The notes below the pieces were generated by a model. It did no database searches, was not told the origin of the DNA, and saw only the letters and a list, made by a program, of their open reading frames with translations. A DNA stretch of 58,169 nucleotides, counting the filler, from Catajapyx aquilonaris (Eukaryota): the NCBI GenBank assembly GCA_000934665.2. It is 3 parts of 3 records of this genome, joined end to end, with 100 filler letters (N's around TTAATTAATTAA, not from the genome) between each part and the next. Parts side by side here need not be neighbours in the genome. Positions count along the whole stretch, not along the records: positions 1 to 19,338 come from JYFJ02006484.1; 2 more parts are not named here. One strand, written 5' to 3'. Shown here piece after piece: positions 1 to 58,169 of the stretch; position 1 is the first letter of the stretch, and each line of letters opens with the position of its first letter. The position numbers and the translations under genes are program-made.

Positions 1-97
1 AAAACCAAGGTCAGGATCGCCGGCCTCCGGGGTTCGAACCCAGGACCTCCCGATTAGCAGTCGGATACCAAATCCCCTCCGCTACCACTGCTTCGGT
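1..97 (-). mobile_element. 5' tRNA-derived head of a SINE (continues off the left edge of the window)
   Basis: Reverse strand reads ACCGAAGCAGTGGTAGCGGAGG...GGGTTCGAACCCC, with Pol III A-box and B-box motifs, then continues into non-tRNA sequence. Confidence 0.7.
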
Positions 98-184
98 TTG
101 AAATACTTATTGTCATTTTGATGATCCATTTATTGACATTCTCACTTGTACATCTTTTTCCAGGAACTGTTACCTTCAATTTAT

Positions 185-1300
185 TATTTTGTTCTTTGCA
201 GGCACTGTTAGAATAACACTTAGAATTACATTTAGTATTACTTGAACGCTATTTACATTTCATATCAATGCAGTGCCTGTTCCAACTACAACTTAGGAAT
301 CCCTGCTTACTACAGGTTGAATTTAAAGCTGAATCCGATCGACGAGATACATAACTGGAGGGAACTTCGTTCAGATCTATAAAATTTGAATCAGCAGTTG
401 TTGTGAACTAATTGCGGGCATACAGCCTCTCTAAAACGCTTTCCAACTGGTAGAGCCCAGATGCATTAACGTCTATAACAACCCCTGACACATTCCTATG
501 TAGGAGAAAACATCCTAATCACGACGACGCTTCTCCCTATATCGACTGGGGGAAGCCTTGATTTGGACAGGAAACAATTTTCTCACCTTATTTTTTATGA
601 TTGAATCTTGTGCCTTGACGCTTACTTTTTGTGGTCTCTTTCCTTGAACACAGGTTGCAAGTCTGATTTGCTATCCAAACCCCACATTTTCTTCTGAATA
701 TTTTCCACAGATAATGTAAACAGACTGATCACAAACAAAGCACTCTTGTGAGCACAAGAAGACTTTCTCACAAACCGCACAGTAGTAGCCTACACTTGTT
801 TTTGAGTCACTTTCTCAATGTTTTATCTTGTCACTTATACTTAGTGTTGGCTCCATCTTCACCTCTTCTGCTCTGAATGTTGTTAGCGTCTTATTCGTCA
901 TGAGATTGTATTTTATTGCTGCTAATATTTGTGAGGTAAAGAGCTGTTCTAATTCCTTTTCAGTTTCTATTGAAGTGTAGACGCTCTTGTGAAAAGAGCT
1001 TCAAGTCCGATCCTTTGTGCTCTGCCAAGCAGAGCTTCATAAGGGCTGGTCTTAATTCCTGCGTGCACCGGTCAGTTCTTCTTGCTCTGAATCTGAATAA
1101 AACAAAATCCATCTGACCATCTCTGTATGTTGTTGTCGGTCATGCACGCTACCAACATGATTGTCTCTAACATCTTGGTTTGATCTCTCGACCGATCCCT
1201 GACTTTGGGAATGTCCTGGCTTTCCAGTTATCCTTTAAATCATATTGTTTTTTCTTCTTGGGTTTTCAATGTTGCAGATGGCACACGATTGCGTCAGCTT
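185..1300 (-). mobile_element. Degenerate Ginger2-like (KRBA2/SCAND3-type) integrase/transposase fossil
   Basis: Minus-strand translation across stops and frameshifts gives GKPGHSQSQGSVERSNQDV...WSDGFCFIQ...HAGIKTSPYEALLG (about 1225-1000). This is followed by a Cys/His-rich segment (CAVCEK...AHK.CFVCDQSV.IICG...GFG...CNLC), then LYQL...LERLYARN, and a C-terminal QGFLSCS...C...CNSKC...C segment. This is the domain order of KRBA2/SCAND3-like Ginger2 transposases. Confidence 0.85.
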
Positions 1301-4300
1301 CGAGTTGTTGAGCTATATAGGATGTAATGAAAACGCTGACCTGACGCCTTGCCTGACGCATGATGAAGGATGTTTGGCTCCTACAGCGCTAACAGGAATG
1401 TGTCAAGGGTTGTAATAGACTCTACCCGTTGGACACCAAGGAGAGGCGGGTATGGTTACGCCTGGAATTCATCTGCGAGCAGTTGACCAGACAGTGTTCC
1501 AGATATTTTCCTTTTTGGTCATAACGAGATGTCGGGGAGAACCGCACGTTATACTAATTTTTGTTCAGTTCCCTTCCAGGTTTTACGAGGGTTCGATGTT
1601 CGGGGGTAGGTGGTAAGAGGAAGATTTAAAATAGTTAAGGGAGAGTGTGTCATAAACCATTTGACCTGATATCTTGTGCATGTAGTATAGAAATGATTGT
1701 CCCTGCATATGAGTTAATAATGTGCTCAGATGTCAGCTAATGTGTGAAACACGTATACATAAGAAAAATCCAGAAAAATTGGTATGAATTGGATATGGAG
1801 TTGTATGAAATTGAAATTTTGACCAGTGTTGCATTTTTAATCATTATATTATCTCCTGCACATGTAAAGTACCTTGTATATACCTGACCAGTCATCAGAG
1901 GTTTTACGTGTGTCGGTCATGTGAGATGGCAAGGGGTTGTGTCGGGTTGTGTTCACCTGGTCATCGCTGGCTATACCTTGTCATGGGATAAAGCCATGAG
2001 GAAGTGAATGGATATATGGATTTCTGATGACTTCTGGAACATCATCCTGCGCATGTATAACACTTACACACAAATCATCTGTGCCACAACTGGTTAGAGA
2101 CCACACTTCATTTTAGATAATTCATTCCTTGCATTGACTGATGATCTCCTGAAGACTGATTGATCATTGAAGAGAGTTTGATGTTAATATGGAGGCTGAT
2201 ACAATATTTCATTTTGTTGTTTTGAAGATGAAACCATTGCATTGCACATGGAACTTTCATCATGGAAGATGATGCTTGTAAGTTTGTGATATTTTTCTAT
2301 GGTTAGAGCATAGATTAAGAAGGTACCTTCTCAATCTATGGGTTAGAGTGACAACTGGTATGCTGGAATGGCACTTCAGGGACATTCGATTTTTTTCAAA
2401 CTAAAACAGACGTGTATTTGATGGTGTGTTATTTGAAAATAACAGCTTTTTAAAGTCATAAACAGAGTCAAGTAATTTGGAGTGGTTTATAGTGGAAAGT
2501 AGTGAGCACTATGGAATAGTGAAAAGTTGAGACAGATAATATGTTTTGAATATTTTGTTATGTTTCAGGATGTATGGCAGTGATTAATTTGTGTTGTAAC
2601 TTCCATGCTTAATTTGTTTCCGCGGAAAAAAATCAGGCCAAGAACTTTTTGCATTTTTCACTGGCGGTTATTACGTTTTTCTCCCCAGCCCTTCATTATT
2701 GTAAAGAGTATTTTAATATTTCTAACAGTTGTGAGAATTATATTAAGCAACTTGTCTCATGTCAATATGTTACTGACTGTTACAGCACGAGTGATTTGTC
2801 TGAAAAATGCCGAGCGAATGTGGGATTCATTGAGAATGTGAGAGCAAATGCCCTGTCTGATATGCAGGCAGCATGAACCATGAAAATGAAGAGTGACCAG
2901 AAACTACCAGACAAGACAAGGTGGGCTACTATAATTCCAGTGCCATGATAATCATTTCAGGGAATTTAAGCACATGCTAACACTGTTGAAAATATCTTAC
3001 TGTCAGATTCAAAAGGAGTTAGAATCATTTTCAAATTCTCCTGACGAGAAGGAAATTCAACATTATGGTATACAAGCCTTTCTGGGTGATACTATTGCTG
3101 GGGACACCTGGTGGAAACCAGAGCCACACCTACCCTATGATCTCACTTCACCCTTTAGCACTTGGAATGGGCAAATGCAACATGAAAGACTTCTGCATGT
3201 GATGTCATTAAGGTCTCTTATGGTAAGGAACACACTTTATCTTCATGCAGGATGTTTCAATGTAATGATTAATTTTTTGTAGTTTGGCAGCAACCAAAGT
3301 TGAATGAGAGCAATAATGTGTCTCCTGAGTTATCATGGTCATATCTATCATCAGGTCTCCTGACTGTATCATACCAACTTATGTACTTCGTGAAGAAGTG
3401 AACTTGCCTGAGGCTGAGCTGCCAGAAGACCATTAGGTGCCCCCAGATATCACAGTAGCATGTGTCTCAAATGGTTAAGCAAAAAGAGAAAGGAGGTGAT
3501 GGTGGCTTGGCTGCTGTGAATAAATAATGTGATGATGAGTGCACCAGCAAGAATATGGAAAGAGAGAGCAAGCCATTAAATGGGATAAATGCAGATGATG
3601 AAGTCCAGGAAGTGGTAGATGACACGAATGCTCAAGAAACTGCACCTGCCAAGGAAAATAGTGAGCAAAGTACCGAAGTGTCAATAAGTAGCTCTGATAA
3701 AACAGAGAAGATAGTTAACATATCTGGAATGAAGAAAGCAGAGAGAGAGTCAAGTACTATGAACAATGAATGAACTGTTTGTGATGATACCCAAGAAGAA
3801 AGCAACAATGAGGCTGAAGAAAATATTCAAGATGTTAAATGTTTGATCACCACAGAAACAAGTGTGGGGAAGAAGAAAGCAAATTACTGACTAAAGTAAT
3901 CAAAGATGATGAATCACCATAAGCGAGATGAATAACTGGAGCACTGAACTAATAGGGAAATGAGAGCTCTAACAGCACAAGTTCCGTATCCCATGGTCAC
4001 AAGAAGTATTTAAAAAATGATTATAATTATATATATAGTTTTTATTATATTATTTTTTACATCTACATTTTTCAACCTAGTGCTGCGTATTTCGTTCTCA
4101 ATATATTTATGATAGTGTGAAGGCATTATTTTATAATATTATGCACTAGCAAGTGAGAGAAGGTCCTGGGGGACTGAAACGTAACCCCACCTTATTAACA
4201 CGGTAAGTTATTTCTGCTTTGACAATCAGTCTTTAGGTAATGACAGACAAATTATCTTGCTCATTACTCTGCATTGTTTACTGGGATGCATAATGCATGT

Positions 4301-4617
4301 ACAAGATATGGCTTTGGGCAATCAGCCCTTAGTTTGCCTTTTGCGGTATACGCACAATGCCACTTGGTGGTTTAGAAATGTGCAGCTCCACTCAAACACT
4401 ATGGCTCCAATGCAATTACCCCAATCTCGAGCCACTTTCACTTGCAGTTTATGCATGAAATGTGCCTGTACTTTAAAGATCAATTGACTTGACAACCCTC
4501 TAATCCATACATATCACAGATTGCTACGTGTGGAAAAGGATGATTTCTAACTCTCTAAATAACTTTTCCAACCAAATAGGGAATAAGAAGTATGGTTGTT
4601 CCAATGTAAAATAATTG

Positions 4618-4971
4618 GGGGAGGCACGGTGGCCGAGATGGTAACGTCTCGGCTTGCTATGCGAAAGGTCCCGGGTTCAAATCCCCACCCGGGAACAAAC
4701 CTTTCGCTTGCGTCATTGGGTCATGACCCGCCCCTAAGGAGGCGTCTTGGCAACCTGACCTCCTGGGGGACTGCACCTGGCCCACCACTGGGCAATGCAC
4801 CTGCACATGTGTTCCCTCCCCAAAATCCCCTACCCTATTTCCTAGTATTCCTTGCACCGGTGATTGAAGTAAACACAAGAGAAAATTGTATGGTGGTCTG
4901 CCACCCCCCTAAAGCGGCCTATAGGGTTGCATCACGGGGTAAATAAAATAAAATAAAATAAATAAAATAAA
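4618..4971 (+). mobile_element. Full-length tRNA-derived SINE with 15-bp target-site duplication
   Basis: A box TGGCCGAGATGG, B box GGTTCAAATCC and (TAAAA)n tail. Flanked by the direct repeat AATGTAAAATAATTG at 4603-4617 and 4972-4986. Confidence 0.9.
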
Positions 4972-6394
4972 AATGTAAAATAATTGTCACTATTAGAATA
5001 GTTCATGGGCCCCAGCAATGGCCACGTTAGACAACTAAAAGTTGTGATATGCTTTAAATGTCCCCCAAGCATATGATATTATATTTATGAAACAGAGTCA
5101 ACACAGAAATACACCAATAAAGGTTGCACATTTGGGCAGGCAATATCAGGTGTGAAAAGTGCAGCACTCACTTTCATCTGCTGCGTGTAAGTGAATTAGG
5201 TCTCTGCGTATTCGAAGTCAACTAAATAATCTGATTATACTGTGTATGAGAGCAGTGCTATTTCATTGTTGGACCATCTAGTGCAATCTTTTGACATTAT
5301 GCATTATGATGGCCAATATGTGTGTATTGACTTTTTTTCAGTGACTAACATGGGATTGTTGAAATCCTTGGGGCATTATGGCCAGCCTTTTCTAAAGGAT
5401 CTTCAGAATTCAGTCGCCCTTCAAGCGTCAAAAAGTATTTGCATCCTGACGATTTCACACACTATCTCCTAAATAAGCAAGCTCAGGCCCTATATTCAGC
5501 AGGACTATACTCCTGTCCTGCTTATAATAATTATGGTCACGATGAAGTAGCAAGTCATCCACCCTAAGGTGACAACACTGGTCAGGGAATTTGGTGATTT
5601 GTCACCTGCAACCAGTGGGAAGGTTGGTAATATTTTTCTTCTGCCTTATCCTTAATTTGAGTGGAAAATTGACAAGATTGTGGTAAATGGTATAGAGTAA
5701 ATATTAACCTGTTGACGTTATTTTTATTGTTGTGGGGATAGGCTGAAATCGGAGGATAAAAATAACTGTGGTGTAGCCTATGTGGATTACCCCAAATTAA
5801 AGTGAATCTAATGATAGGTGGAACCGTAGAACTCATTGCATAAGAGGTGGGCCCTCGGGTGGGCCTCAACAGAAATGGTGTGCACATTAGTGTTGGAACA
5901 CTATTGAGTGGAATCGATACCATTTGTTTATTTATTCCAAGGAAAACAGTCAGATGGAAAGGAGAAATTCTGGCCCATCATGTGTATGGATTACCACTTT
6001 GCTGATTTATCCGTGTCATAACTCCTCCCACAAAATCAACATCAACCTAAAAATTGATGAAGTTGGTCATATACAGGGTGTCCCAAGTATATGCATCAGG
6101 TCGCTTTAGTTATAGACAATTTATTGTGCTCGAATATCAGTTATTTTTTGTAGATTGTTGCGACCAGATCCACAGGTGGAGCAACTGTGCAAAACCTAGC
6201 TTGGTTGTGACCACGGTCATGTTGTGACTGACGAACTTACTGTTGTTGGAGAACAAAAGAGTGCAGAGAAGCACACAAGACACAACTACACTCTTTATTG
6301 TAATTGGTTACCTCATTATAGACCTGTGATTTTTAGGGGGCTCCTTTAAATGACCTAACTTTATTTCATCAGTGTTGCCAAAGGCTTTTAATTA

Positions 6395-6525
6395 CACGAG
6401 GGATCGAGGGAATCCAAAGATAACCCACATGAACATGAATAGAAACCATCAAAATTCTTACAACCTCAGAAAATACTGCCTGACATGGGGATCGAACTCA
6501 GAACCTCAGTGGTGCTAACTACCAC
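6395..6525 (-). mobile_element. Degenerate SINE fragment
   Basis: GGGGATCGAACTC (reverse B box) plus an AACCCACATGAACA body motif also seen near 21025 and 40790. Confidence 0.45.
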
Positions 6526-7382
6526 ATAATGCTGTCCTAATCATCATCAAGCTTACATTATATATTTTTTCGCTCACTTCCCCATTCTCATCTACCGTTT
6601 ATTGCTAGGTATCAGAACACCTGCATGATTTGTGGTATACGAGTAAAATGGGGAAGGACATGCAATTTGCTTTTCAGGCCATCCTTGGTGTAATCTTTGG
6701 TGTTGTAATTTTCTTCACCTTCTAAAGTACTTCTGCTTCGGGTATTTGAGCTGCTGATGGTCCATTGAAGTAATTTATCACTATAAGTATATTGTCAGGG
6801 CCAACTAAGTCCGTTGACACCGAATCATCATGTACACAACCCAAGCTAAACTCTATCAACGACTGTATGGTTTCAGAACATTCCCTGTTATGAGAAAAGT
6901 GAAGATCAAAATTTGTTTAGCAAGTATTCATCTGATATTAGAGGCGAGATATGGCTCACCCCAGCATGAGATGTGTCAAGAAAATGTCATTTTATTACTG
7001 TTGCTGCACACCTCAGGAAGTGCAAGAAGCACATTCATAGGATTTTCCATAAAGCAGTTCTCATGATAATCACTCATCACAGTCCGTCTTTCTTACGTAC
7101 AATGTTTCCACGCTGCCCTGTACTCTGATGAAAGCATTTTGTTATGAGTACATAGGGTACATAATACTGTAGGCCTATGTGATTACTCTGCACCAACAGA
7201 AATGGAAGAACTTCCATAAAACCCATTCTAAACGGAGGTAACTTTGCAATGTTATATTTCCTAGTAATATAATAAATTATTGTCCTTCGTCGCAAAAAAG
7301 CATTTTGTGCCTCATGCATTGACGAACGGGCCCACAGGAGAATACTGTCCAAAATTCTCTCAAAATTATCTACTACTGGTAT

Positions 7383-7383
7383 T

Positions 7384-7420
<37 letters not shown>

Positions 7421-7754
7421 TCCGGGGTAGTGCTGACCTCATCAGAGGTATGTAGCACGGACCTTTATTTATTTTTGTCGTGTACATTGGAGCCTTTATA
7501 CATAACGCCCGGGCCCACGGGCAGGATGACAGGAGGGGATGTGCAAGGTGCAGTGCAATGTCTTAAACGTGGCCATTTTTAGTGAACTCCCCCGGGTGGT
7601 TTAGTCTGTGGAAATACCACCCGAGACGAAGCCAGAGGTGACCCTGAACTCTGCACGAGATGAAGGGGGTATCCCCGGGTTGGGATCGAACTCGGGACCT
7701 TAACATCCGTGGGCGCGTACGTTACCGCAGCACCACTTCGGTCTTCGCCTCCCC
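7383..7754 (-). mobile_element. Full-length tRNA-derived SINE with (ATT)n tail and 14-bp target-site duplication
   Basis: Reverse strand has TGGTGCTGCGG (A-box-like) and GAGTTCGATCC (B box). The (AAT)n run at about 7386-7420 is the tail. Direct repeat TCTACTACTGGTAT at 7369-7382 and 7755-7768. Confidence 0.9.
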
Positions 7755-10700
7755 TCTACTACTGGTATAAGCGTTGCCTCTGGTCCACAAATGGGTAGTC
7801 TCATTTAATAATTAATAATGCACTTGAGTACAAGGCAATTAAGAATGTTCAATGGCAAATATTTTAATTCCAATAATAATCCAACAATAACAATGCAGGA
7901 CAGCAAAATGTGTAGTCATAAAATAACTTCAGGACACAGCAAGAATTATATAACACAACAATTTACAGTCATAATTTTCACAACCAATAATGGGCAGTAC
8001 GGTAACACTTTTTCATGACACAAGGTCATATTAGGAACCGCAATAGGCCCAGATTGCAGGTTCAGCAATGCACCTGTATTTCTTTAAAAATAGGTGAGGG
8101 TATTGCCCCCCAAATGACCCTATATGACATCATACGGCTCTGTCAAATTGACCCCCGAATCAAGCTTGCTATTATCCCTACCCGAGAAATAAATCTCACA
8201 GAAATTATCAGGCAATAGAAATGTAATCATAGAGATCAGAATGATATCTATTGCCCGTGTAAAGGTTTGCCACGAACCTTACCATGTCTAGACGTAGGGA
8301 TCACTATACCAACATTAGCGCTACCACGCGACCAATTCGACTATAGTGTCAGTTGTGGTTTTGGCCTTTTCTGCATGGTGGCGCCATCCTTGGAACGACA
8401 AGTGGCTCCTCATGCTTCATATCAAAAAATCCAGGTGAAAATGTCTGTAGTATACGCATGAAACTGTTGACATTACAGTGTCAAAGAAACATGTGTGCAC
8501 AAAAAAAATAAGCATGCGGGTAATAGTTGCGTGGGAGTAAGGGTTCCAAAAATATTGCGTGGTAAGTTAGGCAACTGCTGGGAGGAAACAAGCTCGAGTC
8601 TTCCACATCGCGTGCGAGCCTCTCCACGGGACATCTTTGCTTCCGTGTGATAAGTGCTTATCGCAACAAATCCTAGAGCGGACTCCAAAGGACATGCAAA
8701 CCTCTCAGGTGCGGTCGTGTAGCCTAGCTAAAGGCAGACCACCCCCTCCATACAAAAAAAGAAGAAAGAAAGAAAAAAAAGGTCCTAAAACGAGGGTCCC
8801 TTTTGATTCTGCCTTACTCGTCAGGAATTTGTGCCTTTTGGCTTTTGTGCTGGGATATCAGAGAGAGAATATTTTATGCGAAAATGGGTAGTGGCACTCG
8901 TGATATGGGTCATTCCTGTCTATCTTCGCAGTTGGAGGTCTTCCAGATTTTTTTCTCCAATCGGTGGTTGGAATCAGGCAAGTCTATAACACCGTAATTT
9001 CTACTTTGATTTATAACCTTTGTAGAACGCAATCGTAAATTAAAAATTATAAAGGCAGCTTAGGTCTTAGGCATATTTTAGTAGACGTGCCATATAAATA
9101 GTGCTCTCATTTTTATACACATAGCCTACTGTATACTATAGGACTGCATAGTCCATCGCGTAATATTGTCAGAAAAGTCGCTCTTGAAATTCTCTGCTCA
9201 TTACCACTTTTACCAGTATTTTGTAATAATGTTTAATATTTTCCAAAAATAATAAACTTTGCAAGTGAAAAACTTATTGAGTTTTAAGTAACTGCAGCTA
9301 AGTTTTGCATTCTAAATTTTGTACTGTAGGTCTAGATATCATAATTAATATTATTAGGATCAGAGTGTTATTACATTGTTTGATATTCAGGAGGTGGGGC
9401 TACAGTGGCACCATTCTTTTCGGGTGTTTCTTGTGGCTTTCCAAGACAGAGGCACCTTTGTTGATTTTGTCGATTTCGGCTTTACTACTGACATTGAGAT
9501 AATAACATGTTTAGATTACTTTGTCACGCACTCCAGTAAGAGGGGCCATCCTGCGTGCCAGAAGACCTATACAACATGCGTGGTTGGGGGTGGGAGTGTG
9601 TGTGGATTAATCCTCGGGATAACTCAGACTATTATTACGAGTGTGACGAAAGTAAACTTGACGTGAGATTATCTCCTCATTGAAGCCGAAGTCACCAAAT
9701 AAACTGGAGAAATGTCTCAGGGCATCGCAAATAACATATAAATTCGAGAGGATGGTACCAAAACTTTGTACCATACGAGCCATATACTAAGAGATGGGTT
9801 CATGAATACCTCTTCAGAAGCTGTAAACAGGCCCATTTCACTTTTTAAGGACACATAATCTGTGTGGTACAGCCGTGTACTGTACTGTTATAAGAAATGT
9901 ATGGATTTGAACTTTCAGAACTGAATATGTTATGTGTATTGCCGGCCAGGCAGTGTATGAGAAATTCTGCCAACGGAAAAACCTTCTTGTATACTGGACA
10001 AGCTGAGTACGAAAGTGACATCGCAATATTATATGCTACTCATCCTTTAAAAGAAGGATATGATTGACATAATAGACTAATAGCCTGAATAGGAGGCCTT
10101 TTACATGTTCGCACTTAATTTTTTACCGTACATTAAGATTGGTTGTAAAGGATTCCCTACATGTGTGGACTTCATCAGCCGACAAAAGAAGGAACACTAA
10201 AAACCAGAACCATTATAACGAATGGACTTTGCACTCTGGTAGCACTCCATTCGGGTATAAAAAGAATTTGAGAGAACATCCTGATTCTCAGATTACAATC
10301 TGGAAATAATTGGTTCTTGCCACTCGAAAATTGAATAGTCCGTAGGTGCAATGTGCCGGGAAATTAGCTTTCTGAGGACGTATAGGCCTATGCTCGTGCT
10401 AATACCCGGTGGGATCAGCCGGAATCCGTCCTTGCCTTGCAACCGTTGCGTGGCCCGCAGTTCTATTATCCGTGATGGACCATAAAAAATCATAAATCTC
10501 GTGGAGCACATTGGGTTCGGTTTGTTGCCATATTTGATGGTTGGATGGCGTGAGGATCTTTCTCCGTTAGGTTAGCTCTTCGTTTTAACCAGGGATGAAA
10601 ATCTAGTAAAGCGTTGCGATGCATAGGCCAGCAGATTTACGAAGGAGAATCCTCAATCTATTTTTTTTTGTTAGCTCTCTAGCCCTCGTTTTGGAAAATC

Positions 10701-12254
10701 ATGGAAGGAAATCACGCATGGCGATACCATGCCGAGTTGGTGAAGTCTCTGCAGGCCAGACTTGCAACTCGTAGGATCCATTTCAAGTGCCTCTCGGGTC
10801 TCCTCTTGAAAAGCATTAGCCTCACACAGCCTCAGGCTACTATAATTCATACCATAAACTTGTGCGCCTGACGACTCCCGGAGGCAAAATTCAAGTTGTG
10901 CCCTTCTTCTCATGCAACCAGGTCATCTTATTTACAGCACTTTCTCTCAAGGACCAGCTTATAGTAGTTGTATTGTGCTTGAGCTATATGCCGGCGCGTA
11001 CACTTGGCTAAGGAGCCAAAGGCGGCACACCTTACCAAACATAATCGTATTTTCCAGCCTAATTACGGTTGGAAGAAGGTGAGAGAAAGTAGGAAAGCAA
11101 ACTGACAGTGGGCTAAGTAATGGAAGAAATTACTTGATGGGCTCAAATATTGAGTGAAAATTGTTTAAAAAAAAGGCATACTTCATGGAGGAGAGTAACT
11201 GAAAAATCGATTAAATATTGAGCCAAAAAATTATTAAAAATCTTTTAGGGTGTAGGCCAAAAACCCGTTTAATTGAGAATATTTGCAAATGTCATATGTA
11301 CCTTTAAATTCAGAAACTAAAATTCCAATTTTTTCATTCTAGTCATTCGTATGTTACTGGAAACACTGCACTGTCGAATGTATCAAAAGGGATTACGATG
11401 ATTTACAATATAGAAGCTTACAAAGTATCTGTGAACAGTGCCGGTATTATTGTGCGATATTTGAAACTTGAAAGGTATGTTTGAAAGATTGAACACAATA
11501 GTATACCTTTTAAAATTAATTACTTTTCACAATAAATTGATGCCACTATGAATTTTCCACGTCAATACTTCTGAAAACCGCTATCATCTCTTACAAGCTA
11601 CGTATAGCAATGAATAAATTCAATTTTTAGCAACATGCTATGCCTCATTCCGTAAATGCCTTTTACTAAAAAGGGAAATAAAGCGAGCCAATCGAACAAG
11701 AACCCTTTTTCTCAGTAGCTGTAACGTCCTCGTGTTGAGATCGCCATTGCGTGAGAAAGGGACCCCCCTGCTCTTGCTCCCTATTGCCCCTTTTTCCTCC
11801 CTCTACTTTCCTAACAATTGCATGCACGACGTTACCTCTCATCTTAATTGATGGGCCGTCAAGATGGCCTCATGCGATACACCCACTTGGAGGAGAATAC
11901 TTCATTTAGCCTAATGAAAACGCCATCCACAAGCGAGAGTGTATATGTTAGGCTCAAACCCCGAAAACGGCCATTGAAAAAAAACCCTGCCAGACCGCGG
12001 AATGGATGGTTTGAAAAAGAGCATTCCGCGGAATGGTAGTTTTCAAAACGGCCAGACCCCGATATGCTCTTTTTAAAAGCCAGAACGCTTTCTGGACTAA
12101 ACGAAAATGTCAGGGCGCGAATTGCGTGTCGTGATGGCTGGTTTAGAAAACGCCCACAACATGTTGTGTCAGTTTCTTGTTTCCTACTACGCCAAGTAGA
12201 TGCTGGAACTAAATCACCCTATTGTTCTTGGGTAGGCCTACGTATTACTTTCAA

Positions 12255-12560
12255 ACTATAACTAATTCTCTTGTCAATCTCTTCGTCTATTCTACCATTA
12301 CCCTCAAGGACACTACCCAGATATACAAACTGGTTCAATTGCTTAACTCCAACACTAATGCTAAACCAGTCAGAGAGACCTCCACTAGATCTAACACAAG
12401 CTTTCCTCTCTACATACAAGGACTTCACGGCATCCAACAGGCGATGCTTCACTGCATAAAGACACAGAACCTCTAACAAGCCTTCTCTACTACTGTAAAA
12501 CTATCATAAGCTTTCTCTATGTCTACAAAGGCAACAAAATCCTTTTTGTTTACAGCTAAA
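12255..12560 (-). mobile_element. Internally deleted LINE reverse-transcriptase fragment (RTE-like)
   Basis: Translation FVDIEKAYDS...LLDAVKSLY...ACVRSSGGLSDWFSISVGVKQ is joined directly to FVYLGSVLEGNGRIDEEIDKRI. Both are typical non-LTR RT segments, with the catalytic middle missing. Confidence 0.8.
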
Positions 12561-12562
12561 TA

Positions 12563-13731
12563 CTTTTGCCCAAACCCATAATTGGACGGTGTTATGCAAT
12601 AATGAGTCAACCCACAAAAGGGCTTTGAATGTCATACCCGTGAAATTAATTCTGTGTACTTTTCGGTCATTCGTGGCAGAAGTATGCAGATTTTGCCAGC
12701 GTGATTTTAACTGATTGATTGAAGTATGATCCTTTAGGTATATTATGTTCCTGGGGTTAACGCAATTTTTACATTTTTGTGGGTTGGCTCATTATTGCAT
12801 AACACCGTCCAATTATTCGGCCACCCCCAAGAAATGGAGTGGTGGGGTTATAAACAAGATGTAATAAAAAGTTTCCATTAATATTATCAGGACTTTAGTA
12901 TAGATAATTATGAATAGTAACATTTTAGCTAGGAGGATACCAAAATAGAAGTTAATTTGACAGTTAACAACTGAAATAAATACGACTATATCTTGGACAG
13001 TGAATTTCTGTGGTGTCGGGTACAAATTGCAGCTACTACGTTTATTTCTTACGTAGCGAGACGTAAAATTTGATAATGAACCTTAGGAGCCACAAAAACC
13101 CAAAATCCCTATTGAAATTAATTACAAAAAATCTACCACTGAATTAAAAACATTTATCTTGGCTGGGAAATATGAACATTTCTGTGCATTTTTGAATGAA
13201 CGACTTTTAAACCCATTTTACATTAATTGAATTGATATTTTTTATCATAGCACATTGGACTGAGTTCTAAATAAACAATACTATGATATTTTAATTGATT
13301 AATAAATAACACCGTTAAACGCGGTACAGCAAAGTGTATCAATTTCTGGAAAAATTCACCAGCCATGAAGATTTTTTAAGTCCGCGGTAGATTTTTGTAA
13401 TTAATTTTAATACAGGTTTTGGGTTTGTGTTCTCCCTGAGGTTCATTATTAAATTTTATGTCTGGCTAAGTAAGAAATAAACGTAGTGGCAGCAACTTTT
13501 ACCAGACCCCACAGAAATTCATTGTCCAAGGTATAATTATATTTATTTCAGTTGTTAACTGTCAAATTAACTTCAACTTTGGTATCCAACTAGCTCATAT
13601 GTTACTATTCATAATTATCCATACTAAAGTCCAGAGAATCTTAATGGAAACTTTTTATCACATCTTATTTATAACCCCGCCACTCCATTTCTTGGGGGTA
13701 CGGTGGCCCAATAATTATGGGTTTGGGCAAG
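12563..13731. mobile_element. Large foldback/MITE element with roughly 370-bp inverted arms
   Basis: Termini TTGCCCAAACCCATAATT and AATTATGGGTTTGGGCAA, flanked by TA. About 12815-13170 is an imperfect inverted repeat of about 13355-13715. Confidence 0.8.
12584..12810. mobile_element. Small MITE inserted into the left TIR of the foldback element
   Basis: TIRs GGACGGTGTTATGCAATAATGAG and CTCATTATTGCATAACACCGTCC, with AATT duplicated on both sides. The uninterrupted site is visible in the right arm (about 13705-13730). Confidence 0.85.
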
Positions 13732-14176
13732 TAACAGTTCCTGGGAAAAGATGCACAAGCAGCAAGAATGTTAATTAATGGATCATCAAATGTTAAATAT
13801 TCCAACCATTTGTCAAACAACAATAGGGTGATTTATTTCCAGCATCTACTTGGCGTAGGGGGGGAAAAAAACTGCCACAATGCGTTAAGGGAGTTTTCTA
13901 AACCAGCCATCACAACACGAAATTGACATTTTCGTTTAGTCCAGAAAGTGTTCTGGCATATTTAAGAAGAGCATTTCGGGGTCTGGCAGTTTTTTTGTTC
14001 AATGGCCGTCATCCAAAATTATTTTAAATAAATACAACGCTATTTATGCGTGTGAAGGATGTGTGAAGAAGCGCACATTCTCTAGAATATATACCGTATG
14101 TCCTTTTTTCATTACAATAATACTACTCTAATGGTAGTTGATTCAGAAATCGGTGTTTCAGGGACGGAATTTTTTA

Positions 14177-15616
14177 TCTCTATCTCTATAAATAAGGAGA
14201 GTTTGTTTGTTTGTCCCTTATAGAAATTAAGGGGAAAGCCCTACACCGCCTTAAATTAGCATATCGGGGGTTACATTTTCCAAGGAATCTAACGCCGCAT
14301 GTTTCAGCTTCCGAAAATGAACCAAACTCTCACAACACGCATATTCCCGAATCTTCTCACTTCTCAGGCCTGAACAATTAACTTACATAAACATCAAATA
14401 TAACAATAAGTTATAACGATTCACATTCCCATGGAAATGCCCTTATGCAATAATACCGCCTAGAAAATTAAAGCATTGCCGTATATTCAACGCATCCACC
14501 AATTACGCTAATTGGGCACCTCACGTGAGTTCGTATCGTATGGTCATTCCGGGATTTTGTGGGATTTGCAACTAGACTTCCAGACAAAAATAAGTACAAT
14601 AAAATATCAGTAAAACTTCCATAAGTCGAACTTCCCTAAGTCGAACTAATCTATAAGTCGAAGAAAATGATGAGCTTGGTTGGTCACAATGTAAAATGAA
14701 AATAGGAAATAAACTTCCCTAACTCGAATTTCTATAACTCGAAGTTCTCCATAACTCGAAGTGCAGGCAGGGCCTTACGATGGGATATCAATGCATTTTC
14801 AGTCTCCCTAAGTCCAAGTTCATGTTGGCGAGTATACGGTATTCTCATTTCCCAGCAGAAGGGCACGGAGTAGGCCACATGTACAGAAAGGCTCAATTTC
14901 CTGATCTCCGTCTACCAGACGTAACCAAAGAAGTGTTTGACTCTGTTGAGACAATTGAATCATTGAATTTAAGAGTAGCCAAATGTCCATAACTGAGATT
15001 TTTTTTACATCAAAACAATGAGAAACATTGTAAGTGTGATAGTGACAGTTATTTTTAAGTTTTGAACACCTTTCGTCGCTGGATATAAAGGTAGGCTTCC
15101 TTATAGAGTTAGGTGCTTAAATAATTCCAAATTACTCTAACTCGAATTTTTTCCATGTCCCATGGAGATTCGACTTATGGAAGTTTTACTGTAATACAGT
15201 ATTTACAAATATTACTACTAACTACGTGTTGAAAACCAAATTTCCCACCATGCATCTGTACATAAATTTCTAAATTTCTTCAGAGCAAACATATGGAACG
15301 AGATGGGGGTGTGAAGTGGAGTTGGGGGGTCAAGGGGTCAAAAATGCAGGGGGAAAAACACACGGCTGTGCAGTCTTTTCCTGGGCCAACTCCATCCGCA
15401 ATCCTCTTTTTACACATCCAATCNCAGGTTATCTATCACAGATAGTGACAAACTTTGGCTTATTGCAACTTATAAGGCCCATTTTAAGACATATCGAGCT
15501 TCGAGTGTATTGAAAGGAAATTCTTTCAAACAAATACACTTCCTAAAATACTGTATATGTACCCCTACCTTTACCAGTACCCCAACATACCCGGGCAACG
15601 CCGGGTAACCTGCTAG
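14177..15616 (+). mobile_element. Non-autonomous Helitron
   Basis: Starts A|TC followed by TATAAATAAGGAGAGTTTGTTTGTTTGTC. Ends with hairpin CCCGGGCAACGCCGGG and then CTAG|T at 15613-15617. No TSD. Confidence 0.75.
14608..15191. mobile_element. pogo/Tigger-like MITE nested in the Helitron
   Basis: TIRs CAGTAAAACTTCCATAAGTCGAA and TTCGACTTATGGAAGTTTTACTG, TA on the right flank, and repeated internal TAAGTCGAA/TAACTCGAA motifs. Confidence 0.8.
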
Positions 15617-16089
15617 TTCTTCATAAATGAAAGAGAATAACATGCTGATTATTATTATTATTCTTTCTCAGTAACTATGGCATTATTTGTACTGTTATCA
15701 GGCCAAGTCGGCACTCCAGAGAAAGGATTGTAGCAAACTGTTGAAATCTGAGAACAGCAAGCATATAATTATTAATGATGTTTGTGTCTGTCAGGAGCTC
15801 CTATTACTTGCGTTAGTCATAATCTTGGTTAGGGTTCTAAATTCGTTGCAACTCACTGCCTACACTCAACCAAGTACAGTATTAGCATACATTATTTCTG
15901 ATAGATTATAAAAGTAACTTTTAAAAACAAACTGCTTAATAATACGCAGCTTATTGCCAAAATGTAGTGAAATCAAGTGAAATTCACATCTGCCTTGACC
16001 ACACTTGTGTAGTGTAGTATAGTACACTAAATGCATTATTTTGACAAGCGTTACATGGATCTCAATGTACGGTTTCAGTGTGGTTTCAA

Positions 16090-16128
16090 TACTCGAGGTA
16101 GAGTACCGTACGTACTCTACCTCGAGTA
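16090..16128. repeat. Perfect 17-bp-stem palindrome (probably a collapsed MITE)
   Basis: TACTCGAGGTAGAGTAC-cgtac-GTACTCTACCTCGAGTA. Confidence 0.7.
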
Positions 16129-16288
16129 ACGAGAGCCTTGCCGCTTGAAAATGCAAGAATTATCCCGCCCAAAGCATCTCCCCCCTTTGTTCTACCTGCA
16201 ACCCTATGCAATCGTTCCGAAGTTACTAGAACACAAGAAACATCACCAATTTGAAAATTCCGCCTCGATAGAAGGCAGGAGTACTGGA

Positions 16289-16350
16289 CCAATGGGGACG
16301 AGCCTTGCATCAACACAAGCGTGGGGTCATTGCCCTTCGCGTCAGCCAAT
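16289..16350 (+). promoter_or_regulatory. Two CCAAT boxes upstream of the H3-derived gene
   Basis: GACCAATG at 16287-16294 and AGCCAATC at 16344-16351, 140-200 bp upstream of the ATG at 16490. Confidence 0.4.
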
Positions 16351-16489
16351 CGGAGCTGCTCTTCTTCCCAAGCTAGGCTGTCGTTCTATCGAAGGATAGT
16401 CCGGCAGGCACTAACAGTTGCTCGGAGGTGTGTTGGGAGCTGTAAGATAATAACTTAGTCCCGACTCTCCATATAGGTAGGCCTACGAA

Positions 16490-17180
16490 ATGGCTCGTAC
16501 AAAACAGTGCCGTCGAAGAGATGCAATGAGCTCAAACTACGCCAGGGCGGTGTTCCCGCCATCCTCCCCACGCGGGCAGGTAGTACAGGCGGCAGCCAAT
16601 GATCTTCTGGCCCCCGCCACGGGTCCGGGTCCATCCGTAGCCATAGCCCCTGCTCTCGGGCAACACCGGCAGCTGCCAAAGCATGGCAGATACAGGTAAA
16701 GTGTGCTGTTCGGTCAAAGTGGTCGAAAAGGCATATGTTCCAACCACATTGTTTCAGACCGGGTTTTGCCGACCGTCGGCGGCGCAGGCGTCTTCGCCTG
16801 TCCCTCGATGCTCCGTCCCCTGCCCCTGCTCGGGATTCGGACACTGCCCCTACAGCCGCCAGGGATTCGGCTCCAGCCGCCCCTGATTCAAGGGAAAAGT
16901 CAGCTGCCCCCGCCCCCGCCCCCGGCCCCGGCCTCATGGATCATATTCATCTGTATGTGTGATGTTCAAGCAAAGTGGTCCAAAAGGCGTAATTATGTTC
17001 TAATCGAATTGTTTCAGGCAGGATAACGCGGCCCTCCTCTATATCTCCGGCGCGGATGGAGATCCTGCGGATGGAGATCCTGCGGATGGAGATCCTGCGG
17101 ATGGAGATCCTGCAGATGGAGGAGGGAGGGTCTCACCCCAAGTGGTATCTGTTGTAGAAAAGACTTCAGTAACTGACTAA
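16490..17180 (+). CDS. Histone H3-derived protein lacking a canonical histone fold; 3 exons (16490-16695, 16758-16952, 17018-17180), 187 aa
   Basis: Two GT-AG introns (62 and 65 nt, both phase 2) give one continuous 564-nt ORF with start context CGAAATGG. Product: MARTKQCRRRD...PRGQVVQAAANDLLAPATG...KHGRYR|PGFADRRRRRRLRLSLD...AARDSAPA...HL|QDNAALLYISG(ADGDP)x4...VTD*. AATAAA follows the stop. Confidence 0.75.
17052..17120 (+). repeat. 15-bp tandem repeat (GCGGATGGAGATCCT, about 4.5 copies) encoding ADGDP repeats
   Basis: Directly visible, and in frame within exon 3 of the H3-derived gene. Confidence 0.95.
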
Positions 17181-17208
17181 TGAGGGAATCTCCCAATACT
17201 TTATGTTA

Positions 17209-17240
17209 AATAAAAGGACGTTCTGTATCTTGTGGGTTTG
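17209..17240 (+). terminator. Polyadenylation signal of the H3-derived gene
   Basis: AATAAA at 17209-17214, starting 29 nt after the stop, followed by the GT-rich TCTTGTGGGTTTG. Confidence 0.55.
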
Positions 17241-17354
17241 AGAAAATTGTAGCAGGCCCCGATTGGGTATTGTCTTGCTCCGGTTCACAGTTAACTACGC
17301 CGGGGTGGCCAGCCGGCCATTGAGGCATATTTCCACCCCCATCTAATTCACCTT

Positions 17355-19338
17355 AGTAGTTAGATTAAGCAGCTTCCTGAAACACATATAAAATGCCACA
17401 AGCGTCGCCACCGTCTATGCGAGTTAACATGGGAAAGCGCTACTGCGGCGGTTTCTGTAACTAGTAAATATGCGTGGGCGGAGTCTCCAGCCAATCAGGA
17501 GGCTCGCCGAGGAGCTACGCTTTGAAAAGCAGCGGCGGCCCCCGCGGCAGTGGCAGCACCGTCGCTCTCGGTGGCGAAATGAAAAATCCCCTGCAGCGCA
17601 GAGCCGGGCTGGAACCCAGGGTCGCCCGATTCGGAGGCGGGCATCAAAGGATCACGGCCAAGACCGCATGCCTGGAATAGAAGTGTCTGGGAGGCGCCCT
17701 ATATGCAGCCTGCGCACGCCGCACGCTTACACGGCACGGCCCCCTGTCCCCTGTGACGCGTTGACTCTCACACTCACACACGATGATGCAGCCAACACGT
17801 GGGCCACCCCGGAAAGTCCCAAAAATATGGTTCGCAGTAGCGGCGGGGGGATTCAAAAAAGATTTTGGCATTGCCTAAATTCCGATCACGTGACGCGGCA
17901 CAAGTTGGCCCAGCCAGATTTTCTGTGGGGACATGGGAAAGTGTCGAAAATATATTTGGGGAGCGGCGGGCGATTCAAAAAAGAATTATATACTTGCCGC
18001 GGATTATAAGGGGGAAAACTAAAGATGGCCCTCCCACGGCCCCCAGGTCCACCCTAGGGAAAATTTGGCATTGCCTAAAGTCCGATCACATGACGCGGCA
18101 CACTTTGGCCCACCCAGATTTTCTGTGGCCAACCGGCAAAGTCCCGAAAACATTTTTGGGGAGCGGCGGGAGATTCAAAAAGGGGGACAGGCGGCTGCGG
18201 CTCCGGGGGGGAAAAAAAACCCAAAGATGGCCCTCCCACGCCCCCAGGCCCACCCTAGGGAAAATTTGGGAATGCCTAAATTCCGATCACGTGACGCGGC
18301 ACAAGTTGGCCCAGCCAGATTTTCTGTGGGCACATGGGAAAGTGTCGAAAATATATTTGGGGAGCGGCGGGCGATTCAAAAAATTTCTCATAAATGTGCA
18401 CAAAATAATGGAAGATGGGAAGGTGTCCATGCCTCTTCGGGTAATTTGTGTCAGTATTTAATGGAGCCCGTAAGGCGCCCATACTCGGCGAGAAAGACAG
18501 CCATCTTAGAGGGTGTCGGAAGGCCGCACAATAGAACGCAATGATACCGGGCATGGCGATTGGAGGGGGAGGGGAAAAAAAACAGGAATGCGGGCAAATC
18601 CTCATTTCTCGCAGAAGACAGGCATGGCAGGGGAGACACGACATGCGGCAGGGCATGGGGCAGGGATGAGGCCGGGGAGGGGCGATGACCCGGGCATGGC
18701 ACGGTGCTAATAACCATATGCAATGAATGCAGGAATCTACATCGCCTAAGGAATGAAATAGGGGGAAAATGATATAGCGGCATGGAATATCTGATTACAG
18801 AAAACCCGCAAAACCGAGAGCGGGAGCGGGCAGGAGGCAAAGATGATGGGGGGCGGGTGGTAGAAGCCAAGAGGAGGATGGCCCTCGAGCGACACCAAGC
18901 CAAGATGAAGGGGGTGAGGCCGAGGATATGGCGGCATGGTAGCGACCTGGACATGCGTGGTGCTAACCGGGCGACATGGCGCCACCGCAACGGGGGTGAC
19001 ATGGGGCGGGGGGCAGGGGATATGGGCCATGGGCGAGGCGGGGACACGGTCGAGACATGGCAGCAGGGCAAGGGACCCGGCCATGCATGCTGGGCGCCAC
19101 CGGGAGGCAGGGCAACATGGGGGCCAACGCGGTGGGACATGGGGCAACATAGATGGCGGGCAGGGTATGGGGCCTGGGTGAGGCTGGGACATGGGCATGC
19201 ATGGCGCTAACCGAGCGACACGGGCAGACATTGCATGGGGCTAACCGAGCGACATGGGCGGACATGCACGGGGCTAACCGAGCGACATGGGCAGACATGC
19301 ATGGGGCTACCAGGAGGCACAAGTTAGAGGCGAGGATG
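17355..19338. repeat. GC-rich element with about 200-bp direct repeats (x3) and about 30-bp tandem repeats; possibly the terminal region of a large DNA element
   Basis: Unit TTTGGCATTGCCTAAATTCCGATCACGTGACGCGGCACAAGTTGGCCCAGCCAGATTTTCTGTGG...GGGGAGCGGCGGGCGATTCAAAAA recurs near 17863, 18064 and 18264. GCTAACCGAGCGACATGGGCAGACATGCA recurs at about 19200-19310. The region runs into an assembly gap. Confidence 0.7.
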
Positions 19339-19438
19339 NNNNNNNNNNNNNNNNNNNNNNNNNNNNNNNNNNNNNNNNNNNNTTAATTAATTAANNNNNN
19401 NNNNNNNNNNNNNNNNNNNNNNNNNNNNNNNNNNNNNN
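19339..19438. other. Scaffolding gap (N44-TTAATTAATTAA-N44)
   Basis: 100-bp artificial spacer with stop codons in all six frames. Confidence 0.97.
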
Positions 19439-20003
19439 ACCAAAAATGTCAAGCGAGCAGGAGGTGATTGTAAAAGAGCATTGTAAGTGTACTATTTATT
19501 TTATTTAGACATGACTAAAGATAGCTAGCAGTACCAAGCAGTACCGTACTTATTTTTTGGCATATTTTTTGGCACCCACCCGTAGGCAGATTGACTTGCC
19601 AGCCAACCGGAATGAGTCTTCAAGATGGCGGCAGCCATATGGAGGCTCCACTGGAGGGACATCCGCCATTTTCCGCCATCAGCGCCGTCTGGCCAGGACA
19701 CAGGTGTTAACCTACCGTATTCGAGGAGTGTCATAGGCCTGACCAGACCACCAGCGCCGGCTTGAGCGTGGACTTGAGCGATGTCATCGCCTATGCCCTC
19801 CCTTCTTAAACGTGATTGCTACTTTCGGCCCAAATCACTGCTTTCGTTAGGATTTCATCTCCGGCGATCTAAATCTCCGATCAAATCTCGCACATGTAAA
19901 CGCACCTTAATGCTGGCGTGGCGCTAGCAATTACCCCAGGATTTGAAAAAGCCTTAGGTGGTTTATCACACTAAAAAAATAACAAAGAAACAAATGTGTA
20001 GAC

Positions 20004-20310
20004 CAGCACAGCGGTTCCTAAAGTGGGTTCCGCGGAAGGATCATCAGGGTTCCGCGAGTCAGTTGTGATAAAGGTTTTGATAAATGGTTCTCATAAATAA
20101 TTATTATTTGAAACTGGAGTTTGTTTAATTTGAAGTCATCATAATTATTGTGTGACCAACTTAGTAAAAGTTATAACAAGTAAATATATTACTATAAATT
20201 TGTTTTGTATGTTAACAATTACTAGTTAAATTTTCATTGGGTGTTGGGGTTCCGCCGAATAATAGTGATTCGTTAAGTGTTCCGCGACTCAAAAAGTTTG
20301 GGAACCGCTG
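20004..20310. mobile_element. hAT-type MITE with 8-bp TSD
   Basis: TIRs CAGCGGTTCC...GGAACCGCTG. GTGTAGAC duplicated at 19996-20003 and 20311-20318. Confidence 0.85.
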
Positions 20311-23300
20311 GTGTAGACTATAATCGCGTTCGAATTGAAATGTCCGTAGTGGTTATCGATTTTTGGTATTAAGCTGCTAATTTTTCATCGGCTACGTTTA
20401 GAGGTTATCAAATTGTTTGCTGCAAATATTAGGAAGATGGGTATACTGTGCATCTTTTTATTTACTAATGCAGGAGGGTCTGACCAACTATGGACCTCAG
20501 GTGCCATCAGTGGGTCAAAAATGGTTCACTCGCATTGTCTTCAGCCGACCAAAGACACACACACTGTTTACCTCTATGCCGCTACAGGCAATACATCAAA
20601 TGTATTCGTTTTTTGCACTCGCAGTGGGGTACTTTAAGTTCTGTAACATTGATCTGTAAACAGCAGTGAACTACTGTATGAAAACGACAATCCTTATCCT
20701 GACATCCGAATAGTAGGTGCGCAGGGATAATAAGCATATATCTATCTATCTATCTTCAGCCGACCATTCTTCGTTATTCGGGCCCGAATGAATTCTTTAA
20801 TTCAACCTAATACCAGCAGATCTACAACTTCAAATAACCCCAAAAGTAACTGTTACAAGGTGTCTGCTGATAATAAGCATCGTAATGACAATACTTTAAA
20901 AAATAATTCTCGTGATAGGCCTCCTTGGGCCTTTTAGGGGATCGTCTTTTCACTAACTGTCTTTAACCATTGCCTATGCTGTGATTGATTTTGATTTTGG
21001 GAGGAAAAGGGAGAGCCCCGAGAAAACCCACGCGAACAAGGAGAGAATCCTTCGAAACTATTTCCAGATCAGAATCTGTCCAACCCGGATACTTATACAA
21101 TAGACTCCGGATGTAAGAGTCTTCAAGGGACCGCGGAAATGAGCCTCCTATAACCGAGGTCTGTTATACCCTAATCGCCACTTTTGCAACGAATCCACAA
21201 AACACACAGGGCCTTATGGAAGTATGCCGGGATCGGCATTTCGAGTTTACTATTACCGAGGGTTTCTTATAGCCGAGACTATTATATCCGGAGTAATTTG
21301 ATATCTCTACGCTACATTTTGCGCCGATTAAATTTACATAATACCACGATATTGTAGAGGCAACATCCGAAGGAATCAATGATGCACGAAATGCAGGCTC
21401 CCAAAAAGTTTTGACCGATTCATACGTTGTTTGGGTTTTGTAGTGAAAATAGTGTATAGTATATATTTTTTGTAGTGTGTGCTCAGGTAAACACCATGCA
21501 TGTTTCAAGCAAGATCCCAAGGGTGCAGTTATTTTATTTTATTTTATTGCTATGGAATGATACGGTACCGTTGTCAGACTTAGGCACATCTATCTCTAAC
21601 ACGTATAGTTTTCGAAATTCATATCTCCATTTCTGGTTGTGTGGCACGAACGTTTCATATGCCGTAGAAAAGGTTTTTGGGAGACATTGAACGGTGTAAA
21701 AAAAAATCGATCCAGTCCCATAGCTTTGATAAGTTTTAGCAAATTCGATAATTATTTTCTCAAATAAGAAACATCGTGTTGGTTTTATATTAGCATGGTA
21801 GGTGGCATAAGTAGCAATTGTAAGGATTATACTCGTAATACACGAGTGCCCTAATCTAGTGCAAGTACTGTTTTTGTGCACTTGCAAAATGGCGAATTTC
21901 AATTTTGATATTTGATTTAAATATAGGCTACTTGTATAAGCTACACAGAGTTTAGTAACATTTATAATTTGCATTTCATGACAATTAATTTGTAGTTTGT
22001 TTCCTCGCCATTCCAAGGAAAATTTCCATGCAAGCAGAAATAAAAGGAGCTTTCGATTTCTTATGAAACACTGCCCAAAATATTAATTTGTTGATAAGTT
22101 TACTATAATTTTTATTTCCAAATCACCTTTCATCATGGTTATTGTAAGAGGTAACTTGTTTATTAATGACAACAATGTCTGTCATTTGTAACTCACGAAG
22201 AATTGTGCAGCAAGATTTATTAATTTTTGGCGCGCGTAACATTCTGCCATTTTGAATCGCCTGGATGTAATGGCATATGTTTTGTCTTGATCGATCAGAG
22301 ACTGCATTGTAATCTGGACAGCTGGTTCACAGTACAGCCTTGGCCACTGCGTGTCTAGAAATAACAGGGAATTTATTGTCCAAATTTTGTGAATTTATTG
22401 TTCAAATTTGTTTTCGCATCCTTCAGGCATTTAATTTCCGTAAACTATAAGTATAGTGTCCGATAGACGAAGGAATGGGATTGACTACGGCAATGCATGA
22501 TAATGTTCACAAAATCTGTACTATACACACAAAAAATGTTTCGATCGACATTGGTTTGTGTAAGATGGCAGCTAAAGACATGCGCCCTAATGGGGCTATG
22601 TTGAATTTAGCGAACAATTTATTTTTTAAAATTAACAGCCAAGCGGTACTTATTCTTGGAATGAGATGTACAAGTAGTGCGATTATTACATACGAATATA
22701 AGCTTAACTTTCTTTACAACCTATGTTCTCTTGACTGCCTCTTTTTTTTTTTTTCGTTGGCCTTTTTTGTTTGAGCGGAAACTTCTTTGTCCCACCCTTT
22801 TCCCCGCCCAAAAGCCCTCCAGCTATTCTGCAAGAGCAATATTTTAATAAATTCATTTGAATGAAAGCTTGATTTTTTCCCCCCTCGTTAGATGTGAAAT
22901 TCATACAGAAGCATAATAAATGGTATGCTACGCCCCAAGCATACTATAAAACCTATGTCGTTTTCATCATCCTGCTTGGTAGGGTTGAACAAAATTCCCG
23001 TGAATTTGTGGTCGTATACCTATTTGATGCTTTTTCCGCATTTAAACCACCACCATCAGTGATTACTCTGGATTATGTTTTCACCATGACATATTTGCTG
23101 TTACACCAATGAGTAGGCTATCGAAGTTTAAAAAATACCCTTACAACGCATTTTAAATTATTTTTATAGCGGCACTGTACTGCAGCCTGGCACTGAAACC
23201 GTGTAGTTACTAGCTACTTAGCTAGCAGCATTGATGTGCTATTTTTATAAGTTAGATATCAAGTGACAGACTGTACAGTCTAAAATAGGAGTCAATTAGA

Positions 23301-23906
23301 AGTTCTGTTGTGGGTGAAGGCAGCGTGGGAAATGATGCAGAAAGTAATGAATCCGCGCAGAAGACTATTTTGATACTGTACATAAACACTGCGACAAATT
23401 GCCTCGTTGAGCAACTCTCAGTTTCTTTACATCAATCAGCCCATTTAATCTTCCATGCTTGTTCAAAAGAGCAATAGGGTGTATAGACCCATCAAACTTG
23501 ACAGTCGGAACTGATTTTTTTCCCCCCTTTCCCTTTTCTCCATCAAAGCTGCATACTCTCCACCTCCAGTGGTGGAAATAAATTCCACTCTCTGTCAATG
23601 GTTATGACAGCGATTATAGTCTTAACATACAATTAACGTTTTGTACTGCTCAATAGGTGGTTCGCGGTCGGGATCTAGAGCGCGAAGATATCTAATCCAT
23701 GCTGCTGTCAGTCGCAGTGTGCATAATTTCATATATTGTAAACTCAAGTTGTCATTTCCAGCTTTTGTATCTTTCAAACTTAAATATATGTAAACCACAA
23801 TTTCAATATTCCTCCACAATTTTTTGTTCAAGGTGGGAATTTAGGTAATTAACTGGTGACGCAATTGTTTCTGACTGGGTCTTCTTGATCTTGTTGACTG
23901 TTTCAG

Positions 23907-24339
23907 AATGCGCGTTGTCAGTGGACTCGTGGCGTGGAGTAAGAAGTTCATTGAGCAGCCCGCAGGAGCCATCAGTAGGTCCATTGGAACAAGAGAGACC
24001 ATTGGATCTGATGTGCCCAAGGGGACCTTTGCCCCAGGGCCCGTCGCAAGTGCCATGTAGGCCTCCGCCGATCCATCCTTCCGCATCTCAGCCCTACCCT
24101 TACCAGGTATGTGCATTGTTGCTCACTCATTTATGTTCGTTAAATTCGTCAGTAACATTTTAAATTTCCTGATGTGCAGGAGGAAGGGTCTAAGGTGGGG
24201 AAGACATCGAGGGAAGAAGCTCTGAAAGCTGAGGAGAGAAGAAGTTGCGAGTGTGGAAGGAAGTCTTGGAATAGTACGCCGCTTTCAGTGACTTCAACTC
24301 CACCAACATCTACACATTCACCTTCTGCCGCTTCGTTTG
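23907..24339 (+). CDS. Two candidate Ser/Pro-rich exons (23907-24106, 24180-24339) of an unidentified or decayed gene
   Basis: Good splice sites (TTTCAG|...CAG|GTATGT; GTGCAG|...TTTG|GTAAGT) in compatible phase with an open frame, including a PLDL motif. No recognisable domain. Confidence 0.3.
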
Positions 24340-27300
24340 GTAAGTCTAGAGGGTTTATTCTTGGCGTAATACCACACTGGCATTTTCCACTGCATTTTCT
24401 AGGATAGACACCGAGGTAGACGCCCATGCATATTTTAGGTGCCATCGAACCGACGTCTACAGTATTTAGCTGATAAGTTGATATTTTCATTGCGTGATTC
24501 AGTTTTAATGTGTCACGGAGGCAGATGTATCATCTTATGTGTCATGTCAGTATTTTATGAATTTAGCCATATAAGATAGATAGCAGACCCACACCATGAT
24601 TCTTTTGTCTTTTCCCAGAATGGTGCCTAATCATTTTATTAAATATGCATTAGCTTAAACTGTGGCTACCAATATTTTATGATATTTTGCTTAACCGACA
24701 TCAAAGGTGCAATGTGAGATGCCACTCGTGTGTTTAAAAAAATCCACATCAGGTCTTAGAAGTTTACGTTATGGCAACAACTGCTAGTAGGCCATGAGGC
24801 ATATATAGCGTGTTCAGAAAGTCATCAGATCCATATCAGTGAACATCCGACTCAAGTTGGCATTCTGGTTGCGCTTGCGTTCTGCGTTTCTTCATCCAAT
24901 ACGCCTACTTTTTTGAAAGCATAATACCCTTCGTCCTCTCCTTTTCAAGATAAAGATATGAATGCTATTGGTAGCTCGCTTTATGTTAAAATACATGAGC
25001 CGCTTTATTTTGTCACTCCATACTTTTCAACCAGCCTATCCTGCAGTGTGTGGATCTAAGAATAAGAAAGGACTTGAGACCTTTCCGGAGGAACAGAAAC
25101 GGATGTGTGCAGTGCAAACAGCATTTCTTAAGAGATTGGTTACGATCCCAAATATGGGATTTGAGCTGGCCCACGTTGCTATACCCGCTTTTGAGTATGC
25201 CATGACATGTAGGGGACATTTTGATGACGATATTGACAGATTTGAGGCTGTCGTGTACACCTTTAGCGGATAACGTGCACGTTGCCATTGTTGCATAAGA
25301 TGAGGACAAAAGGCTACGTACTGTACCGTGTATCAATCGATAGTTGAAATGGTGCCACATATACTGGTCTGTGATATTTGCGTTTCTAAATTTTTCGATA
25401 TTCTGAGATTCTGTTGCAACGAATGGTATCCAGTGAAGTGACCTTTCACACGCAAGGGCTCCACGTTGATGCTAATGAATCTAAGTGCTCTTGAGCAATA
25501 AAGACTTTGCGCCTTTCATTACACTAGACTTCCCACTCACGTTGCGCGAGACTACGGTCGCGACATTCTCAGGGTTATAATATAGGCATCCGTGATAATG
25601 ATCCTTCTAGTTATATCATAATCTAACATCAGACGAAGGAAGTAATATTTCGACATATTTTTATTGTACATATGCGCACTATAGTTATAGCTTTACTGTG
25701 ACGCTGAATAGCGCAGTTTAGCACATTTCGTCTAGCAAATTGCTCACTGTTTGACTTCACTGATCTATTCTCAGAAAGTCAATTCGCAATTTAGCAACAT
25801 TATTTGTGAGCGTCAGCAAATGCGTATGCCGTAGTATCAGCAGTAACATGTGATTACTATAAAAAAGTTTTATAGTTACTAAAAAAATTCATGTGGCTAC
25901 TACAGGTCAGGGTGCATACTAACCAGTAGCAGCCTATACAGTTGGGTCAGCACTCAAAATGAACAGGTCGTGCACACTGCCAATAGCGAGGAATTGCCTA
26001 CCACACGGTGGTATACCGTGCATAATAGATTATACTGTGGAAGATGCCGCACTCAGCGAAATACATATGGCGCTGCCTATCATGTAGATAGGCATATTTT
26101 ATACGTGACATACCATGTTTGATCAGCAGCATGCATGCAGGTTTGAAGTGCTCCAAGTCCGCCTGCGGCAGCAGAATCTAAACCGTATTCTGAGCAGGAA
26201 AGCTTACACCCGACATAATCAATAGCATAGAATGGTATACGCATCAGCCATGCAACAGCGGTAACAATACAGCCTGTAAGTTTAGCGAACGATCCGTCGA
26301 CGTAAGCCGTATACAGTTTCATCATTTGTTCAAAAAAAATGGATATGCCCAGTTGTGCTTTATACATGCATTACGAGATGTTTTTTTTGTACAATTGGCG
26401 AATTTTTGTGGATCTCTGATAATCTGGTATAGGTTGATCAATCCAGTACCTGGTCTTTAAGTGTTTGAGGTTAACACGTGCCGTTGAATGAATGTGTTCG
26501 TTTCAAGAGGTGTTGGGAGAGCACCATTATTCCGGATCGAAAAGTCAACTCCAATTTCCTTGGATGCGCTATTCAAAATGGCCATGGGCCATTTAGGGAC
26601 CCCTTTTGGCAGATTTGACATTGCCTTTAATTGCCAAATTGTCGGCTGCCTTTGTGCTCGTTTATCGGCGTTGCAATACGTTTTCGGGACATGCATGCGC
26701 TTGATTGGATAGACACAGGCACACTTCCCAATAATAATCAGGTATCGAAGCAATGTGTGCTAGTATGTTCTAAATAACCATGGGGTGTGTGGTAGAGGAC
26801 TGTCAGTCCTGTGCAAAAAGGATTGAGTAAATGAGACTGCTTGACCCAGGCTTATCCTTTTAACAAGGGTGATTTTCTCACCGCACGCGCCTGTAAATGA
26901 CAGCGTCAGATGTCGGTGTCACAGTTAAACAACTGGCTGGAAAAAGAAGAGCGATTTATATACTTTCTGCTGTCTAACAGGGAGCGTTTACCCACTCAAT
27001 TTCTAACTGAATTTAATTCAATAATTTATCTCCCATTTGCGACTATACGCTCCAGTATACGTATACCTACTAATTCTCTTATCTATTCCATTGCATTTAA
27101 GTTGAATAATTGAACTATAGAAACCTAGCTAGGTGTGTATATACGGCTGGATGAGCCTATGGTAGGATCTTACAGTATACGCGATTAGGATGCTGCATCT
27201 GTGGATGAAGTGGTGGGCCATAAGGCCCGTAGGGAATTTCCAGGCGGAACTTTGCCTACCATTGGCGTCAATGCGAGTGTAAAATAGGGGCAAGGCGGAC

Positions 27301-27631
27301 AGTGACTCTTAAGACGACTTAACCTCTCAGATACTGTACTGATAGCAAACATAATGCTTATACGTCGTGCAGTGCATGCTGGCCAGGTGAGTGTTTACGA
27401 TTACTGGCAGAACTTCCGCGCTGGGACTGATATGGTAGAGACTAGAGAGTGATATAGGCACCGGTTCCCTTGAAATTTCCTGTACAGGACTTATAGCACA
27501 CCATGCTGGGTCGCATGGCTGGGATAGTATATGTGTCATTATTTTCACAAAAAGGTTTTGTCCAGTTTGTCAGCACTCCAGTGCCGATGATTGTATCGCA
27601 CCAGGATCTGACTGTAACATGTTTTGATAGA

Positions 27632-28150
27632 TACAAGGGGGAGTTCAAAAAGTTTTGTACCCGACCATTAAGCAATGCACCTACGTCCTACAGACATGAA
27701 AGTAAACATGCTCATATTTTCATCGCGCTGAAGCATGCCATGGTACAATCTTACGAAAATTGAGTCGGTGTGTTGAGCTTACTAGACGAGTGAAGGTGAC
27801 CCTACCCTGTGTAATCATGGATCGAAGAAACTGGAGTTGCGCGCACCGTGATGAAATTCTTGGTAAGGTAATACGCCATCTGAGGTTCATGAGGAGATAG
27901 AGCTGTTTATGGCTCAATCAGGGAACAAATCAAATATCGAGAGTTCAAGTGACGACATTAGAAGATTGCCCCCGCGCTTTAATGTGGAAAGTGTCAGTTC
28001 TTGTACTTAAAGGCAGGATAATCAAAGTTCCTCAAATTGCGCTAGAGGTTGACATTTCTGTGGGGAGTGTGATGTCCATCATTCAGGGTCATCAATTTGT
28101 GTCTGAGGTCAGTTCGCGTTGGGTACCCCGCATGCTGACAGAGTCACTTG
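27632..28150 (+). mobile_element. mariner transposon 5' fossil
   Basis: TIR-like TACAAGGGGGAGTTCAAAAGTTT, followed by translation ...IALEVDISVGSVMSII...VSSRWVPRMLT (mariner HTH plus WVPHEL-type linker motif). Confidence 0.85.
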
Positions 28151-28957
28151 TGCGCAGGAGAACTTGGAATGCCGGGAAAACGCTCAGACCACCCTTTCCG
28201 TGGTGAACATAACCCTCTGATGATTGTTGGATGTTGTCCCTTATTCTTCAAGACCTTTGTAACAGCTCACAACTCCAGATTCTTCCCCACGAATTTATCC
28301 GGTAAGGTCAGCATCACACATCCACTTATCTGTTGAGATAAGTGGATATGTATCAAAGTATTGTGGTAGAAATTACATGGCTCTTTATTTTCATGTAACT
28401 TACAGTATATTGGTTTAGTGCTTCATGGTCATGTTAAAAAAAAAGATCATCCACCCCTTGACTGACCCTACATATTGTATAGGCTACCACCATGTATTTC
28501 TGTTTCCCATTTTGCGCTACACAGAATAGATCACCAACAGACACTCTAAGCCTGTGTATCAAAGTTCGCTCTTGCTTTCACGAGCTGTGGAATCGGAAAC
28601 CAAGGGTAATTCACGGAGAGCCACTCATATGAGGGGCCCCTACAAACTCGTCCTGTTGTACAGTATTCGCATAACTGCAGCCGGGTGACACAAGGTATGC
28701 CTGCACAGGGCGTTCCAGGTGAACTGTCCAGTTCTAGTTATCGAAATTTTGACACTAAGCCCTATATATAACGCCTAAAAGTAATTGTTCGCAAGTAAAA
28801 TAAGCCGCTTAGCCAAATATTGCTATCGAAAGAGGGCAATTCAGTATGTTTGGATTTGTCACTTGAATCGAAGTTTGTTTGCCCGCAGCACTATACGGGA
28901 TGATTGCGTCAGTGCTCATTTCGCAGTAACAGAGCACGGTTTCTGTGCCTGTGTCAG

Positions 28958-29690
28958 AAATTAATCCTCTCTCCGAATGAAACGGTGCACAAAACTACAT
29001 GTGTAGTCGTGTCAGGTAAGGAAATAATATATTGTGACAGCAGCTGAAAACACCGCAGGGGTTATAGCGCACAACAGCAGGAGGACTAATCGAGGCTCGA
29101 TTTTGCGTTCATTTCAGTCAGCAAGAGAGCTCCACCACCACAGTCCTCTCCAGCCGTCTCGTCCTCTTCGTCCGGTTCTCCACCTCCAGCCCTGATAGTC
29201 CCGAAGACATCCACGGAGACCAACAAAGTCGAGGAGGAGGAGGAGGAAGCATCCTGGTCGTCCTCATCGTCCTCTCCTTGTGACGATGCAGCCTCCTCAC
29301 CTGGTGGCGGCTGCAGTCGCACCACCCCTCTGCCACCTGGCGCCTTCTTCCGAGGAGGAAAATGCGGCGCTGGTGGTGGACACCTACCATTGCTTCCTCC
29401 TCATGCTCTTCTTCCTTCCCATTCTGCTCCTCCTGCTCTATCTGCTTCTTCGTCACCATCGTCATCAGGAGGAACGCACCTCGCGGCCTTATCCCAGCAA
29501 CTACTGCTGCCTACCTCTTCGTCCGTCGACAACGCTTCTTCTTCCGCCTCCTCGTCCTCCACTTCCGCCGCCTACCTGCGACCCGACCCACGGCCAGAAT
29601 CCAGCGCCAAGAGGAAGGGCAGCGGCGGGGGCGGTGCCGTGTACCTCCCAGGAGCAGAAGGGCCTACCGTCACGCAACATACCACACAGG
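28958..29690 (+). CDS. Candidate exons (28958-29015, 29118-29690) of an unidentified gene; Ser/Pro/Gly-rich low-complexity protein
   Basis: 573-nt GC-rich open exon between ATTTCAG| and |GTCAGT (phase 1 to phase 1). It is preceded by a 58-nt open exon ending |GTAAGG in compatible phase. Confidence 0.5.
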
Positions 29691-32600
29691 GTCAGTCATG
29701 CTATCATTTGTCGATCTACTAATTGCGGGGCTGTCCATCATTTTGGGCGAAGGGAGCCAACCCCGCGCGTTACGGTGCGTTTGTTGCGTACGCGTTACGT
29801 AATGCCAACCGCGTCACGTGAATTGAACCTATACTTTCGGCCGGTTGCGTGAAGGTGGTCTCGATTCGCACAGTCCATACTGAAGATGACGTTCTTTTGA
29901 CGCATGACTCACCCAGAGTTATCCGGGCAGTTATTATCAGCAAATCAGCTTGTAATCGGATTCTGTGGCTTGATAGATGAATCTTTTTCGATTCTGACAT
30001 TTTGAGCGATAATCTGAGGCCTTCATATTTCGGGATCTATCCAGGCACAATTTCCGTCGTCATCTCAGTTTTTGGCCAATAGTGGATCTACTCCTGGACG
30101 ACAGGCTTTCATTTATGAATGGGCCCTGATTGATCGGCTGATCGATTAATTCCATGCTGCTTTCATACACCCAAGCCCAAGCCCAAGCCATCCCCCTGGT
30201 CTTCGAACGTGTATGAAGCTGAGGATGAGGTACTAAATAACGACCAGTAAGGTCGTAACGGGCTCAATCCCACTACATAGCTGGCCCAGGTTCTCAACCA
30301 GCGTCCCGTGGGCTACTGGCCAAATCACTTTTCTATTCTTTGCCCTACATAAACTCTGCATGACTGTATTATGTATAACAAGGTAATATAGTTTTATCGT
30401 GCGCAGTATACGTGCTTCTGATGAAGCGTTGGGAGGCTGCTGCCATCGACAATGTATAGTGTGACGGTTGAATCGCCTGTGAGAGCTCTATATACACACA
30501 CCTATCTCGCCTCCACTTGGCTGATGTGATTATTTGCACGTATTCCTTTGTCGGAATTGAGCCGACTCGTAGGAGAGGCAAGCTTTGGGTCCGCGTTTGG
30601 GTCGCACTCACATGACCCATAATTCAGTTCTTTGAAGTTTGCTGTAGTGTACGTTTGTATGTGACATTACTTGCCTCATGCGATGACGTACAGTATGGGC
30701 AGGAATCAGGACACCTTTCGCTGCCTGTTGTTCATTAATAAGAAAGTATTAGTCATATTAAAAGTGGTTCAAGTAAGTGAAAATTCAGCTGTCTCCGACC
30801 ACATGGACGTTTGTGCCGAATGAATTGCGGTTTCTCTTACAGGGAAATTCTGTGACTGGTCGACTCGAGTACATTATACGTAGCCTGGAATTTTTGCGGG
30901 TATAAGAACTGGTTATTAAGAGTTCCCAGCAGCCTTGTTCTGGTTTATGCGACCTGCACACGAAATGTAATTAATAACTGTAAGAGATATACTGTGGGGG
31001 ATACTAATAATTTTGTAGGGTCAGAGTCCTTTGCTTTGGCAATAATTATTTTCACAAGTCAACTGAGAAATCTATTGATCCTTCAGTCACTCGTGTTTCA
31101 GAACGTGAGGACAAAGCGAAAATATGACTAGAAAAGTACCTGTAGGCTATAGACTACGTGTAAAGTTACATTCAACAATGTTAACTCCGGGTATAATAGG
31201 CCTATAACTTAAAATTTTACTGTAGTTGAGCCAGTTCAAGCGTCAAGAGTATTTGAGCTCATAAAAATATAAGTGTCATCTGGGTTATTAATTATATTAC
31301 CCTACTGCTTGTACAGACATCGTAGTTCCTGCAGGACAAAACTGTAGCGCATACATTCCATGCAATTTCTCATCAGTGTACTCCACAACTTGCAGAGCAA
31401 GCTACTTTATTTTTCTCCTTTGTCGGATTCTTTACAGACCATTGTCATATTTTCAAAGGGAAGAATTTCACATTTCATACTGTATTATCTTATGATACAG
31501 TATGAAATGTTTGGCCAATATCAAATTTCCATTTTTAAAAAGGTAACAAGTCAGTGGCAAGGCAGGAGAAATTCTATTAGAGTGCTGACCCACCGCCTTA
31601 TCATAATGCCACCCCAACCTAAACGCAATAACTTAAGACGACAATAGGCTCCCAGTTGTCACGTCATGCATTTGGCACAAGGTACTTCGGATATTATTCT
31701 AAGCACCATATGACAACTCCGCATCTTTGCTACTTACCATATCTCTCGAAGTTATCACGTTTGGCTTCGGGTAAGGGTAGAATTCAGATAAGGCGGTGGG
31801 TGGGAGATGACCTATACATTATGTAATGTATGTATGTAAATAACGTAAAATGAGTATAACATTAATAAGCCTGACTGCACACGACCCTAATTTAATCAGA
31901 TCCTGCAGTTATTCAATGTTCTGGCCTCTAACTCCGAACCTTTCCAGCACATGCAGTACAGTGAATAAAATGATGCGATTTGCTCCACAATTGCCACGAC
32001 AAAAAAAAAAAAAAATACGTACGCTTTGGTAGCGACCAGAAAATTAACGTGAACGTCAGTTATGAAATAGGGTGTGTGCAGGAAGCACTGAAGCCACTCC
32101 GGATATTACTGCCGTCACTTATCGTCGTATATCGCAACATACGAGCAATTTTCCTACAACTTTATTTACATGCAAAATTCCATATTTAAAAACAGTTTAT
32201 TAAGTTCACATTTGGCATGCAATTGCCTGCAGCGATCATAATTGTTCATTTTATTCCATCACATAGCTCTTGTGTTATGTGACATGTAACCCTTCCCAGG
32301 TTCATCCGAGGTATTTCACGTCATTCATACCGAATTCTTTTCTGACTTACGTTTAACCGGCTCGTAACCGGTAGCCGATCCGCTGCCTTGATAAAGGCCG
32401 TATCTTTGACAACGTTCGTATACAGAGCCAGGTTCCATCGCAGGAGATGGGGAAGGAAGCAATCCGGTAAACACCCCCCTCCCCCCCCCCCCCNCCCCCG
32501 AGTGGGCGGTTGTCACAAAAAGGGCATAACCAGCTCTAATGTATGGGCATCCGAAGGTCAGCTTCCCAAAAGACTGAGAACGTCGACCGGGCAGTATGTA

Positions 32601-32876
32601 CATGAGAATGCCGGCCTTCAAATCAGGTTCAGGTTAGCTGTTGTGAAAAGCCAGGTTGTTCACTGTCACCAGAGGGCTGGACCTGTATGTACTTGACAAC
32701 CTGCCTTTGGTCCCTCGATTGATTAATTATTACCTCATCTCAAAAGTAAGGAGCCTTTGGCCGGACATTTTAAAATAATTTCTCATAAAAATCATATGCA
32801 CCATTGTATTGCATGATTTTAAATGCTGACCATGGCCGATACGCGCTGACATACCCAACACGGATATGTATAAGCG

Positions 32877-33107
32877 CAGCGGTTCCCAGCCTGTGGGTCG
32901 CGAAGCCTTTTCCGGGGGGTCGCGCGTGGCCGCGGTTATTTTTCTAAATTAAAAAAATAACTAAAATTAAAAAAAATAAATGTAATAAATTGTATAGGAA
33001 ATTTCATCGCGGGTTTTTCAACACCTAACACTCGAGGGGGGGGGGGGGGGTCGCAGGTTACTGGACTATCATAAAAGGGGGTTTCCACCCGAAGTTGGGA
33101 ACCACTG
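32877..33107. mobile_element. hAT-type MITE
   Basis: TIRs CAGCGGTTCCCA and TGGGAACCACTG with internal GGGTCGC motifs. Same terminal class as 20004-20310, with a degenerate TSD. Confidence 0.7.
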
Positions 33108-34961
33108 GTATATGGGCCCATCACGCTCACCGTACCCCCACATGTCACGCTTAGCAGACCCCTCTTTACCCGCGTCACGATCCGTCACGCTGGCGTCAAC
33201 ACCCCCTATCTCGTACCGTTGTAGCGTAACGTTCTTCATGATCAGTCCCATACCTCATGGCCTCCGGTACCCCCAGTTGACATACAAAATTCCGATTATA
33301 TTGCACGATCGTATCATCATTAATATTAATCACTAAATGAAGCGCATATTCGCTGTTTCCTGTGTGTGTGTATATGAGGCTTTCGGTCCTAGCCGCGGCT
33401 CTGATTGATGGGTTTCAACCGCAACTGCCCAAAGACAGCGACCCCGTGTGAACTCAACTCAAGGTGTCGTCTAGGATCCATCAGGTGATGATATAGCCGT
33501 ACCCCGAAGCGACAAACCTTCGAGTTTAAAAAAAAAAGTAGCTTTCAAACAACTAGCAATAAAGTTCGATCGATGCTAGCCGCGCCACAGGCTGTACCGC
33601 CCGTTCTGGCTACGTCAACCGGCTGCCAGAAGGAATGATCCAGCCCGTACAACAACGTCACCAGTCCCATGTGTATACTAGGGGAGAGGGGCCAAGTACG
33701 CTCAGAGCTGACAAGAGAGATGCCATCCATGCAGCACGGAACAAACATTCCCTTCGAGGTCGACTCAACCCTCCTTCCAAAGAAAGTACCTGCGTCACCA
33801 GAGCAAATCTCACTTATGACCGGTTCTAGACTACCCACATCCTAGAGACTACTACAATAATATAACTCCCCTGCACAGCACAGCGCACACTGCACAGAAT
33901 AAATTCGCTTCGGTAATGGCTTTTTAACGATCTGGCAGAGGAAGGTGCAGACTGGTGGTGGGGGAGAGACTGGTGGGGGCGAAGGACAAAGAGGGAAGAA
34001 GAAGAAGGGGGGAGCTGCAGCATGGGGGGAGAGCCAGGGATGGGGAGGAGCCCGCCACGGGTGCAACATTGTGACAACCAAGTCCACCAGGGAAAGGAAG
34101 AAAGGAAAAGCAGACTCATGCTCATTCCCTGCATTATTATTCTGTGGATGGCCCATCCTGTCGATGCCTGAGTTTACTATATTGTCAAGAGCAAGATGGC
34201 GACTCGTAGTTCAGTGGGTAACCACTGGTGTCTCTAGGAGCAACTGGTGATAGTCTATCAAGGGTCACTAGACCGGTGATGTCTCGACATTTGTAAGAAA
34301 TTTGTGATGATTGGGAATTTGGGATTGGTGATGATGTCGTTGGATTCATCGGGTGTACACTGGTTTCATTCAGTTAGTGGGATGTCGAAGGGAGAGGGAG
34401 CTACTGGTATCGCAAATCGCGCCTCCCCTGCATGCATTTCACGCCATAATGAATACAAATTTTGCGTGGCACGCCAATCACCCGGTTAATAATTGATAAA
34501 ATTCCTCGGTTCGGATGCTGCATTTGGTACGGGCCAGTTCGCCATCATAATATTGCGCGGGGGCAAAATCAAGCAAAGATTTGATTCTGTAGCTTGTTTG
34601 CTTCTACGGGGAAAATTAAATGAGTAATGTATCGATGTATGTTAGGCTATTAATATGATTCAAAGTGACCGCTGCGGATACATGTGCGGGTATTTAAAAA
34701 ATTTAGATTCAGACCATGGCGCACGAAAGATTTTTCCTTTGGTGTGTCCGCACTCCATCTTGAATCTTGAATGGGACAGGGGGGGAGAGTGTGCTTATAA
34801 CTTAATTTGTTATAGTACAGAAATAATTTGGGCTTGCAGAAATCTGTGTCCAGGGAACCCCTGCTGGCGTTGTCGCACTAAAAATACGTCGGGGTAAATA
34901 TAGGTTTGTGTTGGACCAGGAAGCATAGTTTTGTGACGGGCCATTGAGATTTCGGCCTTAA

Positions 34962-35038
34962 GGGCCGGTTGTATGAATATCAGTGAAGGATAACCACAGA
35001 TTTCGTATGTACACCTGCAGTAAATGTAAAACCGGCCC
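34962..35038. mobile_element. Tiny PIF/Harbinger-like MITE
   Basis: TAA|GGGCCGGTT...AACCGGCCC|TAA. Confidence 0.6.
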
Positions 35039-38000
35039 TAAGTAGCAACCAGTTTTATGCAGTGGAAAAAATTTAACGGGGGGTATAGCGGAAACTGAAT
35101 ATTCTCAATGCTACACAAGCGACAGTTGCATTTAGATAGCCACAATTTAAGCAGATGTGTAATAATGAGCGCTTTTTTTGAACAAAAACAAATATTCTTA
35201 AGATATGTGAACGTACAGAAATTTTTACCTATTTTTAAAACACAATGTCCGAAAACATAATGTGCAGAGTGAGGCAGGTCCTGTTTCACTGTCAGCAAAG
35301 TCCCCACCTTGCGCGTAGAGTCAACGTCGAAGAGTCTTGCAAAACCCCTTAATCCTTCCATCAACTCCAGCCTCTTGCCAAGTGACTAGACCACCTCTTA
35401 GGTCCACAGAAAAACTTCTGGCCCAGTGTTACGTGCACGTACAGGACGTTTCTAAACCTACCGGTGCGACGACTCCTGTTCCTGAACCTACTGGTATAGC
35501 TTCGTCATTCCGCGAGTTTTTTTTTTCATTTGTTCTTTTTGAGGTATTACTGTACTTGTACAACGATTACTATGCATCTGCGATCTCATTCAGTGGCTGA
35601 GGGTGCATCTTTTGGGATTCTCCACTTTTCTGGAGAGTCTCACGTCACGCGAGAAGATTCGAGACAAACGGTTGGCTGGAATCCTCCTTTGTTGTGTCAT
35701 CCGTGACGTCAGCTCTCCCTCTCCAGAAAATGGAGAACCAAAATATAAGACAAAAATGAAAGAACGTTATTCTTATTGAATTACCCTCATAATATAGAGG
35801 TAATGACATCATAGTGCAATAAATGCTCCTTCTGTAAAAGAAAATATGATCTGTAGGCCTACTACGTATATTATCACGGAATCCAGCAATTTGGGAAGTT
35901 GTTTTTGTAGTAGGCGCATTGCATCCACGTGGGCACGCATCTCACACGCATCCATAATGTAGCGATCACTGATCTCTAATATACATACTGCATTGCGCAT
36001 AGGCGGTGTCTTACTCTGGTTTTGGCAGCCATATTGAGACACGAAATAGAATCGATTGTACATTACTCGGATCAATATTGCGTGTAAGTGCCGTATTTTG
36101 ACTCCCATATACTTATTATTTCGTTTATATTGCATTCATATGTCCGTAAATTGCGGAAATGTGTGAAAACTGAACAAAAGGCGGTTTCAATTGGCACAAG
36201 TTGTTTACACGGCAGTGATGGGACCTGCCCCCCGCAACTCCCTATCTAGCCATACGGGGAAGGACGTAAGTTTAGTTTCCCCCCCCCCCCCCCCCCCNAA
36301 CTCCCTATCTAGCCATATGGGGAAGGGCGTGAGCTTCGTTGCGCTCCCCCCTCCGGTAGAATGTTCTATTTGGCGCTGGCGTCGCTCCACAGAGCACAAC
36401 TTTGACGTCACGTTCGGGTCACGTTCGGGCGGACGCTTTTCTGAACCGCCATGAACCATTCTTTCCAATGCAGCTGCGTCAGTAGGGAAAGTCGCATAGC
36501 CAGCCACCCGAACCAAGGCCCGAAGGAGTGCTCTGTGGTGGACGGCAGCTAAGCTCACGCACAGGGGGAGGGAGTTGCGCGACCTGAGTAATAGGCCGTG
36601 GATGGGACGCAAGTCGTATTGTATGTGAAAATATCTATTTCCACTGTTATAACTTCCTCGATAAATTAGCGGTTAATTCACTCCTCACTGTCCAAAAATG
36701 GCTATATGAGAAGCAAGAATCGGTGACAGCAATGCCCAGTTCATTACAGTAGCATTGGTTCGATCCTGTCATCTGGCCATACAAACTATGAAGTAGGCCC
36801 TAATCATTTCAAAGTTCACATCACGTGATAGGAACTAAAATTGACATGGCGGGAAAGAGTCGATTCAGCAACGCAGGGATCTGTCCCGAAAGTAAAGCAT
36901 AGCTATTAAAAATAACGAACTTTCCAATAAATATAACCTGCACCGGTGTGTCTCTCGCAATATTACGTTTACGCGCTTTTTCTAAAGGCTTTATTGATTT
37001 TTCCGTCGCATGAGGCTTGTTATAGTGGGCCATATTCCATGAAATGAATACCATTTATGGGGAATACTGATTGGTAATGCTTCATGAAGTTCTCCACTGA
37101 CCAGAAAGTGACCAGGAACATCACCGTGGAATTTGAAAGACTATATAGCCCTGTGCGTAGCCTGTAGCACCTCACTTGTTTGAATCTCGTACCACAGATT
37201 GCTCCCAGGCAGCCAAGATTTCTCCGGAAGAGGATCTCCGGACTACCTTCTGCCAACTTTAAGCCTGTGTGCTTAGGTTACGATATAAGTTACTATCGGA
37301 TGACTGGATCGCGTCCTCCGTTCCTTTGCTAGGGCTTCGGTCCCAGGTAGAATTAACGCCAACAGAGCCACCCGGAACTGCGTGGAAAGCGGTGGAAAGT
37401 GATATAGAAACGTTTCGAGGACGATTGAAAATGGCGTGTGGGTGACTATATTCTTACTACTCGTAGCCACATTGGGATCCCCAGCCTCCTGCGCACTTGA
37501 GAATCGGTCATCCATGTAGCAGGCAACTTCGTTACTTTGGCCATATAGCCAGCATGGGAAGACCGACACCGACCGAAATATTATGCAACTGGTCAAGTAT
37601 TTTGTTGTGGATGCATCTCATCAACTTTATCAGGATGAAGGAGCCATTTTGTACTTTCTGTGAAATGAGTTTATGAGCATATTCAATTAGGAATTAGGCA
37701 AGTTTCATTTGGAAAGGAATATAACAACGTGCGGCGAATTGACTGCAATAAAATACAATGTAATGCACTGTATGCTGAAAGGCGGTTCTGTAAGCTGCAT
37801 ATAGTGGTCATGGCCTGAGCCCTACCAATCATATGCCGTGATATGATATACAAGGCATGCCTATAATTTATAGGCCGTTAAGTGTAGGCTGCATAGTCGT
37901 ATACGGACACGAAGAGGATTCGGGACTTATGACGGCCTAGCCTGTAAATCAATAAAAGTATAGAATTACTCCGAATACCTATGAACTTGTTGTAACCCAA

Positions 38001-38769
38001 CTTCATATTACAGTTGCCTGCTTAAACATCAGACCGAAACAATGTAACTATAGCTACTCGTAATATGAACTAACCACTCAGTGATTCCAAGCGTGCAAAC
38101 ATGTAAGTTATGGGAATATTTATGTAATATCATTGCTCTGTCCTGCAGTAATAGATCTCCGACATTGTATGTTACAGTACAGGCAATATACTAACTGAAT
38201 GCGAGATATTGAAGCAGGAGAGTTTGAACACCCAAGACACTCTAAAATAACAGCAATACAACATACATGTCAACAAAGCCATAAATTCAGCATTGTTACG
38301 CCAGCACCAACATAGTAACATCACAGACAGCATGCGTGGCAATTGGGATTATAAACAAATTGTGTCGGTAATTTGCAGGTTTATAGCCCCTTCTTCTGTG
38401 ATTAAAAGTCTGAGCCAAATTTCAGAGTGACGTACAGCCCTTTTTTGTTGTTTAAAAAAGTCGGTGCTCTGCTTCTTTTGAAGGCACCCTATAACCTCCT
38501 GGGCATAAAATATGCATTGTTGATTGCAGCCGTGATTCCAGTGATGCCGCTAAGAAATGGGCCAAAGTCCAACGTGAGCTCAAAATTCTGAATTTGGGAA
38601 TCTGAGAGAGCCAGGATTCTGGATTGAAAAACTGCGAAAAAGAAAGCATGTCCCGGAGTCAGCAAAGACTACAGCCAAGAGCTAATAACTGAGAGCCTCC
38701 GAGTGCCCTATCCCTGCCGTATTGCTTGGTTCCCGAACCTCTCCGCGGAACTGGCGACTCCCCAGACGG

Positions 38770-38869
38770 NNNNNNNNNNNNNNNNNNNNNNNNNNNNNNN
38801 NNNNNNNNNNNNNTTAATTAATTAANNNNNNNNNNNNNNNNNNNNNNNNNNNNNNNNNNNNNNNNNNNN
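38770..38869. other. Scaffolding gap (N44-TTAATTAATTAA-N44)
   Basis: Same artificial spacer as 19339-19438. Confidence 0.97.
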
Positions 38870-39029
38870 ACTGGTGGGCTCGGCCCTCTTTCACCCTATC
38901 CTTTGCCTGATCAGGTCCTTCCTTCCTTTCTTCCTTCCTATTCCTTCTCACTGTATTTATGTATCATATTGTAATATACTAGTTTAGCCCACCCTTGTAC
39001 GTTATTCCCACCTATCCCCGACGTACCGT

Positions 39030-39830
39030 TACAAACTACCATTTATGCGACACTCGTTATACAATGGCACGTGAGATGCAAACCGGATCGTTTGATGACC
39101 ATTCGCACCTTTAAAAAAAAATATTGTGTATGTGAAGCACATTATCTCGGTAACTATGATACGGAGACGCACGATTCCTATACATGATCGCCTAGAACCA
39201 TTCAACCATCCCCATAGCGAACGTATAGATTAAATCCGAACCCTGTATACAGTACTACATTGATGTCAATGATTTGTTAAATAATGATAAAAACCATATA
39301 ATTATGTGTTTTGACTGCACACATTATTGAAATAAAGCGGAATCATTAAACTACTTCTCATTCGAATTTTTTAGCTCATTTTTAGACAGTAAAATAAACA
39401 CAAAAAGAAAAATTGTGTTAATATAGTCCTATCAGAAAAGCAGAATTAGGTTCACCTGGTCCATAAATAATTTAGTAGCCTACATAATGTTATAATTACC
39501 ACTTTTATGCGTACAATAATGAAATGAAGATGCCCTGCCACAATGTGTAATTCGGCCGAGAGTAAAATAATACCGTTGACTTTTTATACTGACCTTCATG
39601 ACCATGGTGGGTTTCTTCAAGGTTGATGATATTGACCTACACGTGTAGTATATATCGATTATTACGACACAACCTCTGTTACAGGCATAACGGGCGGAAA
39701 ACACTAATCAGTCGCAGCTTCACTTCCTATAGCAATGGAGTAGCACATGTGACTCGTGAGGAATTGGAGCCATGTCTGGTGCAGCTCATCAACGAGCTTC
39801 GACCACTCATTCGAAGATGTATTTTGCATT
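39030..39830 (+). pseudogene. takeout/JHBP remnant: MQY-type promoter interrupted before the ATG, plus an exon-2 fragment
   Basis: AAACCGGATCG..GATGACCATTCGCACC promoter block at about 39080-39110, then unrelated sequence, then HVTREELEPCLVQLINELRPLIR at about 39745-39818. No other exons. Confidence 0.8.
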
Positions 39831-41006
39831 AACGGTGGCGAGACAAGTGAGGCAAATAAAGATGTCATTCAATGTCTATAAGTGATCCATGTAGTTTTAA
39901 GCAACCGGTAACACTAGTCCAGATATCCCATATCCATGCAAACGCGAGTTTGTTTACGTGGTCGCCAAGGGCTCGCATTGTTACCGATTGTTACCGTATT
40001 TTTTTGCTAATGCGCCCCCTTAAAATCGGATCGGTATTGTGGAGAGTGAATTGATTGCTTATTATCAGTATTGAAGTCTGAACACATTCATGGTGACCGT
40101 AGTCTGGGGGAGAGGTCACAACAAGGGGAAAAAATTAGGGGAACTATCGCTTTCATACTATGAATAAGTGGTTGAAACCAGTCAATAAATTAGTCACCAA
40201 GAGAGTGACAGATGATGCCAAATAACCAGTATTTCTGTGGCTCAGAAAATATTTAATTTAATCAAAGCATGTACATCTTCCATGCTGAGATGTGTCCAAA
40301 AAACTAGTGTTCCAAGTTTCGTGTCTTTATCACCGAATCCTAGCCCCCTATTCAAATACAAACGAAACGCATGTTGCACAGTTTGTTAGATACGGCAACC
40401 ACGTGATAATGACCTCCAGCGGGGTCGGCCATCGTTTTCCCACATCCAGATGTATTCAGAAGGGTCAAAAAACTAATTCACCAAGTTTCACGTCTTTATC
40501 ACAAAATCCAAGCTCCTAATTCACATAGAGAAGTCTGATGCGCCCGTTAAATCTGGCAACCCCGCAAGTGACCTACAGCGGGAAATGAGGCAATGGGTAT
40601 GCTATCCGCAAAGTAGGCTAATGTTTTTCAAAAACACATTTTTTACTCGAATTTTTAAAAAGCAGCAGGAATCGGGGAAATGAGAATATATTTTAGTAAT
40701 AATAATTAATAATAATTAATAAATATTAATTTAATAATAAGGGGGAACAGAGATGTTTGAAATGTGGCGGGAGAAGAGAAATGCCCGAGTAAACCCACAC
40801 GAACACGGAGGGACACTAAAGGATTTCTCTTGATACTGGTATCAACAATGACCTTTGTGATGTGTCCTGATCGACCGTTTTGCTTTTGTCCAAGGTTACT
40901 TGCGACGCTAACGACGCGACGGTTTATGCAACTCTCGTTATGCAACGGAACCTGAAAATTGTAAACCGGATCGAAGGATGACCATTCGCATCTTAGCCTC
41001 TTAGCC

Positions 41007-42325
41007 ATGCAGTACAATATCTTTACATTCCTGCTTTGCATTACAGGCAGCGTGTTCGGAATCACACTAGGTCAGGTCAGGTGCACATTACATTGGTGAT
41101 ATTCGTGTGATACAGGTGTGATCTTAACAGTAATTAGTTTTGCAGATGAGGCGTACAGGCGTTGCAAGCATGTGACGCGTGAGGAATTGGAGCCATGTGT
41201 GGTGCAACTCATCAACGATCTTCGACCACTCATTCGAAAAGGTACTAGTTCAGTTCTTGAAGCTTTCTCTCCTTCCAGGTATATAAAGAATACCATACTT
41301 TTAATATAGAAATGCTTCTTCTTTATAATTATGGTCCTGAACCTTGACCTTTCAGGTATCCCTGAGCTGGACATCAAAGGTAATAAAGTTTACTGCGAAC
41401 CATTCGGCTACGATACGAGAGAAGGACCTGACAATTATTTGGCCACTGTCTTCGACAATATGGTTGTCAGAGGATATCACGACTTCGAGATGAAGTATCT
41501 CAAGTAGGAATCAATTTTAAAATGATGTAACTTATTGTAATATAGATCCAAATCATTGGCATTCTTTGTGCAGGGTGGTCTACGATGAAAAGGTGGCAGC
41601 TTGGTCCGTGCTTTTTCCACAACTTCATGCCACTTCTCGATACATCATGGACGCTAAGGTGCTCTACTTTCCACTTTACGGAAATGGAACCACTTTCATG
41701 AATATAGGTAAACAAATTATCCCCACACTGTCATAGATAAGCAAATAATATGCCTGCATAAATTTTATTCAGAAAATGTTCAATATAACGGCATCTCCAA
41801 GCTGGATGTCCAGAAGATCAAGGGGAACTGGCGACTGCAGGAGGTTGACACTGACTTTACCTTTGCCTATGAAAACCTCGATATTAAATTCAGCAACCTA
41901 TGCGATGGAAATGAGGCCATGGGTATGTAATCTACCGGACTCAGTAATACGACAGGTTTCAAAAACACTGACAATCCGAATTTAAAATATAATAGCGGTT
42001 AAGAGAAGAGTTCAAACGTCATATAACTACACTTGGAAAATAGGTTTTTGGAGTGTGTGAGGAGAAGAAAAAAACCCTAGTGAACCCAAACGAACACGGA
42101 GAGAGACACTTTGGAGTTACTGACAAGCACTGTAATTCATTTGCAGAAGCAGCAGCCTCTCAGTTCATGGAGTCCAATGGCGATGCACTGATGAACATGA
42201 TGAGACCGAGTGCAAGAAAATTATTCCGAAAGTTCACTGCAAACATAGTCAACAATGTTCTGAGCAAAATATCACTGGAAGACCTCGCAGGAAGCCAATA
42301 TCTGAAGGAAGCATTTGAATTGTAA
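41007..42325 (+). CDS. takeout/JHBP-family secreted protein, copy A (exons 41007-41070, 41146-41241, 41356-41503, 41574-41707, 41773-41922, 42147-42325; 256 aa)
   Basis: Signal peptide MQYNIFTFLLCITGSVFG, N-terminal Cys pair, LRPLI.KGIPEL...EP, LYGNG, FSNL.DG and a C-terminal helix, matching the takeout/JHBP layout. All introns are GT-AG and the frame is intact. Confidence 0.9.
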
Positions 42326-42893
42326 ATATTTTGTATTGTCCCATTTTACGGCTGAAATAAATATGGATTATTGTTGCTATTTCATTGTTGAGAAGATTAA
42401 GATTGTCACCTGCTGTCCCAACATTTTAGTGCAAAATATAAGTTTATAGTAACTTGAGAGAAGACCCGCCGGCAAGCAGAACAAACAATAAAAAATAGTT
42501 GCTTCACTACAATTTTTCTTTTCTTTTTATGGCTAAACTGAACCTATTTTCATCATTTTTGATCCTCGTCGTCAGACCTTGCTGATTATCATACAGGTTG
42601 GGACTAGGTGTCCCAACATACATACATACACTAGCAATAAGGTGAATGTATTGCTTTCAGTTGTAGGTCTATGGCCGGATTCTTATAAATTAATCTTACA
42701 GTAACCTTGCATTGCACTTCGTTACATAGTCACATTAATCTGTATGATGCCTATAGTTGATTCCACCAAGTCTCCCCGGCAGAATGTTAACTTGTTTTTA
42801 TGTAACTCCTGTAATGAAACCTATATATCTGGAGGGCACACTGCTTGTGAACAAGAGAGTCGTCATTTGTCCTCTGTCCAGATAACCAAACAG

Positions 42894-44433
42894 ATGAAGT
42901 CCTTACTCATCTTCTGCCTTTTGAGCAGCTCCTGTGCAATCACACTTGGTGAGATTATATTTAACTGTTTAAACTTTTAAAGCATGTGCTATTTAAAAAC
43001 ATGCAGTATATGATTTGTAATTCCTAGATGAGGCGTACAAGAGATGCAAGAATGTAACGCGCGAAGAATTGGAGCCATGTCTGGTGCAACTCATCAACGA
43101 CCTTCGACCACTCATCAGAGAAGGTATTTACAACAGTGTGAGGGAAACTGGAGTGATCTGGCATTAGTGTAGAGATGTTTGTTACTGCATAGTATTACAA
43201 CAACGAGAAAAGTTATGTAGTCGACTAAGGATATAACAGCCCCTTGGTGGGAAAATGCCCTGCTTTTTATTCCCTGGTGTCACCGGTACGTAGGAAAGCA
43301 CTGCATAGGACAGGGGGTGATTTTTCCATCTGTCACTGATTTAAGCTATCTACTCACAAGGTTGAGGGGCATAATTATGTTCCCTGCTGTTTAATGCATC
43401 GGTAGTCTTAATCCTTTGTGCTGGGTCAGAGCTGACCTTGATTCCCAGACATGGGTACCCAGTAGCCGAGCCTATTCATGATCGCCCTTGTATATTCCAG
43501 GCATCCCTGAGCTGGGCATCAAAGACGGAAAAGTAAAGTCAGAACCATTCGGCTACGATGTGGGTGAAAAACCTCACAATTATGTGGTGGCTTCCTTCGA
43601 TAATATGGTTGTCAGAGGCTTTCACAACTTTCAGATGAAATATCTCAAGTACGAATCACTTTCAGCATAAAGTAATATTCATTGTTATCAACATCGATAT
43701 CACTGTGGTCTTTGTACAGGGTGGACTACGTTGAAAAGGTGGCAGCATGGTCGGCACTTGTTCCGGAAATGCAATTAGTTACCCAGTACATCATGGATGC
43801 AAAAGTTCTTTACTTTCCACTATATGGAAATGGAACCGCTTTCATGAAAACAGGTGAAGGAATAATTGCCCCCACACTGAAATATGGAATCTAATAATGT
43901 CTGCATGATTTTTTTCAGAGAATGTGCAATGGAATGGAATCTCCAAGCTGGATGTTCAGAAAATCAACGGGGAATGGCGTCTGCAGGAGGTTGACACTGA
44001 CTTGTCCTTTGCATACGAAAATATCGGCTTAAAATTCAACAACCTGTGCGATGGAGATGAGGCCATGGGTCTGTGATCTGTATATTAATATTCCAGGTTT
44101 CAAAAACAAAAACATTATACGCGATTTTTTAAAGCAGGAGTAATCCGGGAAAGGGGAAGACAGCAATAGCCTCTTCAAAAATTTGCCATCGTACCCCTGT
44201 ACCCATCATGCTCAGGTCTCCCCTATACTGACAAGTACACTGATTCATTTGCAGAAGCAGCAGCCTCTCAGTTCATGGAGTCCAATGCCGATGCACTGAT
44301 GAACATGGTGAGACCCGGTGCAAGAAAAATATTCCGACAGTTCACTGGAAGCATGGTCAACAAGGTATTGAGCAAAATATCTCTGGAAGACCTGGCAGGA
44401 AGCCAATATCTGAAGGAAGCATGTGGATTGTAG
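42894..44433 (+). CDS. takeout/JHBP-family protein, copy B (exons 42894-42948, 43028-43123, 43501-43648, 43720-43853, 43919-44068, 44255-44433; 253 aa)
   Basis: MKSL-type signal exon. Exons 2-6 have the same lengths (96/148/134/150/179) as copy A. Intact. Confidence 0.9.
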
Positions 44434-44820
44434 ATATTTTGTTATCAACCTGGTGGTGTGTATGGTTGAAAATAACTTTGTAATATGACGCAAGTATGGA
44501 AGTAGGGTGAAGTATGATATATATTTTCTGTTCCATCTTACTTGCCATCAAAGTTTTATTTTTGTCCAAACTGAGTTAGAAATAATTGTCCGGCAGTGCG
44601 TAATGTACAGTACATGACGACGAAACACCGACAATAAAAAGGATTTGTTTAACAATATTAACTTATTTGAATGTGGAGAAACATTTATCACTACCTTGTT
44701 TTTTTTATCACACGAGTTATTTGTGACGCTAATGACTGTTCATGTAATACTCGTTATGCAACGGAACCTGAAATGCAAACCGGATCGAAGGATGACCATT
44801 CGCACCTTTGCCTCTGAACC

Positions 44821-46368
44821 ATGCAGTACAAGTCCTTTGCATTCCTGCTTTGCATTACAGGCAGCGTGTTCGGAATCACACTAGGTCAGGTCAGATGGAC
44901 ATTACAAGGTGATATTCGTCTGATATAAGTGTCATTTTAACCGCAATTACGTTTCCAGATGAGGCATACAAGCGATGCAAGCATGTGACGCGCGAGGAAT
45001 TGGAGCCATGTCTGGTGCAACTCATCAACGACCTTCGACCACTCATTCAAACAGGTATTTTCATCACTTTGAGGGAGACAAGTTTAAGATAATTATAACA
45101 GCCTCGATATATACAGCCAAGGGATTGGTAGGCATTTTATGCTGGAGTGGGGAGGATTTTCCCATCTGTCACCGATCTTAGCTTTTTAGTGTTTCATTTA
45201 AAGTTTAAGGCACTCGTGTGCTCTGTCCAATGTTTCCGGGAGTCTTAACGAATTGCCCTCCTTTTTGACAAGTCACAGAGCTGACCTTTCTTTTAAGTGA
45301 CCTATTTGACTTTGTGTATTCCTAGAAAAAGTGGCTATTTGACTACGACGGACCTAAGTTATAATCACGTGATTTTCGTGGCCCCGTAAAGAAGGTTATA
45401 TTTGGAGTATACTCGTAATTGCACACTGCAGAACCTGCTTCAGTGACTTCCCCACTTACTAATGCATATAATAACTTCTAGGTCATTAGACCCGCTACAA
45501 TAAAACTTTTCATTTAAATGATGGTAACCCTTGACCTTCCAGGCATACCAGAGCTGGGCCTTAAAGGTGGGAAACTATCCAGCGAACCATTCAGCCACGA
45601 CAACAGAGAAGGCCCCAACAATTATCTGGTGGCGTCCTTCGACAGTATGGTTTGCAGAGGTTATCATGACATGGAGATGACATACCTCAAGTACGATACA
45701 ATTTTAAAATACTAGTGAACTTTGTTGTAATGGACATCAAGATTGTTGCTCTCTTTGTGAAGGGTGGACTACGATGAAAAGGTGGCGGCGTGGTCAGTGT
45801 TTATTCCAAAAATGCAAACAGTTTCCCAGTACATCATGGACGCAAAAGTGCTATTCTTTCCACTCTATGGAAATGGAACCGCTTGGATGGATGCAGGTGA
45901 AAGAATTGTTCACACTGTAATTATTGGTAAACTAAAATAATACATACCGGTATGTATGCGTTTATTCAGACAATGTTCATCTTAATGGCATCTCCAAGCT
46001 AGATGTTCAGAAAATCAACGGGGAATGGCGTCTGCAGGAAGTTGACACTGACTTGACCTTTGCGTTGGAAAAGGTCCACTTCAAATTCAGCAACCTGTGC
46101 GATGGAAATGAGGCCATGGGTATGCTATTTGTACAGCAAAATTCCATGTTTTAAAAACGTACGTATTACTGACTTTGATCCATTTGCAGAAGTGGCGGCG
46201 TCTCAATTCCTGGAGTCCAACACCGATGCCCTAACCAACATGTGTAGACCTGGTGCAAGAAAACTATTCCGAAAGTTCACCGACAACATGGTCAACAAAG
46301 TTCTGAGCAAAATATCGCTGGAAGATATGGCAGGAAGCCAATATCTGAAGGAAGCATTTCAGTTGTAA
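44821..46368 (+). CDS. takeout/JHBP-family protein, copy C (exons 44821-44884, 44959-45054, 45543-45690, 45763-45896, 45970-46119, 46190-46368)
   Basis: MQY-type exon 1, conserved exon lengths, intact. The exon 4 acceptor is the weaker AAG. Confidence 0.88.
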
Positions 46369-46655
46369 CAATTTTTGTGTATTTACCCATTGCAATGTAT
46401 GAGACGATTTTTGTGAAATGATGTACAGCAGTGCGTAGTACTGTATTAAAACTATTTTTGACATCCACTTTCATGTCAGTCACCACAGTGTGCACATTTT
46501 CTCTCCTTGAATAGCACCGCCTTTGAAAAACCACTTGCCTTTGCCAAGAGTTACCTGTGACGCTAACGACCATTTATGCAACGCTCGTTATACAATGACA
46601 CTTCAGATGTAAACTGCATCGTATGATGACCATTCGCACCTTTGCGTCCTGAGCC

Positions 46656-48011
46656 ATGCAGTACAAGATCTTTGCATTCCTGCTCTGTATTACAGGCGGC
46701 GTCTGCGGAATCTCACTAGGTCAGGTCAGATGTACTATCGGGTTCAAATACTTTTGGCCACTTTATCCTGGTATTGAAACTACCCTTCGCACAGACCCCA
46801 CGTTAAGGAGGTGTGTGTGTGTGAAGGGTTATTTCAAGACCAGGATAAAGTGGCCAAAAGTATTTTTGAACCCGATAGTACATTACAAATGAGATGTAGG
46901 CTACGGATAAAATTGTGAATATGATTTTAACATTAGCTAGTTTTACAGATGAGGCGTACAAGCGATGTAAGAATGTGACACGCGAGGAATTGGAGCCATG
47001 TGTGGTGCAACTCATCAACGACCTTCGACCACTCATTCGAACAGGTATTTGCATCAGTTTGAATAGTGTCAGTTAGTCAGGTTTTCCCTTTTTCCACGTA
47101 CCGGTATACGTAAAGGATATCAAAATAAAAAATTGCAATCTTGTGAACCTTGACCTTCCAGGCATTCCAGAGTTGGGCCTCAAACGTGGCAAAATAAATG
47201 CCATTCCATTTGTCTGCGACCACAAAGAAGGCCCTAACAATTATGTAACGACTTCCTTAGACAGTACAGTTGTGAGAGGCTTTCACGATATTGAGATGAA
47301 GTACCTCAAGTGCGCATTTAAATAAATATATTTTATTACAGTTAGCATGATAATAATTGTGTTCTTTGTGCAGGGTGGACTACGATGAAAAGGTGGCGGC
47401 GTGGTCCGTGCTTTTTCCGAAACTGAGAGTGGTCGGTCAGTACATCATGGATGCCAAAGTGCTCTTCTTTCCACTCTATGGAAATGGAACCACCTGGTTC
47501 GTGCAGGTGAAGAAATAGTCCACACTGTCATTTGGAGAATAATATATGTGCATGTATCTATTCAGACAATTATCAAATGAATGGCATCTCCAAGCTGGAT
47601 ATTCAGAAGATCAACGGGGATTGGCGTCTGCAGGAGGTTGACACTGACATGACCTTTGCCTACGAAAATGCCGAAATGAAGTTCACCAACATGTGTAATG
47701 GAAATGAGGCCATGGGTACGTATTCTACGTAATACTCCAGCTAGTTTCAATATTATAGACAGTGGGTACCACGAGTGAATCCACACGAATAGAAACACTA
47801 TAGGAGTGACAATCGCTCTGATTCATTTGCAGAAGAAGCAGCTTCTCAATTTTTGGGATCCAACCTGGATGCCCTGATGAACCTGCTCAAACCTGGAGTA
47901 AGGAAACAATTCAGACAGATGACTGGAGACATGGTCAACAAGGTTCTGAGCAAAATATCACTGGAAGACCTGGCAGGAAGCGAATATCTGAAGGAAGCAT
48001 TTGGGTTGTAG
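46656..48011 (+). pseudogene. takeout/JHBP copy D with a 1-nt deletion at the end of exon 4 (exons 46656-46719, 46949-47044, 47162-47309, 47374-47506, 47566-47715, 47833-48011)
   Basis: Exon 4 is 133 nt instead of 134 (TGG TTC GTG CAG|GT), so exon 5 reads ACA ATT ATC AAA TGA. Could be an assembly error. Confidence 0.7.
46735..46878. mobile_element. 144-bp hairpin MITE with TA TSD in intron 1 of copy D
   Basis: CTATCGGGTTCAAATACTTTTGGCCACTTTATCCTGG...CCAGGATAAAGTGGCCAAAAGTATTTTTGAACCCGATAG between TA dinucleotides. Paralogous introns lack it. Confidence 0.9.
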
Positions 48012-48341
48012 ACATAGTATATTCCCAGCAGTGTATGAATGAAATAAGTATGGAAAAATTAACGTACTATATGGAGCTTGTTATCAATCATACAGTGATT
48101 ACAATACTCATTAAAATGTATTGTTTTGAGCCTGAAACTTGCCACTGTGTGTAACCTAATTTCACGGAGATTAAATAGATGATTAAATATTACTTTAGCT
48201 GACTTTACACTGACCTTTATGATGTGCTCCTGATCGACTGCTCGTTTTTTCGACGACTGTTTACGTGACGCTCGTTATGAAACTGTCCCTGGGATGCAAA
48301 CCGGATCGAAGGATGACCATTCGCACCTTTACCGCTGAGCC

Positions 48342-48409
48342 ATGCAGTATATACAAGTCCTTTGCATTCCTGCTCTGGATTACAGGCAGCGTCTTCGGAA
48401 TCACACTAG
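48342..48409 (+). pseudogene. Orphan MQY-type exon 1 with a 4-bp frameshifting insertion
   Basis: ATGCAGTATATACAAG versus ATGCAGTACAAG in paralogs. Promoter block and donor are intact, but it has no exons 2-6 of its own. Confidence 0.85.
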
Positions 48410-48848
48410 GTCAGGTTAAATGTACATTTCATCGACACCGCTCCTTACATTAATTTTATTATGACCTGAAATGACCCTACTTCGATCATTTCTTAAACTA
48501 GTCATCAGAGCTTGAGGAAAATCCTGCAGGCGGCAACGAACTGAGTGATTATATAAACTGTCAATGAGGTGAATGTAATGCTTTCAATGGGTCTATGGCC
48601 GTATTCTTGTGAATCGATCTTATAACAACTAAGCAACCTTGGAGTGCCCTTTGTTACATATTCACAGGTTCTTCTCTATATATAAAATAATAATTATGCA
48701 CTCTGCAGATGATTCCACCAAGTCTAACTGGTAAAATGGAAACTCCTTGTTATATAATTATTGTTATGAAACAGTATGAAGCGCACACTGCTGGTGTACA
48801 TTAAATTATTAGTGTCGTCATTCGTCCTCTGTCCACAGAACCAAGCAG

Positions 48849-50137
48849 ATGAAGTCCTTATTCATCTTGTGCCTTTTTGGAAGTGGCTGTGCCATCAACC
48901 TTGGTGAGAATCTATTGATATGTTGGAACCTTTAAATTCAAAGCATTTACTATTTAAAATTATGCAATCCGCCAGTATATCTGTAATTCCTAGATGAGGC
49001 GTACAAGCGATGCAAGAATGTGACTCGCGATGAATTGGAGCCATGTCTGGTGAAACTCATCAACGACCTTCGCCCACTCATTCAAACAGGTATTTACCAT
49101 CAGTGTGAATTTATAAGGAATGCGAGTTAGTTGCAGCGATTTCTACAATAACCGTGAACTTGTACTGTACTTTCCAGGCATCCCCGAGCTGGGCCTCAAA
49201 GGTAACACATTAAACGCCATTCCACTGGTTTACGACGTGAGAGAAGACCCTAACAATTATGTGGTCCTTTCCTACGACGGCGTGGTTCTCAGAGGCTTTC
49301 ATGACTTCCAGATGAAGTACCTGAAGTACGTGTTTTTTAATGTACCATGTTGGAGTGAACATCCTAATCATTTCGTTCTGTATAGGGTTGACTACGATGA
49401 AAAGGTGGCCGCATGGTCAGTGCTTCTTCCGAAGACACGGGGCGTTTCTCAGTACATCATGGATGCAAAGGTGCTCTACTTTCCACTCTATGGAAATGGA
49501 ACCGCTTTCTGGAATACAAGTGAGAAAAGTACCCAAAGTAATCGGGAAAATAATATTACAATAAGTGCGAAATTTCTTTCAGAGAATGTTCAGTTTAATG
49601 GCATCTCCAAGCTGGATGTTCAGAAGATCGACGGGGACTGGCGACTGCAAGAGGTTGACACTGACTTGACATTTGCTTACGAAAAGGTCGACTTCAAATT
49701 CACCAACCTGTGCGATGGAAATGAGGCCATGGGTACGCAATCTACACATTCATAGTCCAGGTTTAAACAATTATATTGAATTCACCCGTTCTTAAAAAGC
49801 AGCAATCAAGGGGCAGGTATGGAGTTCAAGTCTTACATACGAGAACACGGGGGAAAAGAGTAGTGGAGAACCGGAGAACTCCGAGTGAACCCACACGAAC
49901 ACAGAGAGAAACACCAGGATTTAACTTACTGACAAGCCCTTTGATTCACTTGCAGAAGCAGCAGCCTCTGAATTCATGAAGACCAACGTCGATGATCTGA
50001 TTAACTTGATGAGACCCGGTGCAAGAAAAATATTCCGACACATCACTGGAAACATGGTCAACAAAGTTCTGAGCAAAATATCTCTGGAAGATCTGGCAGG
50101 AAACCAATATCTGAAGGAAGCATTTTTTGAGTTGTAG
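48849..50137 (+). CDS. takeout/JHBP-family protein, copy E (exons 48849-48903, 48994-49089, 49178-49325, 49386-49519, 49583-49732, 49956-50137; 254 aa)
   Basis: MKSL-type exon 1, intact frame, one extra Phe codon near the C-terminus. Confidence 0.9.
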
Positions 50138-51053
50138 ATATGTTTTGTGTCATTCCAATATGGCTGAACTAATTACGAGAAAATAATGTACATCTAAAAA
50201 TACAGTACGCCTACGACGTAATGTAGGGACTATGTACAGTGCTTGAAGTTATGTCTTATTCTCAATGACATTGGCATATTGAGGTGTACAAAAAATCTCC
50301 CAAAGGAAAGGTGGGGCGAATAAGCCGAAGAATTTTTATCAAGGGGGTACTCACTTCGGTACTCCGGTGTACACTTGCAGTGGTACTCCTTGGTACTCTT
50401 TGGTAGGCCTACTCCTTGAATTTGGTACTCCGGTGTACACTTTACAGTCGCTACTTTTCCTAGTTTCTGGTGGGCCAATTCACACTCTGTTGGATATTAT
50501 GATAGACCGTATATGAAGACGTGAAATGCAGAAATTTTCGTTCGAGGCATTTTTTGGTTAACATACTGCATAAAAGCAGAAACACTGTGTAACTGAATGT
50601 AAACCTAAAATACTCATAATGAGTTCAACCATCAGATTGTATGTACAATGAAAATGCCGAAGTGAGCTGGTAGTCTGAGGCACCACTCCTAATGTGTAAT
50701 ATTAGGATATTTTACTGAGTTCGTCTTCAAGTGTTCCACTACTCGTAATAAACCGTTTTGATCATGAGACTTCCAAGTGTGTGCTTAATTTCCCCAAAAA
50801 AGCCTATTTCTGTTCCTTTCAACACTGACCTTTATGATGTGCTCCTGATTGACCTGGGGATATGCAGTAACATTGGACGCCATCATGGTTTTGGGTCACA
50901 AGAAACCAAAATACAGACTTTTAATCTCGATTTTCGACACGACAACACGGGGGAAAAGTGAAGTGGTGTACCGCGGAAATCCGAGTGAACCCACACGAAC
51001 ATGGAGAGACACCAGGATTTAACTTACTGACAAGAACTTTGATTCATTTGCAG

Positions 51054-51235
51054 AAGAAGCAGCCTCTCAATAATTCATGAAGACCAACATCGATGCCATT
51101 GTAAACATCATCAGACCCGGTACACGAAAAATATTCAGACAGTTCACTGCCAATGTGGTCAATAAGGTTCTTAGCAAAATATCACTGGAAGACCTCGCAG
51201 GAAGCCCATATTTGAATAAATCGTTCGATTTGTAA
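51054..51235 (+). pseudogene. Orphan exon 6 of a deleted takeout/JHBP copy (F) with an in-frame stop
   Basis: EEAASQ*FMKTNIDAIVNIIRPG...LEDLAGSPYLNKSFDL*. Exons 1-5 are absent upstream. Confidence 0.88.
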
Positions 51236-52032
51236 ATGTGTTGTGTCATCACAGTTTATGGTTGGAATAAACAATGTAACTGATACATAATATTAATTCA
51301 ATTTTGATTTCGTGATATTTGTTGAGACATTTCAAATCATTGCACTTCCAAAGATGCCAAAGATACATTTACCATAACCAGGGAAGAATGTCCCTCTACT
51401 TCGTCTGCAATGTAGTGCAAAACAGGAACACAACTTGAGAAAAGACATGTTGTCCAGAAAAACAACAACAAAATTAGTGCATCACGATAAATATTTTTCT
51501 TTCCTGACGTCTACTGAACCTACTTTCATCATTTTCGTACCCAAGCCGTCAGTACGTCACACCTACCATTCTGAAAAACCCGCAGGCAGAAACCGTGCAA
51601 TCACTGCAATGAACTTTACACTAATAATGAGGTGAATGTAATGCCTCCTGTGGGTCTAATGACACATTCTTATGAATGAATTTTATTGTAACCTTGTAAT
51701 GCCCTTCGTTACATTTTCAAGCTCATCTGCATACCCACTAATTCCACCAAGCCTCACTGGTAGAATGTAAACTATACTTTTTGTTATAAAAATAAATTAT
51801 AATATTCATGTTATAAACCGTAGTATGAAAGGCACACTGTGCTGAATACAATAGTCGTCATTCGTTATTTGTCCACAGAACTATCTACATGCTGACTACA
51901 GTTTGTTCTACCCAGTCTCACTGGTAGAAGGCGAACTCCTTGTTATATAATTCCTGTTATGAAACAGTTGCAAGGCACACTGTTGGTGAACATCGCCGCC
52001 ATCATTCGTCCTCTGTCTACAGAACCAAGCAG

Positions 52033-53173
52033 ATGAAGTCCTTACTCGTATTGTTCCTTTTTGGAAGTGGCTGTGCAATCACCCTTGGTGAGAATCTATT
52101 GATATTTTGGAACTTTTAAAGCCTTTGATACTATTTTTGAAAACAATTTATCATTCATAATATTCGTAGATGAGGCGTATATGAGATGCAAGAATGTCAC
52201 TCGTGAGGACTTGGAGCCATGTTTGGTGCAACTCATCAACGACCTTCGACCACTCATTCAAAAAGGTACAAGTATTTGCATCAGTATGAGTATGAGGAAG
52301 AAAAGGACGATTAAGACTGTGAACCTCGACCTTCCAGGCATCGCACAGCTGGGGATCAAAGGTAACAAAATAAACGCCGAAACATTCAGCCATGACACTA
52401 GAGAAGGACCGAACAATTATGTGGTGATATCCTTCGACGACATGGTTATCAGAGGCTTTCGTGACTTCGAGATGAAATACCTCAAGTAAGAAACACTTTA
52501 TAAATATTGCTCTATGTTGTAATGAACAACGTGATAATCATTGTGCAGGGTGGACTACGATCAAAAGGTGGCGGCGTGGTCCGTGCTTTTTCCGAAATTG
52601 CAAGCAGTTTCACAGTACATCATGGACGCGAAAGTGCTATACTTTCCACTCTATGGAAATGGAACCGCCTGGTTGAATGCAGGTGACGTAAATTAATAAT
52701 AGCCTAATACCCACCATGTAATCAGGAAAATAATGCTACTGTACATGTGCATGTATTTCTTCAGACAATTATCAAATGAATGGCGTCTCTAAGCTGGATG
52801 TTCAGAAGATCAACGGTGACTGGCGTCTGCAGGAGACAAACACCGAAATGACCTTTGGCTACGAAAAGTCCGAGCTCAAATTCACTAACCTGTGCGATGG
52901 AAATGAGGCCATGGGTATGCGATCTTAGCCCATGAATAACTAGATAGCAAAACTAGTTATTATTGACAACACAAATTCTACGATTCCTTTGCAGAAGCAG
53001 CAGCCTCTCAGTTCTTGGAGTCCAATACCGATGCTTTGGTGAATCTGTTCAGACCTGGTGCAAAGCAAGTATTTAGACAGTTCACTGGAAATATGGTGAA
53101 CAAGGTTCTGAGCAAAATATTGCTGGAAGATTTGGCAGGAAACCAATATCTGAAGGAAGCATTTCAGTTGTAA
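52033..53173 (+). CDS. takeout/JHBP-family protein, copy G (exons 52033-52087, 52170-52265, 52338-52485, 52549-52682, 52765-52914, 52995-53173)
   Basis: MKSL-type exon 1, conserved exon lengths, intact. Confidence 0.9.
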
Positions 53174-53449
53174 ATATTTTGTATCGTCGCAGTATGTGGC
53201 TGGATATAACTATGGAAAAATAATGTATGTCTGGAAATACAGTATAATGGTATATATTCAGCTTACATAATTATCTGGACGTTATGTTCCGTCGTGCTGT
53301 TTGACATACACGACTCATTATCGAGGTTAGAAGTCCCAGTGGTTGTAATTTTCCAGATAATAAAAATATTCTACATGACCTTCAACAATGACCTTTATGA
53401 CGTCCCTCTGATCAACCACTTGTGTTTGCCAAGAGTTACTTGTGACGCT

Positions 53450-54160
53450 AACTACCATTTATGCGACGCTCGTTATACAATGGCACTTCATATGCAAACC
53501 AGATCGTATGATGACCATTCGCACCTTTTTTTTAAACACTGTGTTTGTGAAGCACATTATCTCGGTAACACTATGCTTCGGAGACGCACGATTCCTATAC
53601 TTAAATGATCGCCTAGAACCATTCTACCATCCCCATAGCGAAGGTAGATTAAATCCGAACCCTGGATACAGTACATTGATGTCAATGGTTTTTATAATAA
53701 GAATAAAAACCATATAAATATGTGTTTTTGACAGCGCACATTATCGAAATGAAGCGGAATAAATTATTAAACTCCTTCTCATTCTAATTTTTGAGCACGT
53801 TTAGACAGTAAAATAAACATAAAAAAGAAAAATTGTGTTAATAGTCCTATCAGAATTACAAAATTTGGTTCACCTGGTCCATAAATAATTGCGTACAATC
53901 ATGATGTTATAATATCACTTTTATACAATAATGAAAAGAAGGTGCCTTGACACAATGTGTAATTCGGTCGAGAGTAAATACGTTGACATTTTATACTGAC
54001 CTTCATAATATTCAGGTACCCATGGTCAACAGGGTTTCTTCAAGGTTGATGTTATTGACCTACACGTGTATACTCGTATAACTATTATTACGACACAACC
54101 TGTGGTCATGTGTAACGGGTGAAAGGCCCATCCGTCGCTGCTTCACTTCCTAGAAATGGA
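53450..54160 (+). repeat. Duplicate of about 39030-39740 (interrupted MQY-type promoter plus insert)
   Basis: Collinear, near-identical sequence, e.g. GTGAAGCACATTATCTCGGTAAC...GGAGACGCACGATTCCTATAC...GGGTTTCTTCAAGGTTGATG. Confidence 0.9.
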
Positions 54161-54465
54161 GTCCATAAATACGCAATAAATTAACATTTTGCACAATTAG
54201 GAAATAATCTATGTCTGGAAATATAGTATGGAAGATACATTACTAGAGTAACATTAGTCCTATTTATCCGAATATACCTGCCGGAAATTATCTGATGATA
54301 CTCGTATCAATACTGGCCTTTGTGACGTGTCCTGATCGACCGTTTGTCTTTGACCAAGCTTACTTGGGACGCTAATGACGGTTTATGCAACTCTCGTTAT
54401 GCAACTGAACCTGAAAATTGTAAACCGGATCGAAGGATGGCCATTCGCATCTTAGCCTCTGAGCC

Positions 54466-55978
54466 ATGCAGTACAAGATCTTTGGATTACTGCTCTGCAT
54501 TACAGGCAACGTCTTCGGCATCACACTAGGTCAGGTCAGATGGACATTACAGGGTGATATTCGTCTGATACAAGTGTCATTTTAACAGCTATTACATTTC
54601 CAGATGAGGCGTACAAGCGATGCAAGCATGTGACGCGTGAGGAATTGGAGCCATGTGTGGTGCAACTCATCAACGATCTTCGACCACTCATTCGAGCAGG
54701 TATTTCCATCAGTGAGATTTTTTTTCCAGTGAGGTAGGTGTAGTAATTTCTACGAGTTATATGCAGCAGTCTATACTATTTAAATACTCCCCCGGAGATG
54801 CTTCAATCTATGTTGCAAACTTGCCACAATGTTGAGGTAAAGCATTGTGACTTTGCGTGAAAGAACATTCTATTCAAGGAAATTGTAAGAATGAGCCAAA
54901 AACAATGAATTCATTTTATAATAGGTCCTCCCAAGCACATAAAGGATGTCATTCTCTGAATAGAAATGCATCTTCTTTATAATTATGGTCCGGAACCTTG
55001 ACCTTTCAGGTATCCCTGAGCTGGGAATCAAAGGTAGTAAAGTTTACTGCGAACCATACGGCTACGACGTGAGAGAAGGACGAGACAATTATATGGCCAC
55101 TTTCTTCGACAATATGGTTATCAGAGGATATCACGACTTCGAGATGAAGTATCTCAAGTAGGAATCAATATAAAAATGATGTAACTTATTGTAATATAGA
55201 TCCAAATCATTGGTGTTCTTTGTGCAGGGTTGTCTACGATGAAAATGTGGCGGCGTGGTCCGTGCTTTTTCCAAAAATGCATGCCACTTCCCGATACATC
55301 ATGGACGCTAAGGTGCTCTACTTTCCACTTTACGGAAATGGAACCGTTTTCACAAATATAGGTGAAGAAATTATCCCCACACTGTCATACAGAAGCTAAT
55401 AACATGCCTGCATAATTATATTTAGACAATCTTCAGTTTAATGGCATCTCTAAGCTGGATGTTAAGAAGATCAAGGGGAACTGGCGACTGCAGGAGGTTC
55501 ACACTGACTTGACCTTTGCCTACGAAAACATCGTTATTAAATTCAGCAACCTATGCGATGGAAGTGAGGCCATGGGTACGCAATCTCCTGTACTTATACG
55601 ACAAGTTTCAAAGACATTGACAACCCGAATTAAAAATATAATAGCGGTTAGGAGAAGAGTTCAAACGTCATATAACAACACTTGGAAAACAGGTGTTTGG
55701 AGTGTGTGAGGGAGGAGAAGTAAAAAGCCCTAGTGAACCCACACGAACACGGAGAGAGACACTGTGGAGTTACTGACAAGTACTGTAATTCATTTGCAGA
55801 AGCAGCAGCCTCTCAGTTCATGGAGTCCAATGTCGATGCACTGATGAACATGATGAGACCGAGTGGAAGAAAATTATTCCGAGAGTTCACTGCAAACATG
55901 GTCAACAATGTTCTGAGCAAAATATCACTGGAAGACCTCGCTGGAAGCCAATATCTGAAGGAAGCATTTGAATTGTAA
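54466..55978 (+). CDS. takeout/JHBP-family protein, copy H (exons 54466-54529, 54604-54699, 55010-55157, 55228-55361, 55426-55575, 55800-55978); closest to copy A
   Basis: MQY-type exon 1, intact. Introns 3-5 align with copy A. Confidence 0.9.
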
Positions 55979-56299
55979 ATATTCTATGTCGTCTCATGCT
56001 GAAATACATCTGGATTATTGATATTCGATTTTTGGCTTCTTGATTTGAGACATAATGAACTAACCCTGAGTTTAAAATAATATTATCACTTGATTACCAC
56101 TTGGTTAAAATATTATGTTGACTATAAAACTGACCTTTATGACGTTGGTCTTCGCCTTAATGGCTCGTTTACCTATACAAAGAGTTACTTGTGACGTTAA
56201 AGGCGGTTTATGCAACGCTTGTTATGTAACGGTCTATGAGATGCAAACCGGATCGAACCAGGATCGAACGATGACCATTCGCACCTTTGCCTCTGAGCC

Positions 56300-57753
56300 A
56301 TGCAGTGCAAGATCTTGGGATTCCTGCTTTGCATTACAGGCGGCGTCTTCGGAATCTCACTAGGTCAGGTCAGATTGATGAGTTGTACGGATAAAATTTG
56401 TGAATATGATATTAACAGTAGCGAGTTTTCCAGATGAGGCGTACAAAAGATGCAAGAATGTGACACGCGAGGAATTGGAGCCATGTCTGGTGCAACTCAT
56501 CAACGACCTCCGACCACTCATTAGAGAAGGTATTTAAATCAGTGTGAACTGAAAAAAATTCAATGTGAGGTATATGAAATTATTGGTCTAGAAGAGATTT
56601 ATTGAGGCATGGTATTGAATCCAGTCCCTTTTTTCACGAGTATGAATTCATTAGGATGTCCATGTCATGGCCAATACTGTAGTAGGCTTTAAAAAATTGA
56701 ATGTTACATAATTATATTGGCCTAAATATCAAGATCAGGATCTTGGAGAGAAATGACAGCAATGATTTAGGAGAAAATACACAGCAATAGCAAATTCATA
56801 GACCAATGTTATTGTGTGTAACGGCCAAAGCCTATTTTTGTATAGGACGATTACTGGCAAAATAAAAGAACCAGTAATTTTCCCTTACAACCTGTATAGG
56901 CTTTTGTGGTTTACCATATTTCTTCCAATACCACGCAGGCATCCCTAAGCTGGGTATCAAAGGTGACACAATAAAGGCTGAACCATTCGGGTACGACGTG
57001 AGAGAAGGTGCCAACAATTATCTGGTGTCTTCATTCGACAACATGGTGGTCAGAGGGTTACACGACTTCGAGATGAAGTACCTCAAGTACGAGTCATTTA
57101 AAAAATAATGTAAAATATTATAATGAACATCAAAATCATAGAGTTTTTTGTGCAGGGTGGACTACGATGAGAAGGTTGCGGCTTGGTCCGTGCTACTGCC
57201 GAAATTGCAAACAGTTTCACAGTACATCATGGATGCTAAAATTCTATACTTTCCGCTCTATGGAAATGGAACATGTTGGTTGAGCTCAGGTGAAGAAATA
57301 TACTGTAGTACCCACACTGTAATCGGGAAAGTAATGCAGTGTTACGTATATGCATATATTTATTCAGGCAATTTTCAATTTAATGGCATCTCCAAGCTGG
57401 ATGTTGAAAAATCAACGGGGACTGGCGTTTGCAGGAGGTTGACACTGACTTGACATTTGCGTATCAAAACATCGACGTCAAACTCACCAACCTGTGCGAT
57501 GGAAATGAAGCCATGGGTAGGCCATTAATATGTAATATTCAAGGTTTCAATAAGCAATATGATTCCTTTTGCAGAAGCAGCAGCCTCTCAGTTCGTGGAA
57601 TCCAACGTGGATGCCTTCTTCAACATCGCGAGACCGGATGTAAGAAAAATATTCCGACAGTTCACTGCAAATATGGTCAACGAGGTTCTGAGCAAAATAT
57701 CGCTGGAAGACCTGGCAGGAAGCCAATATCTGAAGAAATCGTTTGATTTGTAA
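56300..57753 (+). CDS. takeout/JHBP copy I with a 1-nt homopolymer frameshift in exon 5 (exons 56300-56363, 56434-56529, 56939-57086, 57156-57289, 57368-57516, 57575-57753)
   Basis: Exon 5 is 149 nt instead of 150: GTTGAAAAATCAAC has five A where six are needed. Otherwise intact, so either a sequencing error or a very young pseudogene. Confidence 0.7.
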
Positions 57754-58169
57754 ATGTGTTGTGTCATACCAGTTTATGGTTGGAATAAATAATGTAGCTG
57801 ATACATAATAATAAAATCCATTTTGGTTTAGTGATATTTGTTGAGACGTTTCAAGTCATTGGATTTTCAAAGATGCCCAAGACACGTTTACCATAACCAA
57901 GGAAGAATGTCCCTCTATTTCGATTGCAATGTAGTGCAAAACAGGATCACAATAACTTGAGAAAAGACACGTATTCCAGCGAAACAACAACAGCAAAATT
58001 AGTGCCTCACGATAATAAATATTTTTCTCTCATGACCTCGACTGAACCAACTTCATCATTGTCTTACTATAGTCGTCAGTTCGTCACACCTTCGGAAAAA
58101 CCTGAAAGCAGAAACCGTGCCATGAACTGTATACTACTATAGTGAGGTGAATGTAATGCCTCCTGTGGG

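Follow-up and report, generated by a model that had tools for sequence, protein, structure and literature searches.

To our knowledge, the histone mimics described so far are short convergent motifs on unrelated or viral proteins. The human H3TM proteins, among them VRK1, BCL11B, TSHZ1, PCLAF and others, are outlined in PMC8166343 as unrelated proteins that have converged on a four-residue motif carried by a folded or functional body. Their rule, iMet-Z1(small)-R2-X3-K4 at the very N-terminus, describes tips that in vitro bind H3K4me3-reading PHD and Tudor domains and, when unmethylated, the NuRD complex (PMC8166343).

The other relevant system is the animal replication-independent H3.3 gene. 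For comparison we used 42 public loci, fetched by the pattern KKPHRY-AG|GT, and 23 gene models rebuilt from public contigs. An exon junction in the Arg42 codon was seen in 30 of the 42 fetched loci, with the same codon and phase in the 23 rebuilt H3.3 models. Six of the rebuilt models have a second coding intron, which follows Gln93 in phase 0 (CAG|gt...ag|GAR). The arthropod locus described here, from Catajapyx aquilonaris, combines features of both systems and is either the gene of a disordered, young protein that carries a true H3 tip, or a relic in decay. "The window" below is the whole stretch of DNA that was analysed (58,169 nucleotides, filler included), and features lie on its + strand unless stated otherwise.

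A three-exon gene model with an H3.3-like start

A scripted splice of the locus at two GT-AG introns, both phase 2, reproduced the 187-aa ORF of the original prediction. The ATG lies at 16490-16492, and the coding part of exon 1 (16490-16695, 206 nt) begins with the MARTKQ codons and ends with KHGRY plus AG. Intron 1 (16696-16757, 62 nt, GTAAAG...TTTCAG) splits the Arg42-equivalent codon, and intron 2 (16953-17017, 65 nt, GTATGT...TTTCAG) falls within a Leu codon. Between them is an exon of 195 nt (16758-16952); the coding part of exon 3 (17018-17180) ends with a TAA at 17178-17180. The introns, at 44% and 37% GC, form AT-rich islands among exons of 55-68% GC. As had been claimed, the RYRPG motif is present in the spliced reading only. 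The ATG frame, read unspliced into intron 1, stops immediately (AGG TAA).

The predicted upstream CCAAT boxes and downstream AATAAA are also in place. Three CCAAT boxes (16246-16250, 16289-16293 and 16346-16350) mark a putative promoter-like region. A pyrimidine-rich tract ending in AG, 13 nt upstream of the ATG (16460-16476), may be the acceptor of a 5'UTR intron, and a comparable acceptor lies 9-29 nt before the ATG in all six two-intron H3.3 loci. Upstream, the ATG frame is bounded by a TAG at 16478-16480. The AATAAA (17209-17214) is 29 nt past the stop and is followed by a GT-rich stretch. The histone stem-loop RF00032 had no match in Rfam, either at the gathering threshold or at E up to 1, and together with the AATAAA this bears out the proposal that the locus is probably a poly(A)-type gene. 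Rfam gave nothing else at the locus at gathering threshold, and no tRNA genes were found. The sole result at E up to 1, a Tymo_tRNA-like match of 20.9 bits against a gathering threshold of 40, we attribute to chance.

The start of the gene retains H3 sequence. The first six residues are identical to the H3 N-terminus, as originally noted, and the MARTKQ codon pattern matches a single place in the window, while 100 shuffles yielded no match. At the DNA level, 16490-16507 matches nucleotides 1-18 of an H3.3 coding sequence (locus L056) at 17 of 18 positions (94% identity). The first intron lies inside the Arg42 codon in phase 2 (TAC AG|gt...ag|A CCG GGT), the codon and phase of the 23 rebuilt H3.3 models, so its original placement at the conserved H3.3 site was correct. 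The in-frame arrangement RY-AG|GT...AG|N-PG arose in 2 of 200,000 shuffles. The candidate thus resembles animal replication-independent H3.3 genes in its MARTKQ start, its phase-2 Arg42-codon intron (TAY AG|gt...ag|R CCN), the acceptor-like tract just 5' of the ATG and a poly(A) signal in place of a histone stem-loop. It differs from them in having no histone fold, a tail interior that is degraded and enlarged by 78 nt, an exon 2 that holds a second decayed tail copy, and an intron 2 that pairs with intron 1 as its twin, occupies another site equivalent to Arg42 and is not the phase-0 Gln93 intron.

Beyond these features the resemblance fades. The tail landmarks proposed inside exon 1 (PRGQ.. 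and APATG) are marginal in protein, where 98-186 of 5,000 shuffles match them, and not significant against shuffles in DNA; the LQ landmark proposed at intron 2 has no support. Against shuffled controls, the spliced protein aligns to H3 with a Smith-Waterman score of 59 (shuffles 34.3 +/- 5.1; reached by 1 in 1,000); once MARTKQ is removed, the figure is 15 in 1,000. In a local test exon 3 has no similarity to H3 (649 of 1,000 shuffles did as well), and its start is weakly like H3 44-60 (2,401 of 50,000 shuffles). Most of the H3-derived sequence is degraded to about 25% identity. As predicted, K4 survives and most of the other tail lysines are gone; the 187 aa include 4 K. The H3 similarity is not significant by the usual standards of database search (Pfam, PDB and window-scale tblastn), and H3 ancestry rests on discrete characters rather than on alignment scores.

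A second tail copy and no histone fold

Exon 2 contains two H3-like segments. Its first 67 nt (16758-16824) encode a stretch resembling H3 43-65 (PGFADRRRRRRLRLSLD...), as found by a shuffle test on protein and a comparison of window offsets on DNA. The alpha-N-like start matches at 6 of 17 residues (20 of 50,000 shuffles); at the DNA level 28 of 52 nt match in register, a value reached at 3 of 116,236 window offsets. The last 128 nt (16825-16952), which we call unit C, are a second decayed copy of the H3 first exon, corresponding to H3 codons 1-42 plus 2 nt. Aligned without gaps to H3 1-42, unit C scores 27 with 10 of 42 residues identical (11 of 50,000 shuffles), adjacent registers score at most 8, and for that query a single one of about 116,000 window positions ranks above it. 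Its end is in exact register with the intron 2 donor, so that exon 2 divides into 67 + 128 nt.

The histone fold (Pfam PF00125) comprises three helices and two loops, at about residues 63-135 of H3. Pfam returned no family at E up to 10 for the three exons searched separately, and none for ORFs in other frames. Real H3.3 sequences gave no fold match at the locus by tblastn or blastn, DNA tests for the fold were not significant, and the best window matches for H3 61-93 and 94-136 fall outside the locus. No fold remnant was found in any frame. The original prediction of a protein without a histone fold therefore agrees with every one of these tests, and we regard the absence of the fold as practically certain. 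The prediction also held that Pro/Ala-rich sequence replaces the fold. The fold is indeed gone, but part of that sequence is unit C, the second tail copy.

Searches for homologues returned little. PDB phmmer with the exons turned up neither an H3 chain nor a tail peptide at E up to 10, and tblastn for H3 at window scale gave E values of 0.8 or more. Of the 88 candidates from a word-based search of exon 1 against longer proteins, not one reached an E of 10 or below; the same approach with the ORF at 16603-16959 yielded 1,331, none at E up to 1. Among 1.84 billion protein representatives exon 1 had no H3 match and one match in all, P0001 (630 aa, E 2.5e-4, 8 stretches), which is repetitive and unrelated to H3 and which we reject as compositional. 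The ESM Atlas gave no usable match. A literature search on fold-less H3 variants turned up nothing relevant, although it was too thin to claim absence from print.

Twin introns and the origin of the locus

Introns 1 and 2 are about 80% identical; their alignment scores 55, and the highest of 500 shuffles reached 23. Unlike the introns, the exons have no similarity to each other. The 19-nt core common to both introns occurs twice in the whole window, and its pattern had no matches in public metagenome contigs. Twin introns are absent from all six real H3.3 genes compared, and no convincing match emerged between the candidate introns and real H3.3 introns from six loci: the best scores were 17, with the second introns of loci L021 and L061, and 12 and 5 of 200 shuffles, respectively, did as well. 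Intron 2 is not the H3.3 Gln93 intron, since it is in phase 2 rather than 0, is the twin of intron 1 and follows the second exon-1 copy. We also considered a mirtron or snoRNA within the introns and rejected it, as the RNA folds are unremarkable (z -1.3 and +1.8).

Introners and transposed introns consist of many near-identical introns in unrelated genes. The twin introns are like them in being about 80% identical, with the similarity bounded by GT and AG and the exons unrelated. They are unlike them in number, with two copies in one gene and no further copies in the window or in metagenome contigs. No target-site duplication was found at either intron.

That the locus descends from an H3 or H3.3 gene is very probable, given its start codons, the Arg42-codon intron in H3.3 phase and the H3 alpha-N-like start of exon 2. 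We propose that a lineage-restricted three-exon gene formed from the 5', tail-coding part of such a gene. The unit would have comprised exon 1 (128 nt), the Arg42-codon intron and, from the exon that follows, the first 67 nt. Copies of this unit joined head to tail, with the frame kept, would each contribute 195 nt (65 codons) of mRNA. This would account both for the twinning of the introns and for the exact 67 + 128 nt make-up of exon 2. The exon of the first unit would then have been enlarged by 78 nt, and the fold-coding remainder is absent. We consider the tandem-unit history itself likely and give the explanation as a whole an even chance. Two observations on the introns count against it. 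Neutral decay after duplication of a whole unit does not predict introns that are 80% alike beside dissimilar exons, and the H3-like reading that runs across intron 1 fits poorly with a simple, old H3.3 intron.

This second observation is an argument for a different history, in which true introns are missing and H3 tail fragments without introns lie head to tail: A (140 nt, at 16490), B (195 nt, at 16630) and C (at 16825). Their parent would be either a canonical H3 gene, which is intronless, or a processed copy of H3.3, and the GT...AG pairs would be accidental or secondary, arising by intronisation or by a Rogers-type duplication of codons 23-43. A processed pseudogene would be an intronless copy marked by a poly(A) tract and by target-site duplications; no A-tract or flanking duplication stood out on a plain reading of the sequence here. 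When the exon 2 frame is read unspliced back through intron 1, positions 16630-16809 (track B) give an intron-free reading of H3 1-60 that aligns without gaps at +31, against -25 +/- 11 for shuffles (0 of 20,000). Track B is the best window position for both H3 1-42 (31) and H3 1-60 (58, the next being 21), and 1 of 200 shuffled queries scored at least 31 anywhere in the locus. Intron 1 itself, in the exon 2 frame, resembles H3 23-42 with 6 of 20 residues identical (11 of 50,000 shuffles), and intron 2 in the same test was equalled by 1,201 of 50,000. The starts of B and C lie 195 nt (65 codons) apart in a single frame, inside a 119-codon ORF at 16603-16962. There are published descriptions of introns gained through tandem duplication of exonic sequence and of intronisation, including in retrogenes (PMC3265369, PMC4974935, PMC2891723 and PMC3002245). 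Like such duplication-born introns, intron 1 read in frame resembles the H3 codons ahead of the splice site, in a locus with an internal tandem duplication; unlike them, it no longer resembles the 62 nt upstream of it, and its position at the ancient H3.3 site means that a new gain is not required. An array without introns also leaves unexplained why a GT/AG-bounded piece of 62-65 nt is 80% identical at two sites with unrelated flanks, why both pieces are AT-rich islands, and why exon 1 ends in RY-AG|GT in the MARTKQ frame. Moreover, once the last 8 nt of the acceptor are set aside, H3 support in the intron 1 DNA is weak (0.005-0.11 of window offsets, depending on the reference), the interval between 16490 and 16630 gives no signal of a 140-nt tandem duplication, and track scores at window scale are barely above noise. 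We judge this history unlikely.

A stronger competitor keeps the tandem-unit origin and dispenses with the gene: the locus may be what is left of an H3/H3.3 gene that was partly duplicated, now decaying and with no functional product. On this view its open spliced frame has lasted by chance in sequence that is rich in GC, poor in stops and of low complexity. An open frame argues only weakly for a gene here because long stop-free runs are common in the surrounding block (16130-19338; 52-54% GC against 37-41% in the surrounding sequence), whose 3.2 kb hold 7 runs of at least 150 codons, 2 of them at least 187. An antisense frame of 161 codons overlaps the gene, as do further ORFs in other frames. 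The locus also lies within the final 3.3 kb of the contig beside satellite-like tandem repeats, its H3 sequence and tail lysines are mostly eroded, and the searches made returned no homologues. Decay sits less easily with what has stayed intact, namely the ATG, MARTKQ, both donors, both acceptors with their pyrimidine tracts, the 187-codon frame and the AATAAA. The first unit alone has kept its start; the equivalent positions read SIRSHS in track B and PARDSD in unit C. The internal repeat periods, 15 and 21 nt, are each a multiple of 3, and plain neutral decay would not be expected to preserve introns far better than exons. We regard a relic as a real possibility, somewhat short of an even chance. 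Capture and reiteration of an H3 promoter and 5' end by a Helitron- or Pack-type mobile element, which would make this one of many copies, is improbable. The gene does lie inside the GC-rich block, which starts beside a perfect palindrome with a 15-bp stem (about 16093-16127) and runs on into tandem repeats, but no transposase or other Pfam domain was found in the contig, no second copy of the locus was found in the 58-kb window, and no terminal repeats were identified at the locus. Least credible of all is that the H3 resemblance is chance or convergence, or that the ancestor was CenH3. In favour of these readings, standard searches gave no significant H3 match, and the tails of CenH3 evolve fast, are long and have low complexity. 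Chance would have to produce both MARTKQ and the Arg42-codon junction, which together make it very unlikely. The original prediction had left H3.3 and CenH3 as alternative sources; the start codons, the Arg42 intron and the alpha-N-like start support H3/H3.3, and a CenH3 origin is unsupported because no histone-fold remnant of any kind links the locus to it.

An exact H3 tip on a predicted fold-less product

The three-exon gene, very probably derived from the tail-coding part of H3/H3.3, has about an even chance of being really spliced and translated. Its predicted product keeps a perfect H3 tip and cannot form a nucleosome. If the protein is made, its most likely mode of action is mimicry of the H3 N-terminus. 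The predicted start, M-A-R-T-K, follows the N-terminal rule of the H3TM proteins as outlined in PMC8166343. Like them, the candidate begins with initiator Met, a small residue, Arg, X and Lys, so that loss of the Met should leave an H3-like tip exposed, in this case a free ARTKQ. That tip could engage readers or writers of unmodified or methylated H3K4, by analogy with the in vitro behaviour of the human proteins. The candidate also differs from the H3TM proteins. Its tip equals H3 over six residues, would be inherited from an H3 gene rather than convergent, and sits on a low-complexity body. That the product acts as an H3-tip mimic is doubtful.

A more specific proposal has a still smaller chance of being correct. 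A soluble, fold-less animal protein of reiterated H3-tail modules might be the animal's own decoy or carrier for H3K4 readers, writers or NuRD, with a perfect ARTKQ tip held by selection in the first module only and intron 2 copied from intron 1. If so, an H3-descended host gene would have discarded the fold and kept the exact tip, as a natural "tail-only" histone, and would offer a direct handle on the role of the free H3 tip in the cell. The copying of intron 2 from intron 1 would be a datable intron duplication within a single gene. Should the locus prove to be a relic, it would be a partial duplicate undergoing ordinary decay. Twin introns in unrelated exons, together with an intron that resembles adjacent coding sequence, make the locus a small, tractable case for the copying and birth of introns.

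The predicted protein, about 19 kDa and of low complexity, is dominated by A (33), P (24), R (20) and D (20). Its N-terminal half is basic and its C-terminal third acidic, and a 15-nt tandem repeat in exon 3 (17052-17121, 4.7 copies) encodes the ADGDP run.

The candidate gene and its probable histone ancestry

The candidate gene opens with an ATG at position 16490 on the + strand and, as first predicted, comprises two introns and three coding exons, which together encode 187 residues; inspection of the sequence and a script both uphold this model. The coding part of exon 1 (16490-16695) is followed by a 62-nt intron 1 (16696-16757), a 195-nt exon 2 (16758-16952), a 65-nt intron 2 (16953-17017) and exon 3, whose coding part starts at 17018 and closes with the stop codon TAA (17178-17180). 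The introns are both of the GT-AG type, lie in phase 2 and share the 3′ end TTGTTTCAG. Three CCAAT boxes precede the gene (16246, 16289 and 16346) and an AATAAA follows it (17209), all on the + strand. The predicted product is rich in Ala, Pro, Arg and Asp (calculated pI 8.9, ~19.4 kDa), with residues 1-86 basic (18 K+R) and the final 53 acidic (12 D+E). At the DNA level, its ADGDP repeats stem from a tandemly repeated 15-nt unit. Continued into intron 1, the ATG frame stops immediately, so without splicing the transcript would yield a tail-only peptide of 69 residues.

Searched separately against Pfam, the exons gave nothing at E ≤10, and the PDB, whose H3 chains and tail peptides number in the thousands, yielded no H3 match. 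Among 1.84 billion representatives, exon 1 found no H3; its only match, a repetitive protein unrelated to H3, was set aside. Two word-based homologue searches gave zero matches, and tblastn against H3 at window scale gave E values of at least 0.8. Reference H3 genes were 20 loci from viral contigs and 42 from metagenome contigs recovered with the pattern KKPHRY-AG|GT; the downstream PGTVALREI exon was present in 30 of these 42, and coding models were rebuilt (n = 23).

A single match to the codon pattern for MARTKQ exists in the window, against none in 100 shuffles, and positions 16490-16507 match real H3.3 coding sequence at 17 of 18 nt (94% identity). Intron 1 interrupts the codon for Arg42 between bases two and three, the same codon and phase as in the rebuilt H3.3 models. 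Of 200,000 shuffles, 2 produced an in-frame RY-AG|GT...AG|N-PG arrangement 3′ of the ATG. At its start, exon 2 is identical to H3 44-60 at 6 of 17 residues (20/50,000 shuffles), and 28 of 52 nt agree in register, a value equalled at 3 of 116,236 window offsets. In Smith-Waterman alignment to H3 the spliced protein reaches a score of 59, whereas shuffled controls give 34.3 ± 5.1 (1/1,000 as high); the signal weakens once MARTKQ is removed (15/1,000). Among the landmarks originally listed, the MARTKQ start and the Arg42-codon intron are strong, but the interior tail landmarks are marginal. These discrete characters argue that the gene very probably descends from an H3/H3.3 gene, a descent that alignment alone would not reveal. 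Any remnant of H3 residues 61-135 is absent from every frame of the locus and from the whole window, in keeping with the original claim that the histone fold is missing. The evidence supports H3 ancestry as well as fold loss.

Twin introns and a decayed second H3 tail

Introns 1 and 2 are ~80% identical (alignment score 55 versus a shuffle maximum of 23, n = 500), and the 19-nt core common to them has no further copy in the window. No exon pair is clearly alike; the best, exon 1 with exon 2, was equalled by 28 of 500 shuffles. Twin introns were found in none of six real H3.3 loci with both coding introns (L021, L032, L037, L051, L056 and L061), whose first and second introns are unrelated in sequence. 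The second intron of real H3.3 genes falls after Gln93 in phase 0 (6 of 23 rebuilt models). Since intron 2 here is in phase 2, the "LQ" landmark proposed for it fails.

The last 128 nt of exon 2 (unit C, 16825-16952), 42 codons plus 2 nt in the coding frame and abutting intron 2, align without gaps to H3 1-42. The alignment scores 27 with 10 of 42 residues identical (11/50,000 shuffles as high), adjacent registers score at most 8, and unit C ranks second among ~116,000 window positions. Its length is exactly that of the H3.3 exon-1 coding part, so exon 2 would consist of 67 nt resembling H3 43-65 and a 128-nt second copy of exon 1. The simplest history would be a head-to-tail duplication of a unit made up of exon 1, the intron and the next 67 nt, in frame in the mRNA (195 nt, 65 codons), with later growth of the first unit's exon by 78 nt. 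Given such a duplication, the Pro/Ala-rich region thought to replace the fold would in part be a second, acidified H3 tail.

Reading the exon 2 frame unspliced back through intron 1 yields another H3-like stretch (track B, 16630-16809), which aligns without gaps to H3 1-60. Its first 42 residues score +31 against −25 ± 11, with 0 of 20,000 shuffles reaching that value; it is the top window position for H3 1-42 and scores 58 for H3 1-60, where the next-best position scores 21. Intron 1 alone is identical to H3 23-42 at 6 of 20 residues (11/50,000 shuffles). With the acceptor's last 8 nt excluded, DNA support for an H3-derived intron 1 is weak (0.005-0.11 of offsets, depending on the reference). 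Shuffled H3 tails used as queries at the locus reached at least 31 in 1 of 200 cases and at least 27 in 7 of 200, and the window-scale noise level of H3-tail scores is 20-26. Track B is either chance or a sign that intron 1 derives from a duplicated stretch of H3 codons (23-43), in which case it may represent an intron born through tandem duplication or intronisation, routes already described in the literature. A purely intronless array of H3 tail fragments would account for track B and unit C, whose starts lie 195 nt apart, but leaves the twin introns, their AT-richness and the RY-AG|GT donor unaccounted for. Reiterated H3 5′ units carrying twin introns appear to be the better description of the architecture. 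Had whole units been duplicated, neutral decay would not be expected to leave introns ~80% alike beside unrecognisable exons.

Live gene or relic

On these data, the chances that the gene is spliced and translated seem to us about even. Counted in favor are the intact signals (ATG, two donors, two acceptors, frame and AATAAA), the exon/intron GC contrast and internal repeat periods of 15 and 21 nt. A perfect MARTKQ is confined to the unit that would be translated first, the equivalent positions of track B and unit C reading SIRSHS and PARDSD, respectively. There is also an acceptor-like tract 13 nt 5′ of the ATG, as in all six two-intron H3.3 loci, where an acceptor lies 9-29 nt upstream. A relic of the same H3/H3.3 origin is a less likely but plausible reading. 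It draws on the lack of relatives in the homologue searches, the frequency of open frames in the GC-rich block (7 runs of at least 150 codons), the low-complexity sequence, and the gene's position beside repeats at a contig end.

A report on H3 N-terminal mimicry proteins (H3TMs; PMC8166343) describes tips that bind H3K4me3-reading PHD/Tudor domains in vitro, bind NuRD when unmethylated, and can also serve as substrates of H3K4 methyltransferases. The predicted N-terminus conforms to the iMet-small-Arg-X-Lys rule as stated there. Because its tip has six residues identical to H3 followed by an Arg-rich stretch, our best functional guess, should the gene be expressed, is a nuclear H3-tip mimic, albeit an unlikely one in absolute terms. 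Nothing supports the sperm-protein role or mobile-element carriage that had also been suggested.

Surroundings of the locus

The three contigs are joined by six-frame-stop linkers, N44-TTAATTAATTAA-N44, at 19339-19438 and 38770-38869, so features cannot be read across them. The gene lies within the final 3.3 kb of the first contig, in a GC-rich block (52-54% GC versus 37-41% in its surroundings) that extends into two tandem repeats: one of 201 bp 3′ of the gene (17864-18382; 2.6 copies, 81% matches) and one of 33 bp at the contig's GC-rich end (19196-19309; 3.4 copies). Long stop-free frames in this repeat zone have no Pfam match, and the rest of the first contig has none above family cut-offs. 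Another promoter-like cluster without an assignable gene, comprising a GGGCGG box and then CCAAT, lies at 17465-17500, ~290 nt past the stop codon. Upstream, at the AT-rich/GC-rich boundary, a perfect palindrome identified by eye (~16093-16127; 15-bp stems, 5-nt loop) may mark an element's end. A foldback- or MITE-like inverted repeat occupies 12823-13130 and 13392-13699 (308 nt, 88% complementary, arms 261 nt apart). In the third contig, ~8-9 tandem units of ~2 kb span 39700-58169, an array suggestive of an arthropod source. The first exon of every unit resembles a signal peptide, and in one unit the exons hit the Pfam family JHBP (haemolymph juvenile-hormone-binding/takeout; best exon E 3.7e-7).
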